NCBI GenBank assembly: GCA_029838215.1
Contig: JALGVI010000010.1
Location: forward strand, 1-48,394
Length of the DNA: 48,394 nucleotides
Direction of reading: 5' to 3'
Source of the DNA: Candidatus Helarchaeota archaeon
GTDB taxonomy: Archaea > Asgardarchaeota > Lokiarchaeia > Helarchaeales > RDOG01
Positions 1-48,394 of the stretch are shown piece by piece (within the stretch, counting starts at the first letter, position 1; each line of letters opens with the position of its first letter). The notes under the pieces were generated by a model, which worked only from the letters and a program-made list of their open reading frames with translations, searched no databases and was not told the DNA's origin. The position numbers and the translations under genes were made by a program.

Positions 1-698
1 CCAGGGAGGTCCTGCTTATTTGCAATGACGGCGATGCGGGCGAGCGGTTCTTCCCGCTTAATTAAATTTATGAAAAGGCGCGAATCATTGATGTTTTTTG
101 ATGAAGCGGAATCCACCACGACTAATACAAGGTCTGCACCTTTGACGAAGCGCTTCCATAATGGAGCATACTTTTCCTGTCCCGCACTATCCCAGAAGTA
201 CAAATTCGTACGCGGCGTGATCGGAATCGTGACCTCTTCACCCGTGATCGTGGGAATGTGTCGGCGTGGAATTTCTTTTTTCTCGAGCAGGCGCATCAAT
301 GTTGTCTTTCCGACACCAGAAAATCCGATGACAGTGATTTTATTGCGAATGCGTTCGAATACTTCGTCAGTGTATTCGTCAAATTCCAAGAATTCTTCAA
401 GAGATCCTGATTTTAGCGTCTCAGGAGGATAGCGCTTTAGGAATTCTTCAGATAGGTCTAAAAGTTCGTTGTAGATGGTTTCATCATCGTCCACGGAATC
501 GTTGATGAAGATAAAAATCAGGTCGTAATCAGCATTTGTGGAGAAACCGATCTTATAATCCACGATGTCGATGAATTGTATGACATCCTTCTTTATTTGT
601 TTCAAGAAGGAAACAAGACTCGTGACATCAAGGCTATCTCCATATACCATTTCAAAGATCTTATAATTACCTCGAAAGATGAGGACTTGGCGTAACAT
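1..698 (-). CDS. N-terminal longin/roadblock-like domain fused to a small GTPase (Arf/Rab-like); 3' end runs off the window
   Basis: Absent from the ORF track and translated by hand from the ATG at 698 (MLRQVLIFRGNYKIF...). G1 is GFSGVGKTT, G2 is IPTIT, G3 is WDSAGQ and G4 is ANKQD. About 115 aa precede G1. Confidence 0.85.
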   Translation of the reverse strand, partial: MLRQVLIFRGNYKIFEMVYGDSLDVTSLVSFLKQIKKDVIQFIDIVDYKIGFSTNADYDLIFIFINDSVDDDETIYNELLDLSEEFLKRYPPETLKSGSLEEFLEFDEYTDEVFERIRNKITVIGFSGVGKTTLMRLLEKKEIPRRHIPTITGEEVTIPITPRTNLYFWDSAGQEKYAPLWKRFVKGADLVLVVVDSASSKNINDSRLFINLIKREEPLARIAVIANKQDLP

Positions 699-743
699 CT
701 TGATCAATCCATTCTTCGTGCTTGAAAAGTCCTTTCAGTTTAG

Positions 744-3700
744 TTAGAATTTCTCGTCATTATATTTATCTTTTGCAGAAGTAATGGTATTATCTTTTGG
801 ATCTGCTAATTTTTGAGGTGAATTTTTTTGAATTCTGGTTCCACAGTGAATGCAATAAAAATGAGACGGACTTATTGGAGTCAACTGTCCACATTCAGAG
901 CAAAGTATCTGAGGAATACTTTCCTTTTGGAGGCGATACCCGCAGTTCATGCAAAAGATGCGATCGGGTCCTTTAGGATAGACTCTTCCGCACTTGGGAC
1001 ATGTAATGACAGAGGACTTGCTTGAAATTTTTTTAGGGGCGATTTCTCGGCGATGCTTTCGGTCGTAAAATAGATACACGACAATTAAAGCGATACTTCC
1101 AACAATCGTTATCACGAGAATGATGATCCCTGCATAGACCATCGTGATTGGCACGGGATTCATGTTTAGTAGTTTCATCACTTGTCCGTCATCACCATAT
1201 TCACCATCTTCATCAATGGCGACAAGGAGAAGCCCATATTTAGAATCCGTCAATGGAATGATTTGCTCAGAAAAATCAGTGATACCTGTCAGTGGAATGG
1301 TTAAAGACCCGGAGAAGAGTCCGTTGCCAGCATTTGTTAGTTCTTGAGCCATTACGACTTCATAACCGTATGCCATATTACGTGAATCAACTACCAAGGT
1401 CAGCAATAAAACCCATACGTGTAGATCAGAAGTAGAATCTTCTGCATCACTGCTTCGAATTGAGAAATAAAGCGTGCTTCCATAATTTACGTAAATTCCC
1501 ATCAAAGACCACATGCTTAGTGGAAGTCCGTTGAGCATTGCAGAATTCTCGTTTAATTCAGGGGCTTCATTGTTAATGAAAAAACCATTCATCTCGCTCC
1601 CGAAGATAAAGCTTGAATTGATCTTGACTTGAATGAAAATGCCGTAATTACCGGCAGGATAAGAATCTGAAAAACTCGTCACGGTACTGAAATTGACGGC
1701 ACATCCTTCCACGTTGGTGGTGTTTACGAGAGAAACCGATTCGTACACGTTCGAGTGTTCACCACTTCCCATCGAACTTATGTACGCGTTGATAATAATG
1801 CTGGAGTTCTCAAGAGAAAGGTCGCTCTCAATTGTTGCATTAATGTAAAGCTGGTCGAGGGTTCTGTATAGATCAATTTCCGCCTGAGAATATGAGCCAC
1901 CAGCCTTGTTCTGAGTTCGACTCAAGTTAAATGATTGCACGCGAATGCTTTGGTTGACGACCTTGAAAAAACAAAAACCTTCATCTGAAGAGCTCGTGGT
2001 AATATTCAGGCGATAATAGCCTGAGGAATTTACCGTGACATTGATATAATAACTGCCATTTTCAACGAATGAGAAGTTGGACTGTTCGATGGAATCCACG
2101 TCTTCCCAAATGCCGTAAGATGAGTTCCAGCAGGAAAGGATTGCCGTGGCATTTATTCCCAGGCTCAAGTTATCAAGATAAGTGTCATTCTCGAGACTCC
2201 AAGCATATAGACCAATGGGAATGGAAGTACTGCCCGGTTCCGTTAGCTTTACGAGTGTTGCATTTGGAATTACTTGCAACGAAGCATTGATTTGGCTTGA
2301 TCGGCTACGATTTTCCAAAAGCCATTGAAATGTTTGATTAATTAACTGAGTATTTGATTCTCTATAATAGAGATCATCGTAAAAGTGACGTTCTCCGCCA
2401 TATACAACCAATTTGCTGTTATTTGTATTTGTGGAGACCGCAAGAACGGGGAGAGAAGAATATCTAGCTAGAACGGTCGCCTTTGCCGCATTCACGTTTA
2501 GAGCGTGTCCCACGAGCCAAGTATATGAAGAAATTTCATGCGTGATTGGATGCTCTTCAATATCTCGAATGGAAATCGTCCAGACATCTCGACTTATGCC
2601 ATAATCATGTTCCTGGCATATTTTGGTGGATGAAAAACTGATGCCTGAATCAAGCGACAAGAGCAAGTCATTTAGTGGTTCTCTTGCGAAGTTGGGATAT
2701 TCAGCACCAAGGATTAGGATAGAACCGCCATTTTGATAAAAAGACGTGATGGCATTAAGCTCATCAGGTGAGAACATGATCTCAACGTCGGGCAACATCA
2801 AGATGTCAAAATTATCGAGGTTTTCAGTCGTTATCAAGTCTTTAAAAAGAACGACATCGTACCCACGACCATTTAAGTCTTCAATGACATCATTATAATT
2901 TGATAGGTACGTGTCGGTAGCATCCGCATTGTGATATCCATCAAAATACACGCGTCCAGTCGGAAACCGAACGGTCAGATTCACGTATATCTCGTGAAGA
3001 AGAGTTCCCGTGCCGTTTTGCCTAACTTGTATTATTCCAAAATGGTTATTTGGAGTTGTATTTACGGGAATGTTAAGGATGATTCCAATATCAGAATAAT
3101 TTGCAGCATCATTAATTATCAAATCCGTTGAATTAATGAGAATCTCATTCCCCGATAGGCTCTTGAATGACAAATACGGACTTAATGTGGTCGGAATTGT
3201 CATCGTGAAGACATCAGGATAGGATTTTACCACTTCGACCCTCAATTCTTCGACATTCCCTGGATAAGAAATGATATTGAACGGCTCGGATGGAATGTTT
3301 TTTGGAAATACAGTCGACACGTTAAAACAGTTCGTGGTATTCCACGCGGGATTTTGGTTGAGAAAATTAAAGGCCGCCGTGACGTTTATGAGTCCCGCTC
3401 CTTGAATGTTTGGACCGGGATTTCCTGTCAGATTTGAAGCAGTTTCCATCAACGCGATTTTTGCGGCTTCAGGAGTCAAACCGGGAAATGCTTCTTTAAG
3501 GATGGCAATTGCTCCGGAAACGACTGGAGTTGCCATGCTGGTTCCACTTAGCGGCACGTATAGGTCGAATAAGCCGATGCTTTGATACTTAAACAGGGCT
3601 TCAAAATAGGTTCCCCTTGCCAGAGCCGAATAAATTTCCACACCGGGTGCAATCACGTTTGGTCTGAAATAGTTCAAGGTTGTTGGTCCACGGCTACTAA

Positions 3701-4709
3701 AGCTTGCAATTTCATTGTTGGAATCAGATGCTCCAACAGAAATCACGCGGCGGGCGCTTCCGGGAGCACGGGAAGAAAGGAAGGAGGGTCCTTCATTTCC
3801 AACTCCTGCAACGACAATCACGCCTTTCTGGACAGCTGCATCAACAGCAAGAGATATTGGATGATCAGGGTCGGGATCTCCGTAAAATCCCAGACTCATA
3901 GATACAATATCTGCACCAGCGGTATCAACAGCCCATTCGAGAGCCGCGATAATTGCGGATAGTGACCCATCTCCGGATCTATCAAGACACTTGGCATTGA
4001 TTAATCGTGCACCCGAAGCAACGCCTTTAAAATCATATCCGTAAACGGAACCAATGCCGCTACCCAATGCTATGCCCGCAACATGCGTGCCGTGTCCCAG
4101 TAAATCCGTGGTTGATTCTTCGTCATCTTCATCCCATCCATATGTAGCGGATACAAAGCTTTTTTCCTGAGCGACCTTTCCTAGAAGATCAACATGATAT
4201 TTATAGATTCCAGAATCTAAAACGGCTATTTTTATGCCGCTCCCATCATATGTAGCAGGGGTATCAATGAGTGCGCGAACATCCCCTAAATCGATAGGCG
4301 TGTCCTTTGCTTGAAGTTGAAAGTCGGAGGGATCAATAACGTGAATTTTTTCATCAACGATCATGCTTCTAATGAACGGTAAGGTTGCAACGATTCCTGC
4401 CTGATCCCTGGTAAGGGATAAGCACAGTCCTTTGAAAGACGAGAAAACATGATAAATAGGGGGTGCCTGACCGAGACTTGTCTCTATTCTAGTTATTTGA
4501 TCTTCAAGTGATATCATGTTATCGAGAACGAGAATGAATCGTTGATCCGGATTAAAATCAATGCTCGTTAAATCCAAATCAACCACATTTGAATTAATAA
4601 TAGGTTGATTAGAAGCATTAGACATGAATAACATCGAGTAGAAAGAACTGAAAAATAGACTTGAAGCAAACATGAATAAAAAAATGAAGATGAGTTGCTT
4701 TTTAGCCAT
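744..4709 (-). CDS. Membrane-anchored subtilisin-like (S8) serine protease with DUF4350-like domain and cytoplasmic zinc ribbons
   Basis: Catalytic triad motifs VLDSGI, GHGTHVAG and GTSMATP. Hydrophobic signal segment follows MAKKQ (ATG 4709, preferred over the track start at 4811). There is a C-terminal TM helix followed by four CxxC pairs. Confidence 0.9.
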   Translation of the reverse strand: MAKKQLIFIFLFMFASSLFFSSFYSMLFMSNASNQPIINSNVVDLDLTSIDFNPDQRFILVLDNMISLEDQITRIETSLGQAPPIYHVFSSFKGLCLSLTRDQAGIVATLPFIRSMIVDEKIHVIDPSDFQLQAKDTPIDLGDVRALIDTPATYDGSGIKIAVLDSGIYKYHVDLLGKVAQEKSFVSATYGWDEDDEESTTDLLGHGTHVAGIALGSGIGSVYGYDFKGVASGARLINAKCLDRSGDGSLSAIIAALEWAVDTAGADIVSMSLGFYGDPDPDHPISLAVDAAVQKGVIVVAGVGNEGPSFLSSRAPGSARRVISVGASDSNNEIASFSSRGPTTLNYFRPNVIAPGVEIYSALARGTYFEALFKYQSIGLFDLYVPLSGTSMATPVVSGAIAILKEAFPGLTPEAAKIALMETASNLTGNPGPNIQGAGLINVTAAFNFLNQNPAWNTTNCFNVSTVFPKNIPSEPFNIISYPGNVEELRVEVVKSYPDVFTMTIPTTLSPYLSFKSLSGNEILINSTDLIINDAANYSDIGIILNIPVNTTPNNHFGIIQVRQNGTGTLLHEIYVNLTVRFPTGRVYFDGYHNADATDTYLSNYNDVIEDLNGRGYDVVLFKDLITTENLDNFDILMLPDVEIMFSPDELNAITSFYQNGGSILILGAEYPNFAREPLNDLLLSLDSGISFSSTKICQEHDYGISRDVWTISIRDIEEHPITHEISSYTWLVGHALNVNAAKATVLARYSSLPVLAVSTNTNNSKLVVYGGERHFYDDLYYRESNTQLINQTFQWLLENRSRSSQINASLQVIPNATLVKLTEPGSTSIPIGLYAWSLENDTYLDNLSLGINATAILSCWNSSYGIWEDVDSIEQSNFSFVENGSYYINVTVNSSGYYRLNITTSSSDEGFCFFKVVNQSIRVQSFNLSRTQNKAGGSYSQAEIDLYRTLDQLYINATIESDLSLENSSIIINAYISSMGSGEHSNVYESVSLVNTTNVEGCAVNFSTVTSFSDSYPAGNYGIFIQVKINSSFIFGSEMNGFFINNEAPELNENSAMLNGLPLSMWSLMGIYVNYGSTLYFSIRSSDAEDSTSDLHVWVLLLTLVVDSRNMAYGYEVVMAQELTNAGNGLFSGSLTIPLTGITDFSEQIIPLTDSKYGLLLVAIDEDGEYGDDGQVMKLLNMNPVPITMVYAGIIILVITIVGSIALIVVYLFYDRKHRREIAPKKISSKSSVITCPKCGRVYPKGPDRIFCMNCGYRLQKESIPQILCSECGQLTPISPSHFYCIHCGTRIQKNSPQKLADPKDNTITSAKDKYNDEKF

Positions 4710-4887
4710 GAGAAAAACCCTTTTTCGTGAAATATTGAAGAATTGAAAATGAATCCGATATATATCTAATAAATACGATTTTTTTAACTTTTTGATTCTG
4801 GTAGATTTCATGTCATCAAAAAGACGTCAAAATCCACAAGTTATTAAAGAGAAAAAAGGGGTTTTGAAACAGAAAAAACGTTCAAAG

Positions 4888-5898
4888 TCACCAAGGAATT
4901 GAGATAGGGATGTCTTTCTTCTTTTCGGGATAACACGTTTCAAAGGCGGTTGTTCCTTTTGAAATTAGTTTATCTACAGATTTCCATTCATTCTTTTCCT
5001 TTCGTAGAATTTCAATTTCACAGGAAGCCAATTCACTATTATAGCAGAACATTCGCTTACCAGTTGGACCGAGGTATTCGACGCCTATTAAATCTTTTTT
5101 ATTGACGTTGAGAACGCCGTTGATCTTGAATTTTCCTGCAATTCCTGTAAAATTCCATTTCGTCAGGTCGTAATTGCCTTGATTTTTCAGCAACTTAATA
5201 ATCGAGTTCAACTTGAATTCCTGATTTTCCGTTTTAAGATAAAACGTGCTTAATTGCCGACCATCAGGTTTCAATTTTGAAGAAAGGAGTTCGAGGACAG
5301 CTCGGCGATTATCTTCAAAGAAGTTGCAATGCCCCCATGCCCAACCTGCACCATATTTACTTCCGTATACGTGTGCTTGCGTACCTGGCGCGTTTTTCAG
5401 GTTTATTATAGTATCATCAATTTTTATCTTTCCATTTAGATAAAATGCAAGGTTTGGCGAGCAATATGTCGTGCTTGCCAATTTAAACTTACGAATCAAG
5501 GCAGGAATGTGCTGATGTGTTTTGCGAGCGGTTTCAGGGAACGTCAGGTCCCATAGTATCCTGTGTCCGTTTGCCTTGACCTCGCCCATTGCTCGTTCGG
5601 AATCGAAAAATCCCTTTCCAATTTCAATGTAAAATTCTTCTTTCCTGCAATTGATTTTTTCACGGGGATAGGTAACTTTTTGGGCGATGTTTTTTGCATG
5701 GTCTTTCGAATTAAAATAGGAAAACCACAAGGCACCGGTTGCTAACGAAGTAATATCATTCGGTTTCATCAAGGTATAACGTATCCAAAAACCATCCTTT
5801 GTTTTAGGCTCGTGGAAAATCAGAAACCAAACTTCATAATGACCGCTTGCGTTTTCTTTCCACTTTATCACGTTATCCTTCCACGTCATGAGATTCAT
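4888..5898 (-). CDS. Tocopherol-cyclase/AttH-like beta-rich protein
   Basis: HYEVWF, FWIRYT and GTQAHVYGSKYGAGWAWGHCNFF resemble lipocalin-like cyclase/hydratase families (recognised by eye). Confidence 0.55.
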   Translation of the reverse strand: MNLMTWKDNVIKWKENASGHYEVWFLIFHEPKTKDGFWIRYTLMKPNDITSLATGALWFSYFNSKDHAKNIAQKVTYPREKINCRKEEFYIEIGKGFFDSERAMGEVKANGHRILWDLTFPETARKTHQHIPALIRKFKLASTTYCSPNLAFYLNGKIKIDDTIINLKNAPGTQAHVYGSKYGAGWAWGHCNFFEDNRRAVLELLSSKLKPDGRQLSTFYLKTENQEFKLNSIIKLLKNQGNYDLTKWNFTGIAGKFKINGVLNVNKKDLIGVEYLGPTGKRMFCYNSELASCEIEILRKEKNEWKSVDKLISKGTTAFETCYPEKKKDIPISIPW

Positions 5899-6071
5899 CT
5901 CAAGCCAAAATTTTCCGTGAAGTACTTTATCGGTTCAAATATTAATAATCGAATTTATCTTCCTGCAACGGATCTTGAAGTATGTCGTGGATTAGTAAGT
6001 AATTATTATAAAAACAAACGATTCAATCCTTAGATAAGCAACATGAGTTGATAAGGAAAACATGATGGTCG

Positions 6072-7319
6072 ATGATAATGAAAGAAGGAGAAATCAAATT
6101 CGAAGATTTAAATTGGACGCCGGGTGAGAGCTTAGCAGAAGGATCCTTATTATTGTACACGTCTGAAGAACGTGAGTTTAGAAAAGAAATTCAAGCATTT
6201 GCACGCGATGAGATTTGGCCTCTAGACGAAAAAATCGAAAGGGAAGCAAGTTTTGATACCTGCCGAGAGATTATAAGAATAATGGCAAGGAAAAGTTTGC
6301 TTGGATTAGCATTCCCTAAGGAGCTAGGAGGAGGAGGCCATGGATATGTCATGAGAACGATTTTTGGAGAGGAATTGGCTGCCATTAATAGTGCAGTCGT
6401 GGTGACTTACGGTGCATCAGCTAATTTATTTAGTGCTCCGATCATTCATTTTGGAACTGATGAACAGAAGAAAAAGTACTTGCCACCTATCTTTTCAGGA
6501 GAGAAACTTGGCGGAATTGCAATAACGGAGCCAACCGCAGGGAGTGATGCTGTTGGAGGAATGCAAACGACTGCCATCAAGAAAGGAGATCATTACGTGA
6601 TAAATGGAGAAAAACGATTCATCACGAACGGCAGTAGGGCAGATTTCCTTCTTTTATATGCTTTAACCAACCCTGATGCACCCGCCAAGCACAAGGGTGT
6701 AAGTGCATTCATTGTCGAAACGGATACACCAGGATTTGAACGCGTGAAAGATTTTGAGCTTTGCGGGCGACGAGGTTCAATAAATTCACATCTGCGGTTT
6801 AACGACATGGAGATCCCTGCAGAAAACCTTGTCGGTGGACTGGAAATGGAAAATAAAGGAGTCCAAATCATGATGTATGGTTTAGACGGTGAAAGATGTT
6901 TCACCAGCTCACAATATGTTGGCGTAGCTCGGTCTGCATTTGAAGTCGCCTTCAAATATGCGAATTTAAGATATCAATTTAAGAAATTCATCAGGGAATT
7001 TGAAGGAATAAGTTTTCGCATCTCAAGCATGTACGCGAAGTTGGAGGCAGGTCGTCTAATGATGCTTCGGGCAGCACGCATGCTCGATGCGGGTTTAAAA
7101 GCAACGAAGGAGGTAGCCGCCGCCAAGTTCACGTGTGCTGATAATCAAATGGATATAGTACTTGATGCGTGTCAAATCTGTGGGGGAATTGGCTATACAA
7201 AAGAATTTCCCGTAGAACGTTACTTGCGTGATAGCAAGATCTCTCAAATTTCTGCGGGCACGACGGACATCATGCGATATTTGGTTCAAAGAGAGCTCTA
7301 TAGAGAACTAAAATCCTAA
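6072..7319 (+). CDS. Acyl-CoA dehydrogenase
   Basis: AITEPTAGSDA, YVINGEKRFITNG, QICGGIGYTKEFPVERYLRD and ISAGT motifs. Confidence 0.95.
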   Translation: MIMKEGEIKFEDLNWTPGESLAEGSLLLYTSEEREFRKEIQAFARDEIWPLDEKIEREASFDTCREIIRIMARKSLLGLAFPKELGGGGHGYVMRTIFGEELAAINSAVVVTYGASANLFSAPIIHFGTDEQKKKYLPPIFSGEKLGGIAITEPTAGSDAVGGMQTTAIKKGDHYVINGEKRFITNGSRADFLLLYALTNPDAPAKHKGVSAFIVETDTPGFERVKDFELCGRRGSINSHLRFNDMEIPAENLVGGLEMENKGVQIMMYGLDGERCFTSSQYVGVARSAFEVAFKYANLRYQFKKFIREFEGISFRISSMYAKLEAGRLMMLRAARMLDAGLKATKEVAAAKFTCADNQMDIVLDACQICGGIGYTKEFPVERYLRDSKISQISAGTTDIMRYLVQRELYRELKS

Positions 7320-7326
7320 ATCATTC

Positions 7327-7334
7327 TTTTTTTT
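7327..7334 (+). terminator. Oligo-T tract, candidate archaeal terminator
   Basis: T8 run starting 8 nt after the acyl-CoA dehydrogenase stop codon. Confidence 0.4.
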
Positions 7335-7453
7335 CTCACAAATTCATTTTAATGACATAAATTTATAAGAAGGATCTTAGAAAATACTTAACTAGTATTT
7401 AGACAGATCGCGGTGTTTTTAATCTTGAACGATTTCCCGAGAGAGAATTGGTG

Positions 7454-8311
7454 ATGCCAGCAAGCAAGAAGAAGAAAGTTAAGAAGTCATCGAAGAGAGG
7501 TACTAAACAGAAGGCTAAGGGAAAGAAAAAGAAAACATTTAGGAAAATAAGATATTTCGATGATTTACTTGCTTCAAAACATACGAGTGAAGATCGGTTA
7601 AATCATCTAATGGTTCTCTCAAATGTTTCATTCAAGCTTGAAGAATCCAGAGCGAGCATTATTGAAAAGATCATGTATGAATCAGTGCTGGGTCTTGATG
7701 AAGCAACAAACATCTTGTACACGGAAGATGAATTAAGAAAAATTTGCAATGAACTCGGCATTATAGGTGTGGAGAATAGAACGAAAAGTAATTTAATCGG
7801 CATTCTTTTAAAACATCTTCCTGCAAAAAGGAAGCGGAAAATAGAAACAATAATCGAGGAAAATATCGAAGAAGAAAAAGAACTGCACATTCACAATATA
7901 TTTCTAATTCACCCTGATGGTTGTTGTCTTTACTCCTACAATCTGGAACCGATTTCGATTGGAGATGTCCAAATTGTCACAAGTGCATTAAATGCCATTG
8001 ATTCGTTGATTCGGGAGATCACGAGGAGCAAACAGAGACTCGATTCAATCGATATTAAAGAAAAAGAACTGATTTTTGAATATGGGAAATTGGATCTTGC
8101 GAAGGAAACAGACCAACATTATCCTAAATGGAATTTAATTGGAGTTCTCTTGCTAAATCAAGATAGTGCACTTGCTCGAAGTTTATTACGGGAAGTCGTT
8201 ACGAAGTTTGAACAGAGATTTGAGAATTATTTATATGATTTTGATGGTTGCTTGGATGTTTTTGAATCTGCCGATGATATAATTCGAGAGGTATTTGATT
8301 TTTATTTTTAA
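7454..8311 (+). CDS. Lys-rich / helix-extended-helix-like N-terminus fused to a C-terminal longin-like domain
   Basis: Basic tail KKKKVKKSSKRG. EDELRKICNELGIIG...KSNLIGILL is Rho_N/SAP-like. The C-terminal HNIFLIHPDGCCLY...SALNAIDSLIREI...FEQRF follows the longin pattern. Confidence 0.6.
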   Translation: MPASKKKKVKKSSKRGTKQKAKGKKKKTFRKIRYFDDLLASKHTSEDRLNHLMVLSNVSFKLEESRASIIEKIMYESVLGLDEATNILYTEDELRKICNELGIIGVENRTKSNLIGILLKHLPAKRKRKIETIIEENIEEEKELHIHNIFLIHPDGCCLYSYNLEPISIGDVQIVTSALNAIDSLIREITRSKQRLDSIDIKEKELIFEYGKLDLAKETDQHYPKWNLIGVLLLNQDSALARSLLREVVTKFEQRFENYLYDFDGCLDVFESADDIIREVFDFYF

Positions 8312-8346
8312 AATTTTAAAATGAATATTTTGTGGATGTTGATAAG

Positions 8347-9408
8347 ATGGTAGATTACAAGTTATTAATGAGAGAGGAATGGGACTTTGCCCAGCTGGAG
8401 GATTTCTTTCACAAATCATGGTTTCCTCAAGAGAAGGGTTCAAATGGAACCATGGATTTCACGGCAAGCGATCTCGAGAACCTCTTTACAAATTTTGAGA
8501 ATCAGGTTGTCATTGAGGCACGTGATGGGAACGAGTTAGTAGGATTGGTTACGGGTTTTCCACAAGAACTCAGTTTAGCGAACACGAAATTCAAGGGGTT
8601 GGTGCCCATGTTTCTCTTTGTTCTTGAACCATTTCGTCGCAAGAAGATTGCTACGACATTGATGAAAATGCTTTTAGAATTTGCCGAAAAATCAGGCTTT
8701 GGACTCATGGTAGCCAGCCCTGAGAGGTCGGGAAACGGACATAAAGTTCTTGAGAAGCTCGGTTGGAGACCACAAGCAAAATTTGAATCCAAGATAGCCT
8801 TTGCGCAATTCGACAAGCTAGCAGAATATAAAGATTTTAACGTTGTAGAACGAACTGTTGCTGGAAAATGGGCTAAAGATCAAAAGAAAGTTCCCGGTAT
8901 CTCAGAAGGATTTCGGAAGGCAACGGATGCAGATTATCCTGCGATCGTTGAATTATTGAACGAGTGTCCTGCTACAATCAAGCGCATGTGGACAGAAGAA
9001 ACGTATAAAAAGTTTTTGAAACTTTCAGGTTACTATGATGGCACGTCGTGGGTATGGGAAAAAGATGGAAAGATCGTGGCGACAGGAATCACAACGGTGC
9101 ACTCAATTCATTGGGCAAATGGAGAGGGTTTTACGCTTTTTCTTCGGCAGGTTGGAATCAAAGAAGAATTACCCATTGAAGAATCTATTAAATTCTTTGG
9201 ACAAATGCTAAATCTTGCAAGAAGTCACGAAAAAGACGTGATCGCTTTAAAAATGCCGGTAGGACAACACATCGAAAAGATCCTGAAGAAGGCAGAATTT
9301 CATGGCGATCAAAAAGGAAGATTATTCATGGTCTATCCAATAAAAAAGGAAGCCCAAGATTTAATGCCCGAAAAGAAAATAAAGAAATTTTATTTTGATA
9401 CGATCTGA
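8347..9408 (+). CDS. GNAT-family N-acetyltransferase, probably tandem fold
   Basis: Acetyl-CoA-binding motif FVLEPFRRKKIATTLM and a second half FRKATDADYPAIVELL. The start could alternatively be GTG 8332. Confidence 0.7.
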   Translation: MVDYKLLMREEWDFAQLEDFFHKSWFPQEKGSNGTMDFTASDLENLFTNFENQVVIEARDGNELVGLVTGFPQELSLANTKFKGLVPMFLFVLEPFRRKKIATTLMKMLLEFAEKSGFGLMVASPERSGNGHKVLEKLGWRPQAKFESKIAFAQFDKLAEYKDFNVVERTVAGKWAKDQKKVPGISEGFRKATDADYPAIVELLNECPATIKRMWTEETYKKFLKLSGYYDGTSWVWEKDGKIVATGITTVHSIHWANGEGFTLFLRQVGIKEELPIEESIKFFGQMLNLARSHEKDVIALKMPVGQHIEKILKKAEFHGDQKGRLFMVYPIKKEAQDLMPEKKIKKFYFDTI

Positions 9409-9441
9409 ATTAGGATTAAAAGAAAAAAGGACAGATGCTTC

Positions 9442-10272
9442 TTGTTTAAACGTATCTTGGGATATCGAAAGAACGTTAGATTACTCTTTAAAAAAATCAC
9501 GAATTACTTGAGCTTTCATTCAGAAGACATGTCGAATCTGATCAAACGCATGAATGCCGTGTTCGACAGGCACGATGTAAAAATGACGTATTTCATCTCA
9601 ACGTTTTTGGTTGAACAAAGACCTTCAATATGTTCGGCTTTTGAATCTCATGATTTTGGACCTCATGGTCATTATCATGTTAATGTAGCTCAAGCAGGGC
9701 GGCGAGCTGCATGGAATGAAATAAAAGAGGCAGTACGTGTATTCAAAACGCATGGATTCGATCCTTGGGTTTACAGGGCACCTTATGCCAGGCATATAAT
9801 TGAAAATGATCCTAATCTTTTTTTTGAATTTGAAAAGAAAAACGGAATCCTGCGTGATTCATCCATAAATGTTGGACCACCGCCTTGGGAAAATCCTTTA
9901 AAACCCATCAAGCACGACTGTGGAGTCATCACGATTCCTTTAATCGGGGTCGCTGATGACGGTTTGATTGATAACGAAGGCATTTTTGACAACAGGCTTC
10001 TCGTCAAAAGATTTTATAATGCCTTTGACCAAGGACGAACTGGAATAATAGTATATGACTTACACCCGATACGAATGGGACAGGCTCGGTTTATAAATGT
10101 GGTTGAAGCACTAATAAAGAGGTTAAAAACGGAAAAGAATGTACGAATCATCTCATTAAGGGATGCCTTTGAACAGTTTGATAAGAAAGCCGAAGAAGAA
10201 ACGCTTGTTTGTTTTACGGGAGATATAGATAACTTGTCAATTTTTGACTATGCACGTAGGTTGGTCCATTAA
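9442..10272 (+). CDS. Polysaccharide deacetylase (NodB-like) family protein
   Basis: KMTYFI, HDFGPHGHYH, YRAPY and DLHP motifs; TTG start. Confidence 0.65.
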   Translation: MFKRILGYRKNVRLLFKKITNYLSFHSEDMSNLIKRMNAVFDRHDVKMTYFISTFLVEQRPSICSAFESHDFGPHGHYHVNVAQAGRRAAWNEIKEAVRVFKTHGFDPWVYRAPYARHIIENDPNLFFEFEKKNGILRDSSINVGPPPWENPLKPIKHDCGVITIPLIGVADDGLIDNEGIFDNRLLVKRFYNAFDQGRTGIIVYDLHPIRMGQARFINVVEALIKRLKTEKNVRIISLRDAFEQFDKKAEEETLVCFTGDIDNLSIFDYARRLVH

Positions 10273-10303
10273 GAAATCCATGGAAACAGGAAATGAATGC
10301 GCA

Positions 10304-11731
10304 ATGAAAAAAAAAGTAGTTGTAATCGGATCGGGATTGGGTGGAGCCGCAATCGGAGCACTCCTCCAACATCAGGGACGCTTCGATGTCACGCTTTTAG
10401 AAAAAAACAACCTTATAGGTGGACGATATGCCACGTATGAGAAAAAGACCGATGAGGGGATTTTTAAGCTTGACGTTGGCTGTCATTTGATTGCAAATTG
10501 TAACAATGGGACGATGGGTGAAGTTCTAAAAAGAATTGGAAAAAACGATTCAGTTCAATGGTCATATGCACGAAGACCAAAACCGGCGTTTTATTTTTTA
10601 GGGGAGCGCATCGATTTCCCAAAGGAAGTAAATAAGCTCGGCATTCCAAATGAAGATCTTTTCAATTTATTGAACTTGATGCGGGATGTCACTCAGTTCA
10701 CGGAAGAAGACTTGAAAAAACTTGATGATGAACAGGTTGACATGAGAACCTTCTTAAAACGATATACTTCCGATCCAAAAGCATTATCTTTATTCTCATT
10801 TTTTGCAGGGATGGAGTTTGTCATCCCGGATTATTTAACAGCCGCTTCGGAATGGATTGTCTGCCAACGGCAAATGTCCACCAACAAATCGTCAGGATAT
10901 CCGATTGGAGGATGTGGGTCCGTTCCGAGAGCTTATTGCAATAACATTGAGGAGAATGGTGGAAAATTAATATTACAAGCACCCGTGAAAGAGATATTGA
11001 TAGAAAACAACGAGGCGACAGGAGTCAAATTAGAGGACGGGACAGTCCATCCTGCGGACATCGTGATTTCTAATGCGGGTTTCAAGCACACGGTCTTAGA
11101 TCTGGTAGGAAAAGATCATTTTTCAGAAGAGTTCACTCAAAAAGTTGAGAGCTACGAGTATTCGCTTGCGACCTTTCAAATTAAAATTGCCTTGGACGAA
11201 AAAATCACGGACGAAAAGATGATCATGTATATAGGTGAAGAAATTGACGTGGATAGTTTCGATCGGCAAGCCATTTCAGAAATGCTTGCACGTGGAGAAT
11301 ATCCCGAGGAATTTCCGATAGTTTTTGCTCCAATCGTATCCAACATGGATCCTTCTTTGTGTCCGGAGGGAAAACAATTGATTTTTGCGGGTGCAGGATG
11401 CCCGACAGCTGCACAAGGTTTCGATCCAAAAAAGCACCATGAGAAAGTGCAAAACTCGATTTTGAATGGCATTAAAAACGTCCTTCCTAAGATTGAAGAT
11501 CATTTGCTATGGATTGACTCATCAAGTCCGCATGATATCGAGAAGTTCGCCGGAGAAAGCGGAACTGTCATAGGCATCGCCCAAACGATTAATCAAGTCG
11601 GAAAGAATAGGCCAAAACAGGAGCTTCCCATCAAAAATCTTTATTGTTGCTGTGCGGACACGGGCTTGCACGGAATCGGTGGAGAATTGGCAGTGGATAG
11701 TGCACTGCGACTATATAATAAATTAATTTGA
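10304..11731 (+). CDS. Phytoene desaturase/retinol saturase-family FAD oxidoreductase, copy 1
   Basis: Rossmann motif VVVIGSGLGG...LEKNNLIGGRY, plus YPIGGCG and ADIVISNAG. The ATG at 10304 directly precedes the Rossmann strand. Confidence 0.85.
   Translation: MKKKVVVIGSGLGGAAIGALLQHQGRFDVTLLEKNNLIGGRYATYEKKTDEGIFKLDVGCHLIANCNNGTMGEVLKRIGKNDSVQWSYARRPKPAFYFLGERIDFPKEVNKLGIPNEDLFNLLNLMRDVTQFTEEDLKKLDDEQVDMRTFLKRYTSDPKALSLFSFFAGMEFVIPDYLTAASEWIVCQRQMSTNKSSGYPIGGCGSVPRAYCNNIEENGGKLILQAPVKEILIENNEATGVKLEDGTVHPADIVISNAGFKHTVLDLVGKDHFSEEFTQKVESYEYSLATFQIKIALDEKITDEKMIMYIGEEIDVDSFDRQAISEMLARGEYPEEFPIVFAPIVSNMDPSLCPEGKQLIFAGAGCPTAAQGFDPKKHHEKVQNSILNGIKNVLPKIEDHLLWIDSSSPHDIEKFAGESGTVIGIAQTINQVGKNRPKQELPIKNLYCCCADTGLHGIGGELAVDSALRLYNKLI
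11567..11706 (+). repeat. 140-bp near-identical block shared with 12954..13093
   Basis: Manual alignment gives 10 mismatches in 140 bp, and the first 38 bp are identical. Confidence 0.9.
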
Positions 11732-11768
11732 TCTTTATTTTAATTATTCGATTAAGGGAGCATTAACG

Positions 11769-13121
11769 ATGAAAAAAAGAGTAATCATTATCGGATCGGG
11801 TGTTGGTGGAAGCGCAATCGGTGCATTACTCCAGCATCATGGCAATTTTGACGTGACCATTTTTGAAAAAAATAAACTGATAGGTGGACGTTACGCAACA
11901 TACGAAAAAAAAAAGGACGATGGAACTTATAAACTAGATATTGGATGCCACATGATTGCAAATTGTGATAATGGGACGATGGGCACGGTTCTGAAAAAAA
12001 TTGGGAGACCAAAAGCCGTGCAATGGTCTATTGCCAAAAATCCAGCACCGATATTTCACCATAAAGGAAAAAGAATCAAATTTCCCGTTGATTTTTCTCA
12101 GTTAGATATTAGTGAAGACGAAGCATCGAGGCTTCAATCTTTAATGAATGAAATCATGCATTACCCAGAGGAAAAATTGCAAAAATTAGAAGAAGAACAA
12201 GTAGACGTAGGCACGTTTTTAGCACGTTACACGAAAAATCGGAAGGTATTTCCTTTCTTCTTTTTCTACGTTGGCATGGAGCTTGTCGTGCCCGATAATT
12301 TTGCAGCCGCTTCTGAATGGATACGATGTCACGGAACGATGGCCAGAAATGACAAAATTGGATATCCTGTAGGAGGAAGTGGTGCCATCCCAACGGCATA
12401 TTGCAGGAGTATTGAAGAAGATGGTGGGAAAGTTGAATTAAAGGCACCAGTAGAAAGAATTTTGGTGGAGAATAATGAAGCAAGAGGCGTGAAGCTGAAA
12501 GATGGAACGATTTATTCTGCAGATATCGTGATTTCTAATGCAGGGCTTAAACATACGGTCTTGGAACTGGTGGGAAAGGATTACTTTGCGGAAGAATTCG
12601 TGGAACGTGTCAATCAATACATGTATTCCCTTTCCACGTATCAAATCAAGATTGCCTTGGATGAAAAAATAACGGATGAAAAGATGATAATGATTCCTGG
12701 AGACTATGTCTTCATGCCCATGGTTTCAAATTTAGATCCATCGTTATGTCCAGATGGAAAGCAAATCATCATCGCAGGTGCCAGCTGTCCAAACGTGGCA
12801 CAGGGTTTTGATCCCGCAAAACATGATTCGCAAATGAAAGAGGCGATCTTAAGAAGCGTTAAAAAAGTCCTACCCGAGATTGAAGACCACGTCATGTGGA
12901 TTGATGTAGCCAGTCCTAATGATATTGAAAAGCTTGTTGGAGAAGACGGAAACGTCATAGGCATCGCCCAAACGATTAATCAAGTCGGAAAAAATAGACC
13001 AAAACAGGAACTTCCCATCAAAAATCTATATTGTTGCTGTGCGGATACGGGTTTGCACGGAATCGGTGGGGAATTAGCAGCAGATAGTGCACTTAGATTA
13101 TACGAAAAATTGGTTAATTAA
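11769..13121 (+). CDS. Phytoene desaturase/retinol saturase-family FAD oxidoreductase, copy 2
   Basis: IIIGSGVGG...FEKNKLIGGRY and YPVGGSG; colinear paralog of copy 1. Confidence 0.85.
   Translation: MKKRVIIIGSGVGGSAIGALLQHHGNFDVTIFEKNKLIGGRYATYEKKKDDGTYKLDIGCHMIANCDNGTMGTVLKKIGRPKAVQWSIAKNPAPIFHHKGKRIKFPVDFSQLDISEDEASRLQSLMNEIMHYPEEKLQKLEEEQVDVGTFLARYTKNRKVFPFFFFYVGMELVVPDNFAAASEWIRCHGTMARNDKIGYPVGGSGAIPTAYCRSIEEDGGKVELKAPVERILVENNEARGVKLKDGTIYSADIVISNAGLKHTVLELVGKDYFAEEFVERVNQYMYSLSTYQIKIALDEKITDEKMIMIPGDYVFMPMVSNLDPSLCPDGKQIIIAGASCPNVAQGFDPAKHDSQMKEAILRSVKKVLPEIEDHVMWIDVASPNDIEKLVGEDGNVIGIAQTINQVGKNRPKQELPIKNLYCCCADTGLHGIGGELAADSALRLYEKLVN
12954..13093 (+). repeat. Second copy of the 140-bp block
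   Basis: Aligned with 11567..11706. Confidence 0.9.
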
Positions 13122-13168
13122 ATTCAAGATAAAAAAGAATGAAAAAATGATGAATGGTTTGAAAAAAA

Positions 13169-14509
13169 TTATTCAATGACTTCTTTAACGAATTCTCGGA
13201 TGCGTTTTCGGACGCTTCTTGAGCCGATGACGCGGCTATCCATGGTATCGACTTGGAAAAGTAGTGTTGGAGCACCTGTTTCTTCCTTGATTCGTTCTTT
13301 CATCAGATTTGCGATGGCCCAACTGTGCTTGCAACCCATGTGTCCACCCCATATGCAGAAGTCGATGTCATACTCTTTAACGATATTCACGCAGTCATCA
13401 AGATAGAATTCCATTGGACCACGGCTTTGTCGAGCCATTGGCATTTCTAGGACGGTTTTTGCGAGATCTTCGAGCATTGTTTCTTCGCTCTCGATGTTCA
13501 CGGGTTGAGCCATTTGATATCCCATCATGTCCATCACGGTTGAAATTTGAAACTTTTCTTCCATCCAGCCGAAGATCAGGGGATCGAAGAAGATGGGAAT
13601 GTAAACCCAGAAGCATCGATATTTTTCTGTTTTTCCCTTTCGTAGATACTCTTCCATTGGGCTTCTTTTTTGCTTGACGAATTCTTTTGCAGTATCCCGA
13701 ACCCACTTCGAATATTCGATGACTTTTCCCGACAATCCTGCACTGCTCATCAATGTCATGTAAAGCGTGAATGGTGTCATTGAGGTAACGGGACAGGGTT
13801 TATTTTTTAATAGCTCCATGACTTCAAGGATGTATCCTCGAGCAATATTAGAATTTTTAAAGGTTTCTTGTAGTGCCTCGAACGTGATTTTTCGTTTCGT
13901 GCTTTTTTCGATATAATCTATCATGTCCTTTAGCTGTGAGGCACAATATGGAATGACTTGTTCGTCATAAAACTCGTTTTTATCATCGTAATGCCAAGTT
14001 GGAATGTCCATTGTAAAGGTCGGGACGTTATAAATGTGTTGCATTACTTGATATAAAATATTCGTGCTATCACAGGGCTGAGAGGCATAAACGATGAGGT
14101 CCGGATCAGGAGTCTTGTGCTGTAGCGAAGCTCCGATCCAAATTTTTTGTGCGTTGCATTGTTCTCGAGCCAAACCACTCTGTTCTGCGGTATCGATATA
14201 GTCCATGTGAACCTTTGTATTGGCGATGGCAAGAGCCACGGATCCGATTTCTTGGCACATGGGATAGATTCCCGCTGCATAAAAAAGCTCGGGAGGAACG
14301 CAGAAATTATACATGGCGATCGGAGTGTTGGTGTCGATAGCCTTATACATGTTATTCAGGTATTCTATCATTACTTCGATAAATAACGTGTTGAATGTTT
14401 GGCTACCAGGTGAATCAGCCATTGCATCGGCCATTTCTTTTCCAAGCGTGAAGAATTGGATTAAAGTGTCCCAAAGTTCATAATCTCGTTTAAATTCGGT
14501 AACAGTCAT
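13169..14509 (-). CDS. 2-hydroxyacyl-CoA dehydratase / benzoyl-CoA reductase family subunit (alpha/BcrB-like)
   Basis: PPELFYAAGIYP, CNAQK, PCDS and GCKH motifs, with a C-terminal DTMDSR. Confidence 0.8.
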   Translation of the reverse strand: MTVTEFKRDYELWDTLIQFFTLGKEMADAMADSPGSQTFNTLFIEVMIEYLNNMYKAIDTNTPIAMYNFCVPPELFYAAGIYPMCQEIGSVALAIANTKVHMDYIDTAEQSGLAREQCNAQKIWIGASLQHKTPDPDLIVYASQPCDSTNILYQVMQHIYNVPTFTMDIPTWHYDDKNEFYDEQVIPYCASQLKDMIDYIEKSTKRKITFEALQETFKNSNIARGYILEVMELLKNKPCPVTSMTPFTLYMTLMSSAGLSGKVIEYSKWVRDTAKEFVKQKRSPMEEYLRKGKTEKYRCFWVYIPIFFDPLIFGWMEEKFQISTVMDMMGYQMAQPVNIESEETMLEDLAKTVLEMPMARQSRGPMEFYLDDCVNIVKEYDIDFCIWGGHMGCKHSWAIANLMKERIKEETGAPTLLFQVDTMDSRVIGSRSVRKRIREFVKEVIE

Positions 14510-14528
14510 AAAAACACCTTCTTATTTT

Positions 14529-15650
14529 TTATAATCGTTCTATAAATGCTTGAACTCGGGTTTTTAATTGTCCTAGACCTGTAAAGACATATTCACGTTC
14601 CACTTCAAGTGTAGGGACGCCCAGGGCTTTAAGGTCCTTAATGAGCATGTAAATTTCACCAGACCATAGGTCGCAGAATTTCAGGCTTTCGAGAACTACG
14701 CCATCGACATAATATTCCTTGATAAATTTTTTGATTTTTTCAAGTCTCACGGAATGGTCACTATCAGGACATATCATTCTCGGGCAAGGAAGATTCCTCA
14801 AGTAGCGTTCTGCCAATTGTTCGATAGGTGAACCATTTTCTTTGACTAAATTCGTATAATATTTTGTACCAAAGCAATTATAATCCGTGACAACGATTGC
14901 TCCCATATCTTCGATTGTTTGAATGTATTTATAATCATCAATTATGCTGCCCAACACCATTATGCGTGGCTTGTTCTCAATTCCTGGTCTTTGCTTGCAT
15001 TCATCAACAGCTTTTTGAACCATTTGAATGCAGGTTTTTTTGGGCATTGCGGAAGCTGCTATGCTTAAAACTTCGGCTTCGGTTCCCGTTATCTTAGGCA
15101 CTTCTTCTTTCCTTAAATCGGATGCATCTTGAAGAACCTTGCGAAGTTGATTCATTGTTTTTATGGCTTGATTTAATTTTTCATCCGTAATTTGAATGTT
15201 GAAGTGATTTTCTATTGCATTTTTGAGTGAGTTCAGTTCTTTTATGAACCATTTCAATGCACGATCACTTACGTGATGAGGAATGGAAAGGAAATGCATG
15301 AAAGGCATTTTCAACTTATATTTCCAGTTGTCATATGTCCTGCGCACGTGATCGCAACTGTTATAAGAAATCATGCCATCAAGAAAGTCGTACTGATGTT
15401 TTAGCCCCTTATCGAGCGTGTACCGACAAAACGTGCAGTTTAGATTGGACAGAAGACCATCAGAATCAGAAGTGTCATGATGCCCTCTTGCATTCATTCT
15501 TACCGGTAGGATATCTGCAGCGATAATAATTTCTTCAGGGATATATGAACAGAAAAATCCAATAACCTTTCTGGTTTTTTTCCATTCATTGATCCATTGA
15601 TTTGGAACGGGACCTGCCGCTTCAAAAAGATCTTTCCAAGAATTTTCCAT
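14529..15650 (-). CDS. 2-hydroxyacyl-CoA dehydratase / benzoyl-CoA reductase family subunit (beta/BcrC-like)
   Basis: GFFCSYIPEEII, CTFC, SCDHVRR, CPRM, KFCD and QLKTRVQAFIE motifs. Confidence 0.85.
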   Translation of the reverse strand: MENSWKDLFEAAGPVPNQWINEWKKTRKVIGFFCSYIPEEIIIAADILPVRMNARGHHDTSDSDGLLSNLNCTFCRYTLDKGLKHQYDFLDGMISYNSCDHVRRTYDNWKYKLKMPFMHFLSIPHHVSDRALKWFIKELNSLKNAIENHFNIQITDEKLNQAIKTMNQLRKVLQDASDLRKEEVPKITGTEAEVLSIAASAMPKKTCIQMVQKAVDECKQRPGIENKPRIMVLGSIIDDYKYIQTIEDMGAIVVTDYNCFGTKYYTNLVKENGSPIEQLAERYLRNLPCPRMICPDSDHSVRLEKIKKFIKEYYVDGVVLESLKFCDLWSGEIYMLIKDLKALGVPTLEVEREYVFTGLGQLKTRVQAFIERL

Positions 15651-15858
15651 TTTCCAATACCTTCTCGAATTAAGTTTGTTTTTGGTAAATTAAATGCTTG
15701 TTTCGATATTCGGACGAGTCATGAAAGAAGTTGATGAATTTAAGAGATTCTCCAGAAAAAGAATATCAGAATTAGGATTTAAAATGCTTTTTTTAATGAT
15801 CAAAGATCAGATAAATGGAAAGAAAAAAATAAAAAAGACTTTAAAAAAAAGGAAAGAA

Positions 15859-17478
15859 TCAGGCTATTTCGTAAAGAGCTTTTCCGGGATGAGCTTCTTT
15901 CCATTCTTCAATACTCATGCCAAACTTATGTTCGAGTTGAGCACGGTACATTGGAAAGCTGTTATACGAGCAGAAGGGAACCAATCGGGTTTTTCCTTTT
16001 GTCTCTTCATCGCCAGGAATCGCCATGTGAATCACACATCGACTCAAGCGTTCTAGATCCATGTTATATGGATCTTGAAAATGCATTCCGGATAACAGTA
16101 AGCTTCGATAATGAAAATCAGCCAATGCCTCGAATGATCCTTTTTGGATGATGTCGAACATTAATTTTTGCACGTTGAATTTACTTGGAGCCTTTTCCTT
16201 ATCAACAGTTTCGTCGAGTAGTTTCAGAAGGCGTGTTATTGCTTTTCCAGGGCGCATCGTACCATTTTGGATGCCTTGTGACATTTCTTCCATTCCTTCC
16301 ATCATCCTATCTACATCAAAGAATCGAGTGATGGGGACCATTTCGCCTTCAACTTCGAAAACATACGTGGCAATACCGCAAGCAGGATGAGCCGTGAATT
16401 CGATGAGGTCCTTACCTTGCAAAGTTTCTAAGATATGAGAGATTGGAAGAACGACGGGTATTGGGCGAAAATCTGAGATTGCGAGTTTTCCATTGCTTTG
16501 ATCTTCGAGATATTTTAAGTATGTCGGGAGGGTAATTCTTGATTTCAGGCGTTCATCTTCGGGTAATGGTTTTGCATTTGGATCGGCAAATCGTCCTACA
16601 AAGGAGATTGGCTGCGTAATCGTGGCACGGACGATATCAATGTTTTTCTCTGCGAATTTAATAACGGGATAAATATCCTGAGTATTATGTCCTGCCATTG
16701 TAAACATGACAAATACTACGCCACCATGACGGTTTTCTTGTATCCCCGCACGTCGCAAGTTATTCAAGATATCTTCAATTAAATGCCAGTTTTCGGGATT
16801 CGTTTGACGCGATACACCGTTAAATTTTAGATATATCGTGTTGATGCCACCTTCTATGAGTTCTTCGGTTAAATCATAGTCTTTACCAATCAAGACACCA
16901 TTCGTGGCTAATTGAATTTGGTTGAATCCAGCTCGATAGCATTCGGCAGCCATTTCGGGTAGTTCAGCACGAACGGTTGGTTCACCACCGGAAAATTGAA
17001 CGGCTTCAACAGGAGCAGGCTTTTGTTCCCTTAGGTCTTTTACCATTTGCTTGAATTGCTTCATGGTGGGTTCGTACACAAAACCTGCAGAAGAGGCATT
17101 GGCGAAACAATACCAACAGTGCAAGTTGCAACGGTTCGTAACGTCGATATTAGCAAGCAATGTATTTGAGTTGTGATTAGAACAAAGTCCACAGCTCATT
17201 GGACAAATGGGATTTTCTTTCGTTATCGAAGGATTATAAACGCCTTTTCCAGTATTAAACCATTTAATGAATTTCTTGTATAGTTCAGAGCTGCTCCAAT
17301 AAATTTCCTTAAATTCACCGTGTTCGGGGCAATTTTTCCGAATATAGGCCTTGCCGTCAATTTCAACAATTTCCGCCGGAACGGGATTTATTTTTCCTTT
17401 TTCTTTTAAACAGAAATGACAGATACTACCAGTTTTACGAAGAACCTTGAGTTCTGTAATTGCCTTTTGATCAGACAT
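15859..17478 (-). CDS. tes: Tetraether lipid synthase (Tes / GDGT-MAS, radical SAM)
   Basis: Rubredoxin-like CHFC...CPEH, auxiliary CPMSCGLC, radical-SAM NRCNLHCWYC, QFSGGEPT, HPACG, MHFQDPYNMD and PFCSYN. Colinear with MJ0619 as I recall that sequence. Confidence 0.9.
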   Translation of the reverse strand: MSDQKAITELKVLRKTGSICHFCLKEKGKINPVPAEIVEIDGKAYIRKNCPEHGEFKEIYWSSSELYKKFIKWFNTGKGVYNPSITKENPICPMSCGLCSNHNSNTLLANIDVTNRCNLHCWYCFANASSAGFVYEPTMKQFKQMVKDLREQKPAPVEAVQFSGGEPTVRAELPEMAAECYRAGFNQIQLATNGVLIGKDYDLTEELIEGGINTIYLKFNGVSRQTNPENWHLIEDILNNLRRAGIQENRHGGVVFVMFTMAGHNTQDIYPVIKFAEKNIDIVRATITQPISFVGRFADPNAKPLPEDERLKSRITLPTYLKYLEDQSNGKLAISDFRPIPVVLPISHILETLQGKDLIEFTAHPACGIATYVFEVEGEMVPITRFFDVDRMMEGMEEMSQGIQNGTMRPGKAITRLLKLLDETVDKEKAPSKFNVQKLMFDIIQKGSFEALADFHYRSLLLSGMHFQDPYNMDLERLSRCVIHMAIPGDEETKGKTRLVPFCSYNSFPMYRAQLEHKFGMSIEEWKEAHPGKALYEIA

Positions 17479-17987
17479 ATTTCTCACTTTTAAATTGTTA
17501 TTTTCTATTTACTTGAAAGGTTGCAGATTTCTTGCCATTGTTTGAGTTCGTCATGATAAATATTCTTTGAACAAAAATTTAGCGTGTTCCTGTATCCCAC
17601 ATTCATATTGTTTTAGCGGAGGTTTTATTTCAACCCTTCAAATAATATTGAATCAACGGAGCTAATTGAAAAAGTCTTAATAAAACAGAATCCCAAACTT
17701 ATTAAGATTCTTAACTTTTTCAATTTTTGCCGAAGTTCTTTTAATTTTTTTAATTAACTCATTATTTGTTTTTAAACCTTTATTTTCAATCCATAAAATA
17801 ATTACTTGGAAGTTTGGACCGTTTTTTTTACCAAGGCATGAAAATGGGATTGATTTTCGTGGTATTGCATTGTTATATCCCCGAGTGATGATTAACTAAA
17901 GAGAAGTATTACTGAATTAAAAAATGATTCCGAGTCGTTATTGAAAAATAAATAAAAATAAGAAAAAAAAATTGAATTTTTAAAGGT

Positions 17988-18917
17988 TTAAATAAACTTG
18001 CTTAGAAGAGGTTCAAATAGTCGTTCGTACAATACTGCCATGCAGTGTACTCCAGCTGCTTTTGTTGTCTTCTTGATTTCGGCTATGAATGGTTCAAAAA
18101 AGTCTACGTTTATTTGATCAATTTTTGCTTTTTTCTCTTCTTTATTAGAGATTTGTTTAGTGGCTTTCATTTTTGCAAGGATTTCCTTAGGGACTGAGAC
18201 TCCAGGGATGTAATCGTTGAAGTATTTGGCAATTCCATAGCTCTTCAGAGGAAAGATGCCCAATAAAACAGGACAATTTAGATATTCCAGATCTTTCAGA
18301 AAGGACTTTGCTTCATCAATGTCGAAAGCTGTTTGAGTTTGGATGAAATCAGCGCCGCATTTTACCTTGCGTTCGACTTTTATTATTTCGGGTTCTCTTG
18401 GAACAGCATTAGGGTTGGCAGCAACGGCAACGTTGATTTCTACTTTCCCGTGAATTTCCCGACCGCTAAAATCCGTTCCTTTATCAATCATGTTTGAAAG
18501 CAAGTGAACGAATTGGGCGGAGTCCAAGTCAAAGACAGGTTTTGCACCACCGTGATCACCCAGGGCGGAGTGATCTCCTGCTAATGCCAAGATGTTTTTG
18601 ATTCCCAAGACAGCCGCACCCAAAACGTCTGCGACCAGACCGATGCGATTACGATCCCGAACAGTCATCTGATAGACTACTTCCAGTCCTGTCTGTTGCT
18701 GGACAAGGTGAGAACATGCTAGAGAACAGGCATATGCCATTGATTGAGGACCATCGGTAACGTTTGCAGCTATAACCCATTTTTTCATTGCATTTGCGGA
18801 TTTTATCAATGTATCTATATTTGTTTCTTTTTCGGGTTCTAGTTCTCCAGAGAATACGAATTTTCCGGCACGGATTGCTTTCATCAAGTTACTAAACGCG
18901 GGTCGTTGATTACTCAT
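17988..18917 (-). CDS. metF: Methylenetetrahydrofolate reductase, MetF subunit
   Basis: SGELEP, NVTD, TVRDRNRIGL, LALAGDH, VFDLDS and GADFIQTQ motifs. Confidence 0.9.
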   Translation of the reverse strand: MSNQRPAFSNLMKAIRAGKFVFSGELEPEKETNIDTLIKSANAMKKWVIAANVTDGPQSMAYACSLACSHLVQQQTGLEVVYQMTVRDRNRIGLVADVLGAAVLGIKNILALAGDHSALGDHGGAKPVFDLDSAQFVHLLSNMIDKGTDFSGREIHGKVEINVAVAANPNAVPREPEIIKVERKVKCGADFIQTQTAFDIDEAKSFLKDLEYLNCPVLLGIFPLKSYGIAKYFNDYIPGVSVPKEILAKMKATKQISNKEEKKAKIDQINVDFFEPFIAEIKKTTKAAGVHCMAVLYERLFEPLLSKFI

Positions 18918-19584
18918 TGGTTATTTCCTCCTCAATATCGAATCTCGGACCCGTCTGCAGCCGATAATCCCGAGGTGGTCGATATCGCCGGTAGATATCC
19001 AGACCACCAGGTCGGTCCTTTAATTTTTTCCATATTTCAATCCACGCACATGGGTGCTTGTAATTTCCGACTTCGCACTTTCCTTCGACCTGACCGCCAC
19101 AGGGTCCATTCATTAGGCTTTTTGCGCAGTTTGCAACAGGACACACGCCACCCGTGTAGCCGAGAAGGCAATCACCGCAGGCTGCGCATTTTTCCACGTG
19201 TCCCTCAATTTTCTTGCCACCCATGAATAGAGTATTCTGGGCAGGAAATACGGCTACTTCAGGAAAAATTTCGGCAAGCATTTGCACGCCAATCCCGCAG
19301 GCCATTGATAAAATGACGTTATGTCCTTTTTCTATCCATGGGCGGAGCGTGGTTGCGGCAATGCTTTCGTCGCACTGTCTCAAGCAAGTAATTGCTTCGA
19401 ATTCGAAATCTTTACCATCTTTTCGGTATTTTAATTCGAGCATCATGCCCATGGTTTTCGCTTCTTTCAAAGATCGTGGTGGCTGACAACAACCATCACA
19501 TCCGACCACGAGGATTTTTTTAGCATTCACGGTATCTAATGACTGCGAGATTTCGTCCAATGGCTTTTCGCGTGTTACAATCAT
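18910..19584 (-). CDS. metV: MetV (Fe-S/Zn partner of MetF)
   Basis: MIVTREKP, GCDGC, RQCD, ACGIGVQ, CAACGDC, CAKSLMNGPCGG and CAW motifs; overlaps metF by 8 nt. Confidence 0.9.
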   Translation of the reverse strand: MIVTREKPLDEISQSLDTVNAKKILVVGCDGCCQPPRSLKEAKTMGMMLELKYRKDGKDFEFEAITCLRQCDESIAATTLRPWIEKGHNVILSMACGIGVQMLAEIFPEVAVFPAQNTLFMGGKKIEGHVEKCAACGDCLLGYTGGVCPVANCAKSLMNGPCGGQVEGKCEVGNYKHPCAWIEIWKKLKDRPGGLDIYRRYRPPRDYRLQTGPRFDIEEEITNE

Positions 19585-19601
19585 AAAAAAATCTCCTTTT
19601 T

Positions 19602-20504
19602 TTAAGTTTCAACTTGTTCTTTTCCTTTAATTTTTTCTAATACTGAATCAACTTTGACTCGGTGGAACTTGAATCCCAATTCATCGGGGGTGATTCCTAT
19701 GGCTAAGCAAATTAGCTCTTCAAGAGAGAGAATTGGCATGTTAAAATCAAGTTCTGAAAAATGACGTTTGATAATTGGTTGTCTCCCATCGAATTGTTGA
19801 TAACAACAGGGGCAGACGAGAGACATGCAATCTACACCCTGCTCTTTTACAGTCATCAACTTTTCCTTACCTAATCGGTATCCGACCATTTGATCAGTTT
19901 TTGTTATGCAAGAACCACAACAGTTCATGGAGTTGGGATAATCGACATTAACTGCACCAATGACTTCCAGAACCTCGTGCATTGATTTTGGTGTTTCGGG
20001 ATCATCGAATCGAACGATTTCGTGCGGGCGAACTAAATGACAACCATAATGCAACCCGACACGCAACCCATTTAATGGACTGACAACGGCTTCTTTGATT
20101 TTTTCAACCCCGATTTCGCGATAAATCACGTGGAATGAGTGCTTGACTTCAATAGAACCTTTATATTCCCGGTCGATTTCTTTTAGGGCTTCATTGACTT
20201 TTTGTTTCAAATCGTCGTTCTCTTTTAACAGGAGATTTACGGTTTGAAGTGTCTCAAAACAACCGGAACACAAGGACAAGATGTCAAGCCCCATTTCTTC
20301 AGCTAACGATATGTTACGTGCTGCGAGGGTTACCCATGTTAAGTGATCAGCAGATTGTACAGTTACGGGATCAGGGCAACAACCTGCGCCTTCAATGTCC
20401 TTTAATGTAAAACCGAAACGATCATAAAGCTTTCGAGCAGCAACTTCCATCTGGGGAAACTGATAAGGGATCAAGCATCCTAGAAATAAAGCGTATTCAG
20501 GCAT
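19602..20504 (-). CDS. hdrB: Heterodisulfide reductase subunit B
   Basis: Two CCG domains: GCCPDP/LCSGC and HYGCHLVRP/NCCG/CPCC. Confidence 0.9.
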   Translation of the reverse strand: MPEYALFLGCLIPYQFPQMEVAARKLYDRFGFTLKDIEGAGCCPDPVTVQSADHLTWVTLAARNISLAEEMGLDILSLCSGCFETLQTVNLLLKENDDLKQKVNEALKEIDREYKGSIEVKHSFHVIYREIGVEKIKEAVVSPLNGLRVGLHYGCHLVRPHEIVRFDDPETPKSMHEVLEVIGAVNVDYPNSMNCCGSCITKTDQMVGYRLGKEKLMTVKEQGVDCMSLVCPCCYQQFDGRQPIIKRHFSELDFNMPILSLEELICLAIGITPDELGFKFHRVKVDSVLEKIKGKEQVET

Positions 20505-21067
20505 TATTTTTTCTCCTCCAACTTTTTTGATACACGTTCTCTTGACTTTAAAAAGTCCATTATTTTGTGAATTTCATCCATATCGATTTTTGGAATGGGA
20601 GGTAGACCCAATTTTGTTCGGACACGGTTAGTCTTTGCTAGTTGGGATGTTATCAAGGCGATTCCTGCACCAAAATCGTAGTTCATATCAATTGCACCTT
20701 TATATGTTTTCCAAGGTAATTCTTCTTTTGAAGTATATCCGTATTCGGCAGAAATGTTTCGTAAAAATGCCAGTATATGAGAAAAGTTTACATTTTTCGG
20801 GCATCTTTCAGTACACGTATGACAATAACTGCAAATCCAGATCGAGGGATCGGAGAGCACTTGGTCCCGAAGACCCATGAGAGTCATTGCTATCAGTCGA
20901 TGAGGAGGGGAGATTATATCTTTCGAGATTGTACACCCCGAAGAGCAAATGCCACATTGGTAACAATTCAAGATGTTGTCCTCACGACATTTCTCAATTA
21001 CTTCTTTCAAGAATTCAGGATCCATGTCTTTCATTGTAACTTTTATTCGAATGTTATCCACGGTCAT
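20504..21067 (-). CDS. hdrC: Heterodisulfide reductase subunit C
   Basis: CYQCGICSSGC and CSYCHTCTERCPK ferredoxin motifs; stop/start overlaps with both neighbours. Confidence 0.9.
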   Translation of the reverse strand: MTVDNIRIKVTMKDMDPEFLKEVIEKCREDNILNCYQCGICSSGCTISKDIISPPHRLIAMTLMGLRDQVLSDPSIWICSYCHTCTERCPKNVNFSHILAFLRNISAEYGYTSKEELPWKTYKGAIDMNYDFGAGIALITSQLAKTNRVRTKLGLPPIPKIDMDEIHKIMDFLKSRERVSKKLEEKK

Positions 21068-24000
21068 TTCTTTACCTCCAAGGGTTTGAGTTGTAAATTT
21101 CCCAATTCTTCGAGTTCTTTAGTAAATTCCGTGACGACTTCTTGGAAGATTTTTCCTTCACTGGCGGAAACCCATTCTAATCGTAATCGCTTGGGATTGA
21201 TGCCCATTTCTTCCAATTTTTTGTGAAGCTTGTTAATTCGTTTCAATGTTTTTTCATTTCCACTGATGTAATGGCAGTCACCAATATGACATCCTCCAAC
21301 AAACACGCCATCAGCACCATCTAGGAATGCTTGGAGAATGAATAGTGGGTCAATACGAGCGCTACACATGACTCGAATTATGCGGATATTTGGAGGATAT
21401 TGAAAACGGCTGACACCAGCGTTGTCTGCACCTGCGTAACAACACCAATTGCATAGAAATCCGACCATTTTTGGTTCAGATCCGGTAGTCTGGATTGCCA
21501 ATGCTTCATCTACCATTGCCGAAATGTCAGGATCGGTGTAATGTCGCATTGTAATGGCACCGGCAGGACAAGCAACAGCACAACAACCACAACCCTTACA
21601 GAGTAATGGATTGACTTCGGAGACCGTCTTGCCTTCGTCCACGTGGATGCCAATGGCACCATATGGGCACAATGGCTGACACACTTGACATCCTATGCAA
21701 ATACTTTGATCGACTTCTGCCGTTATGCCTTCGCTTTCTACCTTGCCCGTGACCAGATATTTCAGAGCTCGACAGGATGCACCCAAGGCTTGACTGATAG
21801 AATCATTCACGCGTTTGGGTTGTTGAGCAACACCAGCCACGAAGACGCCATCAGTGGCAAAATCAACAGGGCGAAGTTTTGGATGAGCTTCGAGAAAGAA
21901 TTTAGAAGAATCAAGAGGTATTTTCAAGAGTTCTGAAATCTTTTTATTATCTTCAAATGGAATTATAGGAGTTCCAAGAACCACGTGATCTACTTCAAGA
22001 TCATACTCAATTGCGGTGCTGGAGTCCATCACGTTAATCAGAAGTTTCGAATCCTGCACGGTAACTTGTGGTTTTTCATTTCCAGAATAACGAATGAATC
22101 GGGCAACTTTACGAGCCTTCCAATAATGAATTTCACCTTCAGGGTCCACGCGAATGTCCCTATACAAGACAAATATTCGTGAATTTGGGTATTTTTCATG
22201 GATTTTCAGGACATATTGTAAGTTCGTGCTGCAACAAGTACTTGCACAGTAAGTAATTCCATCAGGATCTCTTGAGCCAACGCAGTTAATTAGAGCAATA
22301 ACATCTCCATCCTTTATTTTATCGCTTTTCAAAACGTCCACGAATTCGAGATTTGTATAAACGTTTGGGTGTTGTCCATATGCGTACAAGCCGTCTGGTT
22401 TCAGGACCTTTCCTCCGACCGTAACGAGCACGACACCAACTTTGAAAGACTCTTTACCCGAGGGCGTTTCAACATCAATGGCAAAATCTCCAATAGAACC
22501 ATAGACATTTACAACTTCTGAAGAAGTAAATACCTTGATGTTAGTCGTTGATTTGACTTCCTCTTTCAGATGAGTGATGAGTTTTTTGGCATTGATTCGA
22601 TCGAAATTTATTTCTTCCAAGTTGTTAAGTAATCCGCCGAGATCTGGCTCTTTTTCAACGAGATAAACTTGAAATCCCCGACCTGCGATGTTTAAAGCAC
22701 TTGTTAGCCCTGCAACGCCACCTCCAATGATTAGAGCAGCAGGTACCACGTCTGCTTCGAATGTTTGTTGAGGTCTTAAGTACCGGGCTCGACCCACGCT
22801 CATTCGTACTAAGTCCTTGGCTTTTTCAGTAGCTTTTTCGGGTTCTTTCATGTGCACCCAAGAATCCAGTTCTCGAATGCTTGAAAATGTAAAGAGATAT
22901 GGGTTCAATCCTGCTTCACGAATGGTCTCTTGAAAGAGTGGTTCGTGTGTTCGAGGCGTGCATGCTGCCACTATCACGCGATTCAAATCGTGTTCTAAGA
23001 TTTTCTCCTTGATAATTTGTTGGGAATCTTCAGAACACGTGTACAGGTTCGGCATTGCGAACACGACATTTTTCAGACCCTTGGCGTATTCCACGACTGC
23101 GGGAACGTCCACGACTCCACCAATATTGATGCCGCAATGACATACGAATACTCCAATCCTAGGTTCTTCGTTTGGACTGACGATCCTTTCGGGATGCTCA
23201 TACACTTTCTCTTTTGGTGGGAGAGGAATTCCGTGCGTGGCAGCCTTTGCTGAAGCACCTAGTGCTTTTGCTACGGAGTGAGATATGTCTTCAGGACTTT
23301 GGCAACAGCCAACGACATATATGCCTTCTACAGATGAATCGAGTATGTTTGTTGAATCAGGAGTCTTGAAAAAGCCAAATTCATCAGCATCAATCCCTAG
23401 TATCTTCGAAAGCTCCATTGCATTTGCTCTAGGTGTCACTGCAGGACATAAAACTGCTAATTCAAATTCTTCTTCATTAGTCTCAAGATTTTTCAAGTCA
23501 GCATACCTGAGGATTAAGTTATTCGTCTTTGGATCTTCTTCGATTGCGCTTGGCAAGCCTTTTATGTATCGAATGCCGTATTCGTTCTCTGCCCTCACGA
23601 AGAATTCTTCATGACCTTTCCCAATGGTTCGCAAGTCATTATAGAAAATGGTCACGTCAATGTCAGGAGCATGTTCTCTCGTGATGATGGAACTCTTGGT
23701 CGAATACAAGCAACAGAATTTGGAACAATATGGGACGGCATTTTCATCTTGGCAATTGCGACTACCGACGCACAAGATGAAAGCGATCTTATGAGGATGT
23801 TTTTTATCAGATGGTCGTGAAATTTCCCCACCAAATGGTCCAGATGCACTTAAGATCCGCTCGTATTGCAAGGAATCAACCACGTTTTGATATTCACCGT
23901 ATCCCCACCGAGGCGAGACATCTGCGGGATTGATAAGATCAAACCCTGTTGCAACCACGATGGATGCAAATTCTTCTTCAATAAACGTGGGTTTCTGCTC

Positions 24001-24546
24001 AAAATCGATGGCACCAGCAGTACAAAACTTCTCACAAACCCTGCAAATTCCCTTCTGAAAGAATAGGCAATGTTCAGCATCAATTGTTGCCTTACGAGGA
24101 ACTGCTTGTGGAAAAGGAATGTAGACTGCAGTCCTGTTTATGAGATTTGCTTCGAACTCGTGAGGAATCTTCTTGCTCGGACATTTTTCGGTACATACAC
24201 CACATCCGGTGCATTTAGAAGTGTCCACGTATCTGGGTTTTTGCTCGATCTTGACCTTGAAATTGCCATTTGGTAACTTGGTTACCTCGCGAACCTCAGA
24301 ATAAGTGAGCAAGTTGATATTTTCATGTCGAGCTGCTTCTACCATCTTTGGCGCTAAAATGCAAATGGAACAATCTAGCGTGGGGAAGGTCTTGTCCAAT
24401 TGAGCCATTCTACCTCCTATTGAAGGAGAACTCTCAACCAAGTAAGTATCAAATCCTTGATCGCCGAGATCTAGTGCTGCAGTAATACCTGCCACGCCGC
24501 CGCCAATCACTAAGATCTTGCTTGATTTCGTTGAATCTTCACTCAT
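21064..24546 (-). CDS. hdrA: Large two-FAD-domain HdrA fused to C-terminal MvhD
   Basis: Two GGGVAG Rossmann motifs, RMAQLDKTFPTLDCSIC, CVGSR...YCSKFCC and GVFVCHCG. The MvhD part (about 21064-21477) has GFLCNWCCYAGAD, RVMCSARID, GCHIGDCHY and EWVSASEG. Confidence 0.92.
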   Translation of the reverse strand: MSEDSTKSSKILVIGGGVAGITAALDLGDQGFDTYLVESSPSIGGRMAQLDKTFPTLDCSICILAPKMVEAARHENINLLTYSEVREVTKLPNGNFKVKIEQKPRYVDTSKCTGCGVCTEKCPSKKIPHEFEANLINRTAVYIPFPQAVPRKATIDAEHCLFFQKGICRVCEKFCTAGAIDFEQKPTFIEEEFASIVVATGFDLINPADVSPRWGYGEYQNVVDSLQYERILSASGPFGGEISRPSDKKHPHKIAFILCVGSRNCQDENAVPYCSKFCCLYSTKSSIITREHAPDIDVTIFYNDLRTIGKGHEEFFVRAENEYGIRYIKGLPSAIEEDPKTNNLILRYADLKNLETNEEEFELAVLCPAVTPRANAMELSKILGIDADEFGFFKTPDSTNILDSSVEGIYVVGCCQSPEDISHSVAKALGASAKAATHGIPLPPKEKVYEHPERIVSPNEEPRIGVFVCHCGINIGGVVDVPAVVEYAKGLKNVVFAMPNLYTCSEDSQQIIKEKILEHDLNRVIVAACTPRTHEPLFQETIREAGLNPYLFTFSSIRELDSWVHMKEPEKATEKAKDLVRMSVGRARYLRPQQTFEADVVPAALIIGGGVAGLTSALNIAGRGFQVYLVEKEPDLGGLLNNLEEINFDRINAKKLITHLKEEVKSTTNIKVFTSSEVVNVYGSIGDFAIDVETPSGKESFKVGVVLVTVGGKVLKPDGLYAYGQHPNVYTNLEFVDVLKSDKIKDGDVIALINCVGSRDPDGITYCASTCCSTNLQYVLKIHEKYPNSRIFVLYRDIRVDPEGEIHYWKARKVARFIRYSGNEKPQVTVQDSKLLINVMDSSTAIEYDLEVDHVVLGTPIIPFEDNKKISELLKIPLDSSKFFLEAHPKLRPVDFATDGVFVAGVAQQPKRVNDSISQALGASCRALKYLVTGKVESEGITAEVDQSICIGCQVCQPLCPYGAIGIHVDEGKTVSEVNPLLCKGCGCCAVACPAGAITMRHYTDPDISAMVDEALAIQTTGSEPKMVGFLCNWCCYAGADNAGVSRFQYPPNIRIIRVMCSARIDPLFILQAFLDGADGVFVGGCHIGDCHYISGNEKTLKRINKLHKKLEEMGINPKRLRLEWVSASEGKIFQEVVTEFTKELEELGNLQLKPLEVKK

Positions 24547-25072
24547 GGTAACTTACCTTCCACTAGAAATACCCAGACTCAAAATTGAACATGAAAGTTA
24601 AATCCTGAGCTGAGTCATTCAAGCATCATTTTGTAATACTTTCTTGAATTTTAATTTCCGAATTAAGAATGTATATTAAATTCTTTCTTGCGGTTTGCGT
24701 AATTTAAACCCCTTTTTAATTACGGGAATCGGACGACTCTTTACTGAGATCGTCATTGAACTGTTTTTTGAACTTCAAAATTTAAAAATCTTTTGTGAGG
24801 CAATTCTTGAAAAAAAACACGCTTCATTGATCTAAAGTTATTCATGGCTTCTAAACATCACGTGTAAGTGCAGATCTTGAGCATCGTAATTTATACCACT
24901 TAAATACCTTAAAAAACGCTCATTTTTCAGAAAATTCACGTTCATAAGAACACTATTTAACGTAGAATGGTAATTCTTGATCGAGATGGAAATAAATTCG
25001 TCATTAGTCAAAAAATATATTGCCAAATTCTTAATAAAATTTTAAGGTTCGTTTTCAAGAAAAAAGGCGAAA

Positions 25073-25615
25073 ATGGAAAGAAGCATCATGATTAGAAACG
25101 TTTTCATCATCATGAATCATATCTGCATGGTAAATCGGAATTTTGGTCAATGTCAATCACTTGGTAATGATCCCCAACTAATTTCGGGTTTTTTAGGAGC
25201 AATAGATACTTTTGCAAGTGAAGTCGCCAATCAATCAATGAAATCTATCGAGTTTGGGGAATTAAAACTTCATTTTTATAAGCATTCAAAGAATGTCGAA
25301 TTGCTTGTCGTTCTTGTAACGGACCTTAATGAGAAACAAGACCTAATTCAATATAAATTGGAGAAGATAGCGAGTATTTTCATCGAGCAATACGCGGATC
25401 ATATCGAGAATTTCAAGGGAGATGTAGAAATATTCGAGAATTTCGGCGACATTTTGATAGAAATGAAGCTTGCTCAGAAGAATTGTGGCGGTCGTCCCGA
25501 GTGCGATGGATGTCCCAATAGTGGAAATACCAGTAAAATATTGAATGCTTTTAAAAAAGGCAAAAGGGGATTTATTTCTCGAATCCGCTCATATTTTAAA
25601 AGATCTCCCAAGTAA
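25073..25615 (+). CDS. Longin-like domain protein with a Cys-rich C-terminal tail
   Basis: NVFII...QLISGFLGAIDTFASEV...IEFGELKLHF...FIEQY follows the longin pattern; the tail is CGGRPECDGC. Confidence 0.7.
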   Translation: MERSIMIRNVFIIMNHICMVNRNFGQCQSLGNDPQLISGFLGAIDTFASEVANQSMKSIEFGELKLHFYKHSKNVELLVVLVTDLNEKQDLIQYKLEKIASIFIEQYADHIENFKGDVEIFENFGDILIEMKLAQKNCGGRPECDGCPNSGNTSKILNAFKKGKRGFISRIRSYFKRSPK

Positions 25616-25724
25616 TCTCTTTCTTTAAAAAAGAAAAGACATGAAATATCACTTATCAGTCAGAAAGATTGAAAAACCAGTAAGAAAAAATTCTAAAACA
25701 AGATTTTCTTTAGGGGATTTTTGA

Positions 25725-26882
25725 ATGGTTTTTCATTCATTTGGTGAAATTCCAGATAATATCAGGTTTAAACCTTACATGCCTTTGTATCCAAATGCTT
25801 GGAAGATTTTTCAAACGTTTGGAATGGAGAGATTTCACGATTTCTGCTTGAACTCCCGAGATGGTTGTTATTCTTTTTTTGAAACTCGATTCAACGAATG
25901 CATTGATACCACGAGAAGAATCATGTCCGATTCCTTGCAACATCCTGAAAAAACGCTCTCTTATGTTCTCGTTCTACCGAATGTCGTCATGCGAAGTGAT
26001 CTCATGCAGGGAGTTCAGCGATTATTTTTAGGTGATTCCGTCGATATCACTTATATTATCTTGAAATACGATACACAAGAAGTGTTTGGGCTATTGAACG
26101 GACATTTGGAAGAAGGTTTACCCGTGGATTATTGGTTTATTCCTCCAGATGACGAGCTTCTCGAACGTCGTCATCTAAAGCTTGGATACAAGATAAAAGA
26201 TATTCCGAAAAAAATTAAGGACATGCGAAAGTCGAGTGCTCGTCTCATTGATATTTTCAAGGACATCCGAAACGAACGGACGCCGGAGTGGTCCACGGCA
26301 AATTATTCTGTCATCAATGCCTATGAAACTTTTGCCTTGAACTTGCTGTACGAACCGAGCTCATACGAAAACAGCTGCCAGGGATTTGATGGCTGGGCTG
26401 CAAAGGAACTCTATAAATTACCTGACTATGCTTTTGCATTATATCCATGGCCGACGATGATAAACACGTTTCTTTACCAAGGACGGAAGGAATTCACGAA
26501 AAAATTAACAGGAATGTGTTCAGAAGGGAAGTTTTACATAAGCACGTTTGAAAAAGAGAATAAAGAAATGATCGTGGAGCAGATGCCTCACGTTTTTGAG
26601 TGGTACGTGAGGGAAAAATTGGATAAAGGCGTTCCTTTTCCGATCCAAACCTTGGAGTGCCAAATGCCGAACATTAAAAACAAAAAAGATCCTGACGTTC
26701 GATTTGAATATCAATATCCACCAAGTGAATGGATTGACCTCGACAATCTGGGAATATCTAGAGATGAATTTACGGAGGGTGTCTTTCTTGACATCGATCA
26801 TGAAACAAAAGTCGAGGAGAAAATAGACAAGTCACGCATCATTTCTTTAGGTATCGGCAAGCAGACTAGATTTTTGAATTGA
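25725..26882 (+). CDS. Hypothetical protein (385 aa)
   Basis: Long ORF with globular composition; no motif recognised. Confidence 0.75.
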   Translation: MVFHSFGEIPDNIRFKPYMPLYPNAWKIFQTFGMERFHDFCLNSRDGCYSFFETRFNECIDTTRRIMSDSLQHPEKTLSYVLVLPNVVMRSDLMQGVQRLFLGDSVDITYIILKYDTQEVFGLLNGHLEEGLPVDYWFIPPDDELLERRHLKLGYKIKDIPKKIKDMRKSSARLIDIFKDIRNERTPEWSTANYSVINAYETFALNLLYEPSSYENSCQGFDGWAAKELYKLPDYAFALYPWPTMINTFLYQGRKEFTKKLTGMCSEGKFYISTFEKENKEMIVEQMPHVFEWYVREKLDKGVPFPIQTLECQMPNIKNKKDPDVRFEYQYPPSEWIDLDNLGISRDEFTEGVFLDIDHETKVEEKIDKSRIISLGIGKQTRFLN

Positions 26883-27192
26883 ACCTAAAACACGCAAAAT
26901 TTGGATTCCTTGTAATCATCTGCATGCAGTCGTGCAGATTTTTTTACTTCCACGATCCGAAAATGATCCTGAATTTACATGTTTTTTTCTCAAAAACACT
27001 AATTTCGGAATTTAATTTCCAATGTATTCCGCGACAAATTCCAAGAAAATGCCGAAAAAAGTATGGAATAAGTTTTAATTCGGTCATTACTTTAGATTAT
27101 TTGATGGTAAATCGGAAACGATCTTTACCGATTTCGGACTTACCGTCTAGACCACGTCTAGACAAAAAACATGAAAAAGGAATGAATAAAAA

Positions 27193-27753
27193 ATGAAGAT
27201 TTACATGCCAACGAAAATGGTGAAAACGAGCGATTTGTATTGGATGGCGAAAGTCGGTCACGGGAATTTGGTGGCCTTTTATGCCGTTGGCAGAACCCTG
27301 GAAGAGGTGCATGAGAAAATAGAAGCACTTGCAAGGGATCATTTTGTAAATCTTCTGGAATTAAAAGGAACGTGGATCAAGCTCGTTCGCGAGTTTAATC
27401 TTGCCGAATTAGAATTAAACCAGAACTTTTTGATTAATGTTGCAACGGGGCTCAAGCAGGAGATACAGTCAAGCGTGCCTCCGAAGCTCTTGATTCCCGT
27501 TGAATTCACGTTATTACCTCTCATGGATTTTGAAAAAACAGATGATGAGATCTGGGATTTCGTCCAGAGTAGAAATCTATTATCAAAAAAAGAAATTTTA
27601 TACTCCGTAACGGGTCGGACAACGAATAATGTTGCAGCCAAACTCCATGAATTCAAGTCAGGTCTTGTTTGGGGGTTAAAGTTGGAACCACGTAGTGCGA
27701 GTCGTTACTACGATGTTGAGACGGGCAAAAATGTGCACCCGATCATTGAGTGA
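27193..27753 (+). CDS. Hypothetical protein, paralog of the next gene
   Basis: Shares DLYxxAKV, VAFYAxxR and DFxQSRxLLxKxEI with 27772..28386. Confidence 0.75.
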   Translation: MKIYMPTKMVKTSDLYWMAKVGHGNLVAFYAVGRTLEEVHEKIEALARDHFVNLLELKGTWIKLVREFNLAELELNQNFLINVATGLKQEIQSSVPPKLLIPVEFTLLPLMDFEKTDDEIWDFVQSRNLLSKKEILYSVTGRTTNNVAAKLHEFKSGLVWGLKLEPRSASRYYDVETGKNVHPIIE

Positions 27754-27771
27754 AAGGAGGTTGAATGAAAG

Positions 27772-28386
27772 ATGAAAATATTTGTAGAAAATCCAGAACC
27801 AGACACGGAAAATTGTAAGGATTTATATCAAGTAGCAAAGGTTTACGTGGTGGATCGTCGTGGTAAGGAGCATGTTGCTTTTTATGCGATAGCGCGGGAT
27901 AGAAAAGCCCTAGATTACATTATTCGAGAAAAAGAAGCTGCTTTCTTTCCAGGGCTTTTAACACTTGAAATGACAAGGATCAAGAAAACAACTTTTCATT
28001 TATCACAAATTCATCTCCCGGATGACTTTTTAAAAGATAATTTGGAAACGCTACCCGTAAAGAGATATTCGGGAGTTGCATTAGAACCAGAATTAACCCA
28101 GAAATTGGATTTGATTCTAAACCCCGTTCGAGAAGTGGAATCTCGTCCGGACTTCTTCCAATCGAGGGATCTCCTCACGAAAGATGAGATCGCTGCGATA
28201 GAAGGATTGAATGAAGAAGAATCATCCGAGATATACTTACGAGAAAATGGCTCAATGCCCGTATGGGATATAGGAGATGCAATTTATTTTGCATTCAATG
28301 GTAAAAGATTCCCCGAGTTGGCAAGCTTTATCCTAACGGAACAAGATTCCGATTTCGGCAAGCCCGTGGAGTCGACATCTCACTAA
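27772..28386 (+). CDS. Hypothetical protein, paralog of the previous gene
   Basis: SD GGAGGT upstream; shares motifs with 27193..27753. Confidence 0.75.
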   Translation: MKIFVENPEPDTENCKDLYQVAKVYVVDRRGKEHVAFYAIARDRKALDYIIREKEAAFFPGLLTLEMTRIKKTTFHLSQIHLPDDFLKDNLETLPVKRYSGVALEPELTQKLDLILNPVREVESRPDFFQSRDLLTKDEIAAIEGLNEEESSEIYLRENGSMPVWDIGDAIYFAFNGKRFPELASFILTEQDSDFGKPVESTSH

Positions 28387-28416
28387 TTTTTTTTACTTTT
28401 TTAAACAATTTTCTAT

Positions 28417-29250
28417 TTATCCCCATCCATTTTGTTCAATGTATTGAATTATTACCGGAAATCCTTTATTTCCGAAACCATATTCTAATAGTGGTTTTAA
28501 TTCGTTCCAACTCACGTTTCTACTGCGAATTACTTCTCTAATGAAAACCTGAAAAAATTGATGTCTTTTTTCCTTGAAGTCTTCGAACTTCTGACCTTGG
28601 CGGTATTTGAGTGCCATTCCATAGAATTGCAACATTTCTTTTCCGATTCGCTTCTCTCGAAACGCTTTATTCAAGAGTTTAAAGATTTCGTGCTTGTCAA
28701 ACTCGTTGGCTTCAGGGAAATACGTGGCAGTCAATAAAAAACCTAGTTTAAAAATGGCTTTAGAAAATCTCATCTCCTCATCTAAAGGATTTTTCTGAGA
28801 TTCTGCTTTCAATAGTTTAAATAAGGGCGTTGGCTCGAGATGGTAAGCCACACGAATGAAGATATCATCAAGATCATAGGGAGGAGAGGGAAGGTCATTC
28901 CGGATGTCCTTGCCCCACAATAATCGCGAACCGTACTTCAAGGACCGAACTGCCCACTCCCAATTGGCAAAACTAACTTTTTGGAACGTTTCCTTGTATT
29001 TATAATCCTCAAGGGTTGCATAAAGAAACCAAAATTCGTGCCCGGCAAACGTTTTTTTCTCAAACAAACTGGTCGTCCAATCCTTTCTCGGACAATTTTC
29101 GGTAGTCGAAAGAAGAACAACTAGATCAATGTCCGAAGTAATGGGAAATTTAGTATTGAAAACAGAACCGATCCCATAAACTGCGATTAAATCGGATTCA
29201 AACTTAGCCAATAGATATTCTATTGCCTTATTCATCTCATTTTCATTCAT
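28417..29250 (-). CDS. Pol-beta-superfamily nucleotidyltransferase with a helical C-terminal domain
   Basis: AVYGIGS...SDIDLVV NTase signature followed by a helical (HEPN/substrate-binding-like) region. Confidence 0.7.
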   Translation of the reverse strand: MNENEMNKAIEYLLAKFESDLIAVYGIGSVFNTKFPITSDIDLVVLLSTTENCPRKDWTTSLFEKKTFAGHEFWFLYATLEDYKYKETFQKVSFANWEWAVRSLKYGSRLLWGKDIRNDLPSPPYDLDDIFIRVAYHLEPTPLFKLLKAESQKNPLDEEMRFSKAIFKLGFLLTATYFPEANEFDKHEIFKLLNKAFREKRIGKEMLQFYGMALKYRQGQKFEDFKEKRHQFFQVFIREVIRSRNVSWNELKPLLEYGFGNKGFPVIIQYIEQNGWG

Positions 29251-29280
29251 GATCTCATTTCCAAGATCCCTCGCCCAATT

Positions 29281-29931
29281 TCACGCATCATGAATCTTAA
29301 AATGTCCTAATTTAATCATTTCGTGTAAGATTTTGGCTTCATGTACGGCATCATCAGCCGCTCGATGTTTTTCCACGTATCTCACACCAGGAAAATAAAA
29401 TCGCCATGCTTCTTCCACGGATGGCCACTTGAATTTTTGAACCAGTTCAGGAATTCTTCTGTAATTTTGATTCTTATGGGGAATCTTGCAATAGTCTGTT
29501 GCAGTTAACATTATGCAGGGCAACTCGTTTGGTATCGTGAAACCCTTATGCTTTAAAAATCCGAAATCAAAATCTTTATTAAAAGATGTCATCGGGTACG
29601 CATTCAAAGCATCCTGAATGGAATGTGAGACATTTGAAAGGAGTTCTGCGTTAATGACATCTTCAAATGTCAAGTCAGAATTTGAAAATATCCACGCATT
29701 TCGATGTTGTCCCCCAAACGATTCTTCTTTTACGATCGAATCAAAAATGACTTCGATCTCTCCAGTTTCGGAATCTAGCTTTACGATTCCAACTTCAACA
29801 ATAAGACCGATTTGAGGCTTAATGGCCGTGGTTTCCACGTCGACTATTCCGATTTTCAACTTTTTTCCCTCTAATTCATTCCTAATTAATTCTTTTGGAA
29901 ATTCGTGCCTTTTAAAACGTTTTTTTTTCAA
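29281..29931 (-). CDS. DEDDh (DnaQ-like) 3'-5' exonuclease
   Basis: ExoI VDVETT, ExoII FNKDFD and ExoIII HRAADD; TTG start. Confidence 0.88.
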   Translation of the reverse strand: MKKKRFKRHEFPKELIRNELEGKKLKIGIVDVETTAIKPQIGLIVEVGIVKLDSETGEIEVIFDSIVKEESFGGQHRNAWIFSNSDLTFEDVINAELLSNVSHSIQDALNAYPMTSFNKDFDFGFLKHKGFTIPNELPCIMLTATDYCKIPHKNQNYRRIPELVQKFKWPSVEEAWRFYFPGVRYVEKHRAADDAVHEAKILHEMIKLGHFKIHDA

Positions 29932-30122
29932 TCCATTTGTAAAAGCACTTCAAAATCTCAATAACGATTATTATATTATTTGTATTGTTTTTTGCATTGT
30001 TTAAAAAATATTTTTCGTGTAAGGACATCGGTCAGCTAGGTTTAATTAGGAGAATATCTATCATCGTATAAGCGATTTTATAAATAATAGATGAATTCGT
30101 AGATGAGGAGAATTGAACCATA

Positions 30123-31325
30123 ATGGCAAAGAGCCGAACTAAGTTAAAGAAGGAATTGCTCAGGTTAGGTATTTTTATTGGCATTCTCGTGACGTTTTTT
30201 ACCATTCCGCTACTGCCAAATCAGCTTGGTCCGTGGCTTTTGGTTCCATTTCAGAAGGGTCCGTATTTGACATGGTCAGCAGATCCGTCAACGACCATGA
30301 CGATTAGTTATGAAACGCCGTTTAATATCTCCACCACGCTATATTACGGCAAGAATGCCAGCATGGTAAACGTGAAGGGCACGACAAACCAGCAAATCCA
30401 TACAATCACTCTCACGGGTCTCGAGCCAAACACGTTGTATTATTATGAAATCGTTTCTTCGGATTTCACTTGTTATTACATGAACAAGATTTTCACGTTT
30501 AAGACGGGCTTGAATCAGACACACCCAGCAGCATTTCGTTTTGCCGTATATGGAGATAATCGCCCGGGAAGATGGGAACAGTCCCAGCATCAAGCTGTCG
30601 TGAACCGCATCTTGACAAACGATGTTGATTTTGTTATCAATACGGGTGATATAGTCGTTGAACCAGCGGACCTGGTAAACTGGGATCGACTTTTCTATGA
30701 ATTACGGGATTTGGCATCTCGAAAACCGTACATGATATCCGTTGGGAATCACGAACTCATGGAGGGCACGACTCCAGATTATGGTCGTTACTACCGCGCG
30801 CTTTTCACGTATCCTGATGAAGAGATGTATTATGCTTTTAATTACAGCAATGTTTGTTTTTTGAGCTTGAATATATCGGTTGATGAGCATAGGATTACTA
30901 CTACGGAGCGGGCGTGGTTAATAAATGAACTTGCTCAAGCCAATGCAAGCACGGATATAGATTGGATAATCGTCTATTTTCACATTCCCATGTATAGCAA
31001 TGGTGGACACGGCATCAATCAACACATCATTGACGATTATGCGGAAATATTTCGGACATACAAGGTTGATATTGTTCTAGCGGGGCACGATCATCATTAT
31101 GAACGCATGTACATAGATGATACGTATTTTTTTGTCACGGGTGGTGGTGGTGCGCCTCTGGATTTTTACATGAGTTGGGATTTATCCCGAGCTTGGAGCC
31201 AATATAAAGTTCTCTTCTTTCATTACATGTTATTTGACGTTGATGGCAAAAATTTATACATGCAAGCGATTCGTCCAGATGGCTTTGTATTCGATGAATT
31301 ACATTTAGTTAGCACGAGGAATTAG
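30123..31325 (+). CDS. Purple acid phosphatase-like metallophosphoesterase with FN3 domain and N-terminal TM
   Basis: YGD, TGDIV, VGNHE, HIPMY and GHDHHYER motifs; FN3-like GLEPNTLYYY segment. Confidence 0.9.
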   Translation: MAKSRTKLKKELLRLGIFIGILVTFFTIPLLPNQLGPWLLVPFQKGPYLTWSADPSTTMTISYETPFNISTTLYYGKNASMVNVKGTTNQQIHTITLTGLEPNTLYYYEIVSSDFTCYYMNKIFTFKTGLNQTHPAAFRFAVYGDNRPGRWEQSQHQAVVNRILTNDVDFVINTGDIVVEPADLVNWDRLFYELRDLASRKPYMISVGNHELMEGTTPDYGRYYRALFTYPDEEMYYAFNYSNVCFLSLNISVDEHRITTTERAWLINELAQANASTDIDWIIVYFHIPMYSNGGHGINQHIIDDYAEIFRTYKVDIVLAGHDHHYERMYIDDTYFFVTGGGGAPLDFYMSWDLSRAWSQYKVLFFHYMLFDVDGKNLYMQAIRPDGFVFDELHLVSTRN

Positions 31326-31336
31326 GAGGATTTGAC

Positions 31337-32005
31337 TTGAGTTTAAGCGTTATAAACCTGGGATATTTTCTCATCGGTGTATTTCTGTTTCTCATCATTA
31401 AATTCGTGGATCGATTGGATTATTTTCAAGACACGGAACTCATCCAGCACCGAATTGCAAAAGTTTGGAATTTCATCTTCGGACTCGGTTGTATTTTGGT
31501 ATTAATAAATGGTTTTTTTACCTTGGTTCAAGTATTCGTTGCAGTTCACGTGATTGATTATTTAGAGATAGTTCCACTCATTTTATTCATTGTCGTGATT
31601 CCCATCTTTCTCATGGACTCTTTTAAAGCACCAACTAAGAATTACTTGTTGGCACTTGGTTTAGGAACGGCAATTGCAAGCATTGGATTCGTCATGGGAT
31701 TAATTCTTGCATTTGTCGGAGTCGAAAACTTGGTCGGACAATACGTTCGATACATCAACTACATTTTGCTGATTCCTTTTCTATTGACATCCATCATTGG
31801 AGTTGTTATAGGAACGGTCATTTATTATGGATATTTGAAGACCAAAAAGGAGAAGTGGAATGACGCGCTTTGGGATATCTCGGAAATTCATGATAAATTA
31901 AATAACAAGTACTTGCTTCTTGGTTTAAGCATTGTTGTTTTCTTTGAGATTTTCTTTCAATGGCAATCCATGAGCCTGCTTTCGCTTTTCATACAAGTGA
32001 TTTAA
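31337..32005 (+). CDS. Multi-pass membrane protein (about 6 TM)
   Basis: Repeated hydrophobic segments; SD GGAGGA before a TTG start. Confidence 0.75.
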   Translation: MSLSVINLGYFLIGVFLFLIIKFVDRLDYFQDTELIQHRIAKVWNFIFGLGCILVLINGFFTLVQVFVAVHVIDYLEIVPLILFIVVIPIFLMDSFKAPTKNYLLALGLGTAIASIGFVMGLILAFVGVENLVGQYVRYINYILLIPFLLTSIIGVVIGTVIYYGYLKTKKEKWNDALWDISEIHDKLNNKYLLLGLSIVVFFEIFFQWQSMSLLSLFIQVI

Positions 32006-32037
32006 TTTCTGAAAAAAAAAGAAAAAAAGAAAGGAAA

Positions 32038-32217
32038 TTAATGTGAAGCGATGAGAATGAATTTCTCTTCGATCTTCCCGTTTTCCTTACAATTGGGACA
32101 ATAATAAATTTCAGTTTTTGTGTCAAAGTGATACCGTTCGTAAAAAACGGCATTGCAATTAAGACATTTAACTTTTCGCTTGTTGCGTGTCGTCCTAATG
32201 CGTTTGAATTTACCCAT
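32038..32217 (-). CDS. Small basic zinc-ribbon protein
   Basis: CLNC...CPNC; SD-like GGTGA before the ATG at 32217. Confidence 0.6.
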   Translation of the reverse strand: MGKFKRIRTTRNKRKVKCLNCNAVFYERYHFDTKTEIYYCPNCKENGKIEEKFILIASH

Positions 32218-32687
32218 GGCATTCACCACAAATCATTCACTTTTGAAAGAACTCCATGATAGAGCGTTGGTCCTTCGCACGGCAGATCAAGGCGGTCGGT
32301 GTTGATTCATGATTCATCAATTGAAATCCAAAAGCGAATTAACCAATGATAGTTATTTTCTTATTTTAATCGAAATACTGAAAATCACCACCAGTAACTC
32401 ATAAAATATGGATGAATTTGTAAGATAAATCACGTATTTTAAGAGTTCAGGTATTAATGAAGAATTACACGGTGAATTGAAATATTTCCGCAGTGTTCCA
32501 TTAACGGAATCACTTGATCTTAAATATTTCTCATCTGAACTATGAGCGAATTCTTCAATTAAAGATAAAAACCAGCTAACCTTAAAAACTTAATTCTTCA
32601 ATATTGATAAAGAATTATTAATTAATAAGATAAGTATAAGATTGTTAAATAGAAAGAATATTAAAAGCGTTTTTAGTGGTTACTTAT

Positions 32688-33200
32688 ATGAGGTTCCGTA
32701 TCTGTGAGTCATGTGGTTCAATTTTGATTGGGACTACCTGTCTAAATTGCTTTAACACGAACGTTGTAATGAATAGAGAGTCGTTTTTCAATTCAGATTC
32801 TGGAGCATTAATTACCTCAAAGAGTTTCTTCCGTCCTGCCATAGAAATTAGGGGGAGGCTTCAAGGTGCTCAAGATTTGTTACTTGAAAGAGAAGTCCCA
32901 GCAACAATCCCAGAAGTAGACTCAAACATTCGAGCTTCTCCTCAGACGTCCCAAGTTCTTCCAATAAAAGACCACCTGAGAAAAAGATTTGAGTCTTTGA
33001 ACAATCAAGAATTGACGGACCAAGCTAGGGAAATGTTGCTCGAAACGCATCCAACTTTAAAGAAGAGGCTGATCTGGGAACGAGACGTTAACACAGACCG
33101 ACGTGTCTTGAAAAATATTAGGGACATCCCAATCCCCAGTCCAAAAGATGAAAAAAACGAGATTAAAGGAAAGAAAAACTTGGATTTAACTAAAATATGA
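32688..33200 (+). CDS. Hypothetical protein with N-terminal zinc ribbon
   Basis: CESC...CLNC near the N-terminus; GTGGT upstream of the ATG at 32688. Confidence 0.65.
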   Translation: MRFRICESCGSILIGTTCLNCFNTNVVMNRESFFNSDSGALITSKSFFRPAIEIRGRLQGAQDLLLEREVPATIPEVDSNIRASPQTSQVLPIKDHLRKRFESLNNQELTDQAREMLLETHPTLKKRLIWERDVNTDRRVLKNIRDIPIPSPKDEKNEIKGKKNLDLTKI

Positions 33201-33259
33201 ATTAACGTGATGAAACGTAATTAAAACGAGACCGTTGAAAATTTTGGAGTTTCCATGCC

Positions 33260-33874
33260 ATGATGAGGTTCGTCTTTAAGATCTGCTTATTAGGGCCCCC
33301 TGGTGTAGGTAAAACTTCTTTGGTTCTCCGTTATGTTAAGAATTATTTTAAAAATGACTATTTAACAACTTTGGGAGCGGATTTTCTCATCAAGGAGCTA
33401 GTTCTGGAACAATTTGACACGAAAATTAAACTCTGCATTTGGGATATAGGCGGACAGTCAAGATGGGAAACGCTCCGACCGGTTTACCTGCAAGGAGCTG
33501 ACGGAGCCATAGTAGTTTGTGATTTAACGAAAAAATCGACGTTTCGCCAGTTACCTCGTTGGGTGATGGATTTAGAAACATATGCCGGTGATGATCTCAC
33601 GCCATTCGTGCTTGTAGGAAATAAACTAGACCTCTGCAAGGAAGAATTCGAATTGAGAGAGGTAAAGACTGCCGAGTTATCAGAGTACGGGAAAGAACAA
33701 GGAAAATATGTTTTTGAAACGAGTGCAAAGACAGGATCGGGCATTAATGACATGTTCACGAGGCTTGCATTGGAAGTACTTAAAGAAAAAGCACAAAAAG
33801 AAAAGATGCGCAGGCAACTCCAAGACAAGCTTGCGGGAATAATGGATGATTTGAACATTCCAGACGCAGAATAA
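33260..33874 (+). CDS. Rab-like small GTPase
   Basis: GPPGVGKT, YLTTLGADF, WDIGGQ, GNKLD and ETSAK; no C-terminal Cys. Confidence 0.92.
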   Translation: MMRFVFKICLLGPPGVGKTSLVLRYVKNYFKNDYLTTLGADFLIKELVLEQFDTKIKLCIWDIGGQSRWETLRPVYLQGADGAIVVCDLTKKSTFRQLPRWVMDLETYAGDDLTPFVLVGNKLDLCKEEFELREVKTAELSEYGKEQGKYVFETSAKTGSGINDMFTRLALEVLKEKAQKEKMRRQLQDKLAGIMDDLNIPDAE

Positions 33875-33890
33875 GGGGAGGAGAATTTAG

Positions 33891-34313
33891 ATGATTCATT
33901 GCATTTGGGTTCTCAATAAGAGTGGAATTTGCCTTGCCCAGCGTAATTACACGGACAAGGAAATTGATAAAGTTCTTTTTGGCGGCTTTCTCTCTGCCAT
34001 CGAAAAATTTGCAGAAACCATTTCAGCTAAAAGCATTGATTCATTCACGATGGGAGATACAAAAATCCTTTATGAGATCGGTCCACAGATAATCTTGGCA
34101 ATTTCTGTTGATGTAAGTGATAATGATACGGAAATCCGCAGGAAGATGAAAGAAGTTCGAGAAAAATTCCTTGAACGCTATCAAGATAAGATAGATAGAT
34201 TCGTGGACACGCAGCTTTTTGATGCGTTTGAAAAGGAATTTGATCTAATTCTCTATGTAGACTGGAATTTTGAGTATGATCGCAAGATTAGAAAGGGCGA
34301 GCTCAAGGACTGA
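33891..34313 (+). CDS. Stand-alone longin-like domain protein
   Basis: IHCIWVLNKSGICL...LFGGFLSAIEKFA...FLERY; SD GGGGAGGAG; 16-nt gap after the GTPase. Confidence 0.8.
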   Translation: MIHCIWVLNKSGICLAQRNYTDKEIDKVLFGGFLSAIEKFAETISAKSIDSFTMGDTKILYEIGPQIILAISVDVSDNDTEIRRKMKEVREKFLERYQDKIDRFVDTQLFDAFEKEFDLILYVDWNFEYDRKIRKGELKD

Positions 34314-34503
34314 TATGAAACACCCATGTTTTTTTGGTTTCAATCTGTTTTTTCACCTTTATCATTTCTACATACTTAGGATTTCTTTCTTGGTTTCAAA
34401 AAGTCAAATTTTTATTAGGATTTAATCTTGGCATATCAGGTTTTAATTCTCTTCATAGAGAGAATATTAAAAATAGAAAATGAGTACAAATTATACCTAA
34501 AAA

Positions 34504-35049
34504 ATGGAGTCTAAAAAGATGTCAAATCTCACGATGGCTTTTAAGTGCGTTTTGCTTGGAAATCAAGGTACTGGAAAGACTTCTTTGATCCTCCGGTTTA
34601 TCAAGAATAAGTTTAATGCGGATTATACGACCACTTTAGGAGTAGATTTTTTAACGAAGGACCTGAAAATAAAGGATACGAACATAAAATTAGTCATTTG
34701 GGACATAGGAGGACAAGATATTTGGGAAAGGAAACTGCCCGTCTTTTTAAAGGGTTCTAGTGGGGCAATTATTGTCTCGGATTTAACAAGACCACCAACC
34801 GTCGAGGCGATCTCCCGTTGGAGAGAACACGTGCATAAAACAGCAGGTCCAGAAACACCTTACGTGGTTGTTGGTAATAAGAATGATTTGGATCGCAGGG
34901 TAACGAAAGATGACCTTAAAAAACAAGCAGAAGGACAACCTTTTTATGAAACAAGCGCAAAGACGGGAGATCATGTTGAGGAGATGTTTCTCGCCATCAC
35001 TGAGTTAATGATTAAACATGCTGCCAAGAAAAAAATTCAACAAAAATGA
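34504..35049 (+). CDS. Rab-like small GTPase
   Basis: GNQGTGKT, YTTTLGVDF, WDIGGQ, GNKND and ETSAK; basic tail without Cys. Confidence 0.92.
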   Translation: MESKKMSNLTMAFKCVLLGNQGTGKTSLILRFIKNKFNADYTTTLGVDFLTKDLKIKDTNIKLVIWDIGGQDIWERKLPVFLKGSSGAIIVSDLTRPPTVEAISRWREHVHKTAGPETPYVVVGNKNDLDRRVTKDDLKKQAEGQPFYETSAKTGDHVEEMFLAITELMIKHAAKKKIQQK

Positions 35050-37075
35050 TCGCAAGTTCACCTACGATGAGCGAAAAGAACTTGGTGTGGTTTATACACC
35101 CCAGCTCATTGCCTCTTTTATTTGTAAGAAAGCCATTGTAGATTACTTAAACCATTATATTGGTCTGAATATTCAATTTTTTGATTCAATTTTTGAACTG
35201 GAAGATAATTCCATCTTGAGTCAAATCAGGAACGTTTTAGAAAAGGTTCGGGTGTTGGAACCAGCTGTTGGTCAGGGTAATTTTCTAATCGAGATTTTTC
35301 AGGTGCTTTTAGACATCCATGAGTTTCTTTTTAATGAGGGCATTACAGATCAGAGTCTTTCAAAGAGGAAACGGGAAATATTGGAGAAAAATCTATATGG
35401 TGTCGATATTTCAGGTGAAGCAATTGCATCGTGTAAAAAAAGGATTAAAGAATCATTTTTCAGCGATGCTATAGAAGAGTTTAACTTGTTCTTGGATAGA
35501 AATGTCAATTTAGTAGTAGGTAATCCTTTTTTTGATGACATTCCTTTCTTAGAACCCAAGTTCTTCGATTTGGTGGTAAGTAATCCTCCATATATTGCGT
35601 GGAGAAACATAAAATTTCAAGAGATATTCGAAGATGGCACGTATTTAGGTTGCACTTATAAAGTAAGGCCAAATCATCCCGATGCTCAGCCCAATTTATA
35701 TCTATTTTTTTTGTTACGTGGGCTTAATCTGCTGTCGGAGCGCGGTATCTTAGCATATATTTTACCTCAAGAATGGTTATTTCACGTTTCAACAAGGGGG
35801 TTCCGTGATTTCCTGATTTGCACGCAAATGAGACATGAATTGCTCCTTTTTGATCACGATTTCAAGATTTTTCGCGTGGATGACCGCGTGATCGGGACAA
35901 ATTCGTTAATATTATTCTGTTACAAGCATCATCCTTTAGATTTATTAAAAAACTCGAGAGTTTTTGATTTCAGAAAGCTTCCACCCAATAGAGTCGTGGA
36001 AGGTCTAATGAATTTTTCATCAAAAGGGCTGGACGCTTCTTTGATACGAATACGTGAGATTAATTTTGAAAATTTTCGTAATGAAAAATGGATTTTTCTA
36101 GATGAAGATGAATTAACCATAAAGAATGAGATATTAAAAATACCGGATTTGATCCATCTAAATGATTCAAAAGAGTTCTTGATTAAAGGGGGCTTCCAAC
36201 CACCAGTTGATTACGTCATGAATGCTTTTTGTTTGAACACACGTGAATTTCGAGACCTCCCTGAAAGTGAAAGAAAATACGTTTTTCCAGCAGTAATCAA
36301 GGCAAGGGAGATCGGTAAATATGAGCTCGCGGGTACTGAAATTTATTGGATAGTGACGAATAAAAAATTTGCATCTGAAGATGAATTTAAGGAAGTTTGC
36401 CCAAAACTTTACTCGATCCTTAGTCAAAAGGTCAATAACACGCAAGATAAATGGTGGGAATTTCCAAACGTGCGTAATCTTGATTTGATAGAAAAAAGCA
36501 AGTTAAAAATCATTTCGCCACGAGTTGCACGGCAAAATTCATTTGCCGTTGATGACCAACACCGAGTGCTAAGAGGGACCAACAGCATCATCATTCCAAA
36601 GCAACTTGACATTTTTTACGTGTTGGGAATAATGAATAGCAAGTTGGCATCATATTGGTATGAAAATTTTGGTTTTCCTTATCATGGTGGAAAATCAATG
36701 AAGTATGAACCAGATAAACTTAAAAGGTACTTTTTACCAATTCGAGCAAGTTCGCAATCAGGGTTTTTTAGTGCTTGTGCAAGATTTCTAATGAATTATT
36801 CCGAAGTTGGAAAACAAAACACGTTCTTTAATGGACATCTAAATTGCATTGAAAATGATATTCTGAATAATTTGATATTCGAATTATATTTTAAGGAATC
36901 AACAGCATCAAATCTATTAGAAGAAATCTTGAGTATTAGAGGAGATGAGTTTTCCGAAATCACCCCAGAGAATGTTGCGGAATTTTGCAAGCGAGTGAGA
37001 ACAAGTTCGAAAATTCAATCTGAAATAAAGAAATTAACAGAACACAGATTCTATTCGATTATAATGAAAAATTAA
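35018..37075 (+). CDS. N6-adenine DNA methyltransferase (TaqI/Eco57I-like), apparently orphan
   Basis: GVVYTP, motif I EPAVGQGNF, motif IV NPPY, and a TaqI_C-like tail (LGIMNSKL). No nuclease domain recognised. Confidence 0.85.
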   Translation: MLPRKKFNKNDRKFTYDERKELGVVYTPQLIASFICKKAIVDYLNHYIGLNIQFFDSIFELEDNSILSQIRNVLEKVRVLEPAVGQGNFLIEIFQVLLDIHEFLFNEGITDQSLSKRKREILEKNLYGVDISGEAIASCKKRIKESFFSDAIEEFNLFLDRNVNLVVGNPFFDDIPFLEPKFFDLVVSNPPYIAWRNIKFQEIFEDGTYLGCTYKVRPNHPDAQPNLYLFFLLRGLNLLSERGILAYILPQEWLFHVSTRGFRDFLICTQMRHELLLFDHDFKIFRVDDRVIGTNSLILFCYKHHPLDLLKNSRVFDFRKLPPNRVVEGLMNFSSKGLDASLIRIREINFENFRNEKWIFLDEDELTIKNEILKIPDLIHLNDSKEFLIKGGFQPPVDYVMNAFCLNTREFRDLPESERKYVFPAVIKAREIGKYELAGTEIYWIVTNKKFASEDEFKEVCPKLYSILSQKVNNTQDKWWEFPNVRNLDLIEKSKLKIISPRVARQNSFAVDDQHRVLRGTNSIIIPKQLDIFYVLGIMNSKLASYWYENFGFPYHGGKSMKYEPDKLKRYFLPIRASSQSGFFSACARFLMNYSEVGKQNTFFNGHLNCIENDILNNLIFELYFKESTASNLLEEILSIRGDEFSEITPENVAEFCKRVRTSSKIQSEIKKLTEHRFYSIIMKN

Positions 37076-37089
37076 TTTCCTGATTACAA

Positions 37090-37362
37090 ATGGTCAAATT
37101 TTTAACGAAGTCTGAATTCATTAGCAAGCTGAATCGAACGGTTAAGTTATATTTTTATCGCAAGGATTTCAATCTCGAAGATCCGCGCAATTTGCAAATC
37201 GTTCAAGAATTCATACAGGGATACATGAACAAGTATAATTTCACCTGCGATCATATTAAAATACAACCTAAAGAGAAAGGAATGACGCTCCGGTTAAAAA
37301 AATTAAGACGTAAATCGAGCGGTCTCATAAATATAATTTTTGGGAAGCCTAGCAGGATATGA
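37090..37362 (+). CDS. Small hypothetical protein
   Basis: 90-aa ORF packed between two genes, with a 4-nt overlap with the next gene. Confidence 0.55.
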   Translation: MVKFLTKSEFISKLNRTVKLYFYRKDFNLEDPRNLQIVQEFIQGYMNKYNFTCDHIKIQPKEKGMTLRLKKLRRKSSGLINIIFGKPSRI

Positions 37363-40300
37363 AAGAATTTAAAAGTTATAAAGAGCATTGGTTGAAGAGA
37401 ATAGGTATCTTGGAGATCTCTGAGACTAAAAAGCAAATGTTTCGTGCCCTATTTAAAGAGCATCTTCAGGATACTTACTTAAATAGGGTGAATTTATCGG
37501 AACTTCTTAAGAAAGCGAAAAACGTCGAAGATTTATTTTGGCCGTTAATCGTCCAAGCCGAAATTGATGTTTTAAAACATCAATCCTCGTCAAGGATCGT
37601 CCGTTATTTCCTTTCTTTCAGGTCTCGCGGTGGATTTTATTTTAAAAAGAGAGAGCATCCGGACGTCAAGATGACTTTTTTTGCCTTGCTCGGTCTTTAT
37701 ATATTAAATGAACAACTTGAAGAAGATTTTAAAGAACAAACCGTTGATTTTCTCAAGACTTTTTTAGAGGGGAAAGAAGATTTATTAGACCAAGACACGT
37801 TCTATGCTCTCGGATCGTTGGTTCTTTTAGATTCGTTTCATGAAGTTGACGAAAAGATCTTTTTTAAAAGATTTGAGCTTCAAAGTTCGGTTGAAAATCG
37901 GGTACCAGCACATCTTATCCTAAAATTATTCAATGCCGAGCAGACTTATCGAAAGATTCATCATTTTAGCATGGAACTTCTACACGGCGAGGAGCATTTT
38001 TTTTGGGGTATTTTGATTTTAATGGGTTCGAATATCTTATCCGAGCATGAAATGATAGAGGTTTTTAATTCGTATTTTTTTTCCATTCTGAACGAGAGTT
38101 CTACCGTCTTAAAGAAGAGCTTTTCATTTACGTTATTGAAAAAATTATCAATGCGAATCTTGCTCGGTATTTTTATCTTCTCAGAATTAGAAGAACAATT
38201 AGAAATTAGCATTTATCAGGAATTTTCCAGGCACAATGTTCTTACTACTGAACATCTTTTAGAACAGTACGGATTGCCTGAAAAAGTGTTAATGGGACTG
38301 ATAGATTATTTATCTCAACGTCATGATTGGTTCAACGTGAAGAAAGTTCGTTCTCAGGACCTTGCGAGAGTTTATTTCAAAAACATAAAAAAGACCGATC
38401 AACGGCTTGCAGGGCAGATCTTCGATCAGATCAGGGCAAGAAAATCAGACGTGCTTGATATCAGGGTAATTTGTAAAAAAGTTAAGTGTAAAAAAGAGGA
38501 TGTCGTTCGAATAATTTTAAATTTTTTGGACATGAATTTAGTTTCTGGCTCAATCAAGGAGACTTCATCGGGAAAAAAGCCACGTCATGAACTCATCATT
38601 CAAAAAATACCCGAATGGTATTTGATCTTAAAACGAAAGATACGATTTGAGAAATTGATTGAAGACAAGAGCACGGTCTTGCACGTAAATCGCGTGATTC
38701 AAGAAAAAATGCACGATTTCAGCACGTTTCCAACGGATTTCAAGGAGAGCATCATGATAATGATAAACAACAATGAGCTGGAGCTTGCTGAATCGAAATT
38801 AAAAAAGAATTATGGTAATTACAACCTTTTGCTCGATCATTGCGTCCTTGATTTGGAAAAGCGAATAAAATCCTTGACTTATTTTGATGAAAGAGATCTA
38901 ATCGGGTGGGAAAAACTTCGCGAACTCATCCGCACGGTTAAAAAAGCATTATCAGAAATTGCAAGAGACCTAACAGGCGATATAAAGAAACAGAAAGAAC
39001 TAAACATATCATATGATGAATTGATAGAATTCGTGGATTATGTAAATGCCACGATATCACGAATGCAGAAGGAATTGGATTCATTCGTGATTCTTTTTTT
39101 CAAGACGTGTAAACGACACGAACTTACAGATCAGAAAAGAGATGAGTTTCTTGAGAAATTGCGGGAAATGGAAGACTCCTTTAAGAACATTGCTGATGAC
39201 ATAATGTTGAAGAATAAAAAATTTGAAAAATTAACAAAAAAGTTCGAGAATTTCCGTGATTTATTGATTTTTGACCGAGTTGTAGACCGCAAGAACTTGA
39301 TCACCGCACCGCAACTCACGGAAAAGAAACCTTTTGAAGCCTGGTTCAAAGATCAATGGGATTTCAAGCGACACCAATTTATCAAGATCATTTCCGACTT
39401 GCAAGCCAGTCTCTATAAAAGAGATCAATTAAGAGAACACGTAAATAAAAAACGTATAGAGATCAATTCTCATTTTGAAGCAATTCACAAATTAGAGAAA
39501 TCGGAGGATATTTATCAAAAAGTCTTGAGAATTACTGAGACGATTTCAGATACAGAGGAATTTATAAACGATTTTATTTTTGACACGTCCAAGATCTTAG
39601 AGATCTTTCCTGACGTGGCGCTTGACGTTCCACACGAATGGTCTCAGTATAAAAAATCGGTTCAAAAAGATTTGAAGAAAATCAAAGCGACGATTGAAAA
39701 GTCGATTTTAAATGAAAAATTGAAATTAAAGAAAAATGAGCTGGAAACAATAATAAATAAGTGGCTCAAAGAGTTCAGGTCAAGGATAGAACAGTTTTCA
39801 GAGCTGGAGCGGATTGATTGGCTTTATTCCTCAACCAATTTTCAAAAATCGTTTGAATCAAAATTGGAATCATTAAGAAAAGAAATACGCCAAAAAAACG
39901 AGCAAATTAACAAGAATATTCGAGAAATGGAACGCAAATTTCCATCTTTTGTAAGTTCGAGCGTGGTTGCATTCCAAAATTGGCGCCGTTTCTATAAAGT
40001 GCTTGAAAATACAAACAGGCAGAAACGAACCCAGCTCCTGGAAAAAATTATTTCCAATTTAATTGAACGGATGACAGACCTCGAAGAAAAGGGAGGGCGA
40101 CTTTCATTAGAGGAAATTGGAAAAGTTTTAGGAATAAATTCAAGGCAAGTCAAGCAAATTTTGGAAGTACTTGAAGATAAACAACGATTAAAGATATTAT
40201 ATCTAAAAACAGATAGGTTCGTTGTATTGAATGACGACATGAAAAAACAATTAGAACTTGAGGAATTGATATCCACGGTTGAGAATGAAGTCTTGCGAAA

Positions 40301-41198
40301 TCATGATCATTTCATGAAGCTCTTTAAGGGAATTCTCCAGAATGGACAAATCAGCAACAATGATGATTTTCTAACACTACGAATAGATAAGCAAATCGAA
40401 TTTATAAACGGAATGTTCAGGAAAATAGAGGGAGAGTATCGCGAGATCTCAAGAACACCGCATAACTCGAAATTGGTTTCGGCATTCTCGGAAAGAATAA
40501 CACCTATTGAAGATGAGTTGGAAAGAATAAGAGGGCTCTTGATCGAACGTCGGGAATATTCAACCAAGATTAGACAGAATTTACTGCGATTTTCAAAACA
40601 AATTGAAAAAATCAAACCAATAGATAAAATCGTTTCGGAGCAACAGGCAGAAAAGTATCTTGCATCATTTAAGAAATTACAATTAGATATCGAGGAAATG
40701 AACGCAAAGCTTCTAATACAAGGAGACTTACTCGAGAAAAAATATTCCGAGTTCAAGAATTGCGTTTCAGATCTCTTGAGGGAATTTGGCAACCAAATCA
40801 AGTCATTACGAGAAAATGTGTTGGTTTTTGAAAAACAAGCGAAAACCCGGCTCAGGATCTCATTCGAAAAGGCATTATTTAAAGATTTGAGCAAGAAGAT
40901 TGCGGATTTCCGTGTTGAATTTAGAAAATTTCTTCAAAAATGTGAGAAAATGGTGTCCAAGCGAATGACTGATGAGATGCGTGATAGGGCATGGAATGAT
41001 CTCGAAGCAGAGATCAGGACATTTTTAGAGAATTCCCAACGAGAAATTTTAGAATTTATTGAACATGCAGAAAAAGATCGCGAGCTTAGTTTGTTTAAAC
41101 ACGAAGCCAAGGATCTATTGATTGAATGGAATCATGAAGAGATCTTGGAATCATTTGAGATTTATAAATCCGCCATGTTTAAAGTATTGGCACGTTGA
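37359..41198 (+). CDS. 1279-aa protein with prenyltransferase-like repeat, winged-helix-like segments and long coiled coils
   Basis: GGFYF...DVKMTFFALLGLYIL. WH-like segments LDIRVICKKVKCKKEDVVRIILNFLDMNLVSG and LSLEEIGKVLGINSRQVKQIL. Long heptad-rich K/E/L regions. Confidence 0.7.
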   Translation: MKEFKSYKEHWLKRIGILEISETKKQMFRALFKEHLQDTYLNRVNLSELLKKAKNVEDLFWPLIVQAEIDVLKHQSSSRIVRYFLSFRSRGGFYFKKREHPDVKMTFFALLGLYILNEQLEEDFKEQTVDFLKTFLEGKEDLLDQDTFYALGSLVLLDSFHEVDEKIFFKRFELQSSVENRVPAHLILKLFNAEQTYRKIHHFSMELLHGEEHFFWGILILMGSNILSEHEMIEVFNSYFFSILNESSTVLKKSFSFTLLKKLSMRILLGIFIFSELEEQLEISIYQEFSRHNVLTTEHLLEQYGLPEKVLMGLIDYLSQRHDWFNVKKVRSQDLARVYFKNIKKTDQRLAGQIFDQIRARKSDVLDIRVICKKVKCKKEDVVRIILNFLDMNLVSGSIKETSSGKKPRHELIIQKIPEWYLILKRKIRFEKLIEDKSTVLHVNRVIQEKMHDFSTFPTDFKESIMIMINNNELELAESKLKKNYGNYNLLLDHCVLDLEKRIKSLTYFDERDLIGWEKLRELIRTVKKALSEIARDLTGDIKKQKELNISYDELIEFVDYVNATISRMQKELDSFVILFFKTCKRHELTDQKRDEFLEKLREMEDSFKNIADDIMLKNKKFEKLTKKFENFRDLLIFDRVVDRKNLITAPQLTEKKPFEAWFKDQWDFKRHQFIKIISDLQASLYKRDQLREHVNKKRIEINSHFEAIHKLEKSEDIYQKVLRITETISDTEEFINDFIFDTSKILEIFPDVALDVPHEWSQYKKSVQKDLKKIKATIEKSILNEKLKLKKNELETIINKWLKEFRSRIEQFSELERIDWLYSSTNFQKSFESKLESLRKEIRQKNEQINKNIREMERKFPSFVSSSVVAFQNWRRFYKVLENTNRQKRTQLLEKIISNLIERMTDLEEKGGRLSLEEIGKVLGINSRQVKQILEVLEDKQRLKILYLKTDRFVVLNDDMKKQLELEELISTVENEVLRNHDHFMKLFKGILQNGQISNNDDFLTLRIDKQIEFINGMFRKIEGEYREISRTPHNSKLVSAFSERITPIEDELERIRGLLIERREYSTKIRQNLLRFSKQIEKIKPIDKIVSEQQAEKYLASFKKLQLDIEEMNAKLLIQGDLLEKKYSEFKNCVSDLLREFGNQIKSLRENVLVFEKQAKTRLRISFEKALFKDLSKKIADFRVEFRKFLQKCEKMVSKRMTDEMRDRAWNDLEAEIRTFLENSQREILEFIEHAEKDRELSLFKHEAKDLLIEWNHEEILESFEIYKSAMFKVLAR

Positions 41199-41276
41199 AC
41201 GGATACTTCACGTTATTATTCGAACATTGATAAAAAAGGAATTTGCGACTTGAACTTGCGTGCAATCTTTCAGTTT

Positions 41277-41753
41277 TTATCGGGATGTTCCATCAATTAT
41301 TCGAGAGAAACCTTTCTTTTTGGCTTCGGCCACCATTTCATGAATCATTTTTTCAGGAACTTCAACAAGCTTGACATTCGTGTACTTGAGGACTTCATAA
41401 GGAGTGATCGTTTCGATTTCCGCCCGAAAAATGATCTTGGTTTCAAATCTCAGAATGACCAGTTCGGTGTTGAATACCTGCAGGACCTTGCAATCGCCCA
41501 CGCAAAATTTGTGGAAATTGAAGTAGCCAATTTGATATGTGGAAATTGTCCGGTCTTTTGATTGAGTAAAAATCACGTGAGGTTTATCAACGGAGATTCG
41601 AGAATTTATAAAAGCAAGATTAAGGTCAGGATTATCAAACTCCTGCACGTATTTAAAGAACTCTGAGAAGATTTTTGGAATTGCATACCAATAAATCTGG
41701 TTCTTAATGATTTTCTGAGCGAATTCTATCGTTGGATCAATAGAATATTTCAT
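41277..41753 (-). CDS. Hypothetical protein
   Basis: 158-aa ORF with SD GAGGT before the ATG. Confidence 0.7.
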   Translation of the reverse strand: MKYSIDPTIEFAQKIIKNQIYWYAIPKIFSEFFKYVQEFDNPDLNLAFINSRISVDKPHVIFTQSKDRTISTYQIGYFNFHKFCVGDCKVLQVFNTELVILRFETKIIFRAEIETITPYEVLKYTNVKLVEVPEKMIHEMVAEAKKKGFSRIIDGTSR

Positions 41754-43002
41754 TTAGTAACCTCATCTTTGCGTGCAGGATGATTTTTTTAGAGATTTCT
41801 TTACCTGATTTAAAATTTACATGAAATCTCGATAAAGAAAAGCGAATTGCTTCAAAAAAATTTTTCCTTTTAGAGTTTAGAAGAGAATTTTTGAATGAGA
41901 AGATATGCAAGGATTTAACGGGTTTTGGCAAGGAAATAGTGAAGAGGGAGGGAATAATTTAATCCTAAGGGAGAAATTCAAAAGTAGGTCCTACCAAAAC
42001 CTTTCGTTTCAATGCATTAATGATCCTCTTCATTCAATAGTCAGAAACTCCAAGTCCGTATTACGGCGAAATATCACTCCAAGTTCATAAATGAGATATT
42101 GAAATAAAAATCATTCCGTTTTTCCAATTCTTAATATCATTTTTAAAAAAAACAATATAAATTCCCTTTTTTTGAAGAAACGGACAAATATTAGAAACAG
42201 AAGTTTAGAGCTTATACCTGCAATAGAACCATCCATGGGATTTTAATGAATCCTGTCAAGTGAGGAGGGAGGGGATTTGAGGGGATTTAATAAAAGGGGA
42301 GGTATTCTTTTAAAACAAGTAAAGACAGGATTTTTCATCACCCCTTGGAATGGTTCTTCTTTGCAGGGATCTATCATTTCCTTGTTTTCATGAAAGTTTT
42401 TTTACTTACTTCTTTTTCACTGCCTCCAAGCGTTCCAATGCGTTGAAATCATTGGTGTTCTGGAAACCGCCTCCAAAGCTTATGAGATATTTTTCGGGTT
42501 GGAATAAAAACCTTCCCATATTACTGTCTTGCGACAGGTCGTGAATAATTCACGCCTTCACGAAATACTATGGACAACTTACAAGTATTTCTATTGATCG
42601 TTACCAATCTACTACATTAATGGAATTGTGAGTATTTATTTTTTCCGTAAAAGAAATGGGAAATTTGTAGATGGCTATATACATTTGTATATAATGATTG
42701 GAGCTTCTAGTGTCGTAAATAAAAGCTATGTTTAGGGGAAATTTATCGTAAATGATTAATGGCGAGATAGCTTTCCTGTTTCATACCAAGCAGACAGTGT
42801 TACATTCAAGGATTTCACGTCTTTTTTAGCTTTAATGGCCTCATGGTTTTCATTTCTTGAATGATCCCCTTTATCCCACCCTCAATCCGTTTATCTACTA
42901 ATCTATCGTCTTTTTTACATCCACTAGGACAACAAACAGGAATTGATAGATCTTCTCCTTTATCTTTAATTTCGTGGTTCTCCCCACATCTCATTCAGTT
43001 TC

Positions 43003-44265
43003 TCATTTTATTTTCTTCAGGCGCAATATACAAATGCCGTGAGTAATTTCCCAATCCGTGGTTTTAAAGCCAATTTTCTGAGTTATGACATCGAATAGAG
43101 CGGCAGTACCTTGCATCACGCTCTTTGGTATGCTAATGCCATAGATTTTAAATTCAAAATCATATTCTTCATCATGGAGTTGAACTAATTCAACTCGAGC
43201 GTCTTTTTTTTCATCTTGAAGGAAAGAAATGCGTGTCAGATCTGTAAGCGTCCTGAGATCGAGATTTTTCCTCCTGTTCTTCAGGTAATCTGCAGCCCAC
43301 GTGCCAAATTCCCGCCATTTTTGTTCCCAATCGAGATTTCTCACACCATACTTCGATGCAGCATACCAAATTGGAGCGGGGAAAAAGAGTATATCCAATT
43401 CGGAGACCAATTTAAATCCTTCGTACTCTCGCATAATGGTCTTCAATGGCAGTTTGAGTTTATCAGCAAATATTGCGCTTTGCATGACGTTCGTATTGAG
43501 ATAACTATAAAGTGTAACACCATATTTTTTTGTTATTCCTACAAGTTTTTCCATTAGGTCTTTAGAGACGGCAAGGATCTTTCGTTCCTGAGCAGTTTTC
43601 TTGCGGGGTATTTTTTTTCGTTTGTATAGAATGCGCTCGCTGACTTTTTTTTGGAGTTTTTCATCTAAATTTAGCCGTAGGTCCAGATCTAGAAGTTTAT
43701 CATTAATGATTCTTTTTTCTTCTTTAAATCCAAAAACCTCAAACACGCCATTTATGAAGTACGAGAAACAATCCAGATAATTTCGCTTTATTTCATCGTT
43801 TTTTGAAAATATTTTTACAGAGTGAGTGATTTCTCGGGGATCACCTTGTTGAATCGGCGTGATTTCGACATCTATTATCTTTGAGAAAAGCACCTTGAGA
43901 GAATTTCCCAAGAACGTGAATATTTCATTGAAATTACTAAACTTCATCCTTGCGTAGCTCGCATACCATATTCCAAACTCGTGGAATTTTGAACGAGCTC
44001 CTTTAATGTCAACGTTCACGTATTCGTCTAGTGCTGACATGAATAAACTGAAAGGGACAAGAACGCAATTAGTTTCGATGGCATATTGGTAATATTGAAA
44101 TTCATCAAGAATATCATATAAGGATTTTCCCAGTTCTTCTGCTCGAATTGCTTGCTTGACGACAGAGTTTAAATAGGCGTAGACGGTCTTACCTTTTTGT
44201 TTTGCAATATCAAGTAACTGCTCAGCAAGAATTCTATCAACTGCAACGGTTTTTCGTTCAGATAT
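43003..44265 (-). CDS. Tandem RHH + V4R-like regulator, paralog C (proposed ATA start)
   Basis: The frame stays open 75 codons upstream of the track start (44040), back to ATA-TCT-GAA-CGA-AAA (ISERKTVAVDR). A TAA lies immediately before. Internal duplication ERKILAVSKDL. Confidence 0.8.
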   Translation of the reverse strand: MSERKTVAVDRILAEQLLDIAKQKGKTVYAYLNSVVKQAIRAEELGKSLYDILDEFQYYQYAIETNCVLVPFSLFMSALDEYVNVDIKGARSKFHEFGIWYASYARMKFSNFNEIFTFLGNSLKVLFSKIIDVEITPIQQGDPREITHSVKIFSKNDEIKRNYLDCFSYFINGVFEVFGFKEEKRIINDKLLDLDLRLNLDEKLQKKVSERILYKRKKIPRKKTAQERKILAVSKDLMEKLVGITKKYGVTLYSYLNTNVMQSAIFADKLKLPLKTIMREYEGFKLVSELDILFFPAPIWYAASKYGVRNLDWEQKWREFGTWAADYLKNRRKNLDLRTLTDLTRISFLQDEKKDARVELVQLHDEEYDFEFKIYGISIPKSVMQGTAALFDVITQKIGFKTTDWEITHGICILRLKKIK

Positions 44266-44270
44266 TTAAG

Positions 44271-44280
44271 TCACACACCT
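44271..44280 (-). promoter_or_regulatory. SD-like motif for paralog C
   Basis: AGGTGTGTGA ending 5 nt before the ATA. Confidence 0.5.
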
Positions 44281-44402
44281 ACAGCACGTCTCAGATGAAA
44301 TCCTTTTTTTTAGCTTCACAATATTTTGTCTCAAATTCCATTCCCGTTTTGTCTATACAAAGTAATGCTTTTTAATGTTTGTGAGCGGGAAGTGCAAAGT
44401 TT

Positions 44403-45674
44403 TCACGATTTTTTCAAATTCAAAACACAAATTCCAAACGAGACATTTTTTCCAGCAGTACGATACCCCAGTTCTTCACAAAGACCTTCATAATAAGTAG
44501 CAATCCCCAACATTAAACTTTCAGGTAGTGTTCTTCCATAGAGCTTTAAAGTTAAATCATAGTCTTTATTGGAAATTTTCTCTAAATCAACTTTCATCTC
44601 AATTCTTGAGTGAGGGTGAAATGTAATTCGAGCCAGTGTGAGAAGACGCGAAAAATCCATTTCTTTAAAACGAATTTTCAAGAATTGGCCCGTCCACGTT
44701 CCCGTTTCGTGCCATTTATTTTCCCAAGCGGGATCCTTGCTAGCGAATTCTGCCAGAAAGAAAGCTATGGATGCAGGAACAAAAATCATGTCGATTTCGT
44801 TTAGAATTCGGAAACCCTCATGTTCTTCAAGTATTGTTCTCAAAGGAATGCCGTAGCTCTCTGCGAGAATTGTACTTTGCAAGACATTTTCATTAAAATA
44901 TTTGAAGAGCGTCACGTGTCTTTTTTTTGCGATATCATTCAATTTTTCAGCCAGATCTTTTGAAACTGCAAATATCTTTCGCTCGCCAGAACTCTCCGTT
45001 GCATATTCTTTTATCATTTTTGACATGTTACTTTCTTGCAGATTAGCTTTTTTTTGCGTGTTTAAGGAACGTGATACGGTAATCGTGATTATATTCTCTG
45101 AAATGGATTTTTCTTCTTCGGCAAATTCATAAGTCTCAAAAAATCCTTGAAAAAAATAGTAGTAGCATAGAAGAAAGTCGCTTTGCATCTCGGGATTTTT
45201 GGAATGCAATTGTGCTTGATATGTTATTTCACCGTCATTCTTCAGTGCTTCATTCTTGCGGATTCTGCTCATCTTTAATGTAATAATTTTTGAGTTAGCG
45301 ATGTTGAAAAAAGTGGTTTCAAATTTTTCCATCTCTTCAATGCTGTGATATTTAATTTTCGTGAATTCTGCATACCATATTCCGAAATTTCGCCATTCTA
45401 TGAAGACTCTTTCTCGATCGTTTTGTAGGTTTACACGAAGCCCATAAATAAAAATTGAGAGGGGTACCAAAATGAAGTTACTTTTAAAAGCGTGAAGATA
45501 ATATTGATAGATGTTTACTTGATCATATAGTGGCGCGTTTAGATTTTCGGCTTTTATGGCATACTTTATTAATGAATTAATATAAGAATAGAGGGTTTTT
45601 CCTTTTTTCCTTGCAATTTCCATTATTCTTTCTGCGAGTTCTTTGTCAACAGCAACAGTTTTCCTTTCAGAAAT
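44403..45674 (-). CDS. Tandem RHH + V4R-like regulator, paralog B (proposed ATT start)
   Basis: The frame extends 17 codons upstream of the track start to ATT-TCT-GAA-AGG-AAA (ISERKTVAVDK). An in-frame TAG lies three codons earlier. Internal copy ERKIFAVSKDL. Confidence 0.8.
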   Translation of the reverse strand: MSERKTVAVDKELAERIMEIARKKGKTLYSYINSLIKYAIKAENLNAPLYDQVNIYQYYLHAFKSNFILVPLSIFIYGLRVNLQNDRERVFIEWRNFGIWYAEFTKIKYHSIEEMEKFETTFFNIANSKIITLKMSRIRKNEALKNDGEITYQAQLHSKNPEMQSDFLLCYYYFFQGFFETYEFAEEEKSISENIITITVSRSLNTQKKANLQESNMSKMIKEYATESSGERKIFAVSKDLAEKLNDIAKKRHVTLFKYFNENVLQSTILAESYGIPLRTILEEHEGFRILNEIDMIFVPASIAFFLAEFASKDPAWENKWHETGTWTGQFLKIRFKEMDFSRLLTLARITFHPHSRIEMKVDLEKISNKDYDLTLKLYGRTLPESLMLGIATYYEGLCEELGYRTAGKNVSFGICVLNLKKS

Positions 45675-45682
45675 CCACCTCT

Positions 45683-45688
45683 ACCTCC
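45683..45688 (-). promoter_or_regulatory. Strong SD for paralog B
   Basis: GGAGGT with an 8-nt spacer to the ATT. Confidence 0.7.
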
Positions 45689-45831
45689 TTATCGGCATGA
45701 ATTTTACTCGAAATCATGGAGTTTTTTACCAATTCGTGAAATTAATACTATTTAAACATTGAAATTCCTCAAGAATACCTCTTTTTTGATTTAGGACTTC
45801 TTTAAATATAAATTTTTAAGTAACCAAAAAA

Positions 45832-46782
45832 TCATTCGATAAACTGCTTTGCCAAATTTTTTAGTATTTCTTGACCGTGTACTTCCTTGCTAAGGGCAGG
45901 GACTTCTATTGGGGTAAACTGGGAGAACTTTTCCTTGATTATCTGAAGATTTTTACTTTGTTCTTGAAATTTTATCTTGCAAAACTCGCAATCTGATGGA
46001 GGTGGTAAGATTCTATTTATGATTAGTCCTCCGATGGTGATGTCCATTTTTTGTAATTGGCTAATCATTCGGTCCGTTTCGAGGATGCTCAGGAGTTCGG
46101 GAATGCAAACAACAAAGAATCGTGTCGTGGATTGATCTTGTAAGAGAGTTTTCGTACGTATGGCCCAGTCTTCGATGAGAGCAAGAAATTCATTTATATC
46201 GGGATTTTCATTTTCCTGACTTCGTCGAAAAACTTTCGTAAAGCTGCCAAAAATGTTTCCAATTTTATTTTTCAACCGAATCAAACGAATGCTGGTTCGT
46301 TTCATGTATTCAGGTAGGTCCAAGAGATTCAACGTGTGACCGGTTGGAGCCGTGTCAATGATGACCAGGGCATATTGCTTTCCCTGTTTGCCACCAACCA
46401 GAGTTCGATTGATATCTAAAATGCTGAATCCTTCATTCATTCCCGGAAAAAGTTCGGCAGAATCTCCAAGAATGAGTTTATATTCAGGGAATTTATCGAG
46501 GTACGCCTGATAATCCTTTGCAACATCTTTTGTATTTATTTCAATGGCATCTAAATGATCATTGATGTATTTCGGCTCACCCCCAGTTAGGTTCTTGGCG
46601 AAAATATCGCTTAATGAATGTGCTGGATCGGATGACATTATTAGCGTCGGAATGGAGTGCGTGGAAGCCCATAAAGCGGTGGCAGAAGCCAGGCTGGTTT
46701 TTCCTACACCGCCTTTTCCTCCAAATAGAAGTAAATGTTTTTTTTCGAGAGAGCTTTCAAGAATAAGATCGGCTAAGGACAT
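45832..46782 (-). CDS. Single-domain ArsA/Get3 (TRC40)-family ATPase
   Basis: GGKGGVGKT, SDPAHSLSD, DTAPTGHT and a C-terminal CEFC (Get3-type CxxC). Confidence 0.9.
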   Translation of the reverse strand: MSLADLILESSLEKKHLLLFGGKGGVGKTSLASATALWASTHSIPTLIMSSDPAHSLSDIFAKNLTGGEPKYINDHLDAIEINTKDVAKDYQAYLDKFPEYKLILGDSAELFPGMNEGFSILDINRTLVGGKQGKQYALVIIDTAPTGHTLNLLDLPEYMKRTSIRLIRLKNKIGNIFGSFTKVFRRSQENENPDINEFLALIEDWAIRTKTLLQDQSTTRFFVVCIPELLSILETDRMISQLQKMDITIGGLIINRILPPPSDCEFCKIKFQEQSKNLQIIKEKFSQFTPIEVPALSKEVHGQEILKNLAKQFIE

Positions 46783-46836
46783 GCTAAAAACCTGTTAAAC
46801 TTGTCACTAATTTAGACGAATAGAACTCAGTTTTAT

Positions 46837-48123
46837 TTAGTTTTGGTCATGCTTTTCTTGTAGATGCAAGACGCAAATTCCATAGCTGTTCTTTTTACTT
46901 AGAGTTTTATAGCCGATTACTTCAAAGATTCCTTCAAAAAATGCGCCAAAACCTGCTGTTAAATCTTCGGACAACGTGGTCCCATAAATCCGCAGCTCAT
47001 AGTTGTGCATTTCGGAAGGAGTAGACACGATTTCAAGATTCATTTCGTTACTTGACCCTCGATAGAAAATCATTTGAAATATATTGACTAATTGAGAGAG
47101 ATCGGGATTTTTCAATCTTGCGACCAGTAGTTTTCCTGATGAAATACCCCTTTTTTTCCAAGTATTTTCCCAAGTTGGTTTTTTTGCGGCGAGTTTCGTT
47201 ATTGAGAAAAATATTGGAGCAGGAACGAAAGCAAAACCCATTCCCCTTAGAGTTTGAAATCCTTGATACTCTTTAAGAATCGTTCCTAATGGAACGTCAT
47301 ATTGTTCTGCTAGAAGAGCACTCTGCAATATATTTTCATTAAAAAAACGAAATAGAGTCATTCTTTGTTCTTTGATAAGTGGTAAAATTTTTTCTTCCAA
47401 ATCTTTTGAAACGGCAAGTATTTTTCGTTCGTATGGGTCTTTTTTCGTCCGGGATCTTTTCTTTTTTTGTAAATATTCTTGTTGTATTTCCTGATAATCG
47501 TTCATGTCAATGTGCCGGGATATTTCAAACGTTATTACAGAATTCTTGATCTCTTTCCTATCTTCTTTAAATCCATGCATTTCAAAAAATCCTCGGAAGA
47601 AATGATAATAACAAATGAGAATATCTTTTGAAATTAAATTAGAATGAGGGTAAATTATAATGGAAAGCGAGGATTTTAGAGAATTTTTCTGCTTTTTATT
47701 ATTTAAGATAGTGGCTCGCACGCTGATATTGAGAACTTTAGAAAAAATCACGTCAAAAAAGAAGCCGACAAAGTTTTCCATCTTCAGGATGTTTTTGTAT
47801 TTCATTTTTGTTAAATTTGCATACCATTTACCGAAGGAATGGAATTCTTGAAGAATACCGTCGTGATCAGCAGCTAAATTAATTTTTAAAGCGTGAATGA
47901 ATATTTCAAAGGGAATTAATATGAAGTTGTTTTGAAACGCATACATGTAATATTGATATTCATTAACTATATCCCGTAGATTCACACCCAGTTCTCTCGC
48001 CTTAACAGCATATTCCATCACGTTATTTACATATGAATAAATTGTCCGTCCTTTCTTTTTTAATATCATGATGAGCTGATCGGCAAGATCCTTGTTCACA
48101 GCAACAGTTTTTCTCTCGGGAAT
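46837..48123 (-). CDS. Tandem RHH + V4R-like regulator, paralog A (proposed ATT start)
   Basis: The frame extends 8 codons upstream of the track GTG to ATT-CCC-GAG-AGA-AAA (IPERKTVAVNK). A TAA lies immediately before. Internal copy ERKILAVSKDL. Confidence 0.8.
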   Translation of the reverse strand: MPERKTVAVNKDLADQLIMILKKKGRTIYSYVNNVMEYAVKARELGVNLRDIVNEYQYYMYAFQNNFILIPFEIFIHALKINLAADHDGILQEFHSFGKWYANLTKMKYKNILKMENFVGFFFDVIFSKVLNISVRATILNNKKQKNSLKSSLSIIIYPHSNLISKDILICYYHFFRGFFEMHGFKEDRKEIKNSVITFEISRHIDMNDYQEIQQEYLQKKKRSRTKKDPYERKILAVSKDLEEKILPLIKEQRMTLFRFFNENILQSALLAEQYDVPLGTILKEYQGFQTLRGMGFAFVPAPIFFSITKLAAKKPTWENTWKKRGISSGKLLVARLKNPDLSQLVNIFQMIFYRGSSNEMNLEIVSTPSEMHNYELRIYGTTLSEDLTAGFGAFFEGIFEVIGYKTLSKKNSYGICVLHLQEKHDQN

Positions 48124-48125
48124 TT

Positions 48126-48137
48126 ACCTCAACCACC
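48126..48137 (-). promoter_or_regulatory. SD-like motif for paralog A
   Basis: GGTGGTTGAGGT just upstream of TAA-ATT. Confidence 0.55.
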
Positions 48138-48352
48138 AAAAATACCGCACCGGTTATTTGAATTATGGAATTTTTTCATCCTCTCATTCCGATTTTTCTT
48201 TTTATTGAAACTCAATTAGTTTGCCAAAAGTCAATTCGCATCTAACGTTTTCTGTCATTTTTATTATTAGTATTTTCATTGAGAATTTTTCAATTCCTTT
48301 GATTTTAGGAACTAGCCAACACCACCTTTAAACTTTTCGACATAAATTGATC

Positions 48353-48394
48353 TGCTAGAGAGGGAAGCAGGCTCCCGCCCAAGGGCAGCCGGTG
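48353..48394 (+). ncRNA. Possible 5' end of a structured RNA (RNase P RNA candidate), truncated by the window
   Basis: Abrupt GC-rich self-complementary stretch after a TTTAAA box (48327-48332). GCCCAAGGGCAGCCG resembles archaeal RNase P RNA 5' segments as I recall them. Confidence 0.3.

What the first reader, a model, noticed from the sequence alone, without database searches (positions are those of the whole stretch)
17988..24546. Acetogen-type HdrA-MvhD/HdrC/HdrB/MetV/MetF operon in an archaeon
Seen: five co-oriented genes with 4-, 1- and 8-nt overlaps and one 17-nt gap, and a two-FAD HdrA fused to MvhD. Known: hdrCBA-mvhD-metVF encodes a multimeric, proposed electron-bifurcating methylene-THF reductase in acetogens such as Moorella thermoacetica, whereas archaea typically use F420-dependent Mer on H4MPT. 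Inference: this archaeon runs a folate-based methyl branch coupled to flavin-based bifurcation, with a fused and reordered architecture.
Basis: partly seen in the sequence, partly recalled or inferred. Interest (0 to 1): 0.7.

Follow-up and report, generated by a model that had tools for sequence, protein, structure and literature searches.

The report
Asgard Hdr-linked MetVF methylene-pterin reductase operon
An Asgard (Loki-class) archaeon carries a five-gene operon that joins a methylene-tetrahydropterin reductase (MetVF) to an electron-splitting heterodisulfide-reductase core.

Summary
Five co-oriented minus-strand genes (24546-17988) encode a 1160-aa double HdrA fused to MvhD, then HdrC, HdrB, MetV and MetF. 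The junctions are 4- and 1-nt overlaps, a 17-nt gap and an 8-nt overlap.

The cluster is conserved. MetF orthologues of this clade lie beside the same fused HdrA in dozens of Asgard genomes, and similar links occur in Syntrophoarchaeum, Bathyarchaeia and other archaea. This scan has already reported the same kind of cluster on other DNA (Bathyarchaeia, Syntrophoarchaeum, Thermoplasmata and another Asgard genome).

The gene set matches the acetogen "Hdr-type" methylene-THF reductase. However, this genome has an H4MPT methyl branch with two tandem Mer genes, Mtd, Mch, CdhDE and RFAP synthase, and no Fhs was found. It also has FolD, FolP and PurH, so a folate pool is plausible.

In a related Loki family, Mer was found in 0 of 92 genomes and MetF in 89 of 92. 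In another Asgard genome metVF, hdrA-C-B and two mer genes form one cluster.

My best reading is a one-sided, flavin-based electron-bifurcating HdrA/C/B core wired to MetVF, probably acting on methylene-H4MPT. The pterin and the redox partners remain unresolved. I class it as a new variant of a known kind, of moderate interest.

The parts
21064..24546 (-). hdrA2D: a 1160-aa fusion of two HdrA modules plus MvhD. Module 1 (about residues 9-436) has no N-terminal domain. It carries the CSIC motif (C59/C62, equivalent to Cys194/197), the inserted 2x[4Fe-4S] ferredoxin domain (C112-C175) and the bifurcating-flavin signature E229/K284. Module 2 (about residues 460-1005) has the N-terminal cluster domain (C469, C471, C504, C529) and a C-terminal 2x[4Fe-4S] domain (C950-C993). 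It lacks Cys197, the inserted ferredoxin domain and the E/K signature (V736/Q777). The MvhD [2Fe-2S] domain spans 1024-1155.
   Evidence: alignment to 5odc_A; module 1 against module 2; all ligands and E229/K284 invariant in 22 MetVF-linked orthologues. The E356/K409 signature is taken from PMC9430772.
20504..21067 (-). hdrC: 187 aa with two CX2CX2CX3C motifs (C35-C45, C79-C89). It overlaps hdrA2D by 4 nt.
19602..20504 (-). hdrB: 300 aa with both CCG motifs complete (C10, C42, C43, C79, C82; C155, C195, C196, C231, C234). It aligns end to end with methanogen HdrB and overlaps hdrC by 1 nt.
   Evidence: 8rvu_b, E 2e-82, residues 3-294.
18910..19584 (-). metV: 224 aa, DUF5981, with 12 conserved cysteines. 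It starts 17 nt after hdrB.
   Evidence: No solved homologue was found.
17988..18917 (-). metF: 309 aa, MTHFR family. It belongs to the 'uncultured-archaea/ANME-1-type' MetF clade and overlaps metV by 8 nt.
17940..17987 (-). T-rich tract directly after the metF stop codon, a likely transcription end (inferred).
   Evidence: Sequence read. Not tested experimentally.
24547..25072 (-). A/T-rich intergenic region of 526 nt upstream of hdrA2D, shared with a divergent gene. It is the putative promoter region (TTTAATATAC at 24680-24671; GGAAGGT about 10 nt before the ATG). Inferred only.
   Evidence: Sequence read. No archaeal promoter tool was available.

Best explanation
The five genes form one operon for an Hdr-type MetVF methylene-tetrahydropterin reductase.

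The fused HdrA2D is an intramolecular pseudo-dimer of HdrA. It holds exactly one copy of each accessory domain: one N-terminal cluster domain, one inserted ferredoxin domain, one C-terminal ferredoxin domain and one MvhD. It has one flavin with the bifurcation signature. With HdrC and HdrB it forms a one-sided flavin-based electron-bifurcation core with three ports: a ferredoxin port, the HdrCB thiol/disulfide port and the MvhD port.

MetV (Fe-S/Zn) wires MetF (flavin, MTHFR fold) into this core. The methylene/methyl step of the Wood-Ljungdahl methyl branch is thereby coupled to ferredoxin instead of F420 or NAD(P)H.

The C1 carrier is most likely H4MPT. That would make this a second, F420-independent route beside the two Mer enzymes of this genome, and the only candidate found in those Loki relatives where Mer was not found.

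Shown: the gene set, cofactor ligands, conservation and genome context.

Inferred: the physical complex, the direction of electron flow, the pterin and the thiol/disulfide partner.
For: - Operon anatomy and intact cofactor sites. All Fe-S cysteines and E229/K284 are invariant in 22 MetVF-linked orthologues.
- Conservation: hdrA2D-hdrC-hdrB-metV-metF or hdrA2D-metV-metF occurs in relatives and in at least 24 named Asgard MAG loci. In the MetF tree the window copy sits in a 96-99% supported clade of 33-34 rows, 26 of which have HdrA within 3 kb.
- The link recurs in Syntrophoarchaeum, Halobacteriota and Bathyarchaeia loci. It has been noted in print for Syntrophoarchaeum (PMC9012536).
- For H4MPT:
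  - Loki family f4 has Mer in 0/92 genomes, MetF in 89/92 and HdrA2D in 89/92. In the 41-genome sample it has Fhs in 0/31 and Mch in 30/31.
  - G063 has metV-metF-hdrA2D-hdrC-hdrB-mer-mer on one strand.
  - G003 and G006 have the second MetVF pair beside tandem Mer, and G001 has Mer 4 kb from hdrA2D-metVF.
  - The clade is separated by a long, fully supported branch from the folate-type Methanosarcina MetF.
- In Sporomusa ovata, pull-downs show that MetVF contacts HdrA, HdrB and MvhD (PMC9430772).
Against: - No biochemical datum exists for any archaeal member.
- Every characterised MetF/MetVF uses H4F.
- This genome also has FolD, a true FolP and PurH, so folate is a live alternative.
- Mer and MetF coexist in many Asgard families (f11, f12, f13, f16, f17, f21, f22). 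MetF is therefore not simply a Mer substitute.
- Thermodynamics (established potentials: about -320 mV for CH2/CH3-H4MPT, -200 mV for H4F): methylene-H4MPT is a poor high-potential acceptor for bifurcation from H2 or F420H2. An H4MPT model therefore needs the HdrB disulfide couple, whose substrate is unknown. McrA was not found.
- In some relatives hdrCB is not adjacent to hdrA2D-metVF.
- In S. ovata the Hdr proteins did not co-purify stably with MetVF.
Confidence: 0.5

Rival explanations
1. This is a folate-dependent, acetogen-like bifurcating methylene-H4F reductase. A donor docked at MvhD or HdrA (H2 through a hydrogenase, F420H2 through an FrhB-like subunit, or NADH) feeds the bifurcating flavin. 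One electron path goes to ferredoxin. The other goes through HdrC, HdrB and MetV to MetF, and methylene-H4F (-200 mV) is the high-potential acceptor.
For: - The gene order hdrA2D-hdrC-hdrB-metV-metF mirrors such a linear path.
- FolD, FolP (TIGR01496, 243 bits against a cut-off of 162.6) and PurH are present.
- FolD is found in 40 of 41 relatives.
- In G032 an FrhB-like gene overlaps the start of hdrA2D. Bathyarchaeia loci have FrhB-like genes and Fd-MvhD genes beside metVF.
- The potentials favour H4F as the exergonic acceptor.
- All characterised MetVF enzymes use H4F (PMC9430772).
Against: - Fhs was not found here, nor in 38 of 41 relatives, so there is no complete folate methyl branch from formate.
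- CODH/ACS is of the archaeal Cdh type, and the H4MPT branch is present.
- No donor gene lies in this operon.
- Pfam finds no GltD/NfnB-like NAD(P)H-binding family in HdrA2D.
- Only one weak [NiFe] large-subunit match exists in the genome.
- mer genes are clustered with metVF and hdr in other Asgard genomes.
Confidence: 0.3
2. Co-location without a stable complex. MetVF works alone as a reduced-ferredoxin-dependent reductase, like the type II MetVF of Clostridium ljungdahlii. The Hdr core reduces or oxidises a separate thiol/disulfide, and the genes are merely co-regulated because both serve redox balance.
For: - A second MetVF pair without Hdr exists in this genome (C119) and in most relatives.
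- HdrA2D-type proteins are far more widespread than the MetVF link. They occur in 184 of 301 Asgard genomes, often in two copies. This genome holds 14 MvhD domains.
- hdrA2D-hdrC-hdrB also pairs with FrhB-like genes without MetVF.
- S. ovata MetVF purifies without Hdr and uses reduced ferredoxin.
Against: - The tight translational coupling (overlaps of 4, 1 and 8 nt) argues against independence.
- The adjacency persists over a deep MetF clade and in several archaeal phyla.
- S. ovata pull-downs show contacts.
Confidence: 0.13
3. A purely anabolic role. The complex makes methyl-H4F (or methyl-H4MPT) for methionine and SAM synthesis using low-potential electrons.
For: - In Methanosarcina, MetF/MetV belong to an anabolic folate cluster (PMC9012536).
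- An AsnC/Lrp-type regulator follows metF in nearly all f4 relatives, which hints at amino-acid-linked control.
Against: - A five-subunit bifurcating machine is out of proportion for a small anabolic flux.
- In the sample, three of the six other genomes of the window's own order gave no MetF match (G002, G004, G005), so it is not a universal housekeeping need.
- The clade is far from the Methanosarcina anabolic MetF.
- There is no anabolic folate gene neighbourhood here.
Confidence: 0.07

Closest known systems
Hdr-type (type IV) methylene-THF reductase, HdrCBA-MvhD-MetVF, of Moorella thermoacetica and Sporomusa ovata (Mock et al. 2014 as cited in PMC9430772; PMC9430772)
   Same: The same six functional parts (HdrA, HdrB, HdrC, MvhD, MetV, MetF) lie in one cluster. 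HdrA has two flavin modules. MetV/MetF are of the MetVF type: DUF5981 plus an MTHFR that scores closer to the Firmicutes-type model (NF006396, 213 bits) than to the E. coli type (TIGR00676, 63 bits).
   Different: - The host is an archaeon.
- MvhD is fused to HdrA.
- The order is hdrA-C-B-metV-metF instead of hdrC-B-A-mvhD-metV-metF.
- Pfam finds no GltD/NfnB-like NAD(P)H-binding family, whereas an NAD(P)H site is predicted in Moorella HdrA.
- The inserted ferredoxin domain is kept, whereas the methanogen-like C-terminal part of both acetogen HdrAs lacks it.
- The genome has an H4MPT branch and no Fhs was found.
- The MetF clade consists of sequences from uncultured archaea.
MvhADG-HdrABC of hydrogenotrophic methanogens (PDB 5ODC, 8RVU, 7BKB)
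   Same: - HdrA modules align at E 1e-157 to 1e-213, MvhD at 1e-52 and HdrB at 2e-82.
- All cluster ligands, both CCG motifs and the E356/K409 flavin signature are present.
   Different: - One polypeptide replaces the HdrA homodimer, with each accessory domain present once (one-sided).
- There are no hydrogenase genes in the operon.
- McrA was not found, so the HdrB substrate is unknown.
- MetVF is encoded where a donor or acceptor module would be expected.
MetF/MetV of ANME-1, Ca. Syntrophoarchaeum and Ca. Alkanophaga, and the metFV-hdrA-mvhD cluster of Syntrophoarchaeum (PMC9012536; PMC10322722)
   Same: - They belong to the same archaeal MetF clade, which includes Asgard, Bathyarchaeia and Syntrophoarchaeia.
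- MetF is proposed there to act on H4MPT in place of Mer.
- Mer and MetF coexist in Alkanophaga as they do here.
   Different: - Here HdrC and HdrB are part of the operon, and HdrA is a single fused pseudo-dimer with MvhD.
- The host has no Mcr and is not an alkane or methane oxidiser.
HdrA2B2C2 of Methanosarcina acetivorans (F420H2-dependent, HdrA fused to MvhD; PMC5296606)
   Same: - ORF1 passes the NCBIfam HdrA2 model (1157 bits against 1100).
- It is an HdrA-MvhD fusion encoded with its own HdrB and HdrC.
- Asgard relatives pair the same core with FrhB-like genes.
   Different: - This protein has two HdrA modules instead of one.
- It is linked to MetVF.
- No heterodisulfide-producing Mcr was found in the genome.

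Membership tests
Hdr-type (type IV) MTHFR, MetVF-HdrCBA-MvhD | metV, metF, hdrA, hdrB, hdrC and mvhD encoded together in one transcription-unit-like cluster | tested here: met
   Junctions are -4, -1, +17 and -8 nt. MvhD is present as the C-terminal domain of HdrA.
Hdr-type (type IV) MTHFR, MetVF-HdrCBA-MvhD | MetF of the MTHFR family with conserved active-site acidic and Gln residues, and MetV (DUF5981) with cysteine clusters | tested here: met
   PF02219 E 1e-32 and PF12225 E 1e-28. E25, E27, D115, Q193 and Q195 are invariant in MetF. Twelve conserved Cys are found in MetV. Assigning these residues to the catalytic roles known from E. coli MetF is my inference.
Hdr-type (type IV) MTHFR, MetVF-HdrCBA-MvhD | Substrate is methylene-tetrahydrofolate | not testable with these tools
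   Genome context is mixed. Fhs was not found, while FolD, FolP and PurH are present. Mer, Mtd, Mch, Cdh and RFAP synthase are also present.
Hdr-type (type IV) MTHFR, MetVF-HdrCBA-MvhD | NAD(P)H-binding site in HdrA, predicted for Moorella thermoacetica HdrA (both acetogen HdrAs show NADH:benzyl viologen oxidoreductase activity) | tested here: not met
   Pfam and NCBIfam show only the two HdrA-type FAD modules, ferredoxin domains and FlpD. There is no GltD/NfnB-like family. The description of Moorella HdrA comes from PMC9430772.
Hdr-type (type IV) MTHFR, MetVF-HdrCBA-MvhD | Physical association of MetVF with the Hdr and MvhD proteins | not testable with these tools
   Only gene linkage and its conservation are available. 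This needs co-purification or a structure.
Bifurcating HdrABC (methanogen type) | HdrA with FAD, Fe-S ligands and the E356/K409 bifurcating-flavin signature | tested here: met
   E229/K284 are in module 1 only; module 2 has V736/Q777. Both residues are invariant in 22 orthologues.
Bifurcating HdrABC (methanogen type) | HdrB with two complete CCG motifs, and HdrC with two [4Fe-4S] motifs | tested here: met
Bifurcating HdrABC (methanogen type) | Equivalog-level scores for the CoB-CoM heterodisulfide reductase subunits | tested here: not met
   HdrB scores 322.8 bits against a cut-off of 345, and HdrC 82.5 against 160. Only the HdrA2 'exception' model is passed. McrA was not found.
Archaeal 'ANME-1/uncultured archaea' MetF clade (PMC9012536 Fig. 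5C) | Branches with Asgard, Bathyarchaeia and Syntrophoarchaeia MetF, apart from the Methanosarcina folate-type MetF | tested here: met
   In the tree of 109 rows the clade has 100% SH-aLRT support and lies on a long branch from the Methanosarcina sequences. Named records are listed.
[quoted passage not shown] | Fhs, FolD, MetF and a methyl-H4F:corrinoid methyltransferase all present | tested here: not met
   Fhs was not found (genome 94.3% complete). FolD is present. The strong Pterin_bind match is a DHPS, not AcsE.
[quoted passage not shown] | Mer, Mtd, Mch, CdhD/E and methanopterin biosynthesis present | tested here: met
   I did not search for Ftr or Fwd.

The most novel reading that the evidence does not exclude
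MetVF docks at the MvhD port in the place that the hydrogenase or formate dehydrogenase occupies in methanogen complexes. The methyl-/methylene-H4MPT couple (about -320 mV) would then be the mid-potential substrate of the bifurcating flavin.

The reaction would be: 2 CH3-H4MPT + oxidised ferredoxin + R-S-S-R' <-> 2 CH2=H4MPT + reduced ferredoxin + 2 thiols.

This would be a new bifurcation reaction, driven by a C1-pterin. It would let Asgard archaea run the methyl branch in either direction without F420, and it would require an as yet unknown Asgard thiol/disulfide carrier.
Probability: 0.15. Interest if true: 0.8.

Novelty: new variant of a known kind. Interest (0 to 1): 0.5.

Why it matters
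How Asgard archaea balance electrons in their Wood-Ljungdahl pathway bears on models of their syntrophy and of eukaryogenesis. In the sampled Loki family f4, Mer was found in 0 of 92 genomes. This Hdr-linked MetVF and its unlinked paralogue are the only candidates I found there for the methylene-to-methyl step. If the enzyme is ferredoxin-coupled, it changes the predicted ATP and redox budget of these organisms.

The operon is compact: five genes, one fused HdrA, and all cofactor sites intact. That makes it a practical target for heterologous expression. Such work could settle two open questions. Can MetF-type enzymes use H4MPT, as has been proposed for ANME-1 since 2012? And what does the Hdr module of 'type IV' methylene reductases actually do?

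Tried and rejected
1. Complex prediction on MetF + MetV + the MvhD domain (alignments A2-A4) returned 'no answer' (score 0.30, mark 0.32). It counts neither for nor against binding.
3. Early idea: the downstream radical-SAM gene with a 'Zn_ribbon_HMPTM' domain was a methanopterin methylase pointing to H4MPT. Rejected. NCBIfam identifies it as tetraether lipid synthase Tes (562 bits against 450), and the neighbour is not conserved in relatives.
4. Idea: Mer and MetF are strictly complementary. This holds in the 41-genome Loki-class sample but fails across the phylum, where many families carry both.
5. A single-protein scan of genome contigs found only Methanosarcina MetF at 37-42% identity. An alignment query was needed.
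6. No tool gave me named Moorella or Sporomusa sequences.
7. Spang et al. 2019 (DOI look-up) is not held. Full-text searches found no paper that describes this Asgard operon.
8. No tRNA or Rfam element lies in the window.
Full report
OBSERVATION

The window holds five consecutive minus-strand ORFs: 24546-21064 (1160 aa), 21067-20504 (187 aa), 20504-19602 (300 aa), 19584-18910 (224 aa) and 18917-17988 (309 aa).

Pfam and NCBIfam identify them as follows:
- A double HdrA with a C-terminal FlpD/MvhD domain. It scores 1157 bits against NF040770 HdrA2 (cut-off 1100), and FlpD matches at E 9e-55.
- An HdrC-like dicluster protein.
- HdrB with two CCG domains (TIGR03288, 322.8 bits, just under its cut-off of 345).
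- MetV (DUF5981).
- MetF (MTHFR, E 1e-32).

A T-rich tract follows the metF stop codon, and the next gene lies 500 nt away. That next gene is a tetraether lipid synthase, Tes, and is unrelated to the operon. Ras-family GTPases on the same contig and the named relatives (Promethearchaeota MAGs) place the contig in an Asgard archaeon of the Loki class.

ANATOMY OF THE Hdr CORE

I aligned ORF1 to the solved Methanothermococcus HdrA (5ODC) and aligned its two halves to each other.

Module 1 (residues 9-436):
- It lacks the N-terminal cluster domain.
- It keeps the CSIC motif (C59/C62, equivalent to Cys194/197) and the inserted 2x[4Fe-4S] ferredoxin domain.
- It keeps E229/K284, the counterparts of E356/K409, which mark bifurcating flavins (PMC9430772).

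Module 2 (residues 460-1005):
- It has no Cys197, no inserted ferredoxin domain and no E/K signature (V736/Q777).

MvhD follows at residues 1024-1155. The polypeptide is therefore an intramolecular HdrA pseudo-dimer with one copy of each accessory domain. This is the complementary pattern that Chadwick et al. described for tandem and fused HdrA in ANME, but with the two modules in the opposite order to their HdrA3/4.

HdrB aligns end to end with methanogen HdrB (E 2e-82) and has both CCG motifs complete. HdrC has both cluster motifs. All of these ligands, and E229/K284, are invariant in 22 MetVF-linked orthologues.

Pfam and NCBIfam show no GltD/NfnB-like NAD(P)H-binding family, unlike the Moorella HdrA described in PMC9430772, for which an NAD(P)H site is predicted. 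The inserted ferredoxin domain, which the methanogen-like C-terminal part of both acetogen HdrAs lacks, is present here.

CONSERVATION

- MetF orthologues (59-69% identity) occur in 38 of 41 sampled relatives.
- Synteny maps show hdrA2D-hdrC-hdrB-metV-metF in many Asgard MAGs. The variant hdrB-hdrA'-hdrA''-hdrA2D-metV-metF occurs in others, including Loki_b32.
- hdrA2D-metV-metF occurs in the one genome of the window's own family (G001).
- Conserved-neighbour clustering over 27 loci finds only six recurring genes: these five, plus an AsnC/Lrp regulator downstream of metF. The regulator is present in 26 of the 27 loci and absent only in the window.
- In a MetF tree of 109 sequences, the window copy lies in a 96-99% supported clade of 33-34 rows. 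Twenty-six of them have HdrA within 3 kb, and several of the others are cut by contig or locus ends.
- The whole archaeal clade is separated by a long, 100% supported branch from the folate-type Methanosarcina MetF.
- Hdr links also occur in Syntrophoarchaeum, two Halobacteriota MAGs and Bathyarchaeia.
- Across 301 Asgard genomes the full-length fused HdrA2D is found in 184 and this MetF clade in 197.

GENOME CONTEXT AND THE COFACTOR QUESTION

The genome is 3.62 Mb, 94.3% complete and 6.2% contaminated.

For an H4MPT branch:
- Two tandem Mer genes above the curated cut-off.
- Mtd, Mch and CdhD/E.
- RFAP synthase beside a DHPS-like gene.

For a folate pool:
- FolD.
- A true DHPS next to PurH and CofE.

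Not found: Fhs and McrA.

There is also a second, unlinked MetVF pair on a short contig. The organism thus probably makes both H4MPT and a folate.

Among relatives:
- Mer was found only in the window's own order (7/7 genomes). It was found in 0/31 genomes of Loki family f4, and in 0/92 in the larger sample.
- Family f4 has Mch in 30/31, FolD in 31/31, Fhs in 0/31 and MetF in 89/92.
- In that family, MetVF is therefore the only candidate I found for the methylene-H4MPT reductase step. This is the argument made in print for ANME-1 and Syntrophoarchaeum.

Gene clustering points the same way:
- G063 has metV-metF-hdrA2D-hdrC-hdrB-mer-mer on one strand.
- G003 and G006 have the second MetVF pair next to tandem Mer.
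- G001 has Mer 4 kb from hdrA2D-metVF.

Against a simple substitution, Mer and MetF coexist in many Asgard families, as they do in Ca. Alkanophaga.

MECHANISM

The core has three ports: the inserted ferredoxin domain, HdrCB and MvhD.

The same core pairs with FrhB-like genes in other Asgard genomes (G047 and G044; G032 has both FrhB-like and MetVF). This genome holds 14 MvhD domains but only one weak [NiFe] large-subunit match. HdrA2D-C-B therefore looks like a modular platform, with MetVF as one of its exchangeable substrate modules.

Two topologies fit the data:
(a) The acetogen-like one. A donor sits at MvhD or HdrA, and the methylene-pterin is the high-potential acceptor reached through HdrC, HdrB and MetV. 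By the established potentials this favours H4F (-200 mV).
(b) MetVF sits at the MvhD port, and the CH3/CH2-H4MPT couple (about -320 mV) is the mid-potential substrate between ferredoxin and a disulfide at HdrB.

I cannot decide between them.

My best reading (confidence 0.5) is a physically coupled, ferredoxin-linked MetVF-Hdr methylene-tetrahydropterin reductase acting in the archaeal methyl branch, probably on H4MPT. The rivals are:
- A folate-dependent acetogen-like version (0.3).
- Co-location without a complex (0.13).
- A purely anabolic role (0.07).

WHAT IS KNOWN

- The Hdr-type MTHFR is established genetically in Moorella. In Sporomusa it is supported by pull-downs and membrane assays (PMC9430772).
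- The archaeal MetF clade, including Asgard members, and the Syntrophoarchaeum metFV-hdrA-mvhD cluster are in print (PMC9012536).
- Asgard metF has been noted (PMC12222021, PMC11291895).
- I found no paper that describes this Asgard operon or its fused one-sided HdrA. The searchable library excludes many subscription papers.
- Earlier reports of this scan describe the same kind of cluster in Bathyarchaeia, Syntrophoarchaeum, Thermoplasmata and another Asgard genome.

I therefore rate it a new variant of a known kind, of moderate interest.

LIMITS

- The complex prediction gave no verdict.
- No named acetogen sequences were available for a joint phylogeny.
- Related genomes are not independent samples.

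Noticed in passing
window 15859-17487 (-): A radical-SAM protein of 542 aa directly downstream of the operon is a tetraether (GDGT) lipid synthase, Tes (NF045702, 562 bits against a cut-off of 450). Its Pfam 'Zn_ribbon_HMPTM' hit could mislead an annotator towards methanopterin biosynthesis.
   Followed up: partly
window 13169-15650 (-): Two adjacent HGD-D family genes are present. They are like the double-cubane-cluster reductase, benzoyl-CoA reductase BzdN/O or 2-hydroxyacyl-CoA dehydratase families, and all score below the curated cut-offs. No activator ATPase was seen among the neighbours I scanned.
   Followed up: partly
L121 (G063:C12) 3440-12837 (+): Another Asgard family has metV-metF-hdrA2D-hdrC-hdrB followed by two tandem mer genes on one strand. 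This directly clusters MetVF, Hdr and the F420-dependent methylene-H4MPT reductase.
   Followed up: partly
L123 (G047:C25) 2750-8466; L126 (G044:C14) 2672-8475; L025 12707-13849: The same hdrA2D-hdrC-hdrB core is followed by an FrhB-like gene in two genomes. In G032 it is preceded by one (NF006807, 206 bits, below cut-off). This suggests F420-linked versions of the core.
   Followed up: partly
own genome, 14 places: The genome encodes 14 FlpD/MvhD domains, several of them fused into frames of 700-1160 aa. Only one weak [NiFe] hydrogenase large-subunit match was found (C49:14466-14687). MvhD seems to serve as a general adaptor here.
   Followed up: no
L025 5606-6067, and equivalent places in about 40 loci: An AsnC/Lrp-family regulator sits directly downstream of metF in nearly all relatives of Loki family f4. 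It is missing at this position in the window.
   Followed up: partly
L028 (G001:C3) 618-2258 (-): In the window's family-mate the Mer gene is 546 aa. It has an N-terminal extension of about 220 aa with no Pfam match, and it lies 4 kb upstream of hdrA2D-metV-metF.
   Followed up: no
L101, L069, L063 (record titles): Public MAG records titled 'Candidatus Deferrimicrobium sp.', 'Nanopelagicaceae bacterium' and 'Pirellulales bacterium' carry contigs with Asgard- or archaeal-type MetVF/Hdr clusters. The MetF of L101 is identical to that of L035 (genome G003, same order as the window), and the two contigs have the same length. The record names are probably mis-assignments or mis-binned contigs.
   Followed up: no
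G252:C9, G019:C195, G297:C106 and others: In many f4 genomes the second HdrA2D-like match is read through one in-frame TAG, TGA or TAA. These could be adjacent split hdrA genes or, for TGA, selenocysteine (Asgard HdrA selenoproteins are reported in PMC11227280).
   Followed up: no
window 18001-24000: The operon has a somewhat higher G+C (0.42-0.43) than most of the window (0.35-0.41). I did not test whether this reflects codon bias or foreign origin.
   Followed up: no
L118 (G000:C39) 3138-9232: The same genome has a second Hdr cluster. There the two HdrA modules are separate genes (446 and 556 aa) after hdrC-hdrB, and an FrhB-like gene lies divergently beside them.
   Followed up: partly

Follow-up and report, generated by a model that had tools for sequence, protein, structure and literature searches.

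Three paralogous regulators encoded in tandem on the minus strand of the window (the whole 48,394-nucleotide stretch of Helarchaeota DNA analyzed here) are probably translated from the isoleucine codons AUU, AUU and AUA, as unexceptional examples of weakly started genes, a set that extends across the lineage; we put the probability of this reading at about 75%. Judged from the sequences compared, initiation at these codons is the sole reading that retains the purifying-selected RHH strand of the proteins.

Proposed start codons, leaders and predicted products

Codon-by-codon reading of the minus strand confirmed the original prediction that the paralogs share the N-terminus I[SP]ERKTVAV, encoded from ATT (48123), ATT (45674) and ATA (44265), with in-frame stops close upstream. 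Paralog 1 (P0001, 46837-48123, 428 aa, stop codon 46839-46837) reads TTG AGG TAA ATT CCC GAG AGA AAA ACT GTT GCT GTG, with TAA (48126-48124) immediately 5' of the proposed ATT start (48123-48121). Paralog 2 (P0002, 44403-45674, 423 aa) reads TAG AGG TGG ATT TCT GAA AGG AAA ACT, placing TAG (45683-45681) three codons 5' of ATT (45674-45672). Paralog 3 (P0003, 43003-44265, 420 aa) reads GTG ACT TAA ATA TCT GAA CGA AAA ACC, with TAA (44268-44266) again immediately 5' of the proposed ATA (44265-44263). An ArsA/Get3-like P-loop ATPase with an ATG start (45832-46782, minus strand, 316 aa) lies between paralogs 1 and 2, and the corresponding neighbor in two relatives (L009 and L030) carries PF02374.

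In all three paralogs, the ATT or ATA is the sole third-position near-cognate on offer between the in-frame stop and the conserved strand. The first in-frame ATG, GTG or TTG is GTG 48099 in paralog 1, ATG 45623 in paralog 2 and ATG 44040 in paralog 3 (75 codons in), and starting there would cost 8 residues including the RHH strand, 17 residues, and 75 residues with the whole RHH, respectively, bearing out the expectation that canonical starts cut part or all of this domain. The strand recurs within each protein as ERKI[LFI]AVSK, which is invariant in the paralogs. Standard annotation does truncate the family, as database entries P0004 (406 aa), P0006 (420 aa), P0008 (314 aa), P0009 and P0010 all begin at downstream codons.

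The SD-like motifs reported upstream of each Ile codon also proved real. They comprise GGTGGT at -14 to -9 (48137-48132, within leader 48124-48137) in paralog 1, GGAGGT at -14 to -9 (45688-45683, within leader 45675-45688) in paralog 2 and AGGTG at -15 to -11 (44280-44276, within leader 44266-44280) in paralog 3. The genome's SD mode is G-rich at -14 to -8; paralog 2 matches the modal register exactly, while the other two motifs fit less well, being imperfect or 3 nt farther out. Pairing with the 16S 3' end gave duplex energies of -9.2, -12.1 and -7.4 kcal/mol for paralogs 1, 2 and 3, placing them in the top 3.3%, 0.4% and 8.9% of random internal positions, compared with -0.3 to -3.8 at the downstream canonical starts, which have no SD. 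An SD in or near the usual register thus accompanies 3/3 Ile codons and 0/3 canonical starts, in a genome where SD use is modest (median duplex -5.2 for first ATGs versus -3.6 for random positions).

In structural models, the paralogs appear as tandem RHH plus V4R/H-NOX-like sensor regulators with two modules per chain (fold model of paralog 2, pLDDT 92.9). Foldseek against the PDB returned no match at E ≤0.001 (best 1.7e-3), after which superpositions were made with VIA-align. Residues 1-47 superposed on the PutA RHH domain 2rbf_A (Z 7.6, rmsd 1.0 Å over 44 residues, model residues 2-45), and the N-terminal strand and two helices fell on further solved domains including 1q5v_A, 3qoq_A and 7ak7_C. 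The Pfam RHH_1 profile scored below its gathering threshold for paralog 2 (19.1 bits versus a cut-off of 20.5) and did not match paralogs 1 or 3. Residues 4-10 form a strand in the two-repeat model only, along with residues 232-238, a pairing read solely from DSSP strings. Both the RHH superposition and the formation of this strand in the two-repeat model indicate that the N-terminal strand is needed, and the two RHH units fused in one modeled chain probably form an intramolecular RHH pair. Residues ~55-205 resembled BcsD (Z 9.1), the phenol sensors PoxR (8.0) and DmpR (7.9), TRAPP subunits (8.0 and 7.8), H-NOX (6.6) and the V4R protein MJ1460 (6.4), although Z scores of 6.4-9.1 at 5-13% identity lie in a range where maybe just a common arrangement is shared. 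Pfam V4R did not match this domain in the paralogs, and the HNOB profile matched one family member (1.7e-4).

Putative AUH starts in other genes and in aIF1

Genome-wide, ATH codons (ATT, ATC or ATA) were counted in ORFs of 150 codons or longer, wherever they lay 6 or more codons 5' of the first canonical start, and were taken as SD-backed if the SD match reached 6/7. Counts that rest on this simple match, with paralogs as non-independent observations, gave 17/1379 in frame versus 4/2194 out of frame (odds ratio 6.8, p=1.2e-4), and ATH made up 17 of the 50 SD-backed positions compared with 10.5% of all positions (p=7e-6). When the opening 50 codons of every long ORF were tested instead, the signal was diluted (34/5939 in frame versus 27/8813 out of frame, p=0.018), and we relied on the restricted test.

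Several individual genes appear to carry similar starts. In the AcnX gene, the ORF opens with ATT and reaches its first canonical start 22 codons later; position 2 of the profile aligns to residue 2, and the ATT is conserved in two relatives (G005 and G013) with GGTGA 6-7 nt upstream. Similarly, an AbrB/MazE domain begins 5 residues before the first canonical codon of its gene, and for both AcnX and AbrB the Pfam alignments imply that the N-terminal extension is required. The query used retrieved no orthologs of this AbrB-PhoU gene from 14 relatives. In an HdrB-like gene with two CCG stretches, the first canonical codon is 24 codons in, and the position of its ATC is occupied by ATG in 10/14 relatives and by TTG in one. 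Several AUH candidates display an 'ATGA-ATC' pattern, in which ATG overlaps the upstream TGA; a frameshift or indel signal was considered here but not adopted, since the SD lies at the right distance for ATH and not for ATG, and the preceding base does not depart from chance.

The initiation factor aIF1/SUI1 itself (contig C46) has its zinc knuckle upstream of the sole ATG. In 20 of the 27 genomes tabulated, the stretch from the upstream stop to the zinc knuckle is free of canonical codons, and every one of these 20 genes contains an in-frame ATH; in one further genome the sole candidate is an in-frame TTG inside an SD-like motif, which we read as part of the SD. In most tabulated genomes, aIF1 therefore appears to begin at AUA or AUU. 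AUH starts would overall account for a few percent of SD-led genes here and seem to be conserved in orthologs across the class, and their presence on unrelated genes across genome and class suggests a trait of the organism or lineage.

The initiator tRNA, which bears an intron, appears to be of the usual type (A1:U72, GGG/CCC anticodon stem, CAT anticodon). Aragorn, run with or without introns, reported 18-21 tRNAs and no tRNA-Met, and the Rfam tRNA model found 28 including the initiator. Among the tRNAs found, none resembled an initiator with a GAU or UAU anticodon, though this incomplete set may lack one. Initiation probably relies on the ordinary initiator tRNA: the SD would position the 30S subunit at AUH, the CAU anticodon would pair with a third-position mismatch, and the product would begin with Met, at a reduced efficiency that the above-average SDs may partly offset. 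The output of the regulators would then depend on initiation stringency. More tentatively, expression of the AUH genes of the Lokiarchaeia could depend, as a class, on initiation stringency set by aIF1 (itself seemingly AUA/AUU-started in most genomes examined), with RHH-V4R sensors, AcnX and the HdrB-like protein tuned in this way.

Conservation of the Ile codon and alternative explanations

A word-indexed protein search recovered one ortholog only, so relatives were collected by an exhaustive HMMER search; pattern scans of genome and metagenome contigs with the family alignment yielded none further. Start codons tabulated over these homologs were not mostly ATG within the two-repeat clade, where all seven genes (from three assemblies) have ATH at the start position and five have no usable canonical start. 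The paralog 3 ortholog L028 (GCA_054799095.1) reads GTG AAC TAA ATA TCC GAG CGA AAA, with the same TAA-ATA, and L029 gene 1 (Logan SRR31155650) reads GTG AAT TAG ATT TCG GAA AGG. Recurrence of the stop-then-ATA/ATT layout in two independent assemblies (an NCBI MAG and a Logan assembly) from different samples argues against both recent decay and assembly error. The remaining two of the seven have an open in-frame canonical codon and no stop (P0005, TTG-AAG-CCT-ATC; P0007, GTG-ACT-TCG-ATT). An open canonical codon (TTG) is likewise in frame in P0011, a homolog farther removed, and the ancestral gene may therefore have started at a [GT]TG in codon -3. In the ambiguous orthologs L009 and L029 gene 2, an open in-frame [GT]TG falls inside the SD, and GGTGGTTGA in the leader of paralog 1 is common to the L009 ortholog. 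The wider single-repeat family is mostly canonical-started, with most of ~150 representatives aligning from residues 2-15. The AUH start was probably inherited from the ancestor of the two-repeat clade.

The original prediction regarded these starts as a conserved translational-control mechanism for the family; as an infC-like device, this would keep the proteins scarce or autoregulated. The conservation part of this claim held, since the layout is kept in orthologs: the Ile start is invariant in 7/7 two-repeat genes, upstream stops are retained between orthologs, and the last 14 leader bases of paralog 3 and L028 are identical at 11/14 positions despite saturated synonymous sites. A family-specific device is nevertheless unlikely. 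Its products, RHH plus V4R-like sensors, have no link to start-codon discrimination, and the infC model is unsupported for them because they are not a start-codon fidelity factor. Moreover, ATG is used by single-repeat relatives, among them the copies on C15 and C52 of this genome, unrelated enzymes and aIF1 share the AUH trait, and conservation within the clade is explicable by simple inheritance.

An improbable alternative is a minimal upstream ORF, in which translation would start at the in-frame GTG or TTG at codon -3, stop two codons on and reinitiate at the abutting AUH without a fresh SD search. The form start, one codon, stop, AUH does occur in paralog 1 (TTG 48132-48130), paralog 3 (GTG 44274-44272), L028 and L029, but paralog 2 lacks it, its codon -3 being TAG, and in P0005 and P0007 the stop is missing. 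The SD core also abuts the GTG/TTG or lies 1 nt from it, far too close for SD-led initiation at that codon, and the properly spaced window gives duplex energies of -5.4 and -3.9 kcal/mol. An in-frame GTG/TTG occupies -9 to -7 in 6/7 two-repeat genes, and we attribute this GTG to the GTGA stretch within the SD consensus GGAGGTGA; it might still have a functional role.

It is more doubtful still that the N-terminal strand is not made at all, be it through downstream-start truncation, pseudogene decay or stop readthrough from an upstream canonical start. Gene callers do pick the downstream starts, and a short in-frame canonical codon lies 5' of the stop in each paralog (TTG-AGG-TAA; ATG, four codons, TAG; GTG-ACT-TAA). 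However, the resulting peptides (MR*, MPIRR*RW and MT*) are unconserved, the downstream starts have no SD and the one at 44040 deletes the entire RHH, and frames of 418-428 codons are intact in 7/7 genes. Codons 2-9, which lie 5' of every canonical start, combine pS of 0.60-0.95 with pN of 0-0.06 in 7/7 pairs among the seven genes, and such saturated synonymous change with near-zero amino-acid change indicates that they are translated. Finally, the source is a 170-contig MAG with an estimated contamination of 6%, yet an error turning ATG into ATT/ATA can be dismissed with near certainty, as it would have to strike homologous codons three times independently, the same layout appears in the NCBI MAG and the Logan assembly from other samples, and in the C15 copy the ATG precedes an ATT aligned with the Ile codon, which is consequently not a mutated ATG.

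Comparison with known systems

Translation from the Ile codons as a lineage-wide trait thus remains our preferred reading, with known precedents in bacteria. Initiation at AUU, AUA or AUC is known in bacteria (e.g., AUU in E. coli infC and pcnB), and ATT, ATC and ATA are alternative initiators in NCBI table 11. The Asgard cases resemble these in having an SD-led near-cognate start with a third-position mismatch, in coupling a weak start to a good SD and in being missed by gene finders restricted to ATG/GTG/TTG. They differ in the host, an Asgard archaeon with eukaryote-type aIF1, aIF1A and aIF2, in the many unrelated genes involved and in their class-wide conservation, and here they are sequence-inferred. 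Our literature search found no paper describing conserved AUH initiation in Asgard genes including aIF1. Standard annotation would strip the DNA-reading strand from the regulators, and N-termini from other Asgard genes, so that domain and function calls at the 5' end would be wrong.

Compared with the RHH domains of NikR, PutA, AmrZ and TacA, residues 1-47 superpose with rmsd values of 1.0-1.9 Å, and the N-terminal strand corresponds to their DNA-reading element. The predicted proteins depart from NikR, PutA, CopG, Arc and MetJ in carrying two RHH plus sensor modules per chain, with a sensor that is V4R/H-NOX/TRAPP-Bet3-like rather than ACT-like. This sensor may share the fold of V4R, H-NOX, TRAPP Bet3, BcsD and PoxR-DmpR, but differs from them in sequence.

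Autoregulation of the infC type requires that the product be a start-codon fidelity factor, and the three regulators have no such role, so this feedback logic is inapplicable to them. The likeness to infC and eIF1 belongs instead to aIF1, whose product is a fidelity factor, and feedback is suggested there by analogy only. Eukaryotic eIF1 autoregulates through poor start context (Ivanov et al. 2010, as cited by PMC6237735), and in S. solfataricus aIF1 reportedly selects against non-canonical starts (PMC6237735, introduction). An AUH start on aIF1 would suggest a feedback circuit, testable in cultured Lokiarchaeia, and conserved, widespread AUH initiation including aIF1 would bear on start-codon strictness in the archaeal lineage closest to eukaryotes. 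If an AUH class set by aIF1 does exist, it could by analogy represent in archaea what infC feedback is in bacteria and eIF1 feedback in eukaryotes.

Start sites of the three regulators

The minus strand of the window carries three paralogs in head-to-tail order, the first and second of which are separated by a gene for an ArsA/Get3-like ATPase (45832-46782, minus strand). The paralogs (P0001, P0002 and P0003) read from ATT 48123, ATT 45674 and ATA 44265, in open frames of 428, 423 and 420 codons, respectively, and have in common the N-terminus I[SP]ERKTVAV[DN][KR]. Each is an internal duplication, the second repeat of which opens with an invariant ERKI.AVSK. Their frames are closed directly upstream (TAA-ATT, TAG-AGG-TGG-ATT and TAA-ATA for paralogs 1, 2 and 3), with a canonical codon in frame shortly before every stop (TTG-AGG-TAA, ATG-CCG-ATA-AGG-AGG-TAG and GTG-ACT-TAA; a feature absent from the original prediction), and between stop and conserved strand the isoleucine codon is the only one that differs from AUG by a single third-position mismatch. 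The earliest in-frame ATG, GTG or TTG codons (GTG 48099, ATG 45623 and ATG 44040) would remove 8, 17 and 75 residues, so that canonical starts cut into the ribbon-helix-helix (RHH) domain as originally predicted; all details of that prediction that were checked here proved correct. A 59-aa Cys-rich ORF (MRCGENHE...CCPSGCKK; 42815-42994, minus strand) is located immediately 3' of paralog 3.

Translation in the source genome (G000) uses Shine-Dalgarno (SD) pairing. The 3' end of its 16S rRNA is GGATCACCTCCT, and G is enriched at positions -14 to -8 before the first ATGs of long ORFs, matching GGAGGTG. SD-like motifs had been proposed before each isoleucine codon and were found as GGTGGT at -14 to -9 (paralog 1), GGAGGT exactly at -14 to -9 (paralog 2) and AGGTG at -15 to -11 (paralog 3). 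When duplex energies with the 16S tail were ranked among random internal positions, ATT 45674 (-12.1 kcal/mol), ATT 48123 (-9.2 kcal/mol) and ATA 44265 (-7.4 kcal/mol) fell within the top 0.4%, 3.3% and 8.9%, respectively. Values for canonical starts further downstream (-0.3 to -3.8 kcal/mol) were unremarkable, as were those for the upstream in-frame TTG of paralog 1, GTG of paralog 3 and ATG of paralog 2 (-5.4, -3.9 and -3.1 kcal/mol). The reading we favor, with a probability of about 75%, is that SD pairing guides initiation onto AUU (paralogs 1 and 2) and AUA (paralog 3), where the normal Met-tRNAi (CAU) would pair near-cognately with AUH (AUU, AUC or AUA) and full-length regulators would be made at reduced efficiency, within a lineage-wide use of AUH starts.

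Probable AUH starts across the genome

A scan of the 3.62-Mb genome took in every ORF of 150 codons or more and considered positions at least 6 codons 5' of the first canonical start, with an SD defined as at least 6/7 identity to GGAGGTG (register ±2). SD-backed ATH codons were found at 17/1379 positions in frame versus 4/2194 out of frame (odds ratio 6.8, p=1.2e-4). Likewise, ATH accounted for 17 of the 50 SD-backed positions compared to 10.5% of all positions (p=7e-6), and many of the other SD-backed positions were codons neighbouring an ATH match. Among codons 1-50 of the scanned ORFs, 141 ATG, 26 GTG and 58 TTG passed the same SD threshold. A low-complexity Gly/Pro-rich ORF with GFGGPPI repeats (contig C168, plus strand) was left out of the start-codon statistics; its GGAGGT-containing units (TTTGGAGGTCCGCCC ATC) imitate SD-ATC sites.

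Candidates recovered by the scan included a radical SAM gene and OsmC. At the sequence level, profile and homolog anchors confirm several AUH starts in G000. For aconitase X (AcnX; C47:11850-13031, plus strand, L014/L032), which reads from ATT with its first canonical codon 22 codons in, position 2 of the Pfam profile coincides with residue 2 of the ATT-started ORF, and the ATT start recurs in related genomes G005 (L033, same order) and G013 (L034, same class) with GGTGA 6-7 nt upstream. Two CCG stretches are present in an HdrB-like gene (C62:22078-22980, plus strand, L017/L085) that reads AGGAGGTTAAATGA ATC TCT TAT, with its first canonical codon 24 codons in; of 14 homologs in related genomes, 10 have ATG and one has TTG aligned with this ATC, and the nearest homolog (G001) likewise has ATC, with GGAGG 9 nt upstream. 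The AbrB/MazE domain on C13 (ATA) opens five residues before the earliest canonical codon, and the Aminotran_5 (C112, ATA) and FlpD (C12, ATC) profiles open 1-2 residues before theirs.

AUH starts are thus not special to the two-repeat regulators but shared with unrelated genes. Single-module relatives of the family mostly have canonical starts, as in the copies on C15 (ATG ATT ACG GGT CGC AAG; MITGRKTIAVDK) and C52 (ATG AGA AAA AAT) of G000, and among the ~150 family representatives from a HMMER search, most had alignments beginning at residues 2-15. The original prediction envisaged a conserved translational control of this family through AUU/AUA. Its first element stands, as AUH initiation of paralogs 1-3 is likely, whereas the genome-wide ATH enrichment, the occurrence of AUH starts in unrelated genes (among them the one for initiation factor aIF1) and the canonical starts of single-module relatives make control specific to the family improbable.

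Two-repeat relatives and the N-terminal strand

The two-repeat form is rare, being confined to G000 among 61 related genomes searched, and two large contig collections gave no hits when scanned with the pattern. An exhaustive HMMER search identified four further two-repeat genes in two independent assemblies, plus one more distant gene. P0009 (L028, Helarchaeales MAG GCA_054799095.1; 46% identity to paralog 3) reads GGTGA GTG AAC TAA ATA TCC GAG CGA AAA and P0010 (L029, Logan SRR31155650) reads GGTGC GTG AAT TAG ATT TCG GAA AGG; gene callers cut their N-termini by 31 and 48 residues, respectively. The frame is open in P0007 (L029, SRR31155650; GTG ACT TCG ATT TCT GAG, called start GTG) and P0005 (L009, GCA_054799095.1; GGTGG TTG AAG CCT ATC TCT GAA, called start TTG; 53% identity to paralog 2). 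As these called codons lie inside or against the SD, with a spacing of 0-1 nt, P0005 and P0007 may also be ATH-started. A canonical TTG opens P0011 (L030, GCA_011365055.1; TTG TCA AAA GAA CGA AAG). Overall, the isoleucine position is ATH in 7/7 two-repeat genes, rather than the ATG that would have implied local decay, and 5/7 are devoid of a usable canonical start.

A form consisting of [GT]TG, one codon, TAA or TAG and AUH recurs in four of the seven genes (window 48124-48132 and 44266-44274; L028 276-284; L029 1077-1085), as expected if ribosomes reinitiated on AUH right after translating a dipeptide uORF (GTG/TTG-NNN-stop). However, paralog 2 does not fit and the SD is too near the GTG/TTG, leaving this route improbable; the form could represent such a mini-uORF, or just an SD whose GTGA happens to fall in frame. 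Direct initiation on AUH is also preferred over the idea that the N-terminal strand is not made, through truncation, decay or readthrough, which is very improbable. Codons 2-9, which in the window genes lie 5' of all canonical starts, differ at 60-95% of synonymous and 0-6% of non-synonymous sites among the seven genes (the three window paralogs, those of L009 and L028, and the pair from L029), and all seven frames are intact (418-428 codons). By this substitution pattern, codons 2-9 are under protein-level purifying selection with divergence saturated, which would exclude truncated products, pseudogenes and non-coding leaders. The last 14 leader bases of paralog 3 and its L028 ortholog are identical at 11/14 positions while synonymous sites are saturated, indicating that the stop-AUH arrangement is conserved and no recent accident. 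The chance that ATT/ATT/ATA reflects a sequence error is negligible, as three independent assemblies show ATH and rule out a local error.

Pfam matches of the paralogs to RHH_1 and DUF3408 were all sub-threshold. The first module was modelled with AlphaFold from 72 aligned modules and single-module homologs (pLDDT 92.9), and residues 1-47 of the model superposed on the PutA RHH domain (2rbf_A; Z 7.6, rmsd 1.0 Å, 44 residues) and on those of NikR, AmrZ, TacA and Arc. Residues ~55-205 resembled the V4R/H-NOX/TRAPP-Bet3/BcsD/PoxR-DmpR fold at Z 6.4-9.1, a range short of proof that suggests a V4R/H-NOX-like sensory domain. Residues 1-10 are coil in the single-module model, and the full-length model (pLDDT 87.5) has strands at residues 4-10 and 232-238, which fits an intramolecular RHH pair; with such pairing, the DNA-reading ribbon would need the residues right after the isoleucine codon. 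PF02374 was detected in the gene adjoining two-repeat-type genes in L009 (2206-3156) and L030 (4875-5912), and a 322-aa gene adjoins one in L029 (3-971), as an only putative counterpart of the window ATPase. A functional pairing of the ArsA/Get3-like ATPase with RHH-V4R-like two-repeat genes is possible.

Initiation factor aIF1 and the initiator tRNA

The sole SUI1 gene of G000, encoding aIF1 (C46:4706-5002, minus strand, L031/L055; relatives L056-L081), has an apparent ATA start. Its zinc knuckle (ICPKC...CMC) is encoded 5' of its single ATG, TAA closes the frame two codons before the ATA, and AAGGAG lies 9 nt upstream. Across 27 genomes of the class, 20 have zero canonical codons between upstream stop and knuckle, and all 20 have an in-frame ATH. 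These are mostly genomes of family f4, with the leader aGGTTG TGA AAA AAG AGT ATT AAA GAC ... ATT TGT CCT, the remainder being G000 and G001 (ATA GAR ATH TGY) and G002 and G004 (ATA). The sole in-frame canonical codon of G011 is a TTG within an SD-like GGTTGTGA motif and is read as part of the SD; in-frame TTG is present in G003, G005, G006 and G017, and GTG in G010 and G026.

The candidate initiator tRNA (C23:30582-30672, minus strand) has standard features (A1:U72, GGG/CCC anticodon stem, CAU anticodon) and an intron adjoining the anticodon loop, making near-cognate pairing by a normal initiator the simplest mechanism. In total, 28 tRNA genes were detected in this MAG, many with introns missed by aragorn.

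Full-text searches on Asgard or archaeal AUU and other non-canonical starts and on aIF1 autoregulation turned up no account of the AUH pattern, the chief interest of which lies in annotation and in what it shows of how Asgard archaea use start codons. The likeness to bacterial infC drawn for paralogs 1-3 fails, since policing start codons is not what their products do, and may well apply to aIF1 instead. In S. solfataricus, aIF1 reportedly discriminates against non-canonical starts (PMC6237735). If infC-like logic holds for aIF1, we infer that AUH genes, including paralogs 1-3, would respond to its level. The apparent AUH start of aIF1 in G000 and its relatives is a candidate for feedback of the infC/eIF1 kind in archaea.
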